Shown here: positions 1-17,898 of the stretch, in pieces | Position numbering within the stretch: position 1 is the first letter of the stretch | Layout of the letters: each line of letters begins with the position of its first letter | Virus record (IMG/VR): IMGVR_UViG_648276670_000009 | Coordinates: 1 to 17,898 of that record | Strand: one strand, 5' to 3' | Length of the DNA: 17,898 nucleotides | From: a virus | Taxonomy: Duplodnaviria; Heunggongvirae; Uroviricota; Caudoviricetes | Made by a program: the position numbers and the translations under genes | Notes under the pieces: model-generated | Database searches by the model: none | What the model was told of the DNA's origin: nothing | Seen by the model: the letters and a program-made list of their open reading frames with translations, nothing else

Positions 1-401
<401 letters not shown>

Positions 402-541
402 TCGATTACTGTTTTTGTAAACGCACCGCCATTATATCTGCCGCGAAGGTACGCCATTGCAAACGCAAGGATTGCCCCGATGCCTTGTTCCTTTGCCGCG
501 AGAATGGCGGCTAACAGGTCATGTTTTTCTGGCATCTTCAT
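402..541 (-). pseudogene. S: Holin S (lambda S105/S107-like), 5' fragment of ~47 codons truncated by the IS insertion
   Basis: ORF 329..541 (-) begins [47 protein letters not shown], which I recall as the lambda S N-terminus; after codon 47 the sequence diverges into IS sequence. Confidence 0.8.
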
Positions 542-1077
542 GTCTTACCCCCAATAAGGGGATTTGCTCTATTTAATTAGGAATAAGGTCGATTACTGAT
601 AGAACAAATCCAGGCTACTGTGTTTAGTAATCAGATTTGTTCGTGACCGATATGCACGGGCAAAACGGCAGGAGGTTGTTAGCGCAACCTCATGCCACCC
701 GCTTTCACGAAGGTCATGTGTAGAAGGCCGCAGCATAACTATCACTGATGAATCCAGGATAGCCAGTGGCTACGGCCAAGTTTGGGTTGTGGCGGTCGGT
801 GCTGAACTCCGACTTAATGACGATAGGCGTGTACCGACGCCTCGTTTTACTTCCTCCGCTTTCACGGCTTCACCCTAGACCAGCTTTACGAAATCCTCGT
901 AAACCTAACCGCGGCAGATATGACCGGCACGGTGTGCCATATCACGGACCGGCGGGTGTCTCGTTCACCTGATTAACGCATCAGCCTGCGTATTCACCAC
1001 AACGATAAGAGCACTGCGCGGCACCTTTCACCAATTCCGCGAGGTCTGCGGGTTCAATGCTCTTACCTGTTGTGCAA

Positions 1078-1118
1078 ACAAAAAAGCCACCGTTGCAACT
1101 TAAGAGTCACTAACGGCA
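1078..1118 (-). terminator. tR'-like intrinsic terminator just downstream of the late promoter
   Basis: Minus-strand GCTGCCGTTAG...AACGGTGGC hairpin (9-bp stem with two G-U pairs) followed by TTTTTTGTTT; lies ~10-45 nt downstream of the putative PR' start. Confidence 0.5.
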
Positions 1119-1130
1119 GCTTACCCTCTA

Positions 1131-1160
1131 ATTATGGCTAAATGGCTAATTGCATGTCAA
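1131..1160 (-). promoter_or_regulatory. Late promoter PR'-like (Q-utilisation region expected here)
   Basis: Minus strand TTGACA (1160..1155), 18-nt spacer, CATAAT (1136..1131); the -35 overlaps the last codons of Q and the -10 sits just after the Q stop. Position corresponds to lambda PR'. Confidence 0.5.
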
Positions 1161-1656
1161 GGTTTTTAACAGCAACATGCTTAACTTTCTCAACACGTTT
1201 ACGCATTTTGAAAGCATTTTGCATTGGCTGGTATAAAACAAATAATGACGCCTTCAGGATGTCGTCAATTTCGTTTCTACAGGTTGCCAGTGAAGGTTTT
1301 CTCCATCCCTCGCCACCACGTCCACACATCTTGCGTGGCTTTGCAGTCGCGTGATAGTAGGATGCAATTGCTCGCTTAGATGAACCATGAGCGTAGTAGC
1401 TGAGGAGGATGCCAAAGGCTTTCTTGTCAATGTACATGACGGAATCGACGACCTGAGAAATCAACATTCCATCATCATCATTACACATTGGCCTTGTCAT
1501 AACTCTTCCCGGCTCTACGCTCTCCATGAACTTCGCTATTACGCTGCTCATGCGCTTTTCCAGGCGACCTGAATAAACCCATGCGCCCCACAGTTCAAGC
1601 CAGCCATTCAGCCAATCGTGCTGCTCTTTGGTGAGGTTTAGTTCTCTTATGCCCAT
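1138..1656 (-). CDS. Q: Late-gene antiterminator Q (non-lambda Q type)
   Basis: 172-aa ORF in the Q position (after ninI, before PR'/tR' and S). Sequence is unlike lambda Q; the family assignment rests on position plus vague recall of Q21/933W-type Q proteins. Confidence 0.55.
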
Positions 1657-2318
1657 GCGCCTTCTCCCTGTACCTGAATCAATGTGAGGTTTCCGCAGAA
1701 CACCGCGCCGGTATCGATATACATCTGGTTGGCAAATTTGAGTGGTTTCACTGCTGGCGTATGACCAAAGATGAACGTGTCCGCTCCTTTGATTTCTTTC
1801 ACGATCCCGTCTTGTGAGTTGCTGATTCGTTCGCGGTTCCAGATTACCTGCTGATGATCAACTGGCTTTCCAAATTCGTATTCGTCACAAGGATAATCGG
1901 CGTGGCAGATGACATATTTTTTATCTTTGCTCACCAGTTCGATGATTAGCGGAAGTTCATCTGCTTTATGGGCAAGAGCTTTAGCCAGAATTTCTTTGTC
2001 GTAATCGAGATTAAAGAACCAGCCACCGCCATTAAGCTGCCAGTGATTAACGTTTCCACGCTCTGATAAGCCATCAATCATCATGTGCTCATGGTTTCCA
2101 CGTACAGCTCTGAACCAGGGGAATGTGATTAATTCCAGGCATTCGACGTTCTCTGTACCGCGATCAACCAAATCGCCCACTGAGATAAGCAGGTCTTTTT
2201 TGGTGTCGAATACTATCGTCTCCAGTTTTTTCATCAGGTTCGTGTAGCATCCGTGCAGATCGCCAACTACCCAAATATTTCGGTATTTGCTGCCATCAAT
2301 TTTTTCGTAATAGCGCAT
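1647..2318 (-). CDS. ninI: NinI Ser/Thr protein phosphatase (lambda PPase-like)
   Basis: From [25 protein letters not shown]...GNHE, the calcineurin-like phosphoesterase motifs GDLHG, GDLVDRG, GNHE are present and the sequence is near-identical to recalled lambda orf221. Start chosen at the MRYYEK ATG (2318) with GGAG 8 nt upstream; the upstream in-frame extension overlaps ninH. Confidence 0.85.
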
Positions 2319-2502
2319 CTCTTTCACTCCATCCGCGATGAACCATGAGAACGTCGTTGACGATGGCGTGCATTTTCCCGTCTTTATCATCAACGTATTT
2401 TCTGACCGTACCGCGACTACATTTCAGTCTGCGTGCTACTTCTGTCTGGTTTCCGTATGCTTCAACGAGCATGTCTGGAATGGTTTTTACTGAGAACGTC
2501 AT
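2296..2502 (-). CDS. ninH: NinH
   Basis: 68-aa [40 protein letters not shown]..., recalled as lambda NinH; start overlaps the ninG stop (ATGA). Confidence 0.75.
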
Positions 2503-3110
2503 GCGGCCTCACTTCTGCTATTTCGCAGGTCTTTGAGTTTCTGCTGATACTCCGCCTTGATGGCCCTGCACTCTTCGACAGTCCAGCGATGGCGGTTATG
2601 GTTTGATTCGATTTCGTCTACTGCTTCCTGCCCGATGCGATTAATCAGTTCGACGCGATACGGAACGAGATTTCCGCTTTTGTGCTGGTTGCACACCACG
2701 CATTGCTTGTGAATATTGCGTTCATCAAATCGGAGTTGAGGTTCCGCAGCAGTTGTCCGGTAATGTCCGGCATCCCACTGAGCAGACGTGAGCGTTCCGC
2801 ACGAGATACATGGTAAGTCGCGGTCTCTTTCTCTGATGAAGGCGTTTACGGCTTGTTGGGCTTGTTTAATCCAGTAACTGCGGGGCTTTAAGGCGAGTTT
2901 TCGAATCTTAAGTTTATCTTTCTGTTTCTGCTCCTCTCGTCGTCGTTTCTTCTCTGCTGCTTTTTCCGCTTTTTCGCGTTCTTTGCTTCGTCGTTCGAGT
3001 GCTATCTTGGTTCCACACTCTGGAGAGCACCACCACTGATTAGCGAATGCAGGGTGAAACCATTCCCGACATTCATCGTTTTTACATCGTCTTCGCGCTG
3101 GTTTAGCCAT
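2499..3110 (-). CDS. ninG: NinG/Rap recombination-promoting structure-specific endonuclease
   Basis: 203-aa [25 protein letters not shown]...; Cys/His-rich, lysine-rich segment; matches recalled lambda NinG (204 aa) and its position. Confidence 0.8.
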
Positions 3111-3279
3111 CGTCTTCTTCCTCGTACATTGAGCTATTCGGATCGCTCATCAGTTCTGCGCAGCAGTGCTCACACACGTGAACTTCCAGCACATGCAGCT
3201 TCTGACCGCAGTTAGCGCACGTTAAAGCCCGCTCGACGCTTTCTTTCTGGTATTGAATGGATTGTGATGGGCTAAGCAT
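3103..3279 (-). CDS. ninF: NinF
   Basis: 58-aa ORF not in the ORF track (below its size cut-off): [58 protein letters not shown]; start overlaps the upstream stop (TAATG), stop overlaps the ninG start. Recalled as lambda NinF-like. Confidence 0.65.
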
Positions 3280-3644
3280 TATTGGATTCTCTGCATCATG
3301 AGAAAGACAATCATGGCGGCGCGGAGGGGATTTTCATGTATAGCTCGCTTAGATTTACAGTAGGCCACACCGCGTGCACCCCACTCGTCTTCATCGAGAT
3401 TGATAATGCTAATCCTGTATTTTTCAATAATCGGCCATGCGTCTGCTGGGTTTGCGCATGGGTTAAAGGATCCGCGCTCAACTTCTACTTCAACTGCGTC
3501 TCCGTTTACAATGTCTCCCTCAAATGAGACAAACACCATATCGCCATTCTCACCTTCTTTGTAATCCGGTGATCCGTTATGAATGGCTTCGAATACCGCC
3601 ACGTTAATTTCAAAATCACTTAACTGTGAATAATCCATTGTCAT
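3279..3644 (-). CDS. Nin-region protein, NinX-like (unknown function)
   Basis: ORF 3279..3680 (-); start placed at the ATG at 3644, which overlaps the upstream ninE-like stop (ATGA), giving [24 protein letters not shown]... Family name is a guess from position in P22-type nin regions. Confidence 0.5.
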
Positions 3645-3817
3645 TTCCTCGCACGATATCTTAGCCACCGGATATCCCACAGGTGAGCTGTGTAATTGAA
3701 GGTTTTTACGTCAGATTCTTTTGGGATTGGCTTGCGTTTATTTCTGGAGCGTTTCGTTGGAAGGTATTTGCAGTTTTCGCAGATTATGTCGGTGATACTT
3801 CGTCGCTGTCGTCTCAT
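3641..3817 (-). CDS. NinE-like small nin-region protein
   Basis: 58-aa [58 protein letters not shown]; start overlaps the ninB stop. Recalled as lambda/P22 NinE (possibly NinD) family. Confidence 0.6.
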
Positions 3818-4254
3818 GCCGCCCTGTCTCCCCATCGCGCTTTCCATTCGAGAGCCAGTCGCGCTTCGTCTGACCACTTAACGCCACGCTCTGTACCGAA
3901 TGCCTGTATAAGCTCTAATAGCTCCGCAAATTCGCTTACACGCATCCTGCTGGTTGACTGGCCTATTACCACAAAGCCATTCCCGGCAAGGTTAGGAACA
4001 ACGTCCTGCTGCTTTAATGCTGCGGTAAACACACACTTCCAGCTTTCTGCATCCAGCCAGCGACCATGCCATTCAACCTGACGAGAGACGTCACCTAAGC
4101 AGGCCCATAGCTTCCTGTTTTGGTCTAAGCTGCGGTTGCGTTCCTGAATGGTTACTACGATTGGTTTGGTTGGGTCTGGAAGGATTTGCTGTACTGCGTG
4201 AATAGCGTTCTGCTGATGTGCTGGAGATCGAATTTCAAAGGTTAGTTTTTTCAT
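3814..4254 (-). CDS. ninB: NinB recombination protein (lambda Orf family)
   Basis: From [56 protein letters not shown]... near-identical to recalled lambda NinB (146 aa). Start at ATG 4254. Confidence 0.85.
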
Positions 4255-4270
4255 GACTTCCCTCTCCCCC

Positions 4271-4301
4271 AAATAAAAAGGCCTGCGATTACCAGCAGGC
4301 C
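4271..4301 (-). terminator. tR2-like intrinsic terminator between replication genes and the nin region
   Basis: Minus-strand hairpin GGCCTGC(loop 8 nt)GCAGGCC followed by TTTTTATTT; located between the helicase stop (4328) and the ninB start (4254), the position of lambda tR2. Confidence 0.6.
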
Positions 4302-4327
4302 TGTTATTAGCTCAGTGATGTAGATGG

Positions 4328-5704
4328 TCATACGTCAGCCCCTTGTGCATATCGTCTGCCACGTGCAGCGGGTGCATTTGATGTTGTGCAAATCTGTCTG
4401 GCTTCATCCTGGTCACATGCAACAAAGTGTCCGTTGCAGAACCGCTGGTAAACCGTACCAAGCGAGCCAAAACGGTTTTTCGTCACAATGATTTCAGCAA
4501 ATGGCGCGGCGCTACTGTTCTCGTCATATACCGCTTCCCGATAGAGCATGATGATTGAGTCTGCGTCCTGTTCAATGCTTCCTGAATCACGCAAATCTGC
4601 GTTTGTCGGGCGTTTATTTGGTCGCTTCTCAACATCGCGCGAAAGCTGACTTAGGGAGATAACTGGCGTTTTCAGGTCTTTCGCCATCGCCTTCAGGCTT
4701 CCGGAGATGTGAGCAATTGCGAGGTCGTTGCGGTCTGCTTTCGGCTTCTCAATCAGGCCAAGATAATCCGCCATGATGAGTGACAGGTTTGGATTTTCCT
4801 GTTTGTGCCGTTCTGCGATTGAGCGTATTTCTTCGACCGATAACCGCGAGGCATCGACTACCCATACATCCAAATCTGCAAGCTGACTCATGCCGTTAGC
4901 AACACGCGCCCAGCCTTCGTCATCCATCGATGCAGGATTTCGCAGTACGCTAACCGACATCCTCCCGGCGTTGGCAATGCTTCGCTCTGCAATCTGCAAT
5001 GCGCTCATTTCCATTGAGAAAATCAATACCCCGCGCCGGACGTCAGAACCAGGAATAACGCGGCTTGCAACGCCTTCGGCAATCTTCAGCGCCAGTTCGG
5101 TTTTCCCCATACCAGGACGAGCAGCGATTATCACAAGGTCTTCTGCGTTCATCCCTCCGGTGATAGCGTCAAGTTCTTCGATTCCGGTCTTCAGGGTATC
5201 TGACTCTTCTCCGTTCCTCAGACGCCTGTCAAGCGTGTCAGTGTAGTCGGTGATGATTTCCCCTAACCGTACAGGTTTAACCTCGTCACGTGGCTTTCTG
5301 ATGGCTGAAAGACGCTTTACAAGCTCATCCATCGCCTGACTCGATGTATCGATGGTTCCGCTCTGAATTGGTTCACGCATTTCATCCATGATTTCCAGCA
5401 CCAGACGGCGGTGATAGTTATCCGCGACCATTCCGGCATATCCCTTCAGGTTTGCGGCACTCGGGCAGTTTTTGCTGGTCATCAGGATTGACGTGAAATG
5501 CTCCTCTCCGCACGCCTCGGCAACCATCAGCGCATCGATTAGGTTTCTGTTTCTCGCCTGCTTGCGGATAACCTCGAAGGCTTTCCGGTAGAGCGGAATT
5601 GAAAACGCTTCCGGCTCCAGCGTTGCCAGAACGTCGCTGGCGGTTGGTGTTAATCCACCAATCAGCAGGCCACCGATAACGCTCGCTTCGATATCCTGTC
5701 TCAT
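4328..5704 (-). CDS. DnaB-family replicative helicase (P22 gp12-like)
   Basis: 458 aa; Walker [13 protein letters not shown], Walker B-like [11 protein letters not shown]-terminal domain resembling DnaB ([15 protein letters not shown]); start overlaps the stop of the upstream O-like gene. Confidence 0.8.
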
Positions 5705-6648
5705 GCAATCCCCCTGTCTGCAAACTTCCCTTCCCGTACTCCCGTTAACGAATCTTCCCTCAGCAGGTAATCAAAATCTGCCGTCCAGCCCGTGTCGTTG
5801 TCTCCGAAGTAAAACGGCTTGGCCTGATGCACAAACGCCCTGACATACGCTCTGAAACCGTCCACGTTTGGCGTTTTCAGTTGCGGGATGATTTTCTTCA
5901 GGCGGCGTTTGCGTTTCTCGTTGACCGCAACAGCATGTGGAAGTCTGTCACCGACTTCGGTGTTGTAGGCGTTCAGGAAGGATTCGTAGTCGATTCGTTC
6001 TGCCTTGCGACGTTCAGGTTTAACCTGCCCATCGCCTCCCCCATTGGGGGGTAGGGGGGTATTATTTATATTCTTGTTAATACCTTCTTGTTCATGATGT
6101 GCGGTTGTTTGTGCGGCTTCATGTGCGCTTTCATGTGTGGCATGTACGCTGAAAGCCGCGCCATTACTGGCTTCATCATGTGCGGCATCATGTGCGGTTG
6201 TTTGTGCGGCTTCATGTGCGGGTGAATTGTCCATTTTTTGAGCATATTCATGGTAATTTGTGATGGTGATCACACGACCTTTTTGCTTCTCTCCATCAAT
6301 GGAGATCATCCCCTCTTTCACAAAAACCTGAAGCATCCGCTCAACCTGATCGCGGCTTGCTGGCTTGCCATGCCTGTCGCATAACTGAAGACCTAAATCA
6401 GCTGCTGTCACAACCAGTTGACCGGGTTGCAGATGCCATTCATGACCTTTGAAATTCGCTTTGTATGGCTTTCTGGCGGCATTCAGGAGAAGGTTTTCCC
6501 ACAGGGTGCGAAGATAAACATCTTTCGCCCATGACTGTTTCAGAATGCTCCGGTACAACGGAATGTAACCAGTTTTCTGGTTCTCCATCCTGTTGCTCCT
6601 GCGCTCGTGTGCGGCGCTGAAATCGTAGATTTTTGCTGTATTGCTCAT
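5701..6648 (-). CDS. Replication initiator (lambda O / P22 gp18-like) with internal iteron-encoded linker
   Basis: 315 aa; N-terminus [10 protein letters not shown] resembles lambda O MTNTAKILNF; central repetitive segment [18 protein letters not shown]...[13 protein letters not shown] is encoded by the direct repeats at 6066..6235; sits upstream of the helicase as in P22 18-12. Confidence 0.7.
6066..6235. repeat. Putative replication origin iterons inside the initiator gene
   Basis: Repeated TCATGTGCGG / CATGTGCG(G/C/T)-type units, with a duplicated ~40-nt block (catcatgtgcggttgtttgtgcggcttcatgtgcg). In lambda, ori iterons also lie within O. Confidence 0.6.
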
Positions 6649-6650
6649 AA

Positions 6651-6923
6651 CTACCTGCCTTGACGAAAGACCTTAAGAACATCGTTAAACTGACTTACGG
6701 ATATGTCTTCTTTGAGCAGCTTTTCCAGAAATGCGTTTGGAATGAACGTATATCCCTCCTCTTTTGGTAGAGACGGGAGCAACGCCCTCGCCTCAGCCTT
6801 CAGAAGCTCAGTTCTGGCAACTTTCACAAAAGAGATTTGAGTTCTTTCATCAATGGAACGAAGGAAGCGCAAACGCTTAGCTTCTTTGTGTGTATCAGGT
6901 GGATTAAAGCCTTTGTTTCGCAT
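6651..6923 (-). CDS. Hypothetical protein (90 aa) between cII and the initiator gene
   Basis: In the long ORF 6651..7235 only the part from the ATG at 6923 (MRNKGFNPPDTHKE...) lies downstream of cII; GAGGT sits 7 nt upstream of it. No recognised family. Confidence 0.45.
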   Translation of the reverse strand: MRNKGFNPPDTHKEAKRLRFLRSIDERTQISFVKVARTELLKAEARALLPSLPKEEGYTFIPNAFLEKLLKEDISVSQFNDVLKVFRQGR

Positions 6924-6934
6924 ATAATTACCTC

Positions 6935-7002
6935 GTTGGATGTTGTTAAAATTCCATTTGTATTTGATCAGAACGCTCGGTCTTGCACACCGGGCGTTTT
7001 TT
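6935..7002 (+). ncRNA. OOP-like antisense RNA overlapping the cII 3' end
   Basis: Plus-strand TATAAT at 6923..6928 and, ~65 nt downstream, a hairpin CGCTCGGT(loop)ACCGGGCG followed by TTTTTTATT (6974..7002) inside the 3' end of cII, the arrangement of lambda oop. Ends are approximate. Confidence 0.45.
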
Positions 7003-7242
7003 ATTGGTGAGAATCGAAGCAACTTGTCGTGCCAATCGAGCCATGTCGTCGTCGACGACGCCCCATTCAAGAACAGCAAGCAGCATTGAGAACTTTGGAA
7101 TCCAGTCCCTCTTCCACCTGCTGATCTGAGACTTATCAACGCCAACAGCTTCCGCTGTCTTCTCAGTTCCAAGCATTGCGATTTTGTTAAGCAACGCACT
7201 CTCGATTCGTAGAGCCTCGTTGCGTTTGTTTGCACGAACCAT
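6946..7242 (-). CDS. cII: Transcriptional activator CII
   Basis: From MVRANKRNEALRIESALLNKIAMLGTEKTAEAVGVDKSQISRWKRDWIPKFSMLLAVLEWGVVDDDMARLARQV..., near-identical to recalled lambda CII. The ORF-track extension upstream of this Met is not used. Confidence 0.9.
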   Translation of the reverse strand: MVRANKRNEALRIESALLNKIAMLGTEKTAEAVGVDKSQISRWKRDWIPKFSMLLAVLEWGVVDDDMARLARQVASILTNKKRPVCKTERSDQIQMEF

Positions 7243-7321
7243 ATGTAAGTATTTCCTTAGATAACAATTGATTGAATGTATGCAAATAAATGCACACACC
7301 ATAGGTGTGGTTTAATTTGAT

Positions 7322-7353
7322 GCCCTTTTTCAGGGCTGGGATGTGTAAGAGCG
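7322..7353 (-). promoter_or_regulatory. nutR (boxA + boxB) N-utilisation site
   Basis: Minus strand reads CGCTCTTACA (boxA) then GCCCTGAAAAAGGGC (boxB hairpin), between cro and cII. Confidence 0.8.
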
Positions 7354-7361
7354 GGAATGTC

Positions 7362-7577
7362 TTAAGCGGCTTTGTGTTCCGGCGGGAACACGTCATCAAG
7401 ACTGACTTTTGCGCCTAACTTGTTTAGGCATGCAACAAGAGCGCGGCATGTTTTAAGGTCTGGGAAGCGACGACCAGATTCCCAATGCCCAATAGCTCCC
7501 TGTGTGCATCCAACCGCCTTAGCAAGTGTTGTTTGAGAGATATTCAGTGACTCTCGATATTTTCGTAGGTTGCTCAT
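7362..7577 (-). CDS. cro: Cro-like repressor (XRE-type HTH, non-lambda specificity)
   Basis: Start at the internal ATG 7577 (MSNLRKYRESLNISQTTLAKAVGCTQGAIGHWESG...), preceded by GGAGGG; divergent from cI across an operator region; an HTH similar to the N-terminal domain of the adjacent cI. Confidence 0.75.
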   Translation of the reverse strand: MSNLRKYRESLNISQTTLAKAVGCTQGAIGHWESGRRFPDLKTCRALVACLNKLGAKVSLDDVFPPEHKAA

Positions 7578-7688
7578 ATGCCCTCCATAGTAACCATGAG
7601 ACAATAATACGATATGTACTTTTGGAATGCAAACAAAAAATACATCTTGTGCATGGATGGTTTTAGTACAGAGCGTAATAATAAGGAT
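7578..7688. promoter_or_regulatory. OR-like divergent promoter/operator region (PR toward cro, PRM toward cI)
   Basis: On the minus strand, TTGCAT (7632..7627), 17-nt spacer, TATTAT (7609..7604) upstream of the cro leader; several GTAC / AATAC-containing partial palindromes are candidate operator half-sites. Operator boundaries are not resolved. Confidence 0.55.
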
Positions 7689-8348
7689 ATGAAAATGAAA
7701 TGGTATGAACTGGCTAGATCCAGAATGAAAGAGCTCGGCATAACTCAAGAGAAGTTAGCTGAAGAGCTTGGTATGACGCAGGGTGGAATTGGTCACTGGT
7801 TGCGCGGATCTCGTCATCCATCTCTTGACGAGATTGGTGTGGTGTTTAAATACCTTGGTATTGATAACGTCTCATTCAACCACGACGGTACATTTTCACC
7901 TGTTGGCGAATACTCATCTGCCCCCGTTAAAAAACAATATGAGTACCCTGTTTTTTCTCATGTTCAGGCCGGGATGTTCTCGCCTGAGCTTAGAACCTTT
8001 ACCAAAGGTGATGCGGAGAGATGGGTCAGCACAACCAAAAAAGCCAGTGATTGTGCGTTTTGGCTTGAAGTTGAAGGTAATTCCATGACCGCGCCAACAG
8101 GATCCAAGCCAAGCTTTCCTGACGGGATGTTAATTCTCGTTGACCCTGAGCAGGCTGTTGAGCCAGGTGATTTCTGCATAGCCAGACTTGGTGGTGACGA
8201 GTTTACCTTCAAGAAACTGATCAGGGATAGCGGTCAGGTGTTCCTACAGCCACTAAACCCGCAATATCCAATGATTCCATGCAATGATAGCTGTTCCGTA
8301 GTAGGGAAAGTTATCGCCAGCCAGTGGCCTGAAGAGACATTTAGTTAA
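7689..8348 (+). CDS. cI: CI repressor: lambda-like C-terminal S24/LexA-type autocleavage domain fused to a divergent N-terminal HTH domain
   Basis: C-terminal ~135 aa ([39 protein letters not shown]...[15 protein letters not shown]) near-identical to recalled lambda CI; the N-terminal ~90 aa is unlike lambda. Start could be 7689 or 7695 (MKMKW / MKW); the track ORF starts further upstream at 7614. Confidence 0.85.
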
Positions 8349-8380
8349 CAGCCTCACCACTCTAAAACACACAACAATAA

Positions 8381-8409
8381 CCCGACCTTAGCGTCGGGTT
8401 TTCTTTTTC
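8381..8409 (+). terminator. Intrinsic terminator downstream of cI
   Basis: CCCGAC(loop CTTAGC)GTCGGG hairpin followed by TTTTCTTTTT, 33 nt after the cI stop. No rex-like genes lie between cI and pL. Confidence 0.6.
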
Positions 8410-8473
8410 CAAAATATAAACCCATTAAATACAAAGTGTTATAAAAAACTAATTATATTTAGAACATTTTGTA

Positions 8474-8502
8474 TTGACTCGATAAAGTACAAATCGTACT
8501 AT
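8474..8502 (+). promoter_or_regulatory. pL-like early leftward promoter (with OL operators upstream and overlapping)
   Basis: TTGACT (8474..8479), 17-nt spacer, TACTAT (8497..8502), followed by ATCAGCAGGACGCACT as in the recalled lambda pL transcript start; AATACAAA(A/G)TGT motif in both orientations at ~8427..8472 and an AGTAC-N5-GTACT palindrome at 8487..8501 are candidate operators. Confidence 0.7.
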
Positions 8503-8542
8503 TTAGCCATCAGCAGGACGCACTAACCGCCATGAAGGTGAG

Positions 8543-8572
8543 GCTCTTAAAAATTTAGCCCTGAAGAAGGGC
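8543..8572 (+). promoter_or_regulatory. nutL (boxA + boxB)
   Basis: GCTCTTAA (boxA) followed by GCCCTGAAGAAGGGC (boxB stem-loop), upstream of N. Confidence 0.8.
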
Positions 8573-8682
8573 AGCATTCAAAGCAGAAAGCTTTGAGTAG
8601 CGCGAAATGCAGCTGCAAGACAGCAACCGTGGAGATAAGCATCACGGCGCGTTACTCAAAGCTAACTGACAGGAGAATCCAG

Positions 8683-9009
8683 ATGGATGCACAAACACGC
8701 CGCCGCGAACGTCGCGCAGAGAAACAGGCTCAATGGAAAGCAGCAAATCCCCTGTTGGTTGGGGTAAGCGCAAAACCAGTTAACCGCCCTATTCTCTCGC
8801 TGAATCGCAAACCGAAATCACGAGTAGAAAGCGCACTGAATCCGATAGACCTTACGGTGCTGGCTGAATACCACGAACAGATTGAAAGCAACCTGCAACG
8901 TATTGAGCGCAAGAATCAGCGCACATGGTACAGCAAGCCACGCAGTGAAATGGGTGTGACTTGTGTTGGTCGCCAGAAAATGAAATTAGGCAGCAAGCCA
9001 CTTATTTGA
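8683..9009 (+). CDS. N: Antitermination protein N
   Basis: From MDAQTRRRERRAEKQAQWKAANPLLVGVSAKPVNRPILSLNRKPKSRVESALNPIDLTVLAEYH..., near-identical to recalled lambda N (Arg-rich boxB-binding motif); AGGAG RBS before ATG 8683. The track ORF start at 8593 is not used. Confidence 0.9.
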   Translation: MDAQTRRRERRAEKQAQWKAANPLLVGVSAKPVNRPILSLNRKPKSRVESALNPIDLTVLAEYHEQIESNLQRIERKNQRTWYSKPRSEMGVTCVGRQKMKLGSKPLI

Positions 9010-9018
9010 GGTGATGGA

Positions 9019-9651
9019 ATGAGCAATAGAATTGATGGAGAGATTATCAGGGGCGTAATTAATGACCCTCGCCTTTTTCCAGGAATAAAGCGCTCAAGAG
9101 CAGGAGCATCTCAGCTCTTTGGTGAGCGCATAGTCAAAGGCGGGAAGCTTATACAAGAATGCGACTTCGAGCTAACTCCTCCAGTAAAAAGCTGGTACTC
9201 AAAGGAAATTGATGGGGTTTGGCATTGGGTTGAGGGTTGCGATCACTGCAATGGTTCTCCTCAGGACTGGGCGTATTGCAGATGCGAAAAGCATGATGTT
9301 TGTGTTGATTGCGGAATTGATAGAGAGCACGCGTCAACGTCACAAACCATAGCTGGAATGGGTGCTGTCTGGGGATGTCGTGGTGGATGGCGATGCAATG
9401 ATTGCCAAGAGAAAATTAATCAGGAACGCCTAGCAGCAGCTGAGGCAAGAATTATTCCTGACGATGAATATGATGAGCTGGATTTTTGGCGCAGAGATGA
9501 GGCTCGCTGCCCATGGTGTAAGGCTGAAATATCCACCGATGAATCATACGACGCCTGCGAAGAAGAGCATACATGCTATGAATGCGAGCGTAAGTTCAAG
9601 CTTACAGCTGAGCATTCAGTATCGTGGACAACGATTCGCTCAATCAAATAG
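9019..9651 (+). CDS. Hypothetical Cys-rich protein (multiple CxxC pairs; probable zinc-binding)
   Basis: 210 aa with CDHC, CRC, CVDC, C-x5-CNDC, CPWC, C-x5-CYEC motifs; GAGGTG RBS; first gene after N, in the slot occupied by ral/sieB in lambda. No recognised family. Confidence 0.6.
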   Translation: MSNRIDGEIIRGVINDPRLFPGIKRSRAGASQLFGERIVKGGKLIQECDFELTPPVKSWYSKEIDGVWHWVEGCDHCNGSPQDWAYCRCEKHDVCVDCGIDREHASTSQTIAGMGAVWGCRGGWRCNDCQEKINQERLAAAEARIIPDDEYDELDFWRRDEARCPWCKAEISTDESYDACEEEHTCYECERKFKLTAEHSVSWTTIRSIK

Positions 9652-9696
9652 GCCGCATAGTCGGCCTTCTTTTGGCATAAACAACATGGGGTAAAA

Positions 9697-10023
9697 ATGA
9701 AAGTTTTAATGGTTTATGAAAATGTTCCAGAGTCGACTGAAATCTATATTTTTGATGCCAATGAAGATGAAGTTAACGATTTAAAATTGTCTCACGGCAA
9801 TTACACAAATGCTAATTGTGATGAAAGCATCGAAAAAGCACTATCACGTGTTCTTGTCAGAATCAGCGATCCAGAACATTGTGATAATGATTGGCTTTCT
9901 TATTGTGGAGCGGTAAAAACTGATGCAGGAAAATGGAGTAAAAGTAAAGTTGATAACTCAACTCCAATCATTATGAAAGATAGTGATATTGAAATGGTAA
10001 TAATAACCGGAATGATTATGTAG
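9697..10023 (+). CDS. Hypothetical small acidic protein (108 aa), AT-rich moron-like gene
   Basis: ATG ORF with visibly lower GC than its neighbours; ~20 Asp/Glu versus ~10 Lys/Arg by my count; followed by a 9-bp-stem hairpin (10033..10060) and an intrinsic terminator. No recognised family. Confidence 0.5.
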   Translation: MKVLMVYENVPESTEIYIFDANEDEVNDLKLSHGNYTNANCDESIEKALSRVLVRISDPEHCDNDWLSYCGAVKTDAGKWSKSKVDNSTPIIMKDSDIEMVIITGMIM

Positions 10024-10129
10024 GCTGCGAATAAGCACTGTGTATTCATTCAAACGAGTGAATACACGGAGCAATGTCGCTCGTAACTAAACAGGAGCCG
10101 ACTTGTTCTGATTATTGGAAATCTTCTTT

Positions 10130-10156
10130 GCCCTCCTATGTGAGGGCAATTTTTTT
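10130..10156 (+). terminator. Intrinsic terminator (tL-type) upstream of the 322-aa gene
   Basis: GCCCTC(loop CTATGT)GAGGGC followed by AATTTTTTT. Confidence 0.6.
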
Positions 10157-10168
10157 GATGGAGGATAT

Positions 10169-11137
10169 ATGAGTGAAGTAACAGACTTAGTTGTTATTGA
10201 AAAAGCAAATGCAATGACTGTATTTCAGTCTGCAGACCAGATTGAAGAAATCCTTCAAAAGGTTGAACGTGAAGTTATGTCCTTTGTGCCTGATATCACA
10301 ACGGCAAAGGGCAGAAAGGAGATCGCTTCTCTGGCGTATAAAGTTGCGCAGACGAAAACATATCTCGATGGTCTTGGCAAAGACCTTGTTGCTGAACTGA
10401 AGGAAATTCCAAAGCTAATTGATGCTAACCGCAAGACAGTGCGTGATCGCCTTGATGAGCTGAAAGCCAAGGCGCGCCAGCCTCTTACTGATTATGAGGA
10501 AGAACAGGCGCGGATTAAAGCCGAAGAAGAAGCTAAGGCAGCAGCTGAAGCTCTCGCAAAGCAAATTGAGTCTGACCATGAAATAGCTATTTTGATGGAT
10601 CGCGAATTTGACCGCCAAAGAGAAGAGGCAAGACTCAAAGCGGAGCAGGAAAAGCGAGAGCATGAAGAACGCTTAAAAAAAGAAGCTGAAGAGAAAGCCA
10701 GAGCTGAAGCCGAAGAAAAGGCAAAAGCCGAAATTGAAGCAGCAGCAAGGCGAGAAGCAGAAGCTAAGGCCGCAGCGGAACGTGCAGAGCGTGAACGCAT
10801 TGAAGCCGAGCAACGAGCACAGCGCGAAGCAAAAGAGGCAGCAGAACGAGCTGAAAGAGAAAAGCAGGCGGCAATTGAAGCAGAACGCCGAAAAGCACAG
10901 GAGGAGGCTGAACGAATCCGGCGCGAGGCTGAAGCAAAAGAGCAAGCCAGAATAGCAGAAGAAAAAAGAATCAAGGAAGAGGAAGAGTGTAGAGCAAAGG
11001 ATAAAGCTCACCGGAAAGAAGTAAATAACAAAATACTTGCTGACCTTATCAAGGTTGGCGCATCAGAAGATGTTGCTAAAAATATCATAACAGCCATCGT
11101 AAAAGGCGAAGTATTCGCAACAAAAATAACCTACTAA
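10169..11137 (+). CDS. Hypothetical protein with a long charged Glu/Ala/Lys/Arg-rich alpha-helical (coiled-coil-like) central region
   Basis: 322 aa from ATG 10169 (GGAGG RBS 5 nt upstream); the track ORF starts earlier at 10115. Central ~150 aa is low-complexity EEAKAAAEALAKQ...AEEKAKAEIEAAARREAEAKAAAERAERERIEAE; the globular N-terminus and C-terminus are not recognised. Confidence 0.65.
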   Translation: MSEVTDLVVIEKANAMTVFQSADQIEEILQKVEREVMSFVPDITTAKGRKEIASLAYKVAQTKTYLDGLGKDLVAELKEIPKLIDANRKTVRDRLDELKAKARQPLTDYEEEQARIKAEEEAKAAAEALAKQIESDHEIAILMDREFDRQREEARLKAEQEKREHEERLKKEAEEKARAEAEEKAKAEIEAAARREAEAKAAAERAERERIEAEQRAQREAKEAAERAEREKQAAIEAERRKAQEEAERIRREAEAKEQARIAEEKRIKEEEECRAKDKAHRKEVNNKILADLIKVGASEDVAKNIITAIVKGEVFATKITY

Positions 11138-11161
11138 TAAAACCAACATAAGGAACCACCC

Positions 11162-11293
11162 ATGATTTACGCAATCGCGGGAGGCGCTCGCATGGGTGCC
11201 TTCCAACTAAATGAATCTTTACTTGAACGAATCACCCGTAAATTACGTGACGGATGGAAAAGAGTTGAGGTCTTATTATGCGCAATGAAATAG
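11162..11293 (+). CDS. cIII: CIII-like protease (FtsH) inhibitor, divergent C-terminus
   Basis: 43-aa ORF (below the track cut-off) MIYAIAGGARMGAFQLNESLLERITRKLRDGWKRVEVLLCAMK; core ESLLERITRKLRDGWKR matches recalled lambda CIII. Confidence 0.7.
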   Translation: MIYAIAGGARMGAFQLNESLLERITRKLRDGWKRVEVLLCAMK

Positions 11294-11430
11294 CCATCAA
11301 TCACCAGATGCTTCGTGCTGCACAGAACAAAGCAGTAATAGCCAGATTTATTGGTGATTCCAAAATGTGGCTTGAAGCAAATAAAGCGATGAAATCAGCT
11401 ATCAACCTTCCATGGTATCGCAGGAAATGA
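11278..11430 (+). CDS. kil: Kil-like host cell-division inhibitor
   Basis: 50-aa ORF MRNEIAINHQMLRAAQNKAVIARFIGDSKMWLEANKAMKSAINLPWYRRK; resembles recalled lambda Kil (…TFIGDEKMF…); overlaps the cIII stop; position matches lambda cIII-kil. Confidence 0.55.
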   Translation: MRNEIAINHQMLRAAQNKAVIARFIGDSKMWLEANKAMKSAINLPWYRRK

Positions 11431-11504
11431 GTTTTACAGATAACTGGTCAGACGAAGAATTCATTCGTCAGATGAAAGAATTAATCGGTAACGAAGGAGA
11501 TATT

Positions 11505-11675
11505 CATGTCACTTGCAACCACAGTGAAGGAGAGCAAGTTACAGAGACGCATGTACACGCAGCAGGCGTTAATGTATCGCCAGAAGGGAGATCGTGAAGG
11601 TGTTCGCGTATTTTTAAATGCGGCAAAGACTGAAGTATTAAATCAGCGTTATTTCCTTGGGCCATGTCCATTCTG
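11505..11675 (+). CDS. Hypothetical small protein (56 aa) upstream of erf (Arf-like position)
   Basis: ATG 11505 preceded by AGGAG at 7-nt spacing; MSLATTVKESKLQRRMYTQQALMYRQKGDREGVRVFLNAAKTEVLNQRYFLGPCPF. An alternative overlapping frame (track ORF 11412..11597, or ATG 11427 coupled to the kil stop) cannot be excluded. Confidence 0.45.
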
Positions 11676-11686
11676 AGAACAAACAT

Positions 11687-12292
11687 ATGAGCAAAGAATT
11701 TTACGCAAAACTGGCAGCTATTCAGGAGAACTTGAACGCGCCAAAGAATCAGTACAACTCATTCGGTAAATATAAATACAGAAGCTGCGAAGACATTCTT
11801 GAAGGCGTTAAGCCGTTACTGAATGGTCTGTTTTTATCAATCAGCGATGAAGTTGTGTTGATTGGTGATCGGTATTACGTGAAAGCCACGGCAACTATTA
11901 CCGATGGCGAAAACAGTCATACGGCAACCGCTCTTGCACGAGAGGAAGAAAGCAAGAAAGGAATGGATTCTGCACAAGTTACGGGAGCTACAAGCTCTTA
12001 TGCACGCAAGTATTGCCTCAATGGTTTGTTCGGCATTGATGATGCGAAAGATGCAGATACCGACGAGCATAAACATCAGCAGAACGCAGCAGCAAAGCAA
12101 TCAAAACCATCACCTACACCTGAACAGGTTCTAAAAGCATTCACTGACGCAGCATTGCAGAAAAACACCGTAGAAGAGCTTAAACAGGCGTTCGCCAAAG
12201 CGTGGAAGATGCTCGAAGGCACACCTGAGCAGCACAAAGCGCAGGACGTTTACAACATCAGACGAGACGAATTAGAAGGAGCGGCTGCTTAA
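11687..12292 (+). CDS. erf: Erf-family single-strand annealing recombination protein (P22 Erf-like)
   Basis: From MSKEFYAKLAAIQENLNAPKNQYNSFGKYKYRSCEDILEGVKPLLNGLFLSISDEVVLIGDRYYVKATATITDGENSH..., closely matching recalled P22 Erf. The track ORF begins at a TTG at 11657; the ATG at 11687 is used. Confidence 0.85.
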   Translation: MSKEFYAKLAAIQENLNAPKNQYNSFGKYKYRSCEDILEGVKPLLNGLFLSISDEVVLIGDRYYVKATATITDGENSHTATALAREEESKKGMDSAQVTGATSSYARKYCLNGLFGIDDAKDADTDEHKHQQNAAAKQSKPSPTPEQVLKAFTDAALQKNTVEELKQAFAKAWKMLEGTPEQHKAQDVYNIRRDELEGAAA

Positions 12293-12675
12293 TGGCACAT
12301 TCGATTACTGTAAGACTAAACAAGCCCGCAAGAGAGTTTCAGGCCGGGGAAAATATCGGATTCAACATCCGTGCTGGCGTTCAGTATTACGATCGCCAGA
12401 CAAAAAAGAAAGAATGGACAAACTACAGCGCCGTTGTATTTGCCAAGCCGGGAGCGCAAGCGGATTACTACCGTAGTGTTCTTGTTGAAGGTGGCATTGT
12501 GGAAATTACCGGAGAAAACATCAGGGTTGATGTTTATCAGGGGCAAAATGGTCAATCAATCACTCTTGAATTACTGAATGCAAAGATTGGATTTGCAACT
12601 TCAGGAAACAGCCAACAGCAGCAAAGTAGTAACCAGCAGAACACTCCTGTATACGACGATTCCATCCCATTCTGA
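12292..12675 (+). CDS. Single-stranded-DNA-binding protein-like (acidic C-terminal tail ending DDSIPF)
   Basis: 127 aa; Gln/Ser-rich linker and terminal ...PVYDDSIPF resemble the SSB C-terminal protein-interaction tail (DDDIPF); start overlaps the erf stop (TAATG). Confidence 0.65.
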   Translation: MAHSITVRLNKPAREFQAGENIGFNIRAGVQYYDRQTKKKEWTNYSAVVFAKPGAQADYYRSVLVEGGIVEITGENIRVDVYQGQNGQSITLELLNAKIGFATSGNSQQQQSSNQQNTPVYDDSIPF

Positions 12676-12698
12676 TTTAGAAAAATAAGGATTTAATT

Positions 12699-12992
12699 AT
12701 GCCAGCGCCTCTGTATGGTGCGGATGACGCGCGCCGCTGTTCCGGCAATTCCGTATCGGAGGTGCTGGATAAATTCAGAAAAAACTACGACCGGATAATG
12801 TCGCTACCGCAGGAAACGAAAGAGGAAAAGGAATTTCGCCATTGTATATGGCTTGCAGAGAAAGAAGAGCGCGAGCGAATTTACCAGACATCAATCCGAC
12901 CATTCCGCAAAGCAACATATACCCACTTCCCTGAAATCGACCCGCGCCTGCGTAATTACCGCTCACGCTATGGCGCTATCAGTAATAACTGA
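12699..12992 (+). CDS. Hypothetical protein (97 aa)
   Basis: ATG ORF with AAGGA upstream; no recognised family. Confidence 0.5.
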
Positions 12993-13002
12993 GGAATTTA
13001 CC

Positions 13003-13170
13003 ATGAGAGGACTTGCATACAATCCCGGCATTCTTCCGGCAGAAATGATTATTCGCCAACGCGTAAAGCCAATGCCATCGAGAGAGGAATTGCTTAAGAG
13101 AAATTCTTTTCCATCAGTGAATCAAAACAAATATCTGAATGCGATGTGGCGCAAAGGAGGCAGCCAGTGA
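13003..13170 (+). CDS. Hypothetical protein (55 aa)
   Basis: ATG 13003 preceded by GAGGAA; lies in the frame of track ORF 12853..13170, whose upstream part overlaps the previous gene. Confidence 0.45.
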
Positions 13171-13811
13171 ATAACCGCTTTTACATGATGTGCTTGCGTG
13201 AAACTGTGGGTAATAACGCTTCATTCCATTGCCATAACGGCAATGGTTACAGTTCTAATATCGATCGCGCTCATGTTTACACGCTGGAAGAAGCCCAAAA
13301 AGCCTGGAATTGTGGTCGAGATATCGATCAGCCTGTTTGCGCTGATAGCGTGGATGCAATGGCAGTGTGGCACGTTGATTGCCAGTACATCCCTACAGAA
13401 AGCCTGATTGAGTCAGATTGCACTGCGTATGTGGCCTACAAAAAAGGTAGCTGGAACGGCAACGATGTTTACTGGCTTCAACACGGTGGATTGCCAACAG
13501 ATGACTTCAGTAAAGCGACCATCTTTAGCGTCGCCAACAAAAACGAACCAGGAATAGTTTGGTTGCCATTTTCCATTGCTGATGCAGCAAAGCGCAGGAC
13601 GTTCAATATCAATAACTTTAACCGCAGAACAATGGTTCAGGGCGCAGGTTTGGTCATGCCTGACTGGTTGAAAGAGCAGAACAGAAGAAAGAAGTCGCGA
13701 AGCGGGAAGGTGCGTTGGAATTGTCCGCATTGCGGAAAAATCTCCTGGCAGTACAGCCCATATGATTTTGAAGGCTGTAGTGATTACAACTGTGAAGGAT
13801 GGCGAGAATGA
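13167..13811 (+). CDS. Hypothetical protein (214 aa) with C-terminal Cys-rich zinc-ribbon-like motif
   Basis: GTG 13167 preceded by AAAGGAGG at 6-nt spacing and overlapping the upstream stop (the track ORF starts at 13146); C-terminus WNCPHCGK...CSDYNCEGW. No recognised family. Confidence 0.55.
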
Positions 13812-14295
13812 CAATTGACTATCAGTCACTGCGTGAGGCGGCAGAGAAAGCAACGTGGGGAGACTGGGACTCATATAAACACACCGTGGCGCACGTGGTT
13901 ATGAGGTCCGACTAAGTAGTCAGGCCATTGCGCAACACGTTCTGAAAAACAACGCTGAATTTATTGCTGCCTTTAATCCAAAGGTTGCTTTGGCACTACT
14001 GGATGAACGGGAAAGAAACCAGCAATACATCAAACGCCGCGACCAGGAGAACGAGGATATTGCGCTAACGGTAGGGAAGCTGCGCGTTGAGCTTGAAGCA
14101 GAAAAACAGCGGGCAAAAGTTCTATTTATGGAAAATGCTCGGCTTAAGTCAGGTATAGCCGGTCTGATACACCTCGGTATTCGATATGCAGATGTTGAGG
14201 TCATGAAAATTGCTGGAGATGCCCAGCTTTCTACCCCATGCACTGACAGCATCATAAACAGCATTGCAACAGGCATTCGCATCAAAGGAGAGTAA
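13799..14295 (+). pseudogene. ea22-like gene, disrupted (N-terminal 38-codon piece and C-terminal piece in different frames)
   Basis: ATG 13799 encodes [38 protein letters not shown] then stops at 13913..13915; a different frame continues open from ~13916 (...QAIAQHVLKNNAEFIAAFNPKVALALLDERERNQQYIKRRDQENEDIALTVGKLRVELEAE...) to 14295. Both pieces resemble recalled Ea22-family proteins. Confidence 0.5.
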
Positions 14296-14497
14296 TATGA
14301 GCAGGAATACGGGTTTGTAAAAGATAACGCTTGTGAAAATGCTGAATTTCGCGTCGTCTTCACAGCGATGCCAGAGTCTGTAGTGTCAGATGATGACCGT
14401 ACTCAAACATCGGGTTGAGTATTATCTTACTGTTTCTTTACATAAACATTGCTGATACCGTTTAGCTGAAACGACATACATTGCAAGGAGTTTATAA

Positions 14498-14779
14498 ATG
14501 AGTATCAATGAGTTAGAGTCTGAGCAAAAAGATTGGGCGTTATCAATGTTGTGCAGATCCGGTGTCTTGTCTCCATGCAGACATCACGAAGGTGTTTATG
14601 TAGATGAAGGTATAGATATAGAGTCGGCATACAAATATTCCATGAAGGTTTATAAGTCTAATGAAGACAAATCCCCATTCTGCAATGTGCGAGAAATGAC
14701 TGATACCGTGCAAAATTATTATCACGAGTACGGTGGAAACGATACTTGCCCTCTCTGTACAAAATATATAGATGATTAA
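14498..14779 (+). CDS. Hypothetical small Cys-containing protein (93 aa), AT-rich moron-like gene
   Basis: ATG with AAGGAG at 8-nt spacing; low GC; five Cys including CPLC; bracketed by a ~200-bp non-coding leader and an intrinsic terminator. Confidence 0.55.
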   Translation: MSINELESEQKDWALSMLCRSGVLSPCRHHEGVYVDEGIDIESAYKYSMKVYKSNEDKSPFCNVREMTDTVQNYYHEYGGNDTCPLCTKYIDD

Positions 14780-14797
14780 ACCAAATATTACATAACA

Positions 14798-14826
14798 ATC
14801 CTCGCACTCGCGGGGATTTCTTTTAT
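14798..14826 (+). terminator. Intrinsic terminator after the 93-aa gene
   Basis: ATCCTCGC(loop ACTC)GCGGGGAT followed by TTCTTTTAT. Confidence 0.55.
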
Positions 14827-14837
14827 ATGGGGATAAT

Positions 14838-15638
14838 ATGACCATCCACTTTCACGGCAGCCCAATATGGGGTGATGAGCATGCCCCTACAGATATGCTG
14901 ATTAAAGTCCTTTACCGTGATGGTGGGGCTTTTGTTTCATTTGCCAGACCAGAGCAGATGAAAAAGATTGCCATGTTCCCTTGTGATATACGCCTTGATA
15001 ACGGCGCTTTTAGCGACTGGATGAAAGCATTAAAGAAAGGCACTCCGGTAGACTGGAGTAAGAGACGAGCAAAATTCTACGACTTTGTTGGGAAGTGGTT
15101 CAGCAGAATTGAATGGTTTCTTATACCTGACGTTATCGAAGGGACAGAGGCAGAAAACGACGAGCAGATTGAGTTGGTTCCTGATTGGCTAAAATCAAAA
15201 GCGGTTCCGGTCTGGCATACCGACGAATCAATTGAACGTCTTTTACGCCTTTCTGGCAAATTTGAATGGGTGGCGATTGGATGCTGCGGCCCACACAGGC
15301 ACATACGCTCTAAATGGTGGGAACAGAGAATGGATGAAGTTTTCACTGAGCTTTATATCAATCGTAATTTGAAAGTGAAAATTCATGGTCTTCGAATGCT
15401 CGACGTGAGAGTTCTTGGTATGTATCCGTTCGCCAGTGCGGATTCTACTAATGTTGCTGTTAACGTACCGAAGACAGAGAAGCGATTTCCTGAGATTACC
15501 GACAAACTGGCACGTACAGCTGTACTTCGCTCAGCTATTGAAAAGGTGCACCCGCCATCGATATCAGCATGGGTAGACAGAAAGATGAGAGAGCCGGCGC
15601 AAGCCGGTTTTTTATTTGAATTCACCGACGCCGCTTAA
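14838..15638 (+). CDS. Hypothetical protein (266 aa), conserved-looking but unassigned
   Basis: Long ATG ORF in the accessory region between ea22 and the excisionase gene. Motifs noted: YRDGGAFVSF, GCCGPHRH. No confident family assignment. Confidence 0.6.
   Translation: MTIHFHGSPIWGDEHAPTDMLIKVLYRDGGAFVSFARPEQMKKIAMFPCDIRLDNGAFSDWMKALKKGTPVDWSKRRAKFYDFVGKWFSRIEWFLIPDVIEGTEAENDEQIELVPDWLKSKAVPVWHTDESIERLLRLSGKFEWVAIGCCGPHRHIRSKWWEQRMDEVFTELYINRNLKVKIHGLRMLDVRVLGMYPFASADSTNVAVNVPKTEKRFPEITDKLARTAVLRSAIEKVHPPSISAWVDRKMREPAQAGFLFEFTDAA
15593..15616 (+). terminator. Terminator-like hairpin (GCAA tetraloop) with U-tract inside the 3' end of the 266-aa CDS
   Basis: GCCGGC-GCAA-GCCGGT followed by TTTTTTATTT, ending 22 nt before the CDS stop. 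Confidence 0.35.
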
Positions 15639-15695
15639 TGCGGATTTCTTTTATCTGAACTCGCTACGGCGGGTTTTGTTTTATGGAGATGATAA

Positions 15696-15863
15696 ATGCA
15701 CTTCCGAGTCACAGGAGAATGGAATGGAGAGCCATTCAACAGAGTTATCGAAGCAGAGGACATCAACGACTGCTATGACCACTGGATGTTGTGGGCGCAG
15801 ATAGCACATGCAGACGTAACCAATATTCGAATTGAAGAACTGAAAGAACACCAAGCCGCCTGA
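15696..15863 (+). CDS. Hypothetical small protein (55 aa), commonly seen near xis in enterobacterial prophages
   Basis: ATG 15696 with GGAGATG upstream; MHFRVTGEWNGEPFNRVIEAEDINDCYDHWMLWAQIAHADVTNIRIEELKEHQAA; below the track cut-off. Confidence 0.5.
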   Translation: MHFRVTGEWNGEPFNRVIEAEDINDCYDHWMLWAQIAHADVTNIRIEELKEHQAA

Positions 15864-15877
15864 TGGCGGTTTTTTAT
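15855..15877 (+). terminator. Intrinsic terminator after the 55-aa gene
   Basis: GCCGCC(loop TGAT)GGCGGT followed by TTTTTTATT; the stop codon lies in the loop. Confidence 0.6.
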
Positions 15878-15885
15878 TGCCTGAT

Positions 15886-15901
15886 TTGCAGGTTCGATTC
15901 C
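15886..15901 (+). other. tRNA T-arm-like fragment (TTGCAGGTTCGATTCC) upstream of the excisionase gene; possible att remnant
   Basis: The 16-nt sequence has a canonical T-loop (TTCGATT) preceded by stem GCAGG; together with the fragment at 16195..16209 it would form GCAGG-TTCGATT-CCTGC-AGGGGAC-A-CCA, the 3' half of a tRNA (recalled as argW-like). Confidence 0.5.
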
Positions 15902-15920
15902 CTATTCGGAGATAGCACTC

Positions 15921-16121
15921 ATGCAACACGAACTACAGCCTGATTCACTGGTTGATTTGAAATTCATCATGGCTGATACTGGCTTCGGTAAAACCTTCAT
16001 CTATGACCGGATTAAGTCCGGAGACCTGCCTAAAGCCAAAGTTATCCACGGGCGAGCAAGATGGTTATATCGTGACCATTGTGAATTCAAAAATAAGCTC
16101 TTAAGCCGCGCCAATGGGTAA
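15921..16121 (+). CDS. torI: AlpA/TorI-family excisionase (winged-helix Xis-like), located at the att-proximal end of the prophage
   Basis: 66 aa MQHELQPDSLVDLKFIMADTGFGKTFIYDRIKSGDLPKAKVIHGRARWLYRDHCEFKNKLLSRANG; AlpA-type pattern (TG-x4-IY-x2-I-x2-G-x-LP ... W); the identification as TorI of KplE1/CPS-53 is from memory and position next to an argW-type att, and is not verified. Confidence 0.6.
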   Translation: MQHELQPDSLVDLKFIMADTGFGKTFIYDRIKSGDLPKAKVIHGRARWLYRDHCEFKNKLLSRANG

Positions 16122-16194
16122 AATAGCGGGTAAAATATTTTTCACATCTAAAAAACACCATTCCAATCAATCCCCTGCCGCGTCAAGTAGATGT

Positions 16195-16209
16195 CTGCAG
16201 GGGACACCA
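16195..16209 (+). other. Prophage attachment-site core: 3'-terminal 15 nt of a tRNA (CTGCAGGGGACACCA, argW-like) marking the prophage/chromosome junction
   Basis: Sequence ends in the acceptor 3' strand + discriminator + CCA, but no tRNA body precedes it (16135..16194 is unrelated). Typical of the displaced tRNA 3' end left at a prophage end. Confidence 0.6.
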
Positions 16210-16650
16210 GATACCCTTCAAACGAAATCTACCTTCACCCCGTAAAAGATGGGTTTGGCAGCACACTTGCCTTATATCTACTCATTTTTACTGCAACAGG
16301 TTGAAATCTCAGCACTGTCAGAAAGCGCTGATGACTAAACAGCCCTGGGCCGGGCGATGTAACCATCACACAGAATCCTGATAGCGAAATATGGCGTGAC
16401 TCGATACTTCACTCCGCAATGCATTCCTTGATGAATTCGCAGGACCGTGATACACGGGACAGGTCACTGAATGACGACAATGTCCTGGAAATCAGCGAAC
16501 CGCGCATCTGAAGTACATTTGAGCGACTGTACCAGAACATGAATGAGGCGTTTGGATTAGGCGATTATTAGCAGGGCTAAGCATTTTACTATTATTATTT
16601 TCCGGTTGAGGGATATAGAGCTATCGACAACAACCGGAAAAAGTTTACGT

Positions 16651-17898
16651 CTATATTGCTGAAGGTACAGGCGTTTCCATAACTATTTGCTCGCGTTTTT
16701 TACTCAAGAAGAAAATGCCAAATAGCAACATCAGGCAGACAATACCCGAAATTGCGAAGAAAACTGTCTGGTAGCCTGCGTGGTCAAAGAGTATCCCAGT
16801 CGGCGTTGAAAGCAGCACAATCCCAAGCGAACTGGCAATTTGAAAACCAATCAGAAAGATCGTCGACGACAGGCGCTTATCAAAGTTTGCCACGCTGTAT
16901 TTGAAGACGGATATGACACAAAGTGGAACCTCAATGGCATGTAACAACTTCACTAATGAAATAATCCAGGGGTTAACGAACAGCGCGCAGGAAAGGATAC
17001 GCAACGCCATAATCACAACTCCGATAAGTAATGCATTTTTTGGCCCTACCCGATTCACAAAGAAAGGAATAATCGCCATGCACAGCGCTTCGAGTACCAC
17101 CTGGAATGAGTTGAGATAACCATACAGGCGCGTTCCTACATCGTGTGATTCGAATAAACCTGCATAAAAGACAGGAAAAAGTTGTTGATCAAAAATGTTA
17201 TAGAAAGACCACGTCCCCACAATAAATATGACGAAAACCCAGAAGTTTCGATCCTTGAAAACTGCGATAAAATCCTCTTTTTTTACCCCTCCCGCATCTG
17301 CCGCTACGCACTGGTGATCCTTATCTTTAAAACGCATGTTGATCATCATAAATACAGCGCCAAATAGCGAGACCAACCAGAAGTTGATATGGGGACTGAT
17401 ACTAAAAAATATGCCGGCAAAGAACGCGCCAATAGCATAGCCAAAAGATCCCCAGGCGCGCGCTGTTCCATATTCGAAATGAAAATTTCGCGCCATTTTT
17501 TCGGTGAAGCTATCAAGCAAACCGCATCCCGCCAGATACCCCAAGCCAAAAAATAGCGCCCCCAGAATTAGACCTACAGAAAAATTGCTTTGCAGTAACG
17601 GTTCATAAACGTAAATCATAAACGGTCCGGTCAAGACCAGGATGAAACTCATACACCAGATGAGCGGTTTCTTCAGACCGAGTTTATCCTGAACGATGCC
17701 GTAGAACATCATAAATAGAATGCTGGTAAACTGGTTGACCGAATAAAGTGTACCTAATTCCGTCCCTGTCAACCCTAGATGTCCTTTCAGCCAAATAGCG
17801 TATAACGACCACCACAGCGACCAGGAAATAAAAAAGAGAAATGAGTAACTGGATGCAAAACGATAGTACGCATTTCTGAATGGAATATTCAGTGCCAT
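16651..17898 (-). CDS. cscB: LacY-family oligosaccharide:H+ symporter, sucrose permease CscB-like
   Basis: 415-aa ORF with 12 hydrophobic segments, starting at the last base of the window (ATG 17898..17896); recalled as matching CscB of the E. coli csc sucrose regulon, which is known to lie near argW. Confidence 0.7.
   Translation of the reverse strand: MALNIPFRNAYYRFASSYSFLFFISWSLWWSLYAIWLKGHLGLTGTELGTLYSVNQFTSILFMMFYGIVQDKLGLKKPLIWCMSFILVLTGPFMIYVYEPLLQSNFSVGLILGALFFGLGYLAGCGLLDSFTEKMARNFHFEYGTARAWGSFGYAIGAFFAGIFFSISPHINFWLVSLFGAVFMMINMRFKDKDHQCVAADAGGVKKEDFIAVFKDRNFWVFVIFIVGTWSFYNIFDQQLFPVFYAGLFESHDVGTRLYGYLNSFQVVLEALCMAIIPFFVNRVGPKNALLIGVVIMALRILSCALFVNPWIISLVKLLHAIEVPLCVISVFKYSVANFDKRLSSTIFLIGFQIASSLGIVLLSTPTGILFDHAGYQTVFFAISGIVCLMLLFGIFFLSKKREQIVMETPVPSAI

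Follow-up and report, generated by a model that had tools for sequence, protein, structure and literature searches.

This locus raises two questions: how the late genes of the prophage are switched on past the end of Q, and what occupies the 540 bp between the terminator that follows Q and the holin gene S. The window, i.e. the whole stretch of 17,898 nucleotides analysed here, had been described in an initial annotation as carrying a very short PR'-tR' unit that overlaps the Q stop codon and works with a non-lambda Q. With a probability of about 0.9, we regard this unit as the late-control cassette of a lambdoid P22-like prophage, belonging to the phage 21 "type 3" and to the subtype of Sf6, L, ST64T, HK75 and CUS-3. 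The cassette is the phage 21/Sf6/L version of the lambdoid late-gene switch; the element is of an already known kind and an already annotated allele, and its finding is not new. The switch itself is another copy of a textbook system, and the RNA adjacent to it is the only part with real potential for novelty. All pR'-tR' features lie on the minus strand, and with the Q gene they are the following:

1656-1138, minus strand: Q antiterminator gene, 172 aa, phage 21 Q family (open reading frame list and homology)
1160-1155, minus strand: pR' -35 hexamer TTGACA, within Q codons 166-168, aligned with the annotated phage 21 pR' -35
1151-1144, minus strand: putative upstream Q-binding subsite AATTAGCC, core TTAGCC, a direct repeat at -27 to -20, the same position as phage 21 QBEu ATTGAGCA
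1143-1136, minus strand: putative downstream Q-binding subsite ATTTAGCC, a direct repeat equivalent to phage 21 QBEd AATGAGCA, including the Q stop TAG
1136-1131, minus strand: pR' -10 hexamer CATAAT (promoter scan and phage 21 alignment)
1124, minus strand: putative transcription start G (+1), the seventh base past the -10, aligned with the annotated phage 21 start
1123-1118, minus strand: putative sigma-dependent pause element TAAGCT, -10-like, +2 to +7, the same as the annotated phage 21 SDPE
1122-1076, minus strand: intrinsic terminator tR', made of a hairpin (1122-1084) and a T tract (1085-1076)

The sequence itself shows the promoter and repeats, the pause element and terminator, and the homology of Q, all cis elements and the Q protein being present and intact in the window. 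The promoter scan found TTGACA and CATAAT separated by an 18-nt spacer, a near-consensus sigma-70 promoter with 11 of 12 consensus positions. It overlaps the last seven codons and the stop of the 172-aa Q gene, with the TAG (1140-1138) placed between the hexamers, as had been noticed in the initial annotation. No other match of at least 11/12 at this spacing exists on either strand of the 17.9-kb window, for a chance expectation of 0.09 (18 of 200 shuffled sequences contained one); at a lax threshold of 9/12 there are five promoter-like matches vs 4.6 expected from shuffles. The start is most probably G1124. The tR' hairpin has a 17-bp bulged stem with the loop CUUA and a predicted free energy of -20.2 kcal/mol (z = -2.9; one of 200 shuffles was equally stable), it contains TAAGCT in its 5' arm, and it is followed by the T tract TTTTTTGTTT. 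A simple terminator scan of the window did not include this hairpin in its list; tR' is annotated as a terminator in the Sf6, HK75 and phage 21 records. With the start taken at G1124, the unmodified terminated RNA is predicted to be about 46 nt long. Thus, an intrinsic terminator does lie within the ~45 nt originally proposed, and the very short transcript is paralleled by the phage 21 terminator, which extends from +3 to +50, and by phage L, whose first tRNA begins 46 bp past the putative start (PMC8022706).

The comparison with the phage 21 late region, which had been suggested along with the initial annotation, was run, and the promoter, repeats, pause element and terminator align position for position. 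The phage 21 record annotates the -35, the QBE (ATTGAGCA + AATGAGCA), the -10, the start, the SDPE and the terminator, and there are window bases aligned to all of them. The layout is the same in both: a -35, two 8-bp repeats, a -10, the start, TAAGCT at +2 to +7 and a terminator from +3. The pause element and hairpin (1123-1086) are identical to phage 21 in 38 of 38 nt, with diverged flanks. Codons 1-90 of Q are ~99% identical to phage 21 at the DNA level, and identity is ~66% in the stretch 1390-1125, which takes in residues 91-172 of Q, both promoter hexamers, the repeats and the sequence up to +1; past the T tract the similarity stops. Moreover, the same cassette, 97-99% identical, is found in Sf6, HK75, CUS-3, Huey, ST64T, L and BTP1, and it is annotated as pR'/qut/tR' in Sf6 and HK75. 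Together with the phage 21 register, these annotations support the reading of the PR'-tR' unit as one of the Q-dependent type.

Sharp mosaic junctions are visible when window positions 1086-1660 are compared with phage 21. In JEP4 and S.Inf 5-2, a phage 21-type Q with its repeats is joined to the window-type downstream RNA, so that the hairpin serves as a joint for recombination.

Pfam places the Q protein in PF06530 at 1.3e-25, and it matches the solved phage 21 Q chains (PDB 6JNX/6P18) with an E-value of 4e-92 over residues 1-162. The Pfam search of Q matched only PF06530 and DUF1133, leaving the lambda-type PF03589 and the 82-type PF06323 unmatched. It is thus a non-lambda Q, as claimed, and the check for homology to a non-antiterminator family did not speak against the reading. 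Identity is 99% to Sf6 gp59 and 85% to Q21 overall, being ~98% in residues 1-93 and ~60% in residues 94-162, with a divergent loop at 105-121. The two 8-bp direct repeats (1151-1136) between the -35 and the -10 keep the phage 21 register, but their core is TTAGCC twice vs TGAGCA twice in phage 21, so that two of six bp differ in each subsite. Among the Q21 residues that contact the QBE (S93, K94, H95, R113, A124, T125, R127, R128), six of eight are kept and two are changed, H95R and R128N. In Q21, it is R128, H95, A124 and R127 that read bases, with R113 in the minor groove, and both subsites are required (PMC6606751); two of these four base-reading residues, H95R and R128N, are the ones changed here.

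The changes in the Q residues and in the repeats would fit an altered specificity and not a loss of binding. In the eight phages examined, a 172-aa Q with N128 always goes with TTAGCC-type repeats and a 162-aa Q with R128 with TGAGCA (8/8), and this complete association points to the C-terminal half of Q and the repeats as a module of specificity that may be inherited together. Judging from this co-variation only, the Q of the window would bind TTAGCC. The idea of a variant QBE matched to a divergent Q half is already published for phage L, where the QBE was proposed as AATTATCC/ATTTAGCC and the divergence of Q was seen to begin at residue 94, in the QBE-contacting segment, different target specificities being expected (PMC8022706). 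Such a natural pair, TGAGCA/R128 vs TTAGCC/N128, with the RNA-polymerase-binding half, pause element and terminator in common, offers a ready test of how Q reads its site, as well as a source of orthogonal antitermination parts.

At its C-terminus (window 1170-1138, minus strand) Q is 10 residues longer than Q21, because the frame runs on through the -35 and the upstream repeat; hence the Q gene of the window overlaps the -35 and the repeats, unlike that of phage 21. The last six residues of Q21 touch RNA polymerase (10.1101/651190), and the 10-aa tail might change this contact.

Homology with phage 21, for which structures are known (6P18/6P19/6JNX), allows the working of the switch to be outlined after the ring/torus mechanism drawn from the Q21 structures (10.1101/651190; PMC6606751). 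The host sigma-70 RNA polymerase would initiate constitutively at pR', near 1124, and would then pause as sigma region 2 re-binds the -10-like TAAGCT at +2 to +7, a pause predicted from the phage 21 counterpart of this motif. Without Q, transcription would terminate at the hairpin and U tract, after ~46 nt. When Q is made from the early-right operon, two protomers would occupy the direct repeat AATTAGCC/ATTTAGCC that lies between the -35 and the -10, and the upstream one would be loaded onto the polymerase during its pause, forming a ring ("nozzle") at its RNA exit channel. Hairpins would be blocked in the Q-loaded polymerase, which would ignore terminators and cross tR', so that the late leader, the lysis genes and the virion genes would be transcribed. 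Both the binding of Q to the variant repeats and the antitermination are expected by homology to phage 21.

The terminated RNA of ~46 nt could in addition act in trans as a regulatory small RNA of lysogens, like StxS of the Shiga-toxin phages, although this seems improbable. In those phages the pR'-tR' transcript, constitutive in lysogens, is processed into the Hfq-binding sRNA StxS, and the authors of that work suggest functions for the short RNAs of phages 21, 82 and P22 as well (PMC7547250). Promoters of the pR' type are constitutive in lysogens; CATAAT is nearer to the consensus than the AACACT of phage 21, which predicts an abundant 46-nt transcript, and this transcript would end in a hairpin and U tract, the usual Hfq-binding 3' end. 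However, StxS derives from a 258-nt transcript under a different Q type and has single-stranded regions for binding Hfq and targets, whereas the 46-nt RNA of the window is nearly all stem: the fold places +3 to +41 within the terminator hairpin, with no obvious single-stranded seed. Its strict conservation is, furthermore, already accounted for by the roles of pause element and terminator. As for a hairpin that merely ends the early-right operon after Q, next to a promoter-like sequence matched by chance, this can be set aside as highly improbable. In its favour, the hairpin does lie directly past the last early gene and would also halt unmodified polymerase coming from upstream, and promoter-like matches at 9/12 are about as common as in shuffles (5 vs 4.6). 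Against it, the 11/12 promoter is unique in the window (0.09 expected), is conserved with the Q-binding repeats in every homologous phage compared and is the counterpart of the pR' that experiments defined in phage 21; between Q and S there is no second candidate for a late promoter.

One phage record counts against the assignment of pR'. The HK629 record puts its "putative late promoter" elsewhere, though in this phage an HNH cassette is inserted at +1. HK629 (808-1630 of the compared segment) has the window-type -35, repeats and -10, followed at +1 by a cassette with a separate -10-like motif (TATGCT), a separate terminator and a gene for an HNH endonuclease; beyond it there is a second copy of the TAAGCT hairpin. 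The insert has the appearance of a mobile element whose insertion point is precisely the late start site.

With pR'-tR' read as the Q-dependent late switch, the second question concerns the DNA between tR' and S. The absence of a convincing open reading frame there, pointed out initially, was confirmed: the longest frames have 50 aa (GTG start, minus strand, 745-593) and 68 aa (plus strand, 766-972), and one phage record labels their equivalents hypothetical proteins. These 540 bp are better explained by a conserved structured RNA (1074-786) and a lambda-like leader (791-542), followed by what remains of S:

1074-998, minus strand: late-leader RNA domain 1, a long hairpin (folds and covariation)
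1003-786, minus strand: late-leader RNA domain 2, tRNA-like (minimum free energy fold and covariation)
791-542, minus strand: S-proximal late leader, 95.5% identical to lambda, also present past the Sf6 tRNA genes
541-402, minus strand: 5' fragment, ~47 codons, of a lambda-type holin S (Pfam PF05106)
315-1: N-terminus of an IS21-family transposase, the gene for which begins at 315 and continues beyond the window edge

The S-proximal leader carries a "bsq3" boundary-sequence annotation in CUS-3. Homology to intact prophages ends at 402, and an IS21-family insertion fills 1-401, with the junction near 401/402. As this element interrupts S, unlike in the Sf6, L, HK75, CUS-3 and Huey cassettes, the late operon is broken and the switch cannot cause lysis in this copy; the prophage is lysis-defective. 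Among complete E. coli genomes, none was found to have the window together with its IS junction.

In thermodynamic folding, the RNA past tR' forms a long hairpin and then a cloverleaf-like domain, with a T-like hairpin directly before the 3' closing strand. The first domain is a stem of ~20 bp, in which an A is bulged, the apical part is hypervariable and CACAAC (1074-1069) pairs with GTTGTG (1003-998). The second is closed by GUUGUGGUG (1003-995) paired with CGCCACAAC (794-786) and contains a D-like hairpin (991-976), a variable centre and a T-like hairpin (813-795); a loop-loop pairing of GCUGA (985-981) with UCAGC (805-801) is predicted. The arm pattern was found in at least 120 viral contigs and at least 55 distinct variants, the arms being constant and the centre hypervariable, and a scan anchored on the 24 nt past the hairpin returned at least 114 distinct upstream sequences, many of them with wholly different yet complementary arms. 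This RNA thus appears to occur in hundreds of enterobacterial phage contigs, and exact matches were obtained in species representatives of ~20 Enterobacterales genera. Among the matches listed, it is co-oriented with its neighbours in ~88%, and nearby tRNA genes are always on the same strand. The surroundings are also recurrent: in 21 of the 43 distinct variants with an upstream ORF among the listed matches, this ORF is a Q of one of three unrelated Pfam families; of the 51 that have a downstream ORF, 27 encode a holin there, the holins belonging to five families.

Lambda itself has a copy. At 44,788-44,947, directly past the tR' T tract where the 6S RNA ends, lies the same long hairpin, followed by a second domain, which is shorter. 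The lambda sequence after tR' reads CACAACAGGTAAGAGCATTGA...CAGTGCTCTTTCCGTTGTG; the second domain has GUUGUGCUG and CAGCACAAC as its closing strands, and this pair is a compensatory variant of GUUGUGGUG/CACCACAAC. The tRNA-Thr of Sf6 and phage 21 has its 3' end aligned with the 3' strand of the closing stem, and the same S-proximal leader comes next. The late leader therefore has a "tRNA slot", which holds either real tRNAs or the tRNA-derived RNA.

Covariation was evaluated in a 27-sequence alignment. The late-leader pairing is formed in 93.2% of cells vs 87.8% in shuffles and 32-54% when partners are slid; 13 pairs are changed on both sides, a number that none of 500 shuffles reached, and in the long hairpin 11 of 13 pairs show compensation. 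In this alignment the closing stem effectively amounts to 7 bp. It takes the form GUUGUG-G-UG with C(A/G)-C-CACA in 93-95 of 116 distinct sequences, and the lambda version, GUUGUG-C-UG with C(A/G)-G-CACA, in 66 of 77, there being four exceptions to this G/C vs C/G swap; these counts are of sequences and not of independent events. The loops also change together: the variant GGUCGAU was seen solely with UUCGAC (3/3), and in a sister class the canonical tRNA D loop AAUGGCG always goes with the canonical T loop UUCGAUU (26/26). G-U pairs account for about 10% of the pairs in the late-leader stems, and in 100 of 112 sequences the sense strand folds more stably than its complement. The shuffle control of the long hairpin is weak, 15 of 112 shuffles reaching 12 pairs under a lenient walk, and therefore we rely on the covariation counts. 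RNAalifold, given arms-only sequences, recovered only eight pairs, because the bulge shifts the register between variants. Covariation, G-U pairs and strand asymmetry would all indicate that selection acts on an RNA fold and not on duplex DNA.

They bear directly on the alternative that the conserved 1074-786 is not a functional RNA, being a decayed tRNA gene or a DNA-level "boundary sequence" that acts as a recombination linker between Q and the lysis genes. The near invariance of the arms across phages agrees with a linker, as do the known mosaic boundaries of lambdoid phages and the "bsq" boundary sequences that CUS-3 annotates nearby, and a decayed tRNA gene would agree with the real tRNA genes that fill the same slot in Sf6 and phage 21, their tRNA-Thr 3' end aligned with the closing-stem strand. 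We consider this alternative rather unlikely, however, in view of the compensatory changes in the long hairpin (11/13, equalled in 0 of 500 shuffles), the closing-stem swap held with four exceptions, the double changes in the loop-loop pairing, and the G-U pairs (~10%) and stabler sense strand (100/112) described above. Our own reading, that 1074-786 is an unnamed conserved "late-leader RNA" made of an RNase III-type hairpin and a tRNA-derived domain in which the closing stem is acceptor-like and a Watson-Crick kissing interaction of 5-6 bp takes the place of the D/T loop contact, likely involved in processing or stability, is put forward as a tentative one.

The hypervariable tip of the hairpin holds a canonical tRNA T arm (GGTTCGAnTCC) in seven viral contigs (L116, L135, L138, L147, L153, L208 and L239), beside the 3' strand of its stem. 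The long hairpin may hence be tRNA-derived as well, or it may capture tRNA fragments.

Several known elements were compared with the late-leader RNA. Its second domain resembles a tRNA in its 7-bp closing stem and its D-like and T-like arms, but it was rejected as a tRNA, as it gave no ARAGORN or Rfam tRNA match even at E<=5 and has a centre of ~160 nt and non-canonical loops; ARAGORN found no tRNA in the window. Bacterial Y RNA was considered because some hairpin tips carry T-arm sequences. YrlA has a GNCGAAN0-1G motif near its 5' end, adjoins the Ro60 gene (rsr) and has nearly invariant T and D loops. This candidate was rejected, since the conserved arms lack the motif, the neighbours are Q and holin genes instead of rsr, and there is no Rfam match. 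An integron attC-like site, considered because inverted conserved ends flank a variable centre, was discarded on account of the G-U pairs, the strand asymmetry and the co-orientation with flanking genes, no integrase being associated with the late-leader RNA. The prophage sRNAs Pas and STnc100 were checked and are different elements.

Searches for an existing description gave the following. Rfam 15 at the gathering threshold assigned no family anywhere in the window; at E<=5-10 the region and other loci returned only noise and neighbouring tRNAs, and in 15 other loci that carry the late-leader RNA only tRNAs were matched. No RefSeq annotation underlies it in 341 E. coli genomes, and phage records have at this place nothing or small hypothetical ORFs. 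A full-text literature search for the sequence returned nothing relevant, and neither the tRNA-like domain nor the conservation across the family turned up as described in a literature search of limited extent.

The long hairpin, with a stem of ~20 bp and one bulge, deserves separate comment. RNase III sites consist of about two helical turns of double-stranded RNA and are cleaved in vivo. An article of 1988 by Daniels et al., Virology 167:568, cited in PMC7547250, is said by its title to deal with RNase III sites in vivo in the Q-dependent late RNA of lambda. The 20-bp hairpin of lambda at 44,788-44,862, which corresponds to 1074-998 of the window, is an obvious candidate for an RNase III substrate, and the long hairpin may be the site reported in 1988; that title covers neither the tRNA-like domain nor the family-wide conservation. 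Our best guess for the role of the late-leader RNA, made by inference only, would be a processing or stability signal read by RNase III and/or RNase P, which would detach the pR'-proximal leader and set the 5' end of the late mRNA. If this RNA is indeed undescribed, then lambda and hundreds of its relatives carry at the head of the late operon an unannotated RNA supported by covariation. If the proposal is true, it would also tie the puzzling tRNA genes found at the same position to a general function in RNA processing.

The genes around this locus place it in the early-right arm of a lambdoid prophage. Beyond a divergent gene for a cI-like repressor, those transcribed on the minus strand are, in this order, cII, O, a DnaB-type helicase gene, NinB, NinG, a NinI-like phosphatase gene, Q and S. 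The CII-binding consensus TTGC-N6-TTGC occurs only twice in the window, at 1331-1344 and 7220-7233, both on the plus strand, 1.7 being expected. The first copy is antisense inside Q, like paQ of lambda and phage 21, and the second is antisense in the 5' part of cII, facing the repressor gene, like pRE. This number is at chance level, and it is the positions that would be telling. At the right edge of the window, past the early-left region, a LacY-family sugar permease gene (16651-17898, minus strand, Pfam E 1e-193) is either host DNA flanking the prophage or cargo.

Compared with its closest relatives, the switch shows little variation. In Sf6 (gene 59), L and ST64T (gene 23), HK75, CUS-3 and Huey, Q is 98-99% identical, and the TTAGCC-type repeats, the -10, the pause element and the terminator are the same. 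The upstream subsite is AATTAGCC in the window and Sf6, and AATTATCC in HK75, CUS-3, Huey and L. After tR', Sf6 and L have tRNA genes, whereas the window, HK75, CUS-3 and Huey have the structured RNA. Phage 21 is more distant: its promoter has a spacer of 17 nt instead of the 18 nt of the window and a much weaker -10 (AACACT, as opposed to CATAAT), and the tRNA-Asn and tRNA-Thr genes that follow its tR' are absent in the window. Finally, lambda shares the logic of the system, with a constitutive promoter past Q, Q binding between the -35 and the -10, a sigma-dependent pause, a terminator and S. However, its Q belongs to an unrelated family (PF03589), its terminated RNA has 194 nt vs the ~46 nt predicted here, and its pause element stands apart from the terminator, while that of the window lies inside the terminator stem.

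Follow-up and report, generated by a model that had tools for sequence, protein, structure and literature searches.

A putative replication origin built on two blocks of 12-nt direct repeats inside the O-type initiator gene of a P22/CUS-3-like prophage of E. coli

The window analysed here, a stretch of 17,898 nucleotides from an IMG/VR virus record, carries two adjacent replication genes on its minus strand. The upstream gene (5701..6648), recognised from the ORF list and its translation, encodes an O-type replication initiator of 315 aa, with a start codon at 6648 and a stop codon that overlaps the start of the next gene, creating a gene overlap of 4 nt. The product matches Phage_rep_O (PF04492) over aa 20-132 (E 3.4e-15, 56.8 bits, with a cut-off of 28.7) and PHROG 345, 'replication initiation O-like' (E 3e-100), and a PDB sequence search with the initiator matched no solved structure. 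Directly downstream is the gene for a DnaB-type replicative helicase of the P22 gene 12 type (4328..5704), with Pfam matches to DnaB_C (E 9e-78) and to the DnaB N-domain, and with 90% aa identity to P22 gp12 over 458 aa. Scans of the window with Rfam, at the gathering threshold, and with ARAGORN gave no hits.

For comparative purposes, a set of 44 homologous genes from Enterobacterales with 67-87% N-domain identity was used, the diversity of which came from a scan of GTDB genomes. An earlier IMG/VR scan, with 499 hits, had returned near-identical genes only, and these were used for polymorphism and not for divergence. The initiator begins with an N-terminal extension of 20-24 codons, ending in RSNR, that is kept in 44/44 homologues. 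The putative origin-binding domain (aa 21-141; 6226..6588, minus strand) is a predicted winged helix on the basis of Pfam and an AlphaFold2 model of moderate confidence only (mean pLDDT 75), in which helices are placed at residues 44-59, 82-88 and 99-111 and a wing hairpin at 115-129. Foldseek matches of this model in the PDB were all to winged-helix DNA-binding proteins, and since they are generic and weak (E of at least 0.01), the fold class alone is supported. Further along the 315-codon ORF, repeat units occupy codons 143-185, an AT tract codons 186-196, and a P22-type C-domain starts at about aa 197. This C-terminal domain (5704..6032, minus strand), the presumed helicase-recruitment domain, is of the P22 gp18 type, as judged by 53% identity to gp18 over the C-terminal 144 aa and by nucleotide identity of 95-97% to HK446, ST104, Nil2 and BTP1, the N-halves of which differ.

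The repeats, delimited by repeat finders and homologue alignment, are eight in-phase 12-nt units with the core CCGCACA that span 6093-6221 on the gene strand. Block 1 (6174..6221, minus strand) consists of four head-to-tail units, CCGCACATGAAG (6210-6221), CCGCACAAACAA (6198-6209), CCGCACATGATG (6186-6197) and a second CCGCACATGATG (6174-6185), and encodes 16 aa. Block 2 (6093..6140, minus strand) likewise has four units, CCACACATGAAA (6129-6140), GCGCACATGAAG (6117-6128), CCGCACAAACAA (6105-6116) and CCGCACATCATG (6093-6104), and encodes 16 aa, preceded by (A). A period of 12 was reported by TRF at 6110-6141 and 6174-6221, and the repeat search also gave a TCATGTGCGG family and a 50-nt higher-order family. 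A 31-nt stretch of block 2 is an exact copy of part of block 1 at an offset of 93 nt; this exact repeat is shifted by one unit and is lineage-specific. Inverted repeats with a seed of at least 6 were not found in 6020-6260, and the units are without dyad symmetry.

The core motif is over-represented: CCGCACA has 7 copies in the window (6 fall within 6098-6221, and all are on the minus strand) versus 2.3 expected, and none of 200 shuffles reached 7. An additional copy near the gene start (6608-6614), considered as a site of autoregulation, is missing from the other 43 homologues and is thus probably a chance occurrence. In 65 near-identical relatives the core of block 1 is nearly invariant and unit positions 8-12 are variable, with the first unit of block 2 reading CCGCACA in most of them. 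The number of units among the 44 homologues ranges from 3+3 to 4+4, with half being 3+3, and the two blocks are always equal in size. Concerted evolution of the blocks was rejected, with in-register identity of 0.75 within genomes versus 0.76 between genomes.

The two blocks are separated by a spacer (6141..6173, minus strand) that is 33 nt long in 44/44 aligned homologues. The first part of the spacer is a 21-nt central element (6153-6173, minus strand; AAGCCAGTAATGGCGCGGCTT in the gene sense), evident from column conservation and conserved at its 4-fold-degenerate third positions in 42/44, 39/44 and 41/44 homologues, compared with a baseline frequency of 0.52 for the major allele at 4-fold sites of invariant residues in the N-domain. 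The element is also found in S.Inf 5-2, the iteron core of which is different. The last 12 nt of the spacer hold an out-of-phase, degenerate unit, GCGTACATG. When 5950-6330 was scanned for host-factor consensus sequences, the central element matched none of those for a DnaA box, IHF, Fis or GATC. The scan as a whole gave just a DnaA-like box with 1 mismatch (6314-6322) and degenerate Fis-like matches in A/T tracts, and is not informative.

Directly adjoining the array on its C-terminal side, in a position kept in 44/44 homologues, is a 32-nt AT-rich tract (6061..6092, minus strand; AACAAGAAGGTATTAACAAGAATATAAATAAT in the gene sense) that contains two copies of AACAAGAA, and that its GC content and stability mark as a putative DNA-unwinding element. 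The GC content at 6060-6099 is 22.5%, and this is the least stable 40-mer of the initiator gene and the fifth least stable in the window. Repeat finders revealed no second repeat array and no second AT-rich partner in the replication module. The tract is followed by a C6/C6/G5 tract (6033..6060, minus strand; ACCCCCCTACCCCCCAATGGGGGAGG) that encodes TPLPPNGGG, with which the C-terminal module begins. In alignments with P22, HK446 and S.Inf 5-2, the C6/C6/G5 tract is seen in the P22 and HK446 origins as well, and it lies inside the region homologous to the annotated rep_origin of P22. Some relatives carry a C6-to-C5 frameshift variant of this tract.

A first-pass annotation of the window, made from sequence, had proposed an ORF at 5701..6648 on the minus strand with a repetitive peptide, and both were recovered exactly. 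The direct repeats that it placed at 6066..6235 are real, but the span was slightly too wide, since most of the AT-rich tract falls within it; the units occupy 6093-6221. The count and spacing that it left to repeat finders proved to be eight 12-nt units in two blocks of four with a 33-nt spacer, and the adjacent AT-rich element that it suggested looking for was found at 6061-6092, the least stable stretch of the gene. As a refinement, the sites are 12-bp direct repeats in two blocks, and not lambda-like palindromic iterons.

The AT-rich tract is also where homology to other phages changes, with identity to HK446 and ST104 extending up to ~6075 and identity to Klebsiella and Yersinia phages starting from ~6065. 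The N-domain and repeats come with a lambda-O-family C-domain and a lambda-P-like loader in 41/44 homologues, and the junction falls inside the AT-rich tract; in the window, they are joined to a P22-type C-domain and helicase. With one exception among the homologues checked, the type of C-domain agrees with the downstream partner. The initiator is a chimera, in which an N-domain and repeats that usually accompany a lambda-type C-domain and P loader are found with a P22-type C-domain, and the AT-rich tract is the recombination joint between the specificity and helicase-recruitment modules.

Among 302 units from the 44 homologues, counted without phylogenetic independence, unit position 2 has C in 301, with G at position 3 in 298, C at position 6 in 291, A at position 7 in 285 and T at position 8 in 268; third codon positions are 2, 5 and 8. 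Positions 9-12 are near random across genomes, and the 8-nt core alone is conserved in each unit, the family consensus being (C/G)CG(C/A)(A/G)CAT and the core in the window CCGCACA. Likewise, histidine codons in the linkers of these non-independent homologues are CAT rather than CAC by 288 to 5, versus 102 to 88 elsewhere in the same genes. Variation in the encoded peptide follows a different pattern. In 64 near-identical genes, the 44 codons of the linker include 41 nonsynonymous and 15 synonymous variant codons, versus 6 nonsynonymous and 23 synonymous variant codons in the 121 codons of the N-domain. The linker peptide is the most polymorphic part of the initiator, and the polymorphism spares the cores.

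Selection therefore acts on the DNA of the cores and not on the peptide, and the His/Ala/Glu-rich linker is a by-product of the DNA sites, given that synonymous sites are constrained while the peptide is hypervariable. The sites, in frame with a 12-nt, four-codon period, force a repetitive x-Ala-His-x linker, and the linker peptide is a passenger of the sites, probably serving as a flexible tether only. Metal binding by a ladder of histidines at every fourth residue was considered, but the hypervariability of the peptide and the Pro/Asp/Glu-rich repeats that take its place in homologues make it unlikely. The replicon is a clean example of DNA sites shaping protein sequence.

The cores also vary in step with the N-domain. 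Position 5 of the unit is A or G and never C or T in the 44 homologues, and is all A or all G in 40/44 genomes, with one exception in each of the other four. The 21 A-type and 23 G-type genomes are perfectly associated with three N-domain residues, A82, D100 and D118 (ORF numbering), with residue 100 being His in all G-type genomes. In the AlphaFold2 model, these residues fall where helix 2 begins, where the recognition helix begins and in the wing, respectively, all on the surface predicted to contact DNA. On the N-domain tree, one G-type gene (L116) is nested within the A-types; the G-types are mostly one clade, so that there are few independent A/G events and shared ancestry could account for part of the association. 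The family data also provide a candidate specificity pair, in which Asp100 would go with A at unit position 5 and His100 with G.

In the case of more distant N-domains, different repeats are found at the same place. For instance, S.Inf 5-2 (46% N-domain identity) has 3+3 units with the core CGAT(G/A)AA, ENT1 (47%) has GTCGAA-type units, and Lactobacillus phage phiAT3 (32%) has five 11-nt repeats, whose period is not a whole number of codons, such that the encoded peptide is not periodic. Repeats between blocks also occur elsewhere, of 34 nt in S.Inf 5-2 and 32 nt in ENT1. The origin of Lactobacillus phage A2 has reportedly been studied experimentally, and may be an anchor for the phiAT3-type homologue. 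At the level of sequence, the cores co-vary and are co-inherited with the N-domain.

With this anatomy, selection on the cores at the DNA level, co-variation of cores and N-domain, and modular exchange in the AT-rich tract, the region 6033-6221 is most simply read as the replication origin of a P22/CUS-3-like lambdoid E. coli prophage, located within the gene for its own initiator like the lambda and P22 origins, a reading to which we assign a probability of about 0.85. By analogy with those phages, the winged-helix N-domain would bind the eight head-to-tail 12-bp sites, arranged as two blocks of four that flank a 33-bp spacer; the resulting nucleoprotein complex would then destabilise the adjoining 32-bp AT-rich tract, and the P22-gp18-type C-domain would recruit the gp12-type, DnaB-type helicase of the phage to the opened DNA. 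The ori-within-O arrangement proposed in the first-pass annotation is supported by repeats that lie between the N- and C-domains, by the adjoining AT tract, and by a layout like that of the annotated lambda and P22 origins. Its pairing of the initiator with a DnaB-type helicase, in the style of P22 genes 18 and 12 and not with a lambda P loader, agrees with the 90% identity of the helicase to gp12, and its attribution of the His/Ala/Glu-rich linker to the iterons holds, with the linker as by-product of the DNA sites. The absence of repeats from homologous initiators, which would have spoken against it, is not seen, as 44/44 homologues have the same kind of array at the same place.

Two other explanations dispute that the array is an origin. 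The repeats might be a low-complexity, slippage-prone linker with no cis role, the true origin being elsewhere in the prophage. The His/Ala/Glu-rich linker is probably disordered, unit number varies from 3+3 to 4+4 among homologues as slippage-prone repeats would, and there are further AT-rich spots in the window. However, synonymous positions of the cores are conserved far above the synonymous baseline, whereas the peptide is the most polymorphic part of the protein and differs across N-domain classes while an array is always at that place; with a period of 11 nt in phiAT3 the peptide is not even periodic, and the core variant is near-uniform within each genome and follows residues of the DNA-binding domain. 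A mere linker is thus very improbable. Alternatively, the repeats could be initiator sites that are mainly regulatory, functioning in autoregulation, as a roadblock to rightward transcription, in copy control by handcuffing, or in exclusion of related phages, and not in nucleating origin opening. Plasmid iteron arrays are a precedent, as they have roles in both initiation and negative control, and the symmetric blocks and conserved central element go beyond the simple lambda model. In Stx phages, too, the roles of extra iterons are unclear (PMC7466680). Nevertheless, the array abuts an AT-rich tract in every homologue and occupies the place of the annotated lambda and P22 origins, the replication module has no other repeat array or AT-rich partner that could be seen, and regulation would add to origin function rather than replace it, making a chiefly regulatory role improbable.

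A further question concerns the binding unit, which could be larger than 12 bp, either a 24-bp pair per dimer, giving four dimer sites as in lambda, or a whole block of 36-48 bp. The blocks are always of equal size, 4+4 units would correspond to four dimer sites like the four iterons of lambda, and the blocks share exact repeats of 31 nt in the window, with block repeats of 34 nt in S.Inf 5-2 and 32 nt in ENT1. Yet half of the homologues have 3+3 units, which are not divisible into dimer pairs, conservation is confined to an 8-nt core in each unit with near-random positions 9-12, and in-register identity of the blocks is no higher within genomes than between them; a larger unit is accordingly rather unlikely, if worth keeping in mind. 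Returning to the origin reading with 12-bp sites, it is tempting to speculate that it represents a distinct architecture in the O family, with head-to-tail monomers, two equal arrays, a bound central element and a single-base switch, although we offer this tentatively and would not bet on it. Here, initiator monomers would polymerise head-to-tail on the 12-bp repeats, advancing ~51 degrees around the helix per step; the equal arrays (3+3 or 4+4) would flank a 21-bp, two-turn element to which a host factor or another surface of the initiator would bind; and residue 100 (Asp or His), where the recognition helix begins, would read A or G at position 5 jointly with residues 82 and 118. Origin specificity would then, if this is correct, have a natural code resolved at the level of sequence, and the geometry of the O-some would be unlike that of lambda.

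The full-length initiator gene is present in 272 of 5,426 complete E. coli genomes, and the replicon is found in CUS-3/JEP4-type phages and in 48 records of Stx2a-converting phages. Three close records, JEP4, CUS-3 and one Stx2a phage, have no rep_origin annotation at this place, and literature searches, which included the Stx literature, found no paper describing this replicon. Stx production depends on phage replication, so that work on toxin output could benefit from knowledge of where this class of replicon has its origin and of its initiator specificity.

In lambdoid phages, origins consist of iterons and an AT-rich tract in the middle of O (PMC7466680). The window resembles lambda in the order of N-domain, repeats, AT-rich tract and C-domain inside the initiator gene, with 4 annotated iterons in lambda O, and in the N-terminal sequence of the initiator (MSNTAKI versus MTNTAKI in lambda O) and its match to Phage_rep_O. 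Most homologues of the window module moreover have a C-domain of the lambda type, with the SSENSxESSD motif, and a lambda-P-like loader. An origin inside the initiator gene, with iterons that dictate the linker, is textbook lambda biology, and the finding as first written is therefore unsurprising. The details differ, as lambda has four annotated 18-bp sites at spacings of 20, 24 and 23 bp, whereas the window has eight 12-bp direct repeats in two blocks with a 33-bp spacer, and the partner of the initiator is P in lambda, where an O-some forms and the C-domain of O recruits P-DnaB, and a phage DnaB-type helicase in the window. In pairwise BLASTP, significant similarity of the N-domain to lambda O ended after the first ~65 residues (E 0.004). 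Lambda iterons are dyad-symmetric, as can be read from the lambda sequence; with units that have no dyad symmetry, the lambda binding mode is not simply transferable to the window.

With P22, the window shares the helicase, the initiator C-domain, the AT-rich tract and the C6/G5 tract, and the annotated rep_origin of P22 is inside gene 18 at the homologous position. The N-domain is unrelated to that of gp18 by BLASTP, in which the C-terminal 144 aa alone align, and homology to gp18 over the whole length, including origin specificity, was not found. Gene 18 of P22 has four repeats of ~20 bp (PMC8022706). These are dyad-symmetric iterons of the TTTACCGATCTGGTAAA type at spacings of 23, 24 and 20 bp, in contrast to the units of the window, and the iterons of HK446, dyad-symmetric and of the 20-bp type, are similarly unlike the direct repeats described here. 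Overall, the array holds no iterons of the lambda/P22/HK97/HK446 type, which are of ~18-20 bp with dyad symmetry, in four or more copies 20-25 bp apart.

For the binding mode only, an analogy can be drawn to the iteron plasmids pPS10, F and R6K, in which head-to-tail repeats adjoin an AT-rich element and the initiator is a winged-helix protein. Plasmid iterons differ from the units of the window in their length of ~17-22 bp, in their location outside the rep gene and in their recognition by Rep proteins with two winged helices. The Stx phages 933W and P27 are like the window in having a lambdoid ori in O with a variable iteron number (six), and unlike it in that their iterons are palindromic, as in lambda, and their proteins are O and P. 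Phage L, considered here from its published description, also combines short direct repeats in an O-like initiator gene with a DnaB-type helicase, but its gene 18 has six imprecise 11-bp repeats of another sequence (TGTCCAACGGA), taken as the ori from sequence alone, and a different initiator (PMC8022706). Short direct repeats in two blocks would be an uncharacterised kind of iteron within the lambda/P22 ori-in-O arrangement, and the combination of short direct repeats, two symmetric blocks and a central element suggests that the initiator probably binds in a mode unlike that of lambda.

The O-type initiator gene (5701..6648, minus strand) encodes a 315-aa protein that belongs to the O-type family by a Pfam Phage_rep_O match over aa 20-132. 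The first-pass annotation had placed origin iterons inside this gene, and a repeat-finder analysis identified eight in-phase 12-nt units on the gene strand, falling into two blocks in the linker codons between the N- and C-domains. Block 1 (6174-6221, minus strand) reads CCGCACATGAAG, CCGCACAAACAA, CCGCACATGATG and CCGCACATGATG, and is followed by a 33-nt spacer (6141-6173, minus strand) and by block 2 (6093-6140, minus strand), which reads CCACACATGAAA, GCGCACATGAAG, CCGCACAAACAA and CCGCACATCATG. The His/Ala/Glu-rich peptide quoted in that annotation is present in the translation of the ORF, and the suggested pairing with a P22 18/12-style helicase is borne out by the next gene (4328..5704, minus strand), a DnaB-type helicase with 90% identity to P22 gp12. 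The core CCGCACA occurs seven times in the window, six times within the array, against an expectation of 2.3, and none of 200 shuffles reached seven copies. A further CCGCACA, which would be a ninth site, is found at 6608-6614 (minus strand), close to the 5' end of the gene and ~390 nt upstream of the array, but is probably a chance occurrence because it is absent in 43/43 other homologues.

Directly downstream of the array in the gene sense, a search for an adjacent AT-rich element returned a 32-nt tract (6061-6092), with a GC content of 22.5% over 6060-6099, that is the least stable 40-mer in the initiator gene and the fifth least stable in the window. The replicon has the position, the initiator family and the AT-rich tract of a lambda-type origin, but not its dyad-symmetric 18-20-bp iterons, and no inverted repeats were found in the array. 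The AT-rich tract (6061-6095) holds AACAAGAA twice, at a distance of 14-15 nt; in Salmonella phage S.Inf 5-2 a 15-nt unit (AACAAGAAGGTAGTT) is repeated perfectly in tandem, and P22 and HK446 have two copies of CAAAAGACAATA. Such repeats could be unwinding-element repeats.

A repetitive linker might be maintained for its peptide or for its DNA, and the two possibilities predict opposite patterns of conservation. Two sets of genes were compared: a close set of 64-65 near-identical initiator genes from IMG/VR, and a diverged set of 47 loci from one-genome-per-species Enterobacterales, of which 41 were usable and, with the gene of the window and those of two phages added, gave 44 genes with 67-87% N-domain identity. 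In the close set, polymorphism is at its maximum in the linker, yet the 7-nt cores are spared, with summed minor-allele counts of 17 over 56 core columns versus 65 over 40 non-core columns. The ratio of nonsynonymous to synonymous variant codons is 41:15 in the linker (44 codons), as compared to 6:23 in the N-domain (121 codons) and 9:43 in the C-domain (107 codons). Constraint on the linker peptide is therefore relaxed, whereas the cores are maintained. Across the 302 units of the 44 genes, positions 2, 3, 6, 7 and 8 are conserved at 89-99.7%, whereas positions 9-12 are nearly free. Third codon bases fall at positions 2, 5 and 8, and position 2 is nevertheless C in 301 of the units; at N-domain 4-fold sites with an invariant residue, by comparison, the mean major-allele frequency is only 0.52. 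Similarly, His codons are CAT:CAC 288:5 in the linker versus 102:88 in the remainder of the same genes. This is the pattern that selection on DNA sites would predict, and the opposite of that expected from selection for a peptide repeat.

The layout of the array is also regular. In 44/44 genes the linker is 35 or 43 codons, corresponding to 3+3 or 4+4 units and never 3+4, and switches between three and four units are dispersed across the N-domain tree, several of them apparently independent, which suggests that the blocks are functionally coupled. All 44 genes have a spacer of 33 nt, the first 21 nt of which (6153-6173, minus strand; gene sense AAGCCAGTAATGGCGCGGCTT) form a central element that encodes (E/K)(A/P)SNGAA(F/L) and is conserved even at 4-fold-degenerate positions (42/44, 39/44 and 41/44). 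The element recurs in S.Inf 5-2, which has a different iteron core, and a scan with DnaA, IHF and Fis consensus sequences gave no match in it. The 45 bp between the last site of block 1 and the first of block 2 equal two 12-bp steps plus 21 bp, or two helical turns, so that, on geometric grounds alone, both blocks would share one rotational progression.

At unit position 5, which is the third base of an Ala or Glu codon, only A or G occurs in the 44 genomes, a synonymous difference. The units are all A or all G in 40 genomes, and the other four have one exception each. The resulting 21 A-type and 23 G-type genomes are perfectly associated with N-domain residues 82 (A/P versus S/T), 100 (D versus H) and 118, which in the window are A82 (6400-6402), D100 (6346-6348) and D118 (6292-6294). 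An AlphaFold2 model of the N-domain (mean pLDDT 75) predicts a winged helix with H2 at 82-88, a recognition helix at 99-111 and a wing at 115-129; by these boundaries residue 82 would lie at the beginning of H2, residue 100 at that of H3 and residue 118 in the wing, making all three candidate specificity determinants. G-types are mostly one clade, but the G-type locus L116 is nested among A-types in the N-domain tree, and thus the association rests on few events and is no more than suggestive.

The best-supported reading is that the array and the AT-rich tract constitute an origin of the lambda kind. The winged-helix N-domain would bind the 12-bp sites, probably as head-to-tail protomers given that the sites repeat directly and have no dyad symmetry, the resulting complex would open the adjoining AT-rich tract, and the gp18-type C-domain would bring the gp12-type helicase. 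Binding, opening and helicase loading are here extrapolated from lambda and P22 (PMC7466680; PMC8022706; general knowledge). The equal blocks, fixed spacer and conserved central element are features that the lambda model does not explain. An origin within O, with iterons imposing the linker sequence, is already known; a literature search found no description of this array, the two-block symmetry, the central element or the A/G switch. The replicon is frequent, occurring in 272 of 5,426 complete E. coli genomes and in 48 Stx2a-phage records.

The N-terminus of the initiator (6589-6648, minus strand) resembles the MTNTAKILNF at the start of lambda O, which is the ClpX recognition signal of that protein. 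A 20-24-codon extension ending in RSNR, upstream of MENQK, is conserved in 44/44 homologues, and because of this the annotation of the phage JEP4 initiator, starting at MENQK, is probably too short. Many database entries for the initiator (P0001-P0012 and others) are labelled 'partial' and end at 151-208 aa, in or just past the repeat/linker region, which suggests frequent breaks in contigs or gene calls at the repeats or the poly-C tract. A C6/C6/G5 tract comes after the AT-rich tract in the gene sense. At 6044-6058 (gene sense ACCCCCCTACCCCCC), shortening of the first poly-C run from C6 to C5 shifts the reading frame of the initiator and leaves a 204-aa product with the N-domain and linker only. 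This truncating variant is found in 2/80 IMG/VR loci (L006 and L033) and in protein cluster P0001, with 51 member sequences. It could reflect decay of the prophage, a sequencing error at the homopolymer, or a shortened form that only binds DNA.

The window covers the early region of an E. coli prophage of the lambdoid, P22/CUS-3-like type. Its minus strand carries holin, Q, a ninI-type phosphatase, ninG/F/X/E/B, the helicase, the initiator, a small ORF, cII and cro, and its plus strand a cI-type repressor, N, erf and abc2. A mechanically called 194-aa GTG ORF (6651-7235, minus strand) overlaps cII (6946-7302), and its last ~90 aa alone match PHROG 2519, a phage family of unknown function; the real gene probably spans about 6651-6923, its counterpart being a 90-aa hypothetical protein in JEP4. 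The early-left region of the prophage closes with ORFs that have no Pfam match (13146-16121); beyond them, at the right end of the window, is a host gene for a cscB-like sucrose/oligosaccharide MFS transporter (16651-17898, minus strand). At least 80% of the stretch 13146-17898 is covered in one complete E. coli genome only. Searches of the window for an integrase domain, tRNA genes and Rfam families were negative.

The initiator is a composite, sharing the P22 18/12 module in its C-terminal half only. Over its 3' 375 nt (5701-6075) the gene has 95-97% identity to HK446, ST104, Nil2, 2851 and BTP1, whose 5' halves differ, whereas its 5' part (6065-6640) shows 75-80% identity to phages of Klebsiella and Yersinia with a lambda-type C-domain and P loader; both homology breakpoints fall within the AT-rich tract. 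The C-domain is of the lambda-O family in 41/44 genes (34 match lambda O directly, and 7 via homologous C-domains in the set), and the downstream ORF is lambda-P-like in all 41 genes tested except that of locus L122, where a P22-type C-domain is followed, as in the window, by a DnaB-type helicase (75% identity to that of the window). For the two phage genes of the set, L002 and L003, the records annotate a downstream 'replication protein' and 'DNA replication protein P', and in L128 a different C-domain is yet followed by a P-like gene. Such modularity follows the classical division into an origin-specificity module (N-domain and iterons) and a helicase-recruitment module (C-domain and partner).

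Initiator genes with other N-domains have other repeats. Four 18-bp iterons are annotated inside O in the lambda record, and a rep_origin inside gene 18 in that of P22. In P22 and HK446, whose N-domains are unrelated, the iterons number four, are dyad-symmetric and ~20 bp long, and are spaced at 23/24/20 bp. Short direct repeats in the O-like gene of phage L were noted once before, from sequence (PMC8022706). At the same position as the window array, S.Inf 5-2 (46% N-domain identity, same C-terminal half) has 3+3 12-nt units with the core CGAT(G/A)AA, and in Enterobacter phage ENT1 (47% N-domain identity) GTCGAA-type units form two blocks of 32 nt. The five repeats found there in Lactobacillus phage phiAT3 (32% N-domain identity) have a period of 11 nt, so that the encoded peptide is without any periodicity.

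Follow-up and report, generated by a model that had tools for sequence, protein, structure and literature searches.

The immunity region at positions 7362..8348, whose ends coincide with the cro stop codon on the minus strand and the cI stop codon on the plus strand, is very probably that of a P22-like or CUS-3-like lambdoid E. coli prophage, complete (PL/OL, cI, OR/PRM/PR and cro) and of the VT2-Sakai immunity type. By sequence, this type is that of the Shiga-toxin phages VT2-Sakai (Sp5), Stx2 phage II, Stx1 phage (Morioka V526), Nil2, 2851, 1717, YYZ-2008 and the PA series, and the mosaic cI/Cro module is an already known system, an ordinary prophage on/off switch. The window (the whole stretch of 17,898 nucleotides that was analysed) is a lambdoid prophage early region, in the orientation opposite to that of the lambda map. 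Its backbone is of the P22-like kind seen in coliphages such as CUS-3 and HK544, with 97% identity covering no more than 48% of the window, and is not that of a Stx phage.

When the window is compared with lambda 33,000–42,000 by blastn and pairwise alignment, the specificity parts (cro, OR and the helix-turn-helix [HTH] part of cI and, separately, OL) are non-lambda, and the cI linker and C-terminal domain, the terminator after cI and the DNA beyond PL +1 and the cro stop codon are lambda-like at 89–96%. The non-lambda DNA is confined to two patches, 7356–7937 (cro, OR and the cI HTH) and 8407–8507 (OL/PL), which coincide exactly with the determinants of immunity specificity. Five lambda-like segments are returned by blastn: 6950–7355 with cII, PRE and nutR (96.1%), 7938–8342 with the cI linker and C-terminal domain (93.6%), 8371–8406 with the terminator that in lambda comes after rexB (88.9%), 8508–8595 with the PL leader and nutL (94.3%), and 8657–8984 with N (93.9%). 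Both flanking regulators are of lambda type: cII (6946..7242, minus strand) codes for 98 residues (Pfam Phage_CII, E 3.8e-48), and the N antitermination gene (8683..9009, plus strand) for 108 (Pfam N36, E 1.5e-26). The CII box of PRE, TTGC-N6-TTGC, has the lambda sequence and lies on the plus strand at 7220–7233, directed towards cI. nutR (7322..7353, minus strand; boxB GCCCTGAAAAAGGGC at 7322–7336 and boxA CGCTCTTA at 7346–7353) is identical to its lambda counterpart, as is the nutL boxB GCCCTGAAGAAGGGC (8558..8572, plus strand). The rexA and rexB genes are missing between cI and OL, where the terminator alone is left; this intrinsic terminator (8379..8400, plus strand) is homologous to the post-rexB terminator of lambda and carries a compensatory change in its stem. 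The initial annotation was silent on the non-lambda OL/PL, the missing rexA–rexB and the retained lambda terminator.

The joints of the mosaic sit at functional boundaries, namely the cro stop codon, the PL +1 and the cI interdomain linker. The right joint, located by pairwise alignment and by the end of the blastn segment, is at 7355/7356, 6 bp past the cro stop codon. At the left joint, 8507/8508 by blastn and alignment, lambda homology resumes at CATCAGCAGGACGCAC, which we take to be the start of the lambda PL transcript (PL +1). The third joint lies within cI at 7933..7938, and was mapped with a three-way DNA alignment of the window, lambda and Stx1 phage AP005153 and with sliding identity; there, the match to lambda climbs from about 35% identity to more than 93% within approximately 6 bp, and the blastn segment starts at 7938. 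This joint directly precedes the Tyr-Glu-Tyr-Pro codons (the first corresponding to Tyr101 of mature lambda CI) in the interdomain linker, with 10 residues separating it from the downstream Ala-Gly cleavage site (lambda Ala111-Gly112), so that the whole cleavage region and oligomerisation domain are lambda-type and the DNA-binding domain alone is foreign. The initial annotation had described an almost lambda-identical cI C-terminal domain next to a non-lambda HTH and Cro, a recombination joint inside cI, and lambda-like cII, nutR, nutL and N on either side, and the alignments bear out this description, with 94–96% DNA identity in the flanks and identical boxB elements in both nut sites.

The cI open reading frame ends at 8348 on the plus strand and has an annotated start at 7653 in the RefSeq record of the identical E. 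coli CH4804 chromosome. Its non-lambda 5' part (7653..7937) codes for the DNA-binding domain, of HTH_3 type, and for the beginning of the linker, and its 3' part (7938..8348) for a lambda-type linker and Peptidase_S24 C-terminal domain. The HTH_3 match (Pfam, E 8.7e-11) covers residues 23–70 of the 231-residue form, and the N-terminal 83–95 or so residues have background similarity only to the lambda N-terminal domain. The C-terminal part, in which Pfam identifies Peptidase_S24 (E 1e-28), aligns with PDB entries 3bdn and 8gmu; 133 of its 136 residues, counted from YEYPVF onwards, are the same as in lambda CI, with the three differences being lambda S139 to C, E217 to D and G236 to S, and the corresponding DNA is 93.6% identical over 405 bp (blastn, 7938–8342). 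The cleavage site is conserved as Ala106-Gly107 (A111-G112 in lambda), as is the Ser/Lys dyad, with nucleophile Ser144 (lambda S149) and base Lys187 (lambda K192), all in the numbering of the 231-residue form. With an N-terminal HTH, the S24 dyad and a linker Ala-Gly all present, the protein belongs to the LexA/CI-type S24 autocleaving repressors, and from the near-complete match to lambda in the cleavage and oligomerisation region we infer that it undergoes RecA*-stimulated self-cleavage.

The start codon in the public record is probably 12–14 codons too far upstream, since position 7653 is inside the predicted OR2, the annotated start of phage L C2 aligns with 7689, and a good Shine-Dalgarno sequence precedes 7695. 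Either of two downstream codons appears to be the likelier start: ATG 7689, which is leaderless, or ATG 7695, which is 7 nt after the Shine-Dalgarno AAGGA at 7683–7687. Transcription from the predicted PRM would begin at about 7689, where the A is the first base of an ATG, and the mRNA would, like that of lambda, be leaderless.

The cro gene (7577..7362, minus strand) codes for a 71-residue HTH_3/XRE-type protein in which the HTH_3 domain (Pfam, E 4.2e-12) extends over the whole protein, and which has no resemblance to lambda Cro. Cro and the cI HTH are paralogous, with 35% identity over 62 residues (BLASTP, E 6e-13). A motif shared by the two had been noted earlier, and the full comparison agrees: Cro has G-C-TQG-A-IGHW-ES-G (GCTQGAIGHWESG), a counterpart is present in the cI HTH, and the recognition helix is nearly the same in both. 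The further suggestion that the two proteins act on the same operators is likely to be right, given these helices and six matching predicted sites, all of which fall within the two regions singled out in the initial annotation for footprinting (7578..7688 and 8400..8510).

Searches of PDB sequences did not find near-identity of either the cI HTH or Cro to 434 or P22 proteins. Cro matches P22 C2 with an E value of about 0.009 and 434 repressor at about 0.25–0.3, and cI has no 434 or P22 match at E ≤0.01; the strongest Cro match is a 'lambda repressor-like protein', 28tn (E 4.5e-17). The structurally characterised types (lambda, 434 and P22) were therefore rejected as the source of the HTH parts, the PDB matches being weak apart from 28tn. 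Membership in imm-lambda was likewise rejected, because the N-terminal domain, Cro and the operators are all unlike those of lambda, the operators being unrelated to TATCACCGC-type sites.

Six 17-bp operators with the pattern ARTACR-N3-YGT are predicted, and are confined to two intergenic regions. Between cro and cI these are OR1 (TAATACGATATGTACTT, 7605..7621), which overlaps the PR -10 and is orthologous to the published VT2-Sa OR1; OR2 (AAATACATCTTGTGCAT, 7638..7654), which abuts the predicted PRM -35 and is centred at about -43 of PRM; and OR3 (TAGTACAGAGCGTAATA, 7664..7680), which overlaps the PRM spacer and -10 and is centred at about -17. Beyond cI are OL3 (AAATACAAAGTGTTATA, 8427..8443), OL2 (TAGAACATTTTGTATTG, 8460..8476), overlapping the PL -35, and OL1 (AAGTACAAATCGTACTA, 8485..8501), overlapping the PL -10. 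The pattern ARTACRNNNYGT has eight matches in the 17.9-kb window against 0.74 expected, a number reached in none of 200 shuffles; all eight are within 7605–7680 and 8427–8501, with two of the six sites being symmetric enough for a match on both strands. The pattern was built from the same six sites, and the shuffle statistic thus describes their clustering and exclusivity and is not an independent discovery of them.

Consensus scanning places PR on the minus strand at 7604..7633 (-35 TTTGCA at 7633–7628, an 18-bp spacer, and -10 TATTAT at 7609–7604), where the AP005153 annotation has a 'putative major rightward promoter', and PL on the plus strand at 8474..8502 (-35 TTGACT at 8474–8479, a 17-bp spacer, and -10 TACTAT at 8497–8502). 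The predicted PRM (7654..7682, plus strand) is weak, with a -35 of TGGATG (7654–7659) and a -10 of AATAAT (7677–7682), and has the same placement in AP005153. Measured from centre to centre, neighbouring operators are 33 and 26 bp apart in OR, and 25 and 33 bp apart in OL. The lambda values are 24 and 23 bp for OR and 24 and 20 bp for OL, and OR2 and OR3 of lambda are centred at about -42 and -19 of PRM. Lambda-style cooperativity between OR1 and OR2 is thus not simply to be assumed.

Homology with lambda suggests how the switch would operate. CI dimers would bind the 17-bp operators (half-site about AGTACA) with their XRE-type HTH, blocking PR from OR1 and PL from OL1 and OL2, and from OR2, beside the weak PRM -35, they would probably activate PRM, which OR3 is predicted to overlap. 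Cro, the paralogous single-domain HTH protein, would bind the same sites in the lytic direction and shut off PRM. The lambda-identical linker and S24 domain would provide dimerisation, dimer-dimer cooperativity and RecA*-stimulated cleavage at Ala-Gly, which would detach the foreign HTH from the lambda-type oligomerisation domain; with these parts in common, induction should be lambda-like. Repressor synthesis would be established by the lambda-type CII acting at PRE, with transcription reading antisense through the foreign cro, and the module as a whole would be embedded among lambda-type CII/PRE, N and nut sites.

Two departures from this scheme can be considered. In lambda CI and in every VT2-Sakai-type CI the linker and C-terminal domain are practically the same as here, so repressors with different DNA-binding domains could mix, and the unusual 33-bp OR1–OR2 and OL2–OL3 spacings might lead the lambda C-terminal domain to pair other operators, e.g. 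OR2–OR3 and OL1–OL2. That both hold together, with mixed dimers or oligomers of heteroimmune repressors forming and a different operator pairing altering the logic of the switch, seems to us unlikely; if true, mixed dimers or cooperative oligomers in polylysogens could confer partial cross-immunity.

The mosaic is common and is not peculiar to this prophage. The specificity segment 7362–7937 is present in 776 of 5426 complete E. coli genomes (about one in seven), including Nissle 1917 and O157:H7, whose matches are about 94% identical, and at least 80% of 7300–8420 is present in the same number, 776. The HTH part thus practically always travels with a lambda-type C-terminal domain, and the 5426 genomes give no sign of a VT2-Sakai-type HTH joined to a non-lambda one. 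The full mosaic is also found in more than 60 phage records.

These distributions bear on how the joint arose. The abrupt break at 7933–7938 and a C-terminal protein sequence near-identical to that of lambda could reflect a recent event private to this prophage, which would lately have taken the C-terminal domain from lambda or a close relative and so gained a new repressor. We consider this almost certainly wrong: the break point is shared by the Stx1 phage AP005153 and the VT2-Sakai-type cI genes, which already refutes it, the full mosaic is as widespread as described above, and the C-terminal DNA is only 93.6% identical to lambda, a divergence equal to that of the N, cII and nut flanks. The C-terminal-domain DNAs of the window, lambda and the Stx1 phage are mutually about 92–94% identical, and this equal divergence, together with the shared break point, argues that the joint is ancestral to the family. 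At the opposite extreme, recombination might be dispensed with altogether, if the locus descended vertically from a lambda-like ancestor, with purifying selection on the C-terminal domain and rapid divergence of the N-terminal domain, Cro and operators towards a new immunity. Immunity determinants are known to diversify, and S24 domains are conserved at 40–80% across lambdoid repressors, but the DNA changes as a step, from about 35% to over 93% within approximately 6 bp with synonymous positions included, and lambda Cro is not of the same family as the Cro here (HTH_3, with its best PDB relatives being P22 C2 and 434-type domains). Closer relatives of the N-terminal domain (about 53%) are moreover present in L, ST64T and epsilon34, which we count as being without a lambda-like C-terminal domain, although the epsilon34 paper gives about 80% identity to lambda for the epsilon34 repressor C-terminal domain. 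Descent without recombination is accordingly highly improbable. By sequence comparison, the intragenic joint is an old, fixed feature of a widespread and already described repressor family.

A separate question is whether the switch is a non-functional remnant in a defective prophage. The window matches the E. coli CH4804 chromosome at 100%, and is thus a chromosomal prophage in whose annotation two nearby genes are marked as partial pseudogenes. Yet cI, cro, cII and N are intact, the conserved positions are kept in all six operators, and regions 98.6–99.1% identical are present in the isolated phages vB_EcoP-720R6, vB_EcoP-683R2, Dewey, Louie and phi458, and we regard a dead switch as very unlikely. 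An ordinary prophage switch of the VT2-Sakai type remains our reading of the locus, which is a clean textbook case of lambdoid modular mosaicism with little importance beyond annotation.

The closest known systems are the VT2-Sakai-type Stx phages, whose Cro is 100% identical to the one encoded here. The N-terminal 95 residues of cI are 94.7–95.8% identical to those of VT2-Sakai, Stx1/Stx2 II, Nil2, 1717 and the PA phages, with four of 95 residues differing from the VT2-Sakai type, and the helix-turn-helix residues are the same as in the Stx1 phage CI. The six operators have orthologues annotated in AP005153 and among the sequences used as VT2-Sa OR1–3 and OL1–3 in Table S1 of PMC10742460. The VT2-Sakai 17-mers are in the same order (three in OR, three in OL) and keep the conserved positions, differing from those here by 1–3 substitutions each, mostly at central or edge bases. 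The initial annotation had proposed a distinct immunity specificity; it is non-lambda, as claimed, but is not unique to this prophage, being by sequence of the VT2-Sakai type. It had also allowed that the observation would be true but unremarkable should the N-terminal domain belong to a well-known immunity type, and this is the case, with the HTH, Cro and operators being those of VT2-Sakai, Stx2 phage II, Nil2 and 2851 (Cro 100%, cI N-terminal part 95–96%). Full homoimmunity with VT2-Sakai is likely, given the few differences in the operators and the cI N-terminal part, and the assignment bears on whether commensal prophages and Stx phages exclude each other by superinfection immunity.

There are also differences from the Stx phages. 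The cro–cI DNA is about 92.5% identical, and there is one extra bp between OR1 and OR2 relative to the Stx phages. The Stx phages have about 1.5 kb of extra ORFs between cI and OL, whereas here the terminator and OL come straight after cI. In the Stx phages, cII and N carry HK022- and HK97-like annotations; those here are lambda-like. The chimeric nature of the repressor is in the literature: Fattah et al. 2000 (Genes Genet Syst 75:223), as cited in PMC10742460, describe the VT2-Sakai CI as lambda-like at its C-terminus and unlike lambda at its N-terminus, and a 2022 survey assigns these repressors to a 'Clade I' of Stx-phage CI proteins that is 61% identical overall to lambda CI. In the literature on Nil2, which is cited as unpublished and used in comparative trees only, the mosaic is not described.

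The epsilon34 genome paper identifies the relatives of this family of N-terminal domains as L, VT2-Sa and Nil2 and proposes an operator consensus, WTACRAWWTGTAT, that resembles the sites described here. The N-terminal domains of C2 of the Salmonella phages L and ST64T and of the epsilon34 repressor are homologous to that of the present cI and have the same recognition helix (TQGAIGHW), and ST64T Cro is 69% identical to the Cro here, but the N-terminal identity of only about 53–54% is too low to assume a shared immunity; the C-terminal domain of phage L C2, unlike that of cI here, is not lambda-like. Klebsiella phage phiKp_30 was considered as a case of an alternative joint and rejected, since it has Cro at 98.6% identity and the first 34 cI codons only; with no cI gene annotated, deletion of cI seems a better account of it than a different chimera.

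In common with lambda are the linker from Tyr101, Ala111-Gly112, Ser149/Lys192 and the whole C-terminal domain (133/136 residues), as well as the post-operon terminator, PL leader/nutL, N, nutR, cII/PRE, the OL–cI–OR–cro layout and the placement of OR2 and OR3 at about -43 and -17 of PRM. The differences from lambda are in the DNA-binding domain, the Cro fold family, the operators (TATCACCGC... in lambda and AGTACA... here), the operator spacing, and rexA/rexB, which are absent here. In the laboratory hybrids lambda imm434 and lambda imm21 the early region is lambda-type and the specificity cassette from PL to the end of cro alone is exchanged; the organization here differs in that an island of lambda-type DNA (the cI linker and C-terminal domain plus the terminator) lies inside the cassette, so that the non-lambda DNA is divided between the patches 7356–7937 and 8407–8507.

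The annotated start of the rightwards-transcribed cI gene, which ends at 8348, is the ATG at 7653 in both RefSeq and GenBank, a position that falls within predicted operator OR2, with OR3 and the -10 sequence of the predicted PRM (7677–7682) further downstream. Two further ATGs are located downstream, one at 7689 that is compatible with a lambda-like leaderless PRM mRNA and to which the start of the C2 repressor of Salmonella phage L aligns, and one at 7695 that is preceded at good spacing by the Shine-Dalgarno sequence AAGGA (7683–7687). The first 12–14 residues of the annotated cI product are probably not part of the real protein.

Residues 1–69 of the Cro protein, encoded leftwards at 7577–7362, match chain A of the solved structure PDB 28tn (82 aa; 'lambda repressor-like protein') with an E value of 4.5e-17. 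PDB 28tn is far nearer to this Cro than are the 434 or P22 proteins, and is a possible structural template for the family. When the phage L cro gene is translated by its annotated coordinates (X94331, 1678–1875), the similarity is limited to the first ~24 residues, beyond which the two proteins diverge completely, whereas Cro of Salmonella phage ST64T is 69% identical over its full length; this sequence comparison suggests a frameshift error in the old record of phage L.

Phage phiKp_30 (LC768498.2, region 701–1087), a Lederbergvirus isolated from sewage with Klebsiella as its reported host, encodes a Cro that is 98.6% identical to that described here. The match to cI is confined to the first ~34 codons, and no cI gene is annotated in LC768498.2. 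Judged by its sequence, phiKp_30 appears to derive from a phage of this immunity type by deletion of cI, which would make it a clear-plaque or virulent form.

The genes flanking the immunity region include a leftwards-transcribed 90-aa open reading frame (6651–6923) between cII and the replication gene, which the identical E. coli genome lists as a 'hypothetical protein'. No lambda gene occupies this position; open reading frames at the corresponding place in HK022 and HK97 are noted in PMC3349717. The O-like replication gene itself (5701–6648, leftwards) contains imperfect 12-bp tandem units, CATCATGTGCGG-like, at 6110–6221, which form two arrays of ~2.7 and ~4 copies. At the protein level these units correspond to a repeat rich in His and Ala, and they are probably origin iterons, like those in lambda O. 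Downstream of N, the place of lambda's sieB-ral-ea10 is taken by two rightwards-transcribed genes, one coding for a Cys-rich protein (9019–9651), annotated in the identical genome as 'Nmad5 family putative nucleotide modification protein', followed by one coding for a strongly charged Glu/Ala/Lys/Arg coiled-coil protein (10115–11137).

In lambda the operator centre-to-centre distances are 24/23 bp in OR and 24/20 bp in OL. The predicted operators here are spaced differently, at 33/26 bp in OR (within 7605–7680) and 25/33 bp in OL (within 8427–8501), almost equal to the 32/26 bp and 25/33 bp of the Stx1 phage (AP005153), which has the same mosaic cI type. Despite these different spacings, the cooperativity domain is identical to that of lambda at 133/136 positions.

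Follow-up and report, generated by a model that had tools for sequence, protein, structure and literature searches.

Two horizontally exchanged accessory genes of uncharacterized function in the variable slot after N of a lambdoid early-left operon

In phage lambda the place directly after the antiterminator gene N in the pL operon is that of ral, which encodes a restriction alleviation protein. In the stretch of DNA considered here, 17,898 nucleotides in full and hereafter called the window, this place is taken by two other genes, which raises the question of what these genes are and what they may do for the phage that carries them. The window is the early region of an E. coli lambdoid prophage, and its positions 5697-14023 (8.3 kb) are 100% identical to contig GL884282.1 of the E. 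coli assembly GCA_000176635.2. All of the features described here lie on the plus strand. A consensus scan places a pL-like sigma-70 promoter (8474-8502; TTGACT, a spacer of 17 nt and TACTAT) between a cI-like repressor gene (7614-8348) and N, and by analogy with lambda this promoter should drive the whole operon. A stem-loop flagged in the scan at 8558-8572, GCCCTGAAGAAGGGC, is presumably the counterpart of the boxB of lambda nutL. N itself (8683-9009, 108 aa) is recognized by Pfam N36 (E = 1.5e-26) and by PHROG 271 (8.7e-27). Directly after it comes the first of the two genes, ORF-A, which encodes 210 aa from an ATG at 9019 to a stop codon at 9651. A terminator-like hairpin, AGGCCGCATAGTCGGCCT, with its stem at 9650-9667 and a T-rich tail reaching 9675, separates ORF-A from the second gene, ORF-B, which encodes an acidic protein of 108 aa from an ATG at 9697 to a stop codon at 10023. 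The coordinates and lengths that an initial annotation had given for both ORFs, and their position directly after N, proved to be exact.

Downstream of ORF-B is a conserved, structured intergenic block (10029-10156), which corresponds to the ral-ea10 intergenic region of lambda and which in Sf6 carries the annotations "bsq4 boundary sequence" and tL2A. The block contains a 12-bp hairpin (10040-10067), then a further stem (about 10068-10109) and, ahead of a run of seven T, a terminator-like stem (10128-10149), so that the hairpin and terminator previously reported 3' of ORF-B were both found. Although it is strongly structured (MFE -51.7 kcal/mol, z -4.7), a search of the whole window, this block included, returned zero Rfam families. 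Next on the right is the following conserved gene of the pL operon (10169-11137), of the Sf6 gene 33 type, whose product of 322 aa is rich in Glu, Lys and Ala and is labeled "TolA" by PGAP; further downstream the window holds Erf, an SSB-like gene and others.

ORF-A and ORF-B are real, selected protein-coding genes that have no recognizable relative of known function. They are genuine because they belong to conserved families, because their dN/dS ratios are below 0.1 (0.09 for ORF-A against the gene of Enterobacter phage CobraSix and 0.07 for ORF-B against a homolog that is 81% identical) and because their AlphaFold models are confident (pLDDT 80.4 and 93.6, respectively). ORF-A is a clear member of PHROG 27543 (2.7e-29, residues 50-205, near full length) and ORF-B of PHROG 4658 (3.6e-38, residues 1-108). 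The PHROG search returned only families of unknown function for the two ORFs, and since neither 27543 nor 4658 carries an annotation, membership tells us nothing about function. Neither protein matched anything above threshold in Pfam, NCBIfam or PADLOC, and the Pfam Ral profile matched neither at E <= 0.1. In BLASTP comparisons with the pL proteins of lambda (taken from NC_001416), those that were matched at all (N, Ral and SieB) gave E values of at least 6.4, including E = 7 for ORF-A with Ral and nothing for ORF-B with Ral, while Ea10, orf28, CIII, Kil and Gam gave zero matches at E <= 10. When Nmad5 and Lar were added to the lambda set, E was at least 1.4 throughout. The claim that the two genes resemble neither ral nor sieB is thus upheld, and it extends to the other lambda pL genes. 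It had also been proposed that HMM and structure searches would be informative, and these did yield clear PHROG families but neither a characterized relative nor a match to a solved fold. A literature search with RefSeq protein accessions and PHROG and Pfam identifiers retrieved zero papers that mention them, and both genes are absent from a review of lambdoid early-left operons.

Several candidate relationships suggested by position were tried and rejected. ORF-A is not Nmad5 (PF18757), since it gave E = 73 against the Nmad5 protein of locus L002 (BLASTP) and no Pfam match. The genes found 3' of ORF-A in CobraSix and in E. coli A3 are unrelated to ORF-B, and the 322-aa "TolA" gene of the window is unrelated to Gad1, the gene that a Cedecea prophage carries at this place.

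Comparison of many genomes points to the nature of the locus. The two ORFs are best interpreted as independent accessory cassettes that are subject to horizontal exchange and located between N and the tL2 region. A variable segment lies between the N gene and the tL2 block in 333 phage records, and it spans about 720 to 1650 bp among the 30 records listed; the same flanks thus enclose different inserts across related phages, as is expected of an accessory region, with the "TolA" gene as the right flank of the variable slot. The slot has two positions, the first directly after N and the second between the hairpin that follows ral and the conserved tL2 block. The boundary between the two is the hairpin at 9650-9675, an element that also follows lambda ral and gp34 of Sf6. 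The first position is occupied by Ral, by Ral with Nmad5, by ORF-A, by unknowns of 156, 107 or 104 aa, by a pair of genes encoding 92 and 140 aa, or by the 140-aa gene alone, the latter being of the type of the Sf6 membrane protein gp34. The second position contains ORF-B, a truncated ORF-B or a gene of 96-98 aa belonging to PF27050 (P22_Y8K6). The presence of Ral and Nmad5 among the occupants speaks for a counter-defense use of the slot.

Proteins identical to ORF-A and ORF-B occur in 177 and 475 blocks, respectively, of the public collection. In all 18 of 18 sampled places the genes are in the early-left operon, 3' of a cI-like repressor gene and after N wherever N was called, with varying neighbors, which bears out the expectation that homologs would be found in the same slot of other lambdoid prophages. 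A search of 5426 complete E. coli genomes gave matches to ORF-A in 2 of them and to ORF-B in about 18, and never a match to the two as one unit; the gene 3' of ORF-A is either ORF-B or PF27050. The exact pair does recur in at least two further prophages (L011 and L024), which differ from the window and from one another in the recombination module or in the gene called in the N position.

The sequence of ORF-A has a distinctive pattern of cysteines. The protein contains 15 Cys, with five CxxC pairs (74/77, 95/98, 126/129, 164/167 and 186/189), one CxC (87/89) and one CxxH (89/92). In a comparison of 17 sequences, with identities down to 44%, C74, C77, C89, H92, C95, C98, C126, C129, C164, C167, C186 and C189 are invariant, whereas C87 varies. 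The 11 invariant Cys and the single invariant His form six knuckles, as expected of CxxC-type four-ligand sites, and the 12 ligands contributed by five CxxC and one C-x2-H are enough for three tetrahedral Zn sites. Since these ligands are invariant, ORF-A is very probably a multi-zinc protein, as had been proposed. The initial annotation counted six CxxC-type pairs; the number of knuckles is right but one of the six is C-x2-H. The predicted architecture comprises an N-terminal beta domain (residues ~1-72) with invariant R18, R25 and R27, a region of four Cys/His pairs (74-129), a helix (127-144) and a C-terminal zinc ribbon (164-189). Weak local matches to ZZ finger, RING and PHD-like domains and to LysW/PaaD ribbons support the zinc-site reading, and a sequence search of the PDB gave only marginal zinc-finger matches, to the CBP ZZ domain (E 0.045) and to the EL5 RING (E 0.049). 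ORF-A homologs form 23 clusters, from phages of Escherichia, Enterobacter, Citrobacter, Cedecea, Lelliottia and Pantoea. One homolog, in "Bacillus" phage 1020A, is labeled as a DNA methylase, but a methylase domain is absent and the label looks like an annotation error. The GC content of ORF-A, 47%, is at the level of the backbone.

It was of interest to compare ORF-A with Lar, the restriction alleviation protein of the Rac prophage (PF14354), because sub-threshold matches to it were seen in the C-terminal ribbon (CPWC...CxxC, 164-189) of 7 of the 17 family members. Lar_restr_allev is in fact the Pfam family most frequently found among these 17, with 13.7-15.5 bits against a gathering threshold of 28.6 bits, but other zinc-ribbon families score as high. 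Further, ORF-A has two additional domains that Lar lacks. When ORF-A was aligned by hhalign with 27 Lar relatives, the result was a probability of 27.6% over 31 columns that cover only two zinc knuckles, and membership in the Lar family was rejected.

ORF-B differs from its surroundings in base composition. Its GC content is 33.0% (GC3 24.8%), compared with 46.4% for the window. The blocks on either side of it are contiguous in alignments with lambda (ral to ea10) and with Sf6 (after gp34), so that ORF-B constitutes a precise insertion of 343 bp (9686-10028), delimited by this alignment, by its junctions and by its GC content of 33.8%, and containing only a ribosome-binding site and the ORF. 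Whatever gene precedes ORF-B, the sequence upstream of it is constant, consisting of the hairpin (seen in loci L019-L028) and then TTTTGGCATAAACAAY, and comparison of junctions showed that the ~125 nt on its 3' side are equally constant. Judged from these sequence features ORF-B is a horizontally acquired low-GC cassette, in agreement with the earlier suggestion of horizontal acquisition from its low GC. An exhaustive HMMER search placed its family in 59 clusters at 50% identity, nearly all members being single-domain proteins of 100-116 aa, and the family has the common motifs YENIPEST, HGxYxN, GKW and TGF. According to its model, the protein folds into a compact alpha/beta domain. A BFVD search with ORF-B returned only uncharacterized members of its own family, and comparison with solved structures, including those of DNA mimics, revealed no similarity of fold.

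When would these genes be expressed? ORF-A has a Shine-Dalgarno sequence, GAGGTGA, 9 nt past the N stop codon. Both ORFs lie on the same strand as N, with terminator-like hairpins between and after them, and the consensus scan detected no sigma-70-like site upstream of either, pL being the only good one. Between the hairpin and the start codon of ORF-B there are only 29 nt. A possible ORF-B promoter consisting of TTGGCA, 14 nt and TAAAAT was rejected because the spacer is too short and the element overlaps the start codon. In lambda, RNA polymerase modified by N reads through the tL terminators. If the two genes have no promoter of their own, transcripts started at pL would reach them only when N allows readthrough of the hairpins in between, and both should therefore be immediate-early genes of lytic growth and silent in the lysogen. 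In keeping with this, the CobraSix homolog of ORF-A heads an early-left operon, and homologs of ORF-B in T4-like phages belong to the ndd early cluster.

Together with the slot, this pattern suggests to us that ORF-A and ORF-B are early-lytic accessory cassettes that would act as antagonists of a host defense or of a host function, a reading to which we assign a probability of roughly 0.45. On this reading pL transcription and N antitermination would cause both proteins to be made immediately early in lytic growth, and they would act, as Ral does, when the phage DNA is first exposed, by neutralizing a host defense or taking over a function of the host. ORF-A would serve as a zinc-scaffolded binding protein with three Cys4/Cys3His sites, and ORF-B as a small acidic stoichiometric inhibitor with a fold common to temperate and virulent enterobacterial phages. 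It is only the genomic position of the genes that makes a role in counter-defense or host takeover plausible; as they sit in a hotspot of gene exchange where ral normally lies, they make good, if unproven, candidates for novel anti-defense factors. Counting against this, accessory regions are also home to genes that do other things, for example cell-division inhibitors and exclusion proteins.

The comparison with Ral (PF11058) is instructive in this respect. Ral is encoded in the same slot, at the start of the accessory genes that follow N in the pL operon. In different E. coli prophages the first position may hold ral or ORF-A but not both, and ORF-B often lies directly 3' of ral. Ral is also small and contains Cys, and the same hairpin is found 3' of ral and of ORF-A. 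However, ORF-A is three times longer, possesses the 12 invariant putative metal ligands and, as noted above, shows no sequence similarity to Ral.

The main competing explanation, which we regard as unlikely, is that ORF-A is not an antagonist of defense at all but a nucleic-acid-binding factor, either a regulator of transcription or RNA polymerase or an accessory to replication or recombination. The zinc ribbon and the treble-clef finger are typical features of proteins that bind nucleic acid and RNA polymerase, and ORF-A gives matches to zf-dskA_traR, Zn_ribbon_SprT, RNA polymerase subunit P, TFIIE and the ZZ finger; all of these are below threshold, however, and they are scattered over many unrelated zinc-ribbon families. 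The invariant Arg residues of the N-terminal beta domain would suit such a role, but the protein as a whole is acidic (pI 5.1, net charge -11). The positions of the ORF-A homologs can be read in two ways. In Pantoea phages LIET2 and Nafs113 the homolog is in a module for replication and nucleotide metabolism, among genes for a helicase, VRR-NUC, a beta-clamp-like protein, an endonuclease and Dam, and in the metagenomic phage L110 it follows a DUF968 gene; these placements also fit a role in DNA transactions. In E. coli, Enterobacter and Cedecea, on the other hand, ORF-A is in the accessory slot and outside the recombination and replication modules, being the first gene of the early-left operon in CobraSix and following N in the Cedecea prophage, which has Gad1 in the same operon. 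ORF-A is moreover dispensable in lambdoid prophages, because ral or other genes replace it, and this too argues against the nucleic-acid-binding role.

We consider it less likely still that the genes are host-takeover factors unrelated to immunity, which would inhibit, for example, host division, transcription, proteolysis or nucleoid function in the manner of Kil, CIII or Ndd. Kil and CIII are encoded by the same operon in related prophages, small acidic early proteins often inhibit host enzymes, and in phage Margaery the ORF-B homolog is three genes from an ndd-like gene. Relatives of ORF-B with 30-35% identity were found in 121 phage records. In Klebsiella Jedunavirus the relative is 3' of the DNA polymerase gene, in Pseudotevenvirus (T4-like) it is in the ndd early cluster, and in Stephanstirmvirinae it is in a ter cluster. 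Against a takeover role, similarity to any protein of this kind is absent, and the sporadic distribution of the genes, swapped in and out of their slot, is more typical of genes engaged in an arms race than of core takeover functions. The inconsistency of the neighbors in virulent phages (DNA polymerase, a ter cluster, ndd) also weighs against a counter-defense role for ORF-B. On a metagenomic contig an ORF-B homolog lies two genes upstream of a Mom homolog, an observation that, like the Gad1 gene in the operon of the Cedecea ORF-A homolog, speaks for counter-defense.

The acidity of ORF-B led to the suggestion that it might be a DNA mimic, that is, an anti-restriction protein of the Ocr or ArdA type, the negative surface of which fills the DNA-binding groove of type I enzymes. 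ORF-B resembles T7 Ocr and ArdA in that it is small, acidic and, by the argument above, probably early, and in its anti-restriction neighborhood, including its frequent location next to ral. The acidity is consistent within the family, with a pI of 4.05-4.7 in 25 of 30 members. But it is much less extreme than that of Ocr and ArdA: with 20 D/E against 10 K/R, ORF-B has a net charge of -10, a pI of 4.42 and 18.5% D/E, so that "acidic" is correct while "strongly acidic" overstates the case. Since neither an extreme charge nor the fold of a solved mimic is present, the predicted fold being a compact alpha/beta domain, the suggestion finds no support and we judge a DNA mimic to be quite improbable.

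A moron is an extra gene that has its own promoter and terminator, is foreign in composition and is expressed in the lysogen. Least probable of all, and very unlikely, is the idea that one or both genes are morons that benefit the lysogen, for instance by superinfection exclusion or defense in the manner of sieB or rexAB, because, although ORF-B was initially called a moron, is of foreign composition as a discrete low-GC insertion with sharp boundaries, and lambda has sieB in the same general region, it lacks the defining promoter by the consensus scan, pL as the only strong promoter would be repressor-silenced in the lysogen, ORF-A and ORF-B are co-oriented with N with only terminator-like hairpins between, the terminators that flank ORF-B are conserved backbone, PADLOC matches are zero, and ORF-B relatives occur in strictly virulent T4-like, Jedunavirus and Stephanstirmvirinae phages, in which a benefit to the lysogen is meaningless. 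The missing promoter, the backbone terminators and the homologs in virulent phages point instead to an early-lytic rather than a lysogen-expressed gene.

To return to the early-lytic accessory cassettes that we prefer, a more specific form of this reading is that ORF-A is a new zinc-dependent anti-restriction or anti-defense protein that functionally replaces Ral at the start of the pL operon and that, at the same time, ORF-B is the founder of a counter-defense family with a previously unsolved fold. We offer this form tentatively, as the odds are clearly against both parts holding together. In that event the ORF-B family, which spans lambdoid, T4-like, Jeduna-like and Stephanstirm-like phages of Enterobacteriaceae, would target a widespread immune component, and its presence in several groups of virulent phages would give it a bearing on the host range of phages used in therapy. 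Should either protein antagonize defense, a further family of inhibitors would be added, and its target might in turn give access to a defense mechanism; if neither does, the two are ordinary phage ORFans in a known hotspot.

ORF-A and ORF-B are new, uncharacterized genes in an already known kind of locus. The slot after N is among the most variable accessory regions of coliphages and has already yielded Ral. Silas et al. (bioRxiv 10.1101/2023.04.06.535777; Nat Commun 2025, PMC12373910) list it as the "Ral" accessory region, which by score ranks second among the regions of their Supplementary File 2 (bioRxiv 10.1101/2023.04.06.535777), and it resembles the accessory regions described in that work (PMC12373910) in having variable genes between conserved flanks, with counter-defense genes among the alternatives. 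ORF-A and ORF-B are both missing from the sequence table of the 200 genes screened in that study (bioRxiv 10.1101/2023.04.06.535777), which also lacks any protein bearing the motif of the ORF-B family. The two genes are thus common occupants of the slot without an annotation, a relative of solved structure or an entry in this published accessory-gene screen. Other occupants of the slot were included in the screen, an example being UDP0047, which, judged by its shared N-terminal sequence, is probably a relative of the membrane protein of the Sf6 gp34 type.

The slot that follows N is occupied by different genes in different comparison loci. In position 2, downstream of ORF-A (the putative three-zinc-site protein encoded directly after N), the most frequent substitute for ORF-B, the acidic 108-aa protein, is a gene of 96-98 aa belonging to PF27050 (Phage_P22_Y8K6), which is present in L012 (6678-6974), L013, L014, L015, L016 and L018 and is a further uncharacterised cassette. 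Directly after N, ral or ORF-A may be replaced by genes encoding proteins of 156 aa (L019:3484-3954), 107 aa (L020:3639-3962), 104 aa (L022:3648-3962) and 92 aa (L023:3189-3467), none with an informative match; a direct Pfam scan of the 156-aa and 107-aa proteins returned no match. This hotspot contains many candidate genes.

Relatives of ORF-A and ORF-B are found elsewhere. A homologue of ORF-A with 29% identity, Gp_83 (L006:3947-4531), is recorded from Bacillus phage vB_Bacillus_1020A and is annotated as a "DNA methylase". Because Gp_83 has no Pfam domain, and because the same record encodes a lambda-type "replication O protein", both the methylase label and the assignment to a Bacillus host look doubtful. 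P0086, a member of the ORF-B family with 39% identity (L113:264-593 and L114:810-1139), is encoded two genes upstream of the DNA-modification gene Mom (PF25680) and of an unknown gene for a 723-aa product, and these surroundings are a further anti-restriction neighbourhood for the family. In one prophage, ORF-A is followed by a C-terminally truncated ORF-B of 104 aa (L017:6679-6993), all 104 residues of which (100%) are identical to those of ORF-B. This shortened form does not possess the invariant Gly of the family's TGF motif and may be inactive.

Downstream of ORF-B, the intergenic DNA at 10024-10165 forms a conserved block of roughly 140 nt, the counterpart of the lambda ral-ea10 intergenic region and of Sf6 "bsq4" plus tL2A; its sequence is almost unchanged in lambda, in Sf6 and in numerous prophages of E. 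coli. Three hairpins are predicted within it, with a minimum free energy of -51.7 kcal/mol (z = -4.7), and none of 200 shuffled sequences reached equal stability. The block matched no Rfam family. It may have a role beyond that of a terminator; it could, for instance, act as a regulatory RNA or mark a boundary for recombination.

The next gene (10169-11137) encodes a Glu/Lys/Ala-rich, coiled-coil-like protein of 322 aa, labeled "TolA" by PGAP and assigned to PHROG 1376 (unknown function); Pfam gave no match. Within this gene, across 10600-10900, the AT skew rises to as much as 0.72. Its relative position in a Cedecea prophage is taken by a 324-aa Pfam Gad1 (anti-Gabija) gene, and BLAST detected no similarity between the two proteins.

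An additional Cys-containing, uncharacterised gene shares the operon with ORF-A and ORF-B, a 221-aa ORF (13146-13811) with a C-terminal CxxC...C...C motif (NCPHCGK...CSDYNCEGW). On the minus strand, a 415-aa multi-pass permease ORF (16651-17898) extends to the end of the window. It may be the sucrose permease CscB, in which case the prophage would adjoin the csc locus.

Follow-up and report, generated by a model that had tools for sequence, protein, structure and literature searches.

Abc2, a DUF2737 protein and a probable stand-alone accessory protein at the distal end of a lambdoid early-left operon

Background

In lambdoid phages, a Rec module has been defined as a contiguous set of an annealing protein, an SSB and a nuclease or anti-RecBCD function (PMC12315714), and modules of the type considered here are described both in that survey and in bioRxiv 10.64898/2026.07.10.737580. 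The closest described relative of the first gene of the present interval is Abc2 of the Salmonella phage P22, a protein of 97 residues that binds RecC and redirects RecBCD, for which a cryo-EM structure with RecBCD has been solved (PDB 8B1T/8B1U; PMC9836394) and whose Pro68 enters the active site of the host protein PpiB (PMC9836394). Abc2 ends an Erf-type recombination module in the P22 pL operon, has Abc1 as its upstream partner, and is followed after 10 nt by orf56. For the third gene, the closest described relative is Upf87.6 of phage P7, which lies in a C1-controlled operon after upf87.4, itself preceded by an annotated DNA primase gene, and whose record carries a note of a putative tyrosine phosphatase.

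The window analysed here, a stretch of 17,898 nucleotides from a tailed-phage record of IMG/VR with E. coli as host, contains a three-gene interval between an SSB-like gene and the remnant of an Ead/Ea22-like gene. The initial annotation had described this interval as a block of uncharacterised function whose three proteins matched nothing recognisable. The description as uncharacterised holds for ORF3, a member of phrog_2457, but not for ORF1, which is the characterised anti-RecBCD protein Abc2 with a solved structure, and the absence of matches is not correct, ORF2 being a DUF2737 protein.

Results and discussion

Gene order and coding status

The features of the interval and its flanks are collected in Table 1. 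The three frames, the GTG at 13167 overlapping the preceding stop codon, the ribosome-binding site before it and the terminal CPHC...C-x4-C motif were all found where the initial annotation had placed them, and the tight packing with coupled or overlapping starts was likewise confirmed: the start of ORF3 shares the tetranucleotide GTGA (13167-13170) with the stop of ORF2, and the 3' end of ORF3 overlaps the Ead/Ea22-like remnant by 13 nt. Both flanks also agree with their first description, as the upstream gene matches the SSB family phrog_44 and the downstream fragments match the Pfam family Ead_Ea22 (PF13935; E 1.7e-5, below the curated cutoff, for one fragment and E 1.2e-13 for the other), with the C-terminal part resuming in another frame at 13990-14295. 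A further downstream protein of 266 residues was considered as the 'EaA' protein of mEp043, which has the same length, and was rejected since no similarity exists between them.

Table 1. Features of the interval and its immediate context (positions in the window)
Feature	Position	Strand	Remarks
56-aa protein	11506-11676	+	100% identical to HK75 and HK022 protein
Erf	11687-12292	+	Pfam ERF PF04404, E 8.4e-45
SSB-like protein, HK97 gp40 type	12292-12675	+	phrog_44 SSB, E 2.9e-28
ORF1 Shine-Dalgarno, AAGGA	12687-12691	+	upstream of abc2 ATG
ORF1, abc2	12699-12992	+	ATG 12699 to TGA 12992, 97 aa
ORF2 Shine-Dalgarno, GAGGA	12991-12995	+	10-nt gap from ORF1 stop to ORF2
ORF2, DUF2737 gene	13003-13170	+	ATG 13003 to TGA 13170, 55 aa, pI 11.0
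ORF3 Shine-Dalgarno, AAAGGAGG	13153-13160	+	6 nt 5' of GTG 13167
ORF3, phrog_2457 member	13167-13811	+	GTG 13167 to TGA 13811, 214 aa
ORF3 N-terminal domain	13167-13586	+	residues 1-140, pI 4.8
ORF3 basic linker and putative C4 zinc ribbon	13587-13808	+	residues 141-214, pI 9.8
Ead/Ea22-like N-terminal remnant	13799-13915	+	ATG 13799; context, outside the block

A mechanical list of open reading frames had ORF3 beginning at GTG 13146, which would give 221 aa; the start at 13167 is preferred because all 29 aligned homologues start no more than 1-3 residues from it and the annotated length of P7 upf87.6 is also 214 aa. The three frames are coding rather than chance open reading frames, given the Pfam matches of ORF1 and ORF2, the homologues of ORF3 and the low dN/dS of abc2 and orf56, and the non-coding alternative was not borne out. 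Public databases already contain the exact sequence of each of the three proteins, and two of them are annotated there by family.

Abc2 and the upstream recombination module

ORF1 matches the Pfam family Anti-RecBCD_p2 (PF11043) over positions 1-97 of 97 with E 1.8e-63 and 211.2 bits, against a curated cutoff of 25 bits, and it also matches phrog_656 ('abc2 anti-RecBCD', E 9.3e-55) and the P22 protein in PDB 8b1t_A (E 8.7e-58). The two proteins have the same length and 89 of 97 residues in common, and a dN/dS of 0.10 was obtained for abc2 in comparison with P22. By these comparisons ORF1 is shown to be the ortholog of P22 Abc2, and homology to a characterised phage protein, the finding that the initial annotation had named as contrary to its own reading, is thus present for this gene. 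The I66-R67-P68 segment is conserved with 8b1t_A, so that Pro68 is common to both proteins; of the eight substitutions that separate them, three (A11, R32 and S65) fall within the ordered RecC-binding part, residues 3-66. Activity as Abc2 would follow from homology at 92% identity: the protein is expected to bind RecC of the host RecBCD near the Chi-recognition domains, as its P22 counterpart does, and would block the normal Chi response, redirecting RecBCD to serve Erf, the annealing protein encoded two genes upstream.

Like its P22 counterpart, gene 1 ends an Erf-type recombination module in a pL operon, with N, cIII and Kil located on the same strand upstream of Erf. It closes a module of the HK75/HK022 type that consists of the 56-aa protein, Erf, the SSB-like protein and Abc2. 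The upstream partner is thus an SSB-like protein of the HK97 gp40 type where P22 has Abc1, and the two show no detectable similarity; the SSB-like protein was considered as a diverged Abc1 and this was rejected, as the pair gives no alignment. Abc2 fits the Rec module definition of PMC12315714, whereas DUF2737 and ORF3, although contiguous with it, are absent from the Rec module proteins of that survey.

DUF2737 as the fixed neighbour of abc2

ORF2 matches Pfam DUF2737 (PF10930; E 9.2e-32, 109.2 bits against a cutoff of 25 bits, positions 1-51 of 53) and phrog_1117, which places it as a full-length member of the family of P22 orf56 and HK97 gp38. It has the size of P22 orf56 and the same position 10 nt after abc2, and a dN/dS of 0.12 relative to P22 indicates purifying selection. 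The DUF2737 gene lies directly after abc2 in 80 of 80 IMG/VR loci examined, as it does in P22, and an Ead/Ea22-like gene comes after ORF3 in 80 of 80 close loci, but these linkages in part reflect shared recent ancestry because most of the sequences in the 80-locus samples come from E. coli and are nearly identical (96-99% identity). At the DNA level, abc2 and DUF2737 together are covered to at least 80% in 209 of 238 phage records, with identities down to 73% and P22 abc2-orf56 included. Gene 2 can be described as a small basic protein that is the fixed neighbour of abc2.

In most phages, the DNA homology of this pair stops at query position 453, which corresponds to position 13151 of the window. 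The C-terminal tail of DUF2737 occurs in discrete variants, each paired with different downstream genes, and the last eight or so residues of gene 2 (RKGGSQ) differ from those of P22 orf56 (RKDKCNR), since this tail forms the junction with the downstream gene, which is not the same in the two phages. In the window, as read from the sequence, the ribosome-binding site AAAGGAGG sits inside DUF2737 at its 3' end and codes for part of the ...RKGGSQ tail. The 3' end of DUF2737 is thus a conserved junction that provides a ribosome-binding site and an overlapping start for whichever gene follows, so that downstream genes are translationally coupled to it. In addition, DUF2737 closes a RecT-type module in phage Kapi1, and it might, more tentatively, be a small adaptor working with recombination modules of different types. 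Its AlphaFold model is of low confidence (pLDDT 62) with three short helices, and no mention of DUF2737 was found in the literature searched.

Three independent pieces in a mosaic operon

The initial annotation had treated the three genes as one co-translated cassette with an accessory or defence function, and the overlapping or closely spaced starts and stops, together with the lack of internal promoter-like or terminator-like sites, are what such a unit would display. However, the whole operon is packed equally tightly, gene 1 is Abc2 and hence part of the upstream recombination module, and the abc2-DUF2737 pair found in every one of the Abc2 loci is accompanied by ORF3 in only seven of the 80. 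ORF3 is just as frequent in P1/P7-like phage-plasmids that have no abc2 in the vicinity, and it also occurs apart from abc2-DUF2737 in phages of Yersinia, Moellerella, Vibrio and Pseudomonas. Contrary to the suggestion of a defence function, none of the three proteins matched a family of PADLOC-DB v2 at E <= 0.01. The comparison of gene neighbourhoods already contradicts the single cassette, which is extremely unlikely.

The interval is best explained, with a probability of roughly 0.8, as three independent pieces rather than one system, namely Abc2, DUF2737 and a stand-alone accessory ORF3, and it would represent the distal end of an N-antiterminated early-left (pL) operon in a mosaic lambdoid prophage. 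Gene 3 is placed as a stand-alone accessory gene between DUF2737 and the Ead/Ea22-like gene, in a slot that is hypervariable. The earlier designation of this region as a hot spot for cargo is well supported, as DUF2737 and the Ead/Ea22-like gene are separated by anything from 4 to 1484 bp in related loci, and an HNH endonuclease takes the place of ORF3 in the closest E. coli prophage.

The ORF3 family and its predicted structure

ORF3 matches phrog_2457 over nearly its entire length (E 6.6e-119, positions 1-214 against 1-220 of 222) and fits the conserved length of this family, about 210-220 aa; all 47 members of alignment A2 match the same family. A word-indexed search recovered 159 homologues and a full profile search 886 cluster representatives at 50% identity, extending from lambdoid and P1-like phages of E. 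coli to phages of Vibrio, Acinetobacter and Pseudomonas. ORF3 and P7 Upf87.6 share 98.6% identity along the full 214 residues. The two genes differ in what precedes them, as ORF3 comes after DUF2737 within the pL operon of a lambdoid prophage, unlike the P7 gene, but in both cases an Ead/Ea22-like gene comes next with the same 13-nt overlap. No match to ORF3 was found in Pfam, NCBIfam or PADLOC, and when 47 diverse family members were scanned singly against Pfam only scattered sub-threshold zinc-ribbon matches appeared. Neither Upf87.6, nor the tested accessions, nor peptide strings of ORF2 and ORF3 were found to be mentioned in the literature searched.

The AlphaFold model of ORF3 has a pLDDT of 92.9, and no neighbour of the predicted fold was found in the PDB. 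In the N-terminal domain, residues Y28, Q73, G98 and N99 are invariant across the family (alignments A1 and A2), and versions consisting of this domain alone exist. A possible internal duplication, residues 6-44 against 88-126, is suggestive only (hhalign profile-profile comparison, P 8e-4), and self-alignment of the single sequence gave no significant signal (z = 0.03). Some family members are longer and have additional regions without Pfam domains; one of these proteins carries phrog_24658, likewise uncharacterised.

The C-terminal part consists of a basic linker with KRRTF... and RRKKSRSGK stretches followed by C186-P-H-C189, 14 residues, and C204-x4-C209 (nt 13722-13793). C186, C189 and C204 are present in 30 of 30 sequences and C209 in 28 of 30, and the first three are retained in all 40 distant members in which the C-terminal region is present; ORF3 thus ends in a conserved putative C4 zinc ribbon of the form CxxC...CxnC, in accordance with the zinc-ribbon-like arrangement noted at first. 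Sequence searches of the PDB with the single protein and two profiles gave weak matches to this tail only, which resembles zinc-finger proteins and the ribosomal zinc-ribbon proteins eL43 and uS14 at non-significant E-values of 0.02-0.5. These zinc-ribbon matches could reflect composition alone. Like ORF3, eL43/L37a and uS14 type Z combine a basic helical stretch, a CxxC, a spacer and a second cysteine pair, a resemblance of architecture in which homology is not demonstrated, and the N-terminal 140 residues of ORF3 have no counterpart in them.

A function as protein tyrosine phosphatase, as stated in the P7 record for Upf87.6, would account for the fit of residues 20-32 to the PROSITE-style pattern [LIVMF]HCxxGxxx[STC][STAGP]x[LIVMFY]. 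Its probability is nevertheless negligible, since the proposed catalytic Cys22 is not conserved, being replaced in 6 of 30 close and 45 of 47 distant relatives (by Ala, Gly, Lys, Arg or Ser in 43 of the 47), and the identification is refuted. The pattern as a whole is kept in only one of the 47 distant members, the C-x5-R position lacks an Arg and has a Tyr instead, the model shows a beta-hairpin and not a P-loop for this segment, and no phosphatase appeared in the Pfam or PDB searches.

Possible roles of ORF3

Homologues of ORF3 are located in early, DNA-metabolism regions of both temperate and virulent phages. For instance, in prophages of Moellerella they follow DnaB or a DnaC-like loader, and elsewhere an NAD-dependent DNA ligase or a RusA-like resolvase; in Vibrio phage D80 the homologue is preceded by an exonuclease and a Mu Gam-like protein and followed by a DNA methyltransferase, and in Pseudomonas phage F116 it is near three DNA methyltransferases. 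No fixed partner was found among these neighbourhoods, phrog_874 recurring in just two contexts, F116 and an Acinetobacter prophage. Early phage regions are rich in DNA-metabolism genes anyway, which makes the neighbourhood argument for ORF3 a weak one.

Transcription from pL would imply that ORF3 is made early in lytic growth. Its basic zinc-ribbon tail may bind nucleic acid, and the conserved N-terminal domain may engage a DNA-transaction factor or a factor of host repair or defence. As the zinc ribbon is missing from some members of the family, binding of nucleic acid cannot be the whole function of the family. The fuller proposal, that the family is structurally new, with a duplicated alpha/beta N-terminal domain that has no solved relative and is fused to a basic zinc ribbon, and acts in early infection either on DNA ends or on a conserved factor of host DNA repair or defence, is doubtful and is put forward only tentatively.

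ORF3 may instead be a single-gene counter-defence inhibitor of a host immune or repair nuclease, encoded beside the anti-RecBCD gene in a region of anti-defence accessory genes, which is possible though rather unlikely. A hypervariable slot next to abc2 is the pattern by which the screen of bioRxiv 10.1101/2023.04.06.535777 looked for counter-defence genes, the occupants of the slot differ among close relatives, the N-terminal domain of ORF3 is acidic, and the gene occurs in early operons of virulent as well as temperate phages; moreover, RecBCD inhibitors trigger abortive systems such as OLD, which would select for nearby counter-measures. However, the family is without any anti-defence annotation, and peptides of ORF2 and ORF3 are absent from the supplements of the screen's follow-up paper (PMC12373910) and from the literature searched. 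In addition, its length and sequence are strongly conserved from phages of E. coli to those of Vibrio, Acinetobacter and Pseudomonas, and because of this conservation across hosts a conserved DNA-transaction target is favoured over a fast-evolving immune target.

Expression in the lysogen as a prophage defence or superinfection-exclusion moron is very unlikely, despite the variable prophage region in which ORF3 resides and the independent transcription suggested by the initial annotation. No plus-strand promoter-like or terminator-like site was found between 11608 and 14797, and therefore nothing suggests transcription independent of pL. ORF3 is embedded in the pL operon and translationally coupled to it, the P7 copy lies within a C1-repressed operon, the virulent phage Av-05 carries a homologue, and PADLOC gave no match.

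Conclusions

As a discovery the interval is of little importance, gene 1 being a textbook anti-RecBCD protein. The tyrosine phosphatase note on P7 Upf87.6 is unsupported and should not be propagated. With 886 representatives, a confidently predicted fold without a PDB neighbour, and a location beside replication, recombination and DNA-modification genes, the ORF3 family is a reasonable candidate for functional screens.

Identity and coding status of the three genes

For the three frames between the SSB-like gene and the Ead/Ea22-like fragments, the coordinates, the overlapping GTG start of ORF3 and its C-terminal cysteine arrangement were confirmed as initially annotated. The start codon of ORF3 overlaps the stop codon of ORF2 in the sequence GTGA, the upstream ribosome-binding site region carries AAAGGAGG at 13153-13160, and the ORF3 C-terminus consists of C186-x2-C189, 14 residues, and then C204-x4-C209. 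A mechanical ORF call places the start of ORF3 at an upstream GTG (13146, giving 221 aa); the start lies near 13167, with a spread of a few residues, in 29 of 29 aligned homologues, and the P7 gene is annotated with 214 aa. Judged from sequence, all three frames are truly coding, given the strong family matches, the hundreds of ORF3 homologues, and dN/dS values against P22 of 0.10 for abc2 and 0.12 for orf56. The initial annotation recognised no match for any of the proteins, which does not hold. Public E. coli records already contain each of the three proteins in identical form, under the names 'phage anti-RecBCD protein', 'DUF2737 family protein' and 'hypothetical protein'.

Features of the prophage early region and its end
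Feature	Coordinates	Strand	Basis
cI-like repressor	7614-8348	+	family searches
N	8593-9009	+	family searches
Two ORFs, 210 and 108 aa	9019-10023	+	
Coiled-coil protein, 323 aa	10166-11137	+	
cIII and Kil	11162-11430	+	family searches
56-aa protein	11506-11676	+	identity to HK75 and HK022 proteins
Erf	11687-12292	+	family searches
SSB-like protein	12292-12675	+	family searches
ORF1 (abc2), 97 aa	12699 ATG - 12992 TGA	+	
ORF2 (DUF2737), 55 aa	13003 ATG - 13170 TGA	+	
ORF3, 214 aa	13167 GTG - 13811 TGA	+	
Ead/Ea22-like, 38-aa N-terminal piece	13799-13915	+	family searches
Ead/Ea22-like, 101-aa C-terminal piece	13990-14295	+	family searches
ea8.5	downstream of ORF3, before the phrog_887 match	+	family searches
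phrog_887-matching protein, 266 aa	14838-15638	+	family searches
TorI	15921-16121	+	family searches
Host MFS-transporter gene	after TorI	-	

Abc2 and its recombination module

The Pfam PF11043 match of ORF1 is full-length (211 bits, E 1.8e-63), and 89 of its 97 residues, the conserved Pro68 among them, are identical in P22 Abc2 as resolved by cryo-EM together with RecBCD (8B1T and 8B1U); by sequence, it is Abc2. P22 Abc2 binds the RecC subunit of RecBCD close to the domains that recognise Chi and prevents the normal Chi response. It leaves the helicase activity unblocked and is thought to turn the complex into a machine serving the phage recombinase Erf; Pro68 occupies the active site of host PpiB (PMC9836394).

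The module is of the HK75/HK022 type, with the order 56-aa protein, Erf, SSB-like protein and Abc2. The 56-aa protein is 100% identical to the protein encoded just upstream of erf in HK75, HK022, HK446 and mEp043, where RefSeq labels it 'recombinase', and its position makes it the counterpart of HK75 Gp33, which is reported to be enough on its own to set off the P2 OLD abortive system (2026 preprint, bioRxiv 10.64898/2026.07.10.737580). A longer ORF that overlaps it (11412-11597) is unlikely to be the true gene. Pfam gave no match for the SSB-like gene, and of the SSB PHROG it covers the C-terminal part only; its product is of the HK97 gp40 type, named 'SSB-1b' from its predicted fold (PMC12315714). 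The gene fills the place of Abc1 in P22, to which its product has no similarity and is unrelated.

DUF2737 and its 3' junction

ORF2 belongs to PF10930 (E 9.2e-32), as do P22 orf56 and HK97 gp38. Members of this family occur only in Escherichia, Salmonella and Shigella and share at least 72% identity throughout. The small protein is basic, with a pI of 11.0, its structure model shows three short helices at low confidence, and a literature search for DUF2737 found no mention of it. The gene directly follows abc2 in all 80 IMG/VR loci picked by Abc2 similarity, and the DNA of the pair is at least 80% covered in 209 of 238 phage records, at identities down to 73%. In phage Kapi1, DUF2737 occurs without abc2, closing a RecT-type module, again just ahead of an Ead/Ea22 gene.

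DNA shared with most relatives ends at 13151, just upstream of the ORF3 ribosome-binding site. The last 7-11 residues of DUF2737 (window 13140-13170, plus strand; loci L016-L174 of the comparison set) take discrete forms, namely RKGG[SNK]Q (here RKGGSQ), RSGKK and RSKKDYVKK, each of which pairs with particular downstream genes. Because of this homology break and the matched tail variants, the 3' end of the DUF2737 gene is a recombination junction and translational-coupling cassette. The coding tail also provides the following gene with its ribosome-binding site and start region, and marks a mosaic boundary.

A variable slot rather than a three-gene unit

The three genes are not a unit. ORF3 is present in only 7 of the 80 Abc2 loci, and DUF2737 and the Ead/Ea22-like gene are separated by anything between 4 and 1484 bp. 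In the closest E. coli prophage (strain CH4804, locus L183, 13179-13787), a 202-aa HNH endonuclease of nearly equal length occupies exactly the slot of ORF3, and a DUF5405 gene fills it in other loci. Among 80 loci picked by ORF3 similarity, the upstream neighbour is a P7 primase-like or Upf87.4 gene in 39, DUF2737 in 27, and in the remaining 14 no tested query matched there; the Ead/Ea22-like gene lies downstream in all 80, a linkage that partly reflects shared ancestry, since these loci are 96-99% identical. Across 5,426 complete E. coli genomes, some portion of the block is found in 1,515 and at least 80% of it in only 59, often with inserts. The tight packing, the accessory hot spot and the zinc ribbon noted initially stand, but the 'unknown three-gene block' does not, with gene 1 being Abc2 and gene 2 DUF2737.

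The 13-nt overlap of the ORF3 end with the conserved N-terminal coding sequence of the Ead/Ea22-like gene exactly matches the P7 arrangement and looks like a recurrent recombination junction. The latter gene is split between two frames here, which suggests a pseudogene.

Operon setting

The window is a mosaic lambdoid prophage, and none of the complete E. coli genomes holds more than 73% of it. As promoter-like and terminator-like sites are absent from the plus strand between 11608 and 14797, the block looks like a section of the N-antiterminated early-left operon.

Several other features were observed. The 323-aa protein between N and cIII is a coiled coil rich in Glu, Ala, Lys and Arg, labelled 'coiled-coil domain-containing' or 'TolA' in related genomes; the two further ORFs of this interval have no Pfam match. 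The 266-aa protein matches phrog_887 'queuine tRNA-ribosyltransferase' (E 4.4e-102) but neither a Pfam nor an NCBIfam model; possibly it is a DNA-modification enzyme of the DpdA kind within the ea region, and it is unrelated to 'EaA' of phage mEp043, which is of equal length. A TorI-type excisionase gene, 100% identical to the torI-annotated gene of strain CH4804, closes the prophage (region 15921-17898), with no integrase gene between it and the host oligosaccharide MFS-transporter gene.

The ORF3 family and its possible role

ORF3 matches phrog_2457 over its full length (E 6.6e-119) and has no match in Pfam, NCBIfam or PADLOC. It is 98.6% identical to P7 Upf87.6, with near-identical copies in P1-like phage-plasmids, SJ46, IME10, Stx2c phages and the virulent phage Av-05. 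At 27-46% identity, more distant members come from 129 Vibrio phage records, Pseudomonas phage F116 and Burkholderia phiE131, and a full profile search returned 886 representatives at E <= 1e-3. The family architecture is constant, with an acidic N-terminal domain (residues 1-140, pI 4.8; invariant Y28, Q73, G98 and N99; motifs VDxQ and GND) followed by a basic linker and terminal C4 zinc ribbon (residues 141-214, pI 9.8), and some members comprise the N-terminal domain alone. An internal duplication within this domain is possible (residues 6-44 versus 88-126, hhalign P 8e-4). The P7 label 'putative tyrosine protein phosphatase' stems from a pattern that residues 20-32 fit by chance; 45 of 47 distant members have another residue in place of the supposed catalytic Cys.

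Distant homologues have no fixed partner and always lie in early regions amid DNA-transaction genes. In Yersinia prophages, for instance, the homologue lies between repressor and integrase, and in Moellerella prophages it comes straight after DnaB or a DnaC-like loader, where the nin region begins. In Vibrio phage D80 an exonuclease and a Mu Gam-like protein precede it and a DNA methyltransferase follows, and in F116 it is downstream of three DNA methyltransferases; others follow an NAD-dependent ligase or a RusA-like resolvase, and the P7 homologue is in a C1-controlled operon. The sole recurrent neighbour seen was phrog_874 (unknown function), which directly adjoins the homologue in two very distant phages, upstream in one and downstream in the other (F116 gp7, L007 3327-4004; Acinetobacter indicus prophage, L009 6644-7393).

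The lack of an own promoter here, the presence of ORF3 in virulent phages and the absence of any defence-system model match favour a role in the lytic phase over a defence gene active in the lysogen. The protein would be made early in infection, its basic zinc-ribbon tail may bind nucleic acid, and the partner of the conserved N-terminal domain would be a DNA-transaction or host repair/defence factor; a role given over to counter-defence is a live, if rather unlikely, alternative. With all three exact sequences previously deposited, the finding is an ordinary one, and the interest left lies in ORF3, whose confident structure model has no relative among solved structures and which represents a large uncharacterised phage family.

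Follow-up and report, generated by a model that had tools for sequence, protein, structure and literature searches.

The window analysed here, the whole stretch of 17,898 nucleotides, carries an E. coli prophage, a lambdoid mosaic that is integrated beside the csc sucrose genes. A preliminary description of this DNA had singled out the interval 14296-14826, and the ORF, the AAGGAG ribosome-binding site, the non-coding stretch of about 200 bp, the terminator and the lower GC content that it reported are all present where it had placed them. The ORF extends on the + strand from an ATG at 14498 to a TAA at 14777-14779 and encodes 93 amino acids. Its Shine-Dalgarno sequence (AAGGAG, 14485-14490, + strand) is followed by the ATG 7 nt further on, the same as in lambda. 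Homology searches, which the preliminary description had proposed for the product, identified the gene as lambda ea8.5 by Pfam, phrog and BLAST matches, and the flagged segment is lambda ea8.5 with its native flanks, which is already known and has for decades been part of published work and of the databases. The features of the region are the following:

7614-8348, + strand, CI-like repressor gene (phrog match)
8593-9009, + strand, N-like antiterminator gene heading the co-directional early-left array to which ea8.5 belongs (phrog match)
13990-14295, + strand, C-terminal part of an ea22-like gene with its native stop at 14293-14295 (Pfam Ead_Ea22, E=1.2e-13)
14296-14497, + strand, 202-bp spacer between ea22 and ea8.5 (alignment to lambda)
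14498-14779, + strand, ea8.5 gene (PF20735, phrog_6325, tblastn to lambda, PDB 2M7A, invariant columns)
14797-14826, + strand, hairpin and T-run corresponding to lambda t3 (terminator scan, fold, PMC4195576 Table 4)
14830-15641, + strand, 812-bp insertion relative to lambda with a DpdA-like gene at 14838-15638 (BLAST and alignment to lambda)
15657-15676, + strand, second hairpin, corresponding to lambda t4, which comes directly after t3 in lambda (terminator scan, PMC4195576 Table 4)
15696-15863, + strand, orf55 gene as in lambda (lambdap35 homologue; phrog_676), with an identity of about 97% to lambda 29339-29098
15853-15872, + strand, terminator after the orf55 homologue, corresponding to lambda t5 (terminator scan)
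15921-16121, + strand, TorI-type excisionase (xis) gene
16651-17898, - strand, host cscB sucrose transporter gene

Megablast aligned positions 14310-14829 of the window with lambda 29843-29324 at 99% identity, and equally well with lambda hybrids, HK630, DE3 and others; with blastn the match was longer (14272-14829 against lambda 29870-29324). The coding sequence differs from lambda ea8.5 (29374-29655, lambdap36, NP_040611) by a single nucleotide, TAT for CAT in codon 90, and the two proteins share 92 of 93 residues (98.9% in tblastn), with Tyr90 here and His90 in lambda. The protein matched Pfam family PF20735 (Lambda_ea8_5) over profile positions 1-90 of 90, with E=8.8e-48 and 161.3 bits against a cut-off of 27, and phrog_6325 with E=6.6e-54. 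The same gene in the most similar E. coli prophage (near-identical) carries the PGAP label 'Ea8.5 family phage-derived protein'. What is shared with lambda includes the ribosome-binding site, the spacer from lambda 29843 downward, the t3 hairpin, the ea22 C-terminus upstream and the position before orf55 and xis. The differences are the H90Y change, an 11-bp indel just past the ea22 stop and the 812-bp DpdA-like cassette between t3 and t4, because of which ea8.5 is not directly followed by orf55 here. The surrounding phage is unlike lambda in its P22-type Erf/Abc2 recombination genes, its TorI-type xis and its integration beside the csc genes.

The GC content is 38.8% in the flagged interval and 38.3% in the ea8.5 coding sequence, whereas the phage part of the window has 46.6%. 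Among 531-bp stretches, the interval falls within the lowest 2.6% (about 2.2 SD). The dip is real but moderate, as GC falls to 35% elsewhere in the window. It shows that the cassette has an origin unlike that of its neighbours, and a moron would show the same.

The ea22-like gene upstream is split between two different frames: 35 codons of its N-terminus remain at 13808-13915, and its C-terminal domain of 101 codons, which has no ATG, occupies 13990-14295. Longer ea22 relatives carry several hundred extra bases between the two remnants, and the ea22-like part is 94% identical to lambda 30283-30168. The preliminary description had suggested that the non-coding leader of the 93-residue ORF might be what is left of the deleted part of this gene. 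The alignment to lambda rules this out: the ea22-like ORF ends in GIRIKGE-stop as lambda ea22 does, so nothing is missing from its 3' end, and the lesion in ea22 lies upstream, at about 13856-13990. The spacer is native to lambda, where 191 bp separate the end of ea22 (29847) from the start of ea8.5 (29655). Here it is bounded by the TAA of the ea22-like ORF on the left and by the ea8.5 ATG on the right, contains no ORF of at least 40 aa on the + strand of 14296-14497, and is collinear with lambda save for the 11-bp indel adjoining the ea22 stop, being identical to lambda 29843-29656 from 14310 on. It is also 100% identical in E. coli BS15R-A. The indel makes a 7-codon mini-ORF, from an ATG at 14297 to a TAA at 14320, which is absent from lambda and starts 6 nt past a second AAGGAG (14285-14290) within the terminal part of the ea22-like ORF; this mini-ORF is probably meaningless. 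Similar 'incomplete' ea22 annotations are found at the same site in related prophages. A 221-aa phrog_2457 ORF (13146-13811) overlaps the start of the ea22 remnant; its C-terminus is Cys-rich (CPHCGK...CSDYNCEGW), and it had no Pfam, NCBIfam or PADLOC match.

On the other side of ea8.5, the insertion at 14830-15641 lies exactly between t3 and t4, with similar T-tracts at its borders (...GGGGATTTCTTTTATATG / ...GCGGATTTCTTTTATCTG). Its gene encodes a 266-aa protein that matched phrog_887, 'queuine tRNA-ribosyltransferase' (E=4.4e-102), and gave no Pfam, NCBIfam, PADLOC or PDB sequence match. The protein may be one of the 'singleton DpdA' proteins noted in phages of gamma-proteobacteria (PMC6884629) and, to judge by its sequence, could be a 7-deazaguanine DNA-modification enzyme using host preQ0. 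The DpdA-like gene is also present in phage HK106, and the arrangement of ea8.5 plus dpdA-like gene over most of 13100-17898 was found in 1 of 5,426 complete E. coli genomes. Judged from the alignment, the true insertion relative to lambda is this neighbouring DpdA-like gene and not ea8.5. Further downstream, no integrase gene was found in the window between xis and cscB, where the gap is about 500 bp. We take the placement of int and xis at opposite prophage ends, with an argW site, to be the KplE1/CPS-53-type arrangement, and this would fit the missing int.

To place the protein in its family, we scanned 1.84 billion representative sequences exhaustively with HMMER and obtained 76 Ea8.5 relatives at E<=1e-3, nearly all of them single-domain proteins of 90-100 aa. 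Across 47 full-length relatives, which are 27-60% identical to the query, no columns other than M1, C27, H30, C84 and C87 are invariant. Since C27, H30, C84 and C87 are invariant across these relatives, we predict one zinc site; the C-x2-H ... C-x2-C set fits a single site of a structural kind. The 93-aa single-domain protein encoded here carries the full ligand set of the family, and C19 and C62 of the lambda-type protein are not conserved among relatives. A word-indexed protein search for Ea8.5 returned near-identical copies and fragments and nothing further, and Escherichia sp. E1V33 was the sole true diverged homologue in the species-wide genome scan. A distant relative of about 30% identity (P0048) is encoded on three phage-like contigs (L040-L042; gene at 4001-4291 / 1494-1784), where it stands alone on the strand opposite to its neighbours and for that reason must be served by a promoter of its own, in contrast to the arrangement in lambda. 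All three contigs also carry an HNH endonuclease gene, and L040 has RecT and YqaJ genes in addition.

A solved prophage homologue, PDB 2M7A, is 42% identical to the query over all 93 residues (E=4.8e-19), and 2M7B is also homologous. The fold described for both is a hybrid of homeodomain and zinc finger (Kwan et al. 2013, cited by both PMC8614690 and PMC4195576). From the 42% full-length identity we infer that the protein here adopts a fold like that of 2M7A. The 2M7A-type allele belongs to the same Pfam family, has the same length, keeps C27, H30, C84 and C87, and fills the same position ahead of xis/int, with the same t3/t4 pair behind it. It differs in lacking Cys19 and Cys62, and its coding sequence and upstream DNA are unrelated to the lambda type at the nucleotide level. 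As to function, ea8.5 on a plasmid strongly represses the CII-dependent promoter paQ and, weakly, pI, according to the summary in PMC7093339. Int, Q, Ren, MinE and tail fibre proteins were obtained as two-hybrid partners and judged promiscuous (PMC3224144, PMC8614690). We regard these partners as promiscuous and unverified, and the promoter effects stem from multicopy plasmids. The published overexpression data point to a role of Ea8.5 in the lysis-lysogeny decision.

The hairpin downstream of ea8.5 has a 9-bp stem with 5 G-C pairs (14797-14818), followed in the terminator scan by TCTTTTAT. It folds at -16 kcal/mol (z = -4.4), and none of 200 shuffles folded as well. Its sequence is that of the predicted (ARNold) terminator t3-lambda in PMC4195576 Table 4, next to which t4-lambda follows in lambda. 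When the 5,426 complete E. coli genomes were queried with the 531-bp interval, 1,137 gave a match, and 235 of these held 80% or more of the query; in the remaining genomes (about 900), the sampled matches cover only the last 35 bp, that is, the t3 hairpin. In an O157:H7 prophage the same hairpin stands behind an ASCH-domain gene, just before xis and int, and the hairpin pair is also found behind the 42%-identity Ea8.5 allele, whose DNA is otherwise unrelated in coding sequence and upstream region. The same 34-35 bp thus trail unrelated genes as well as a DNA-unrelated Ea8.5 allele, and t3 therefore belongs to the backbone. The preliminary description had taken the hairpin as the gene's own terminator, a claim that is not supported for lambda's predicted t3, which by sampling lies behind unrelated genes in some 900 further genomes. 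Other hairpin terminators stand behind neighbouring small genes (15588, 15657 and 15853), so a terminator downstream does not single out ea8.5. In the window, the coordinates of the junction are 14792-14826 for t3 and 15642-15676 for t4.

As shown by this comparison, the cargo at the junction comprises the lambda-type Ea8.5 allele, the 42%-identity allele and ASCH-domain genes, with the DpdA-like gene between t3 and t4. The t3/t4 pair is thus a conserved junction of the backbone where accessory genes are swapped among lambdoid phages, and the pattern suggests that cassettes are exchanged by recombination at the terminator sequences. We did not equate the hairpin with the classical lambda terminator tL3: plasmid pKD46, which we take to carry lambda 31088-33241 including tL3, would place tL3 just after exo and so make it a different hairpin from the one here.

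We then considered ea8.5 in the context of the operon. On the + strand the genes run in the order CI-like repressor, N-like antiterminator, Erf, SSB, Abc2, phrog_2457, ea22-like, ea8.5, dpdA-like, orf55 and TorI-type xis, the N-like and CI-like genes having been assigned by phrog_271 and phrog_4. The replication genes are oriented oppositely to this early-left array. As in lambda, ea8.5 is co-directional with the array; it lies about 5.5 kb downstream of the N-like gene, with the recombination genes on one side and xis on the other. The best sigma-70-like site in 8349-8600, the region in which pL is expected, is TTGACT-17-TACTAT with a start at 8474, and it scores clearly above the best site of the spacer. 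Lambda's exo-xis region has been described as pL-transcribed, and ea8.5 mRNA has been measured both after infection and after induction, at levels below those of the genes upstream of the predicted t2 (PMC4195576); pL, which drives the exo-xis genes, is repressed by CI in lysogeny (PMC7093339). The position of ea8.5 in the array agrees with this published pL-dependent early expression, which would by analogy apply to the prophage here.

Taken as a whole, the locus is very probably explained best as the lambda ea8.5 cassette, a gene of the pL operon with shared flanks and a product that is likely to be regulatory. In this prophage, ea8.5 would be a distal delayed-early gene of a leftward, pL-type operon. 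Upon infection or induction, RNA polymerase starting from pL and modified by the N-like antiterminator would pass the string of intrinsic terminators, producing a transcript expected to cover erf, ssb and abc2, then the ea22 remnant and ea8.5, and beyond these the dpdA-like gene, orf55 and xis. The AAGGAG site would then allow efficient translation of ea8.5 from this long pL mRNA, and in a repressed lysogen the gene would be expected to be silent. Its predicted product is a single-domain protein of about 10 kDa that would hold one zinc ion through Cys27, His30, Cys84 and Cys87, and its most likely role, inferred from published work, is to influence the lysis-lysogeny decision as a small regulator. 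Contacts with nucleic acid or with proteins may allow it to damp promoters that depend on CII (paQ and, weakly, pI), and an early-made, zinc-stabilised Ea8.5 would, on the same published grounds, tilt the decision toward lysis. The t3 hairpin and the spacer would not be private control elements of the gene.

A different function for the product was also considered, namely that Ea8.5 acts in host takeover or counter-defence on one specific target of the host, and not as a lysis-lysogeny modulator, or, in a weaker variant, that the spacer holds a stress-conditional promoter by which the gene becomes moron-like. Two alleles of 42% identity in the same slot before xis, a swappable neighbour in the DpdA-like gene and a hot-spot bounded by conserved terminators are all compatible with a host-takeover or counter-defence role, which we nevertheless consider unlikely.

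The preliminary description had proposed that the segment is a self-contained moron of the independently expressed kind that often encodes lysogenic-conversion or defence functions. Part of this holds: ea8.5 is real, conserved and dispensable, an accessory gene of lower GC. A true moron would further have a promoter in the 202-bp leader and a terminator of its own, would be expressed in the repressed prophage and would confer a conversion or defence trait. Such a reading draws on the GC deviation, on the strong ribosome-binding site, the terminator downstream and the unusually long upstream spacer, on the presence or absence of the gene between conserved flanks in related prophages, and on the distant family members that stand alone on the strand opposite to their neighbours, with a promoter of their own. 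The distribution is indeed patchy, as ea8.5 was found in lambdoid prophages of 235 of the 5,426 complete E. coli genomes and other genes occupy the same slot in relatives. Independent expression, however, fared poorly. A consensus promoter scan found no sigma-70-like site on the + strand of 14296-14497, and in a weighted -35/-10 scan the best spacer site was TTCACA-16-TAGTGT (8/12), which was equalled or beaten by 62% of shuffles; both scans read consensus promoters, and a weak, activator-dependent, non-canonical or alternative-sigma promoter could escape them. In addition, the gene points the same way as the entire early-left array behind the N-like gene, lambda ea8.5 is placed by the literature in the pL-transcribed exo-xis region, and the terminator is shared backbone rather than gene-specific. 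The proposed conversion or defence function found no literature support and no PADLOC family at E<=0.01; a defence role was rejected as a candidate on the missing PADLOC match, and NCBIfam has no model for the protein.

Compared with morons in the Hendrix/Juhala sense, such as lambda bor and lom and HK97 gp15, ea8.5 shares dispensability, deviating GC, patchiness and an adjacent downstream terminator. Unlike them, it has no detected promoter, it lies inside and is co-oriented with a repressor-controlled early-left operon, and its terminator belongs to the backbone. Thus, among the hallmarks of a moron, the presence or absence between conserved flanks, the deviating GC and a terminator are found, and a promoter of its own and a terminator acquired with the gene are not. 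Given the absence of a promoter in the consensus test and the shared terminator, ea8.5 is an accessory cassette of the early-left operon and not a moron, and we rate the moron reading as quite improbable.

The spacer itself could also be a functional element, that is, a cis-regulatory RNA, a small RNA or the target of an antisense transcript from a - strand promoter-like site (14321-14294) at the left border of the spacer. That site, together with 202 bp that hold no ORF and are 100% identical in lambda and other prophages, speaks for such an element. However, the fold of the spacer was no better than that of shuffled sequences (z = 0.09) and an Rfam search of it gave no match at E<=1, results by which we discarded a structured RNA in the leader; promoter-like sites in the whole 3.7-kb scan numbered 2, fewer than the 6.7 expected by chance. 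The 100% identity with lambda probably reflects recent common descent and not selection, because the coding sequence is equally identical. Moreover, the region upstream of the 42%-identity Ea8.5 allele is shorter and unrelated, and conservation of the spacer therefore does not extend over the family. A functional role for the spacer is therefore very doubtful.

Finally, that the ORF is a decaying, functionless remnant in a defective prophage, as the broken ea22-like neighbour, the absence of an integrase gene between xis and cscB in the window and the dispensability of ea8.5 in lambda might suggest, is scarcely credible against an intact, full-length reading frame with start, ribosome-binding site and stop all in place, one conservative-position change relative to lambda and the four invariant zinc ligands kept, in a family whose length and ligands are retained down to 27% identity, a sign of purifying selection on the protein.

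Reading the segment as the lambda ea8.5 cassette, we attach little weight to it as a discovery, since gene, flanks and terminator are those of phage lambda. Its value is in calibration: low GC, a strong ribosome-binding site, a long spacer and a terminator resemble a moron and are not sufficient to call one, and the matter was decided by the lack of a promoter, by the setting of the gene in its operon and by what related prophages showed. A minor gain is the t3/t4 pair as an exchange junction that accommodates either Ea8.5 allele, ASCH-domain genes or the DpdA-like gene.

For the most part, the species-wide genome scan returned lambda DNA from unrelated assemblies and yielded no taxonomic information. 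Copies of Ea8.5 with 99-100% identity came from Shewanella, Pseudomonas, Oceanobacillus, Streptomyces, Helicobacter and further assemblies (loci L006-L036). The contigs with such out-of-place copies are often about 48.4-48.5 kb long or tiny, with low coverage, and these copies in unrelated assemblies are almost certainly contamination by lambda control or ladder DNA. Similarly, the 48,361-bp record of 'Campylobacter phage CJLB-4' and part of a Xanthomonas phage record (MW057783.1, OQ055246.1) are identical to lambda over the matched part.

What the first reader, a model, noticed from the sequence alone, without database searches (positions are those of the whole stretch)
14838..15638. Uncharacterised 266-aa protein next to the excisionase; weak motif resemblance to the TGT/DpdA transglycosylase fold
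The segment LYRDGGAFVSF resembles the strand-loop motif (L-T-D-S-G-G-F/Y-Q-V-x-S) that carries a catalytic Asp in tRNA-guanine transglycosylases. Phage DpdA-type enzymes of that fold insert 7-deazaguanine derivatives into DNA as an anti-restriction modification. The resemblance is short and could be coincidental; the protein is shorter than bacterial TGT and lacks an obvious CxCxxC zinc site. It remains the largest unassigned ORF in the accessory region.
Basis: inference. Interest (0 to 1): 0.5.

Follow-up and report, generated by a model that had tools for sequence, protein, structure and literature searches.

The report
Solo phage DpdA DNA-guanine transglycosylase

Summary
The ORF 14838..15638(+) is real, intact and under purifying selection. 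It lies in the pL early-left operon of a lambdoid E. coli prophage, between an ea8.5 homologue and a TorI-type excisionase.

It belongs to the phage DpdA branch of the TGT superfamily:
- It matches PHROG 887 at E=4e-102, the same PHROG as the experimentally validated CAjan DpdA.
- Its family profile aligns to CAjan DpdA with hhalign probability 98.9%.

Asp28 is variable and sits on the wrong face of the barrel. The true TGT-like motif is L-D54-N-G-A-F58.

There are no preQ0 synthesis genes in the window, so this is a "solo" DpdA that must use host 7-deazaguanines. Close relatives carry a YhhQ/VUT transporter gene directly upstream, or are fused to Dam-type DNA methyltransferases or to QueD.

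HK106 gp29 (98% identical) is listed as DpdA in Hutinet 2019. Two tested solo-DpdA phages had only trace dADG in their DNA, so the biological role of this clade remains open.

The parts
14838..15638 (+). Solo DpdA-like gene, 266 aa plus stop. A minimal (beta/alpha)8 barrel of the phage DpdA / TGT superfamily.
14829..14833 (+). GGGGA ribosome-binding-site-like sequence, 4 nt before the ATG.
   Evidence: Read directly from the sequence.
14910..14942 (+). A non-conserved look-alike, not catalytic.
   Evidence: Asp28 is conserved in 14/47 and 4/64 homologues. The segment lies in the helix1-strand2 loop and strand 2 of the model.
14994..15014 (+). True TGT-like motif L53-D54-N-G-A-F58-S59. Asp54 is the predicted general acid/base; Phe58 is predicted to stack on the base.
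   Evidence: D54 64/64, A57 63/64, aromatic at 58 in 64/64. Lies at the C-terminal end of strand 3. Aligns to CAjan LD63SGAFS. That CAjan segment aligns weakly to the E. coli Tgt TD89SGGFQ motif.
15129..15131 (+). Asp98 (IPDVIEG). Invariant, just after strand 4. Predicted counterpart of the base-recognising Asp (bDpdA Asp130 / Z. mobilis TGT Asp156).
   Evidence: 64/64. Position in the model. The correspondence is inferred from order and spacing against PMC10164549. CAjan has Ser at the aligned column and Asp three residues later.
15216..15218 (+). His127 (PVWH). Invariant, at the end of strand 5. Predicted counterpart of bDpdA His181.
   Evidence: 64/64. Aligned to CAjan PCFH. Position in the model.
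15279..15290 (+). Gly148-x-x-Gly151 loop after strand 6. Predicted pocket for the 7-substituent of the deazaguanine.
   Evidence: G148 63/64, G151 48/64. In TGT and bDpdA a Gly-rich strand6-helix6 loop binds the 7-substituent (PMC10164549). The correspondence is inferred.
15384..15395 (+). H183-G-L185-R186 after strand 7. Invariant His; Leu185 is the predicted second face of the base sandwich.
   Evidence: H183 64/64, L185 60/64, R186 61/64. Aligned to CAjan KLHAFG.
15441..15446 (+). Asp202-Ser203 (SADSTN) at the end of strand 8. Asp202 is the predicted catalytic nucleophile.
   Evidence: Both 64/64. Aligned to CAjan SCDSSS. CAjan residues 147-209 match positions 200-259 of the PADLOC bacterial DpdA model. 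The bDpdA nucleophile is Asp256 (PMC10164549).
14797..14818 (+). Terminator-like hairpin plus T-run between ea8.5 and the DpdA-like gene.
15588..15613 (+). Terminator-like hairpin plus T-run inside the 3' end of the ORF. It encodes the disordered tail ..EPAQAGFLF..
   Evidence: pLDDT is below 50 for residues 256-266.
14498..14779 (+). Upstream neighbour, a lambda Ea8.5 family protein (context). In 70-87%-identical relatives this slot holds a VUT/YhhQ transporter gene.
   Evidence: PF20735 at E=9e-48. VUT adjacency.
15696..15863 (+). 55-aa ORF between the DpdA-like gene and xis (phrog_676, lambda orf-like). Context only.
15921..16121 (+). TorI/AlpA-type excisionase, the last gene of the prophage before cscB. 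Context only.
   Evidence: phrog_66. A near-identical prophage copy is annotated torI.

Best explanation
The gene encodes a stand-alone ('solo') phage DpdA: a minimal TIM-barrel DNA-guanine transglycosylase of the TGT superfamily.

Expression. It is transcribed with the delayed-early pL genes (N, erf, ssb, abc2 ... xis), so it is made on induction or infection, while phage DNA is replicating.

Proposed chemistry, inferred by analogy with TGT and bacterial DpdA:
1. A target deoxyguanosine is flipped into the barrel pocket.
2. Asp202 attacks C1' and displaces guanine, forming a covalent enzyme-DNA intermediate.
3. Asp54 acts as general acid/base.
4. [quoted passage not shown]
5. Phe58 and Leu185 sandwich the base.
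6. The Gly148-Gly151 loop accommodates the 7-substituent.
7. A free 7-deazaguanine base then resolves the intermediate and is left in the DNA.

Source of the base. The prophage carries no folE/queD/queE/queC and no transporter. The base (preQ0, or the QueC intermediate ADG) must therefore come from the E. coli queuosine pathway or from YhhQ-mediated salvage.

Expected product. A small number of dPreQ0/dADG sites per phage genome, probably sequence-specific, that alter recognition of the DNA by host nucleases.

Shown here: gene reality, fold, family membership, active-site conservation and genomic associations. Inferred: the substrate nucleic acid, the base inserted, the residue roles and the biological benefit.
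For: Family membership:
- PHROG 887 at E=4.4e-102. CAjan DpdA, whose deletion abolishes dPreQ0 in phage DNA (PMC6884629, Table 1, read), hits the same PHROG at E=8e-96.
- hhalign of the 64-sequence family profile against CAjan DpdA gives 98.9% probability, E=3e-17, 173 columns. The result was repeated.
- 98.1% identity to HK106 gp29 = YP_007151699, listed as DpdA in Hutinet 2019 Supplementary Data 1. 57% identity to the phage 7-11 DpdA.

Fold:
- AF2 model pLDDT 91.8, pTM 0.88, with 8 beta/alpha units.
- All named BFVD hits at E<=0.001 are 'queuine/queuosine tRNA-ribosyltransferase'.

Active site:
- The seven invariant residues across 64 sequences (25% mean identity) are H6, D54, D98, H127, H183, D202 and S203. 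All lie at the C-terminal ends of barrel strands.
- Their order and spacing mirror D95/F99/D130/H181/G206-207/L236/D256 of bDpdA (PMC10164549).

Link to 7-deazaguanines and to DNA:
- A VUT/YhhQ-family gene abuts the start codon in 10/11 loci at 70-95% identity and 10/14 loci at 50-70% identity.
- In-frame fusions to PF05869 Dam occur in three independent assemblies plus IMG/VR contigs.
- Other fusions are to PF02086 D12 N6-adenine DNA methyltransferase and to PF01242 PTPS/QueD.

Selection and measured product:
- pN/pS is 0.145.
- dADG was measured in virion DNA of two solo-DpdA phages, 7-11 and MED16 (PMC6884629, PMC8306585).
Against: - No direct sequence match to TGT or bacterial DpdA. Pfam PF01702, NCBIfam, PDB phmmer/hmmsearch and the PADLOC DpdA model all found nothing. 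My shallow hhalign against E. coli Tgt or a 9-sequence bTGT profile also found nothing. The positive control, CAjan DpdA, reached only 10.7% probability with the same method.
- The zinc site conserved in TGT and bDpdA is absent.
- Asp98 is not matched in CAjan at the aligned column.
- Modification levels measured in solo-DpdA phages are very low (50 and 354 dADG per 10^6 nt). MED16 DNA was cut by all the G-containing-site enzymes tried (PMC8306585).
- The product found was dADG rather than dPreQ0. No known hydratase (DpdC) is present to explain this.
- No member of the >=95% E. coli clade has been tested.
Confidence: 0.65

Rival explanations
1. It is a tRNA-directed transglycosylase. The phage enzyme would exchange G34 (or another position) of host or phage tRNAs for preQ0/preQ1/queuine to retune translation during lytic growth. 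The trace dADG seen in DNA of related phages would then be a side reaction.
For: Database annotations call the family 'queuine tRNA-ribosyltransferase'. The superfamily's founding members act on tRNA. DNA modification in the tested solo-DpdA phages is only 0.02-0.13% of G (PMC6884629, PMC8306585). The VUT/YhhQ linkage would fit tRNA-Q salvage equally well.
Against: The protein is a bare barrel of 266 aa. It lacks the zinc subdomain and the C-terminal parts that TGTs use (E. coli Tgt is 375 aa). Its closest validated relative, CAjan DpdA, acts on DNA. Recurrent fusions are to DNA adenine methyltransferases of two different families, not to RNA-binding domains. E. coli already has Tgt.
Confidence: 0.12
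2. It is a TGT-fold enzyme with a non-nucleic-acid target. It would resemble Cap10 of type IV CBASS, which attaches a 7-deazaguanine derivative to a protein, or it would act on a free nucleotide or base pool. One example would be sequestering or converting host preQ0 as a counter-defence.
Against: Identity to Cap10 is 10%, against 16% to DpdA. There is no QueC-like Cap9 partner and no CD-NTase in the window. The profile match to a DNA-acting DpdA is strong. The DNA-methyltransferase fusions point to DNA.
Confidence: 0.05
3. It is a weakly active or vestigial passenger. The E. coli lambdoid copy would have lost its VUT partner and now modify DNA at negligible, biologically irrelevant levels.
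For: The >=95% clade has lost the VUT gene that accompanies most 50-95%-identical relatives (0/29 against 20/25). Modification in tested solo-DpdA phages is trace-level, with no restriction protection in MED16 (PMC8306585). The gene is present in only 82/5426 E. coli genomes.
Against: The ORF is intact in every copy examined. pN/pS is 0.145 among 24 alleles, and dN/dS is about 0.07 against an 87%-identical relative. All catalytic-face residues are retained. E. coli supplies its own YhhQ and preQ0 pathway, so loss of VUT is not loss of function.
Confidence: 0.1
4. It is an unrelated TIM-barrel enzyme (aldolase, PdxJ or ThiG-like small-molecule metabolism), and the TGT/DpdA label is an over-propagated annotation.
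Confidence: 0.03

Closest known systems
Escherichia phage HK106 gp29 (YP_007151699.1 / AFH20717.1)
   Same: 98.1% identical over all 266 residues. Same position in a lambdoid genome: after the ea-type genes and before a small orf, xis and int. Listed among 'DpdA only' phages in Hutinet et al. 2019 Supplementary Data 1. RefSeq product name is 'queuine tRNA-ribosyltransferase'.
   Different: The prophage here uses a TorI-type excisionase and sits next to cscB. HK106 has an HK022-type xis/int at a lambda-like attP. No biochemical or DNA-composition data exist for either.
Solo DpdA of Salmonella phage 7-11 (YP_004782407) and Pantoea phage MED16
   Same: Same clade (57% identity to 7-11). Same minimal size. 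No phage-encoded preQ0 genes. Enterobacterial hosts with a complete queuosine pathway. These are the only members with measured DNA: dADG at 50 and 354 per 10^6 nt (PMC6884629, PMC8306585).
   Different: 7-11 and MED16 are virulent phages, whereas this gene is in a temperate lambdoid pL operon. The identity is moderate, so target motif and base preference may differ.
DpdA1 of Escherichia phages CAjan and 9g (Queuovirinae)
   Same: Same PHROG 887. hhalign 98.9% probability. Shared motifs LD(S/N)GAFS, P-x-(W/F)-H, K-(I/L)-H and (A/C)-DS-(T/S). Both lack the zinc site. Experimentally a DNA preQ0 insertase (PMC6884629).
   Different: Only about 18% identity. CAjan DpdA is 306 aa with a longer C-terminal region. 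It is embedded in a folE-queD-queC-queE-yhhQ cluster and replaces about 32% of G. Asp98 has no counterpart at the aligned column in CAjan.
Bacterial DpdA of the Dpd restriction-modification system (Salmonella Montevideo, PDB 7UI4)
   Different: bDpdA is 413 residues with insertions Ins1-8 and a structural zinc site. It needs the DpdB ATPase, and DpdC converts dPreQ0 to dADG (PMC10164549). None of these is present here. The PADLOC DpdA model does not match any of 64 family members.
tRNA-guanine transglycosylases (bacterial Tgt, archaeal arcTGT; Pfam PF01702)
   Different: No PF01702 match. No CxCxxC...H zinc site. About 110 residues shorter. No tRNA-binding elements. Profile comparison with bTGT is not significant in my hands.

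Membership tests
Phage DpdA (DpdA1-like / 'solo DpdA' clade, PHROG 887) | Significant profile match to the family model that contains experimentally validated phage DpdA. | tested here: met
   phrog_887 at E=4.4e-102, residues 1-265. CAjan DpdA hits phrog_887 at E=8.2e-96. hhalign of the family profile against CAjan DpdA gives 98.9% probability, E=3.4e-17.
Phage DpdA (DpdA1-like / 'solo DpdA' clade, PHROG 887) | (beta/alpha)8 TIM-barrel fold closest to DpdA/TGT structures. | tested here: met
Phage DpdA (DpdA1-like / 'solo DpdA' clade, PHROG 887) | General acid/base Asp in a D-x-G-x-(F/Y) motif at the end of a barrel strand (bDpdA Asp95-Phe99; TGT TDSGGFQ). | tested here: met
   D54 64/64, aromatic at 58 in 64/64. 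Lies at the end of strand 3. Aligned to CAjan D63. CAjan D63 aligned to E. coli Tgt D89 in TDSGGFQ (weak: E=0.003, probability 10.7%).
Phage DpdA (DpdA1-like / 'solo DpdA' clade, PHROG 887) | Nucleophile Asp near the end of the barrel (bDpdA Asp256; Z. mobilis TGT Asp280). | tested here: inconclusive
   D202-S203 are invariant 64/64 at the end of strand 8 and aligned to CAjan C-D-S. CAjan 147-209 matches PADLOC DpdA model positions 200-259 at E=0.0013.
Phage DpdA (DpdA1-like / 'solo DpdA' clade, PHROG 887) | 7-deazaguanine inserted into DNA in a gene-dependent way. | not testable with these tools
   Needs LC-MS/MS of nucleosides. Data exist only for relatives: CAjan deletion (dPreQ0 lost), and 7-11 and MED16 (trace dADG), from PMC6884629 and PMC8306585.
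Phage DpdA with its own 7-deazaguanine pathway (Queuovirinae-type cluster) | folE/queD/queE/queC (and often yhhQ) encoded next to dpdA. | tested here: not met
   tblastn of CAjan FolE, QueD, QueC, QueE and YhhQ-like, plus two phage VUT proteins, against the window: no hit better than E=0.47. None of the pathway genes lies within 8 kb in any of 80 related loci. Hence the 'solo' group.
Bacterial Dpd system DpdA (bDpdA) | Match to the bDpdA sequence model; structural Zn site; DpdB/DpdC partners. | tested here: not met
   PADLOC DpdA model: no hit for this protein or any of 64 family members. No Cys after residue 150, so no Zn site. Neighbouring genes are lambdoid early genes, with none assigned to a DpdB- or DpdC-like family. 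DpdB and DpdC were not searched for by sequence.
tRNA-guanine transglycosylase (Pfam PF01702, TGT) | PF01702 match above gathering score. | tested here: not met
   No Pfam hit at E<=10 for this protein. None of 64 family members hits PF01702 at E<=1. Validated CAjan DpdA also has no Pfam hit.
tRNA-guanine transglycosylase (Pfam PF01702, TGT) | CxCxxC...H zinc-binding subdomain C-terminal to the barrel. | tested here: not met
   Residues 203-266 contain no Cys and a single His. The CC at 149-150 is replaced by SS in most homologues.
tRNA-guanine transglycosylase (Pfam PF01702, TGT) | Profile-profile homology to TGT (HHpred-type). | tested here: inconclusive
   hhalign of the 64-sequence profile against E. 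coli Tgt and against a 9-sequence bTGT alignment gave probability <1%. The validated CAjan DpdA control reached only 10.7%, so the test lacks power. A published HHpred run for cluster member MED16 DpdA hit 2ASH at 99.18% (PMC8306585).

The most novel reading that the evidence does not exclude
The solo-DpdA clade may not be a bulk anti-restriction device. It could be a site-specific epigenetic writer.

Using host-made 7-deazapurines, it would place roughly ten to a few tens of dADG/dPreQ0 marks per genome at a defined motif. My arithmetic from the published figures: 50 per 10^6 nt x 179,832 nt is about 9 sites for phage 7-11, and 354 per 10^6 nt x 92,206 nt is about 33 sites for MED16.

It could do this by inserting the QueC intermediate ADG directly, a base preference not demonstrated for any DpdA1-type enzyme. 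It would act in concert with Dam-type adenine methylation, as the recurrent DpdA::Dam fusions suggest. The marks would then control a specific step such as evasion of one defence system, packaging, or self/non-self discrimination between related prophages.
Probability: 0.2. Interest if true: 0.6.

Novelty: already known. Interest (0 to 1): 0.3.

Why it matters
On its own this is an annotation fix. RefSeq labels the gene 'hypothetical protein' in all 12 listed records of the 82 complete E. coli genomes that carry it, including strain W. Its 98%-identical HK106 orthologue is already catalogued as DpdA.

The wider interest is that solo DpdAs are the largest group of phage DpdAs (76 phages in 2019) and the least understood. 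They have no pathway of their own. The only two tested members gave trace dADG. No target motif, base preference or phenotype is known.

A temperate lambdoid copy in genetically tractable E. coli (strain W, or phage HK106) is a convenient system. Host que-pathway mutants already exist, so what this clade does can be tested directly.

The associations found here give concrete handles for that work: a VUT/YhhQ gene abutting the start codon in most 50-95%-identical relatives, and fusions to two kinds of DNA adenine methyltransferase and to QueD.

Tried and rejected
- **Direct sequence searches found nothing.** This covers Pfam and NCBIfam, phmmer against PDB, hmmsearch of two family profiles against PDB, which gave only chance hits such as GCN4 coiled coils, Pfam on all 64 family members, and the PADLOC DpdA model on this protein and on all members.
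- **hhalign against TGT was not significant.** I compared the family profile with E. coli Tgt alone and with a 9-sequence bacterial TGT alignment assembled from phage-database records. The control with CAjan DpdA showed that this shallow set-up has little power, so I report the result as inconclusive, not negative.
- **The ORF just after N is not a nucleotide-modification partner.** I asked whether 9019..9651 is the 'Nmad5 nucleotide modification protein' annotated at the same slot in a related prophage. It is unrelated to it and has no NCBIfam hit.
- **The search for related loci with the diverse alignment A2 failed** for lack of a conserved stretch. A1 worked.
- **A search for DpdA1 relatives of CAjan in IMG/VR gave only close relatives**, too few for a deep profile.
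- **Literature searches found no experimental study of a lambdoid solo DpdA.** Terms tried included HK106, temperate, lysogen and dADG.
- **P0165, a fusion to a phage baseplate domain, was treated as a probable gene-call or assembly chimera** and was not used.
Full report
**1. The observation**

A GGGGA Shine-Dalgarno-like sequence lies 4 nt upstream.

It is a real gene:
- The same 266-aa frame is intact in all 29 near-identical IMG/VR copies.
- It occurs in 82 of 5426 complete E. coli genomes, always chromosomal; all 12 listed records label it 'hypothetical protein'.
- Among 24 distinct alleles, pN/pS is 0.145. dN/dS against an 87%-identical relative is about 0.07.

The string LYRDGGAFVSF is present at residues 25-35.

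Two details in the finding are slightly off. A 55-aa ORF (15696..15863) separates the gene from the excisionase. The 340-aa ORF at 10115..11137 is a larger unassigned ORF.

**2. Context**

The window is the early region of a lambdoid E. coli prophage that abuts the chromosomal sucrose permease gene cscB (16651..17898, minus strand).

On the + strand the pL-type operon runs in this order:
- N
- a Cys-rich ORF
- a coiled-coil ORF
- Erf (PF04404)
- an SSB-like protein
- Abc2 anti-RecBCD (PF11043)
- ORFs of unknown function
- Ea8.5 (PF20735)
- the 266-aa gene
- a lambda-orf-like 55-aa gene
- a TorI-type excisionase

No promoter-like site precedes the gene on its own strand. Terminator-like hairpins lie just upstream (14797-14818) and inside its 3' end (15588-15613). 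The gene is therefore most simply a delayed-early, N-antiterminated gene, expressed together with the recombination functions while phage DNA replicates. This is an inference.

**3. Family**

Direct searches are silent. Pfam, NCBIfam and PDB sequence searches all found nothing.

The phage-specific library is not silent. PHROG 887 'queuine tRNA-ribosyltransferase' matches residues 1-265 at E=4.4e-102.

tblastn against 50,697 phage records finds 105 records. The best matches are:

| Phage | Identity |
|---|---|
| HK106 | 98.1% |
| Pectobacterium phage PEAT2 | 64% |
| Salmonella phages SE131 and 7-11 | 57-58% |
| SEN1 / SW9 | 39% |
| BTP1 / SPN3UB | 35% |

The HK106 protein is gp29 = YP_007151699.1. 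Supplementary Data 1 of Hutinet et al. [quoted passage not shown] The family assignment is therefore already in the literature for a 98%-identical orthologue.

In a library of 1.84 billion cluster representatives, the family has 466 members at E<=0.001.

**4. Independent tests of the assignment**

(a) *Profile comparison with a validated DpdA.* I fetched the CAjan DpdA gene. Its deletion abolishes dPreQ0 in phage DNA (PMC6884629).
- It falls in the same PHROG, at E=8e-96.
- A 64-sequence profile of the family (25% mean column identity) aligns to it with 98.9% probability, E=3.4e-17, over 173 columns. The result was reproduced.
- The aligned motifs are LD54NGAFS/LD63SGAFS, PVWH127/PCFH, KIH183GL/KLHAF and SAD202ST/SCDSS.

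(b) *Structure.* An AlphaFold2 model built on 47 homologues has mean pLDDT 91.8 and pTM 0.88. It shows eight strands alternating with helices, a (beta/alpha)8 barrel.
- The margin is small. PdxJ scores 13.8. Foldseek against PDB returned only generic barrels. The fold evidence is therefore supportive, not decisive on its own.
- Against viral predicted structures, every named hit at E<=0.001 is a 'queuine/queuosine tRNA-ribosyltransferase'.

(c) *Direct comparison with TGT.* hhalign against E. coli Tgt alone, or against a 9-sequence bacterial TGT alignment, was not significant.
- The control with CAjan DpdA reached only 10.7% probability, E=0.003. Even so, it correctly aligned FLD63SGAFS with the Tgt TD89SGGFQ motif.
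- My set-up therefore lacks power, and I score this test as inconclusive.
- For MED16 DpdA, a member of the same solo cluster, the authors report an HHpred hit to T. maritima TGT 2ASH at 99.18% (PMC8306585).

**5. The motif**

- Asp28 is found in 14/47 close and 4/64 distant homologues. Gly29 is found in 22/47 and 6/64.
- In the model it lies in the loop before strand 2, on the N-terminal side of the barrel.

The genuine motif is D54-N-G-A-F58 at the C-terminal end of strand 3. Asp54 is 64/64, Ala57 is 63/64, and residue 58 is aromatic in 64/64.

Across the 64 sequences only seven residues are invariant: H6, D54, D98, H127, H183, D202 and S203. Each sits at the C-terminal end of a barrel strand, or just after it (strands 1, 3, 4, 5, 7, 8, 8). 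That is the catalytic face of a TIM barrel.

Their order and spacing parallel the active site described for bacterial DpdA (PMC10164549):

| bDpdA residue | Role | Counterpart here |
|---|---|---|
| Asp95 | general acid/base | D54 |
| Phe99 | base stacking | F58 |
| Asp130 | Watson-Crick edge | D98 |
| His181 | Watson-Crick edge | H127 |
| Gly206-207 (strand6-helix6 loop) | 7-substituent | G148..G151 |
| Leu236 | base stacking | L185 |
| Asp256 | nucleophile | D202 |

This mapping is inferred. I could not superpose coordinates. Asp98 also has no counterpart at the aligned column in CAjan.

The zinc site of TGT and bDpdA is absent, since there is no Cys after residue 150. It is equally absent from validated CAjan DpdA. 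It therefore does not define phage DpdA.

**6. Genomic associations**

The window contains no FolE, QueD, QueC, QueE, VUT/YhhQ or phage Dam homologue; the best E-value was 0.47. This is a solo DpdA.

I examined 80 related IMG/VR loci. None has a preQ0-synthesis gene within 8 kb. A VUT/YhhQ-family gene ends 0-10 nt before the start codon in many of them:

| Identity to this protein | Loci with VUT directly upstream |
|---|---|
| >=95% | 0 / 29 |
| 70-95% | 10 / 11 |
| 50-70% | 10 / 14 |
| <50% | 1 / 26 |

The counts include redundant loci. The same arrangement is annotated in PEAT2 and Phleasolo. YhhQ is the preQ0 transporter (Zallot 2017, as cited in PMC6884629).

Some relatives are fusion proteins:
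- P0006 (76% identical, 42 member sequences) is an in-frame DpdA-like::PF05869 Dam fusion. It is preceded by Vut_1 in three independent assemblies.
- L045/L046 (68%) carry a different PF05869 Dam domain, at E=1.5e-40.
- P0127 has an N-terminal PF02086 D12 N6-adenine DNA methyltransferase.
- P0213 has an N-terminal PF01242 PTPS/QueD domain.

P0127 and P0213 are single cluster representatives and could be gene-call artefacts. The Dam fusions are replicated.

Together these associations tie the family to 7-deazaguanine supply and to DNA, rather than RNA, as the substrate.

**7. Mechanism proposed**

See the best explanation. In short, this is a minimal DNA-guanine transglycosylase acting by double displacement. 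Asp202 is the nucleophile and Asp54 the acid/base. It inserts a host-derived 7-deazaguanine into replicating phage DNA.

E. coli supplies folE, queD, queE, queC, queF and yhhQ (established knowledge). That explains why the E. coli clade can do without the VUT partner.

**8. What remains uncertain**

Only two solo-DpdA phages have been analysed.
- Phage 7-11 has 50 dADG per 10^6 nt (0.02% of G).
- MED16 has 354 per 10^6 nt (0.13% of G), with no protection from the restriction enzymes tried (PMC6884629, PMC8306585).
- By my arithmetic these figures correspond to about 9 and about 33 sites per genome. That is in the range of a rare sequence motif, and similar to bacterial DpdA (<0.1% of G; PMC10516641).

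Several things are unknown:
- why dADG rather than dPreQ0 is found without a DpdC-type hydratase;
- the target motif;
- whether the lambdoid enzyme is active.

The rivals cannot be excluded by computation. They are action on tRNA, a Cap10-like non-nucleic-acid target, and a near-neutral passenger gene. Each is disfavoured, respectively, by the domain architecture and Dam fusions, by the absence of partner genes, and by the purifying selection.

**9. Verdict**

The motif argument is wrong in detail. The family assignment is already published for a 98%-identical phage gene.

Novelty: already known. Interest is modest. The value lies in correcting the 'hypothetical protein' label in E. coli genomes, and in offering a tractable temperate-phage system, with new context clues, for the unresolved function of solo DpdAs.

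Noticed in passing
window 13800-16700, notably 14797-14818, 15588-15613, 15657-15676 and 15853-15872 (+ strand): Terminator-like hairpins with T-runs are enriched: 10 found against 2.4 +/- 1.8 in shuffles. They bracket almost every small gene of the ea/xis-proximal region. One lies inside the 3' end of the DpdA-like ORF and encodes its disordered tail EPAQAGFLF. The same peptide survives as the linker in the DpdA::Dam fusion P0006.
   Followed up: partly
window 9019-9651 (+): A 210-aa Cys-rich ORF with many CxxC pairs, immediately after N. It matches phrog_27543 (unknown function) and has no Pfam or NCBIfam hit. In a related prophage (L001) the same slot holds an unrelated 'Nmad5 family putative nucleotide modification protein'.
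   Followed up: partly
window 10115-11137 (+): A 340-aa highly charged E/K/A/R-rich coiled-coil ORF of unknown function (phrog_1376 / phrog_21365). It is larger than the 266-aa ORF, so the finding's 'largest unassigned ORF' claim does not hold.
   Followed up: no
window 13146-13811 (+): A 221-aa ORF (phrog_2457, unknown function) with a C-terminal CPHCG...C..C Cys cluster. No Pfam or NCBIfam hit.
   Followed up: no
window 15921-17898: The prophage ends with a TorI-type excisionase (66 aa). About 530 bp further on comes the chromosomal cscB sucrose permease gene on the opposite strand. There is no integrase and no tRNA gene in the window (ARAGORN found none), so int and the other attachment site must be at the far end of the prophage, as in KplE1-type elements.
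   Followed up: partly
L042/L089-L091 (P0006), L044-L046, P0127, P0213: Relatives of the protein occur as fusions with PF05869 Dam (two different versions), with a PF02086 D12-class N6-adenine DNA methyltransferase in the opposite domain order, and with a PF01242 PTPS/QueD domain. P0165 is fused to a phage baseplate domain and is probably a chimeric gene call.
   Followed up: partly
L034-L057, L077 (IMG/VR loci): A VUT/YhhQ-family transporter gene ends 0-10 nt before the start codon of the DpdA-like gene in most 50-95%-identical relatives. It is absent from every >=95% E. coli copy. This suggests a two-gene salvage-plus-insertion cassette that lost its transporter in E. coli lambdoid phages.
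   Followed up: yes
RefSeq records: Annotation is inconsistent. All 12 listed records of the 82 E. coli genomes carrying the gene (including strain W) call it 'hypothetical protein', whereas the HK106 RefSeq record calls it 'queuine tRNA-ribosyltransferase'. Neither uses the name DpdA.
   Followed up: yes

Follow-up and report, generated by a model that had tools for sequence, protein, structure and literature searches.

A conserved tRNA T-arm segment in the torI leader of an argW-integrated lambdoid prophage as a candidate operator

Introduction

Why should the leader of an excisionase gene hold an exact piece of the tRNA gene into which its prophage is inserted? The question is raised by a stretch of viral DNA of 17,898 nucleotides (IMG/VR record IMGVR_UViG_648276670_000009, positions 1 to 17,898; hereafter the window), in which two fragments of the 3' half of a tRNA gene, here called X and Y, lie on either side of torI, a recombination directionality factor (RDF) gene. 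A sequence-only reading had taken them for the parts of a split tRNA, either in a prophage end of KplE1 type or in a nested or decayed integration, and had suggested for X, the upstream fragment, an ancestral att remnant or an excisionase-binding region. The layout of this prophage end is already published, is textbook KplE1-type and adds nothing new. X is a different matter, as it is deeply conserved, sits in the leader of the gene that decides prophage excision, and is the only element of the module for which we found no discussion in the literature searched, the primary binding-site papers lying outside the reach of that search.

Results

The region 15886–16209 is almost beyond doubt the right (attR) end of a lambdoid prophage with an argW integration module of the KplE1/HK620/Sf6 type, and it shows every defining feature of that family that is testable here. 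The torI gene (15921–16121, + strand) encodes a 66-aa RDF, an excisionase and TorR inhibitor, identified by the annotation of relatives and by a match of its product to PDB 1Z4H ('Tor inhibition protein') over residues 1–66 (E=6.6e-43). The protein is 100% identical to TorI in K-12-type E. coli loci (L007, L010) and is an AlpA/HTH_17-like winged helix, for which the Pfam match is sub-threshold only. Downstream lies the attR core Y, CTGCAGGGGACACCA (16195–16209, + strand), equal to argW positions 61–75 including the CCA. Of the 16 nt in the published KplE1/CPS-53 core, CTGCAGGGGACACCAT (PMC2951348), it supplies 15, the 16th base, 16210, being host DNA; the K-12 equivalent of the 15-nt Y is annotated as a pseudogene, pawZ. 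Between the torI stop and the core is a gap of 73 bp (16122–16194), as had been read from the sequence, and the observation that no integrase separates the excisionase from the core extends further, since none is found between torI and the host gene cscB.

Host chromosome occupies 16210–17898, including a cscB-type MFS sugar permease gene (16651–17898, − strand) named from a relative's annotation. An empty-site query of argW fused straight to window 16210–16500 was recovered in one unbroken piece of 100% identity, and the 1,415 E. coli genomes that cover at least 80% of it represent the unoccupied attB, with argW intact and nothing besides. The window stops short of attL and contains no complete tRNA gene by ARAGORN. 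Its best relative is strain 673, 99.4% identical over the last 3.1 kb only; the remaining window is a lambdoid early region, a mosaic unlike that of strain 673, and for window 1–14800 no genome reaches 80% cover. In strain 673 the far prophage end carries tRNA-Arg and then intS, about 48 kb from torI, and the tRNA-Arg(CCT) called there by ARAGORN ends ...AATTGCAGGTTCGATTCCTGCAGGGGACACCA. The sequence-only reading had placed the excisionase at attR and the integrase at a far attL next to the intact tRNA, and the TorI match, the published core, the empty sites and the argW–intS junction of this relative all bear it out.

In circular Sf6 and HK620 genomes the gene order is torI homologue, core, int, and in the published arrangement the RDF and integrase genes flank attP, are parted by integration and are each transcribed independently. 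IntS recombined the phage attP core with the argW 3' end, leaving torI, the 73-bp P arm and the 15-nt core copy Y at attR and placing intS beside the restored tRNA at the opposite prophage end. Dependence of excision on IntS, TorI and IHF is known for KplE1 and HK620 (PMC2951348, PMC3509656). A 135-bp attR that starts at the attR-IHF2 primer, CTCTTAAGCCGCGCCAATGG, suffices for excision in vitro (PMC3509656); placed by eye, the primer site lies at 16098–16117 (+ strand) and marks the left edge of that fragment.

Within the P arm, two direct GGGTAAAA repeats (16116–16123 and 16128–16135, + strand) probably serve as arm-type sites for IntS. Thirteen lineages keep CGGGTAAAA unchanged, a TAAA motif is common to the P' arm-type sites, and the HK620 annotation labels the stretch with the GGGTAAAA repeats as an attP repeat. 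Closer to the core, CCCCTGC (16172–16178, + strand) is present in all lineages and forms an inverted repeat with the core GCAGGGG (16197–16203), with 18 nt between the arms, which straddles the left edge of the core. In Edwardsiella the two arms co-vary (TCCCTGC with GCAGGGA), and they may be two core-type sites for IntS, or else another architectural element. A 43-aa ORF (16114–16245, + strand) begins within the end of torI and crosses the att core into host DNA, at the position of HK620 hkaB and Sf6 gene 17 and with no Pfam match. Reading through the core, it would have its C-terminus altered by integration, and it is probably not a real gene. In several contigs (L135, L213, L115, L148, L160 and L127) the attR core is followed, in place of host DNA or intS, by an apparent second element with a different, seemingly P4-like integrase start, judged by eye, which suggests tandem islands at argW.

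Upstream of torI, window 15642–15883 is about 97% identical to phage lambda 29098–29339, just upstream of lambda xis, and this homology ends at about 15883. The matching stretch includes a 55-aa ORF (15696–15863) and an intrinsic terminator found by a terminator scan (15853–15878, + strand; stem AAGCCGCC/GGCGGTTT with a T-run) that closes the lambda-like early-left genes. The integration module has thus been swapped onto a lambda-like early-left operon almost where lambda xis would start.

Compared with known systems, the module of KplE1 (CPS-53), HK620, Sf6 and CUS-3 has the same TorI, the same core, the same 73-bp P arm with GGGTAAAA repeats, the same division of RDF at attR and integrase at attL, and the same distance from X to the torI ATG, whereas the rest of this prophage is a different lambdoid mosaic from KplE1. 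The host flank here is the csc sucrose locus rather than the dsdC of K-12, and core base 16 is therefore G, not T. The int-xis-attP module of lambda, under pI/pL control with sib retroregulation, likewise closes its early-left operon with the RDF, behind a terminator common to both, and a pI-type promoter has been proposed at the RDF start here too. It differs in that here attP lies between the RDF and integrase genes, which integration separates, the target is a tRNA gene, and the RDF is of the AlpA/HTH_17-like winged-helix kind.

X, TTGCAGGTTCGATTCC (15886–15901, + strand), sits 19 nt ahead of the ATG in the torI leader, followed by a putative Shine-Dalgarno sequence, GGAGA (15908–15912, + strand), that is kept as (C/T)GGAG in nearly all lineages. 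It is an exact copy of argW positions 46–61 and takes in the 5' strand of the T-stem, the T-loop and two bases at the start of the 3' strand. The strings TTGCAGGTTCGATTCC and CTGCAGGGGACACCA occur once each in the window with 2 mismatches allowed, where about 0.01 chance matches are expected for either; both fragments named by the sequence-only reading are therefore present and exact, and against the intact tRNA they abut with one C in common, at position 61. X stands at an equal distance from the torI ATG in Sf6, HK620, UTI89 and K-12, and in MG1655 it is found, unannotated, at NC_000913.3 2476275–2476290. Its presence in the free phages Sf6 and HK620 means that it was not created by integration in this host, and from these comparisons X can be taken, with hardly any doubt, as part of the phage module.

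Are X and Y then the two halves of a split tRNA? Both are exact argW pieces that together span the T-arm, acceptor strand and CCA end, as had been claimed, but to call them split halves is misleading, because a second T-loop lies beside the core. In most non-E. coli modules the sequence left of the core reads (G)TTCGATGT(A/C)TGCAGG, where the tRNA has GTTCGATTCCTGCAGG. A degenerate T-loop thus already adjoins the core on the P side of attP, overlapping X in tRNA coordinates. X is a second, better-preserved copy of the T-arm rather than half of a split one, and this is not accounted for if torI had simply been inserted into one tRNA-derived segment. Unique, non-overlapping halves that were made by an insertion and are absent from the free element, as a split tRNA would have, are not what this locus holds. 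A continuation of the tRNA after X in degenerate form was considered and rejected, as by eye only about 6–7 of 12–13 acceptor-strand positions match and the stretch overlaps the purine-rich ribosome-binding site.

The occurrence of X was followed across 200 RDF loci from genome and viral contigs, with 44 distinct RDF proteins that are 56–100% identical among alignable full-length homologues. An initial scan of viral contigs gave only 100%-identical TorI loci, and diverged RDF queries were then used. For 28 of the 44 distinct RDF proteins a T-loop-like box precedes the start codon by no more than 60 nt, in modules that include those of Erwinia, Serratia, Pantoea, Edwardsiella, Hafnia, Citrobacter and Enterobacter. 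Every module recovered aims at an argW-type core and none at another tRNA. Measured from the first base of the RDF stop codon, the distance to the start of the core TGCAGG is 77 nt in all but one of the 28 loci with the core pattern.

When 17 diverged lineages are aligned, the box GTTCGATT.C, with its GTTCG pentamer (15892–15899 and 15901, + strand, in the window), is the sole invariant non-coding block, its 9 columns being invariant against a mean column identity of 62%; these lineages were picked for a recognisable X, a choice that exaggerates the constancy seen. All sequence upstream varies, as do the T-stem bases (TTGCAG) and the spacer that leads to the ribosome-binding site. Within torI, all of these lineages agree at just 10 of 66 third codon positions, with a mean pairwise identity of 0.60 at these positions, and the longest invariant run of the coding sequence is 7 nt. 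Since the box is invariant while the silent sites of torI are only 60% identical, X is likely to be under purifying selection.

The box has also been duplicated and lost. Tandem duplications of separate origin occur in Erwinia-type lineages (17-nt period), in L140 and in L011, and decayed copies of X are found in a few close relatives, for example L122 and L138. Several lineages, including Klebsiella-type, Cronobacter and Dryocola, lack X in an otherwise intact module; the Klebsiella-type locus L179 has an intact P' arm with GTTCG sites. X is thus dispensable. The X-less loci L015 and L132 read ...gcctg|gag... before the RDF ATG, which fits a deletion between CTGG microhomologies of L012-type sequences, and by this comparison X was probably ancestral in their clade and lost secondarily.

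Discussion

Our comparisons lead to an account in which this locus is the attR end of an argW module and X is an operator in the torI leader. Taken as a whole we consider this account slightly better than evenly supported, while the operator reading of X by itself, which derives from sequence comparison, is plausible but falls a little short of an even chance. X, lying between the upstream terminator and the torI ribosome-binding site, would be a protein-binding site for TorI or IntS that tunes excisionase expression without a part in strand exchange. That X is not needed for strand exchange follows from the 135-bp attR used in vitro, which excludes it. Tandem duplication is usual for protein-binding sites, and the duplications of the box in three lineages are counted in favour of an operator. 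So is the lack of a conserved RNA structure that would explain the box. Against an operator stand the lineages whose modules are intact without X, the in vitro attR that excludes it, and the scan between the terminator and torI, which gave no sigma-70-like promoter for it to control.

TorI might be the ligand, as the mapped TorI sites contain GTTCG. Five such sites, I1–I5, have been mapped on attL, each of 8 bp around GTTCG, GATCG or GTCCG and resembling CAGTTCGC, and the intS promoter is repressed by TorI via these attL sites. The 8-mer AGGTTCGA of X agrees with 6 of the 8 positions of [CT][AG]G[TA][TC]CG[CT], including GTTCG; X has GGTTCG in common with I4 (TGGTTCGC), and the likeness extends to CAGTTCGA in the X of some lineages. 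However, position 8, following GTTCG, is A in X of all 17 lineages; the I-sites, about 30 of which were read by position, have C or T there. The I-sites also come in cooperative arrays, unlike the single copy of X in E. coli phages, and X lies across the core from them at a distance of about 300 bp. Against TorI it also counts that the same 16 nt, as part of argW, were inside the attL fragments used in TorI EMSA, and the TorI papers report five sites only, all across the core from these 16 nt. The core-binding domain of IntS might bind X instead. As X repeats exactly the attB flank adjoining the core, this domain is as good a candidate as TorI. The box may further be a mimic of the attB T-arm, a decoy for a recombination protein that reads the argW T-loop at the chromosomal site, be it TorI or the IntS core-binding domain, although we regard this narrower version as doubtful. 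If the mimic reading is true, excisionase expression would follow how abundant the recombination proteins are or how far they occupy their sites, and X would be an undescribed regulatory element in a well-studied module, suggesting that a tRNA-derived att sequence has been recruited as an operator. The X string gave no match in a full-text literature search whose reach stopped short of the primary binding-site papers. X is cheap to test, in a system whose proteins have all already been purified.

The main rival to an operator is a neutral relic at the mosaic edge of the module. X would then be a functionless remainder, carried along at the module's left edge, of an argW-derived attP segment that was older or longer, or of a hybrid att junction made by recombination between two argW-targeting elements. 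The position of X near a mosaic boundary, with lambda homology ending at about 15883, is in keeping with such an origin. So is the variety of sequence that joins about 0–25 nt upstream of X, with at least two unrelated contexts in E. coli, joining about 20 nt upstream in its phages, and others again in Erwinia, Serratia and Edwardsiella. Tandem islands are common at argW, making hybrid junctions plausible, and a relic would also sit comfortably with a segment that is outside the minimal attR, missing from some lineages and lost by apparent deletion in L015 and L132. Yet a neutral segment should have decayed at about the silent-site rate, to some 60% identity, rather than keep 9 columns invariant in 17 lineages, and the box holds while the adjoining T-stem bases and spacer vary freely. 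Together with the tandem duplications in three lineages this makes a relic unlikely in our view. Still less can be said for the alternative that the sequence-only reading had offered, a nested or decayed integration, which would have put torI into what was left of a tRNA in this host chromosome. X and Y do adjoin in argW, with their single-base overlap, but the arrangement of X, torI and Y already exists at the same positions in circular free-phage genomes and across genera, the degenerate T-loop directly left of the core in relatives overlaps X, and unoccupied sites have intact argW alone; the free-phage genomes refute this explanation, and its probability is close to nil.

Two further explanations assign X to the expression of torI or intS by other means. 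X could belong to a pI-type promoter activated by cII, as its spacer and a portion of its −35 region, with transcription starting at or just inside torI; integrase would then be made without excisionase during the establishment of lysogeny. HK620 is annotated with a cII site (TTGCCTGATTTGC) and an 'integration' promoter here, Sf6 with a pI promoter, and the first TTGC is, by homology, common to lambda's own pI region. The lambda cII consensus is TTGC-N6-TTGC, flanking the −35 region. The spacing of the TTGC repeat is, however, N5 in the E. coli phages, the repeat is missing in the Erwinia, Serratia, Pantoea, Edwardsiella and Hafnia modules that retain the box, and the invariant bases are GTTCGATT rather than the TTGC boxes, so that a conserved TTGC-N6-TTGC with a promoter, as cII-dependence would entail, is not what we observe. 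No sigma-70-like promoter was detected between the terminator (15853–15878) and torI; activator-dependent promoters are expected to score poorly in such scans. On balance a pI-type element is a decidedly improbable explanation of X. More improbable by far is that X works at the RNA level, with the torI leader transcript mimicking a T-arm or folding into a hairpin that hides the Shine-Dalgarno sequence. The minimum-energy fold does pair UUCGA with UCGGA, overlapping the Shine-Dalgarno sequence, and T-arm-like stems of 4–5 bp are possible in the Edwardsiella and Serratia versions. Against this, the single-sequence fold has z = −0.77, the RNAalifold consensus reaches −1.07 kcal/mol with essentially no covariation, and no Rfam family is found on the strand of X. 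These scans weakly refute the RNA explanations, which were rejected. On the opposite strand, Rfam STnc130, a Salmonella sRNA, matches 15844–15971 (− strand) opposite X and the start of torI at 25 bits against a gathering threshold of 55 (E=0.26), probably by chance.

Whatever its function, X has already misled annotation. The CUS-3 record CP000711.1 starts and ends at X (L003 1–16; L002 1745–1760), labelled there as a 16-nt attL/attR core, and, bounded in this way, it omits torI and the true attR. The right end of the UTI89 prophage (L026 2046–2371), 100% identical to that of CUS-3, continues from X to torI and then to the real core, which reads CTGCAGGGACACCAT and is without one G. The missing G in the UTI89-type core probably explains the mistake. 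X forms a second perfect 16-nt direct repeat with argW, and automated callers of prophage boundaries could err likewise.
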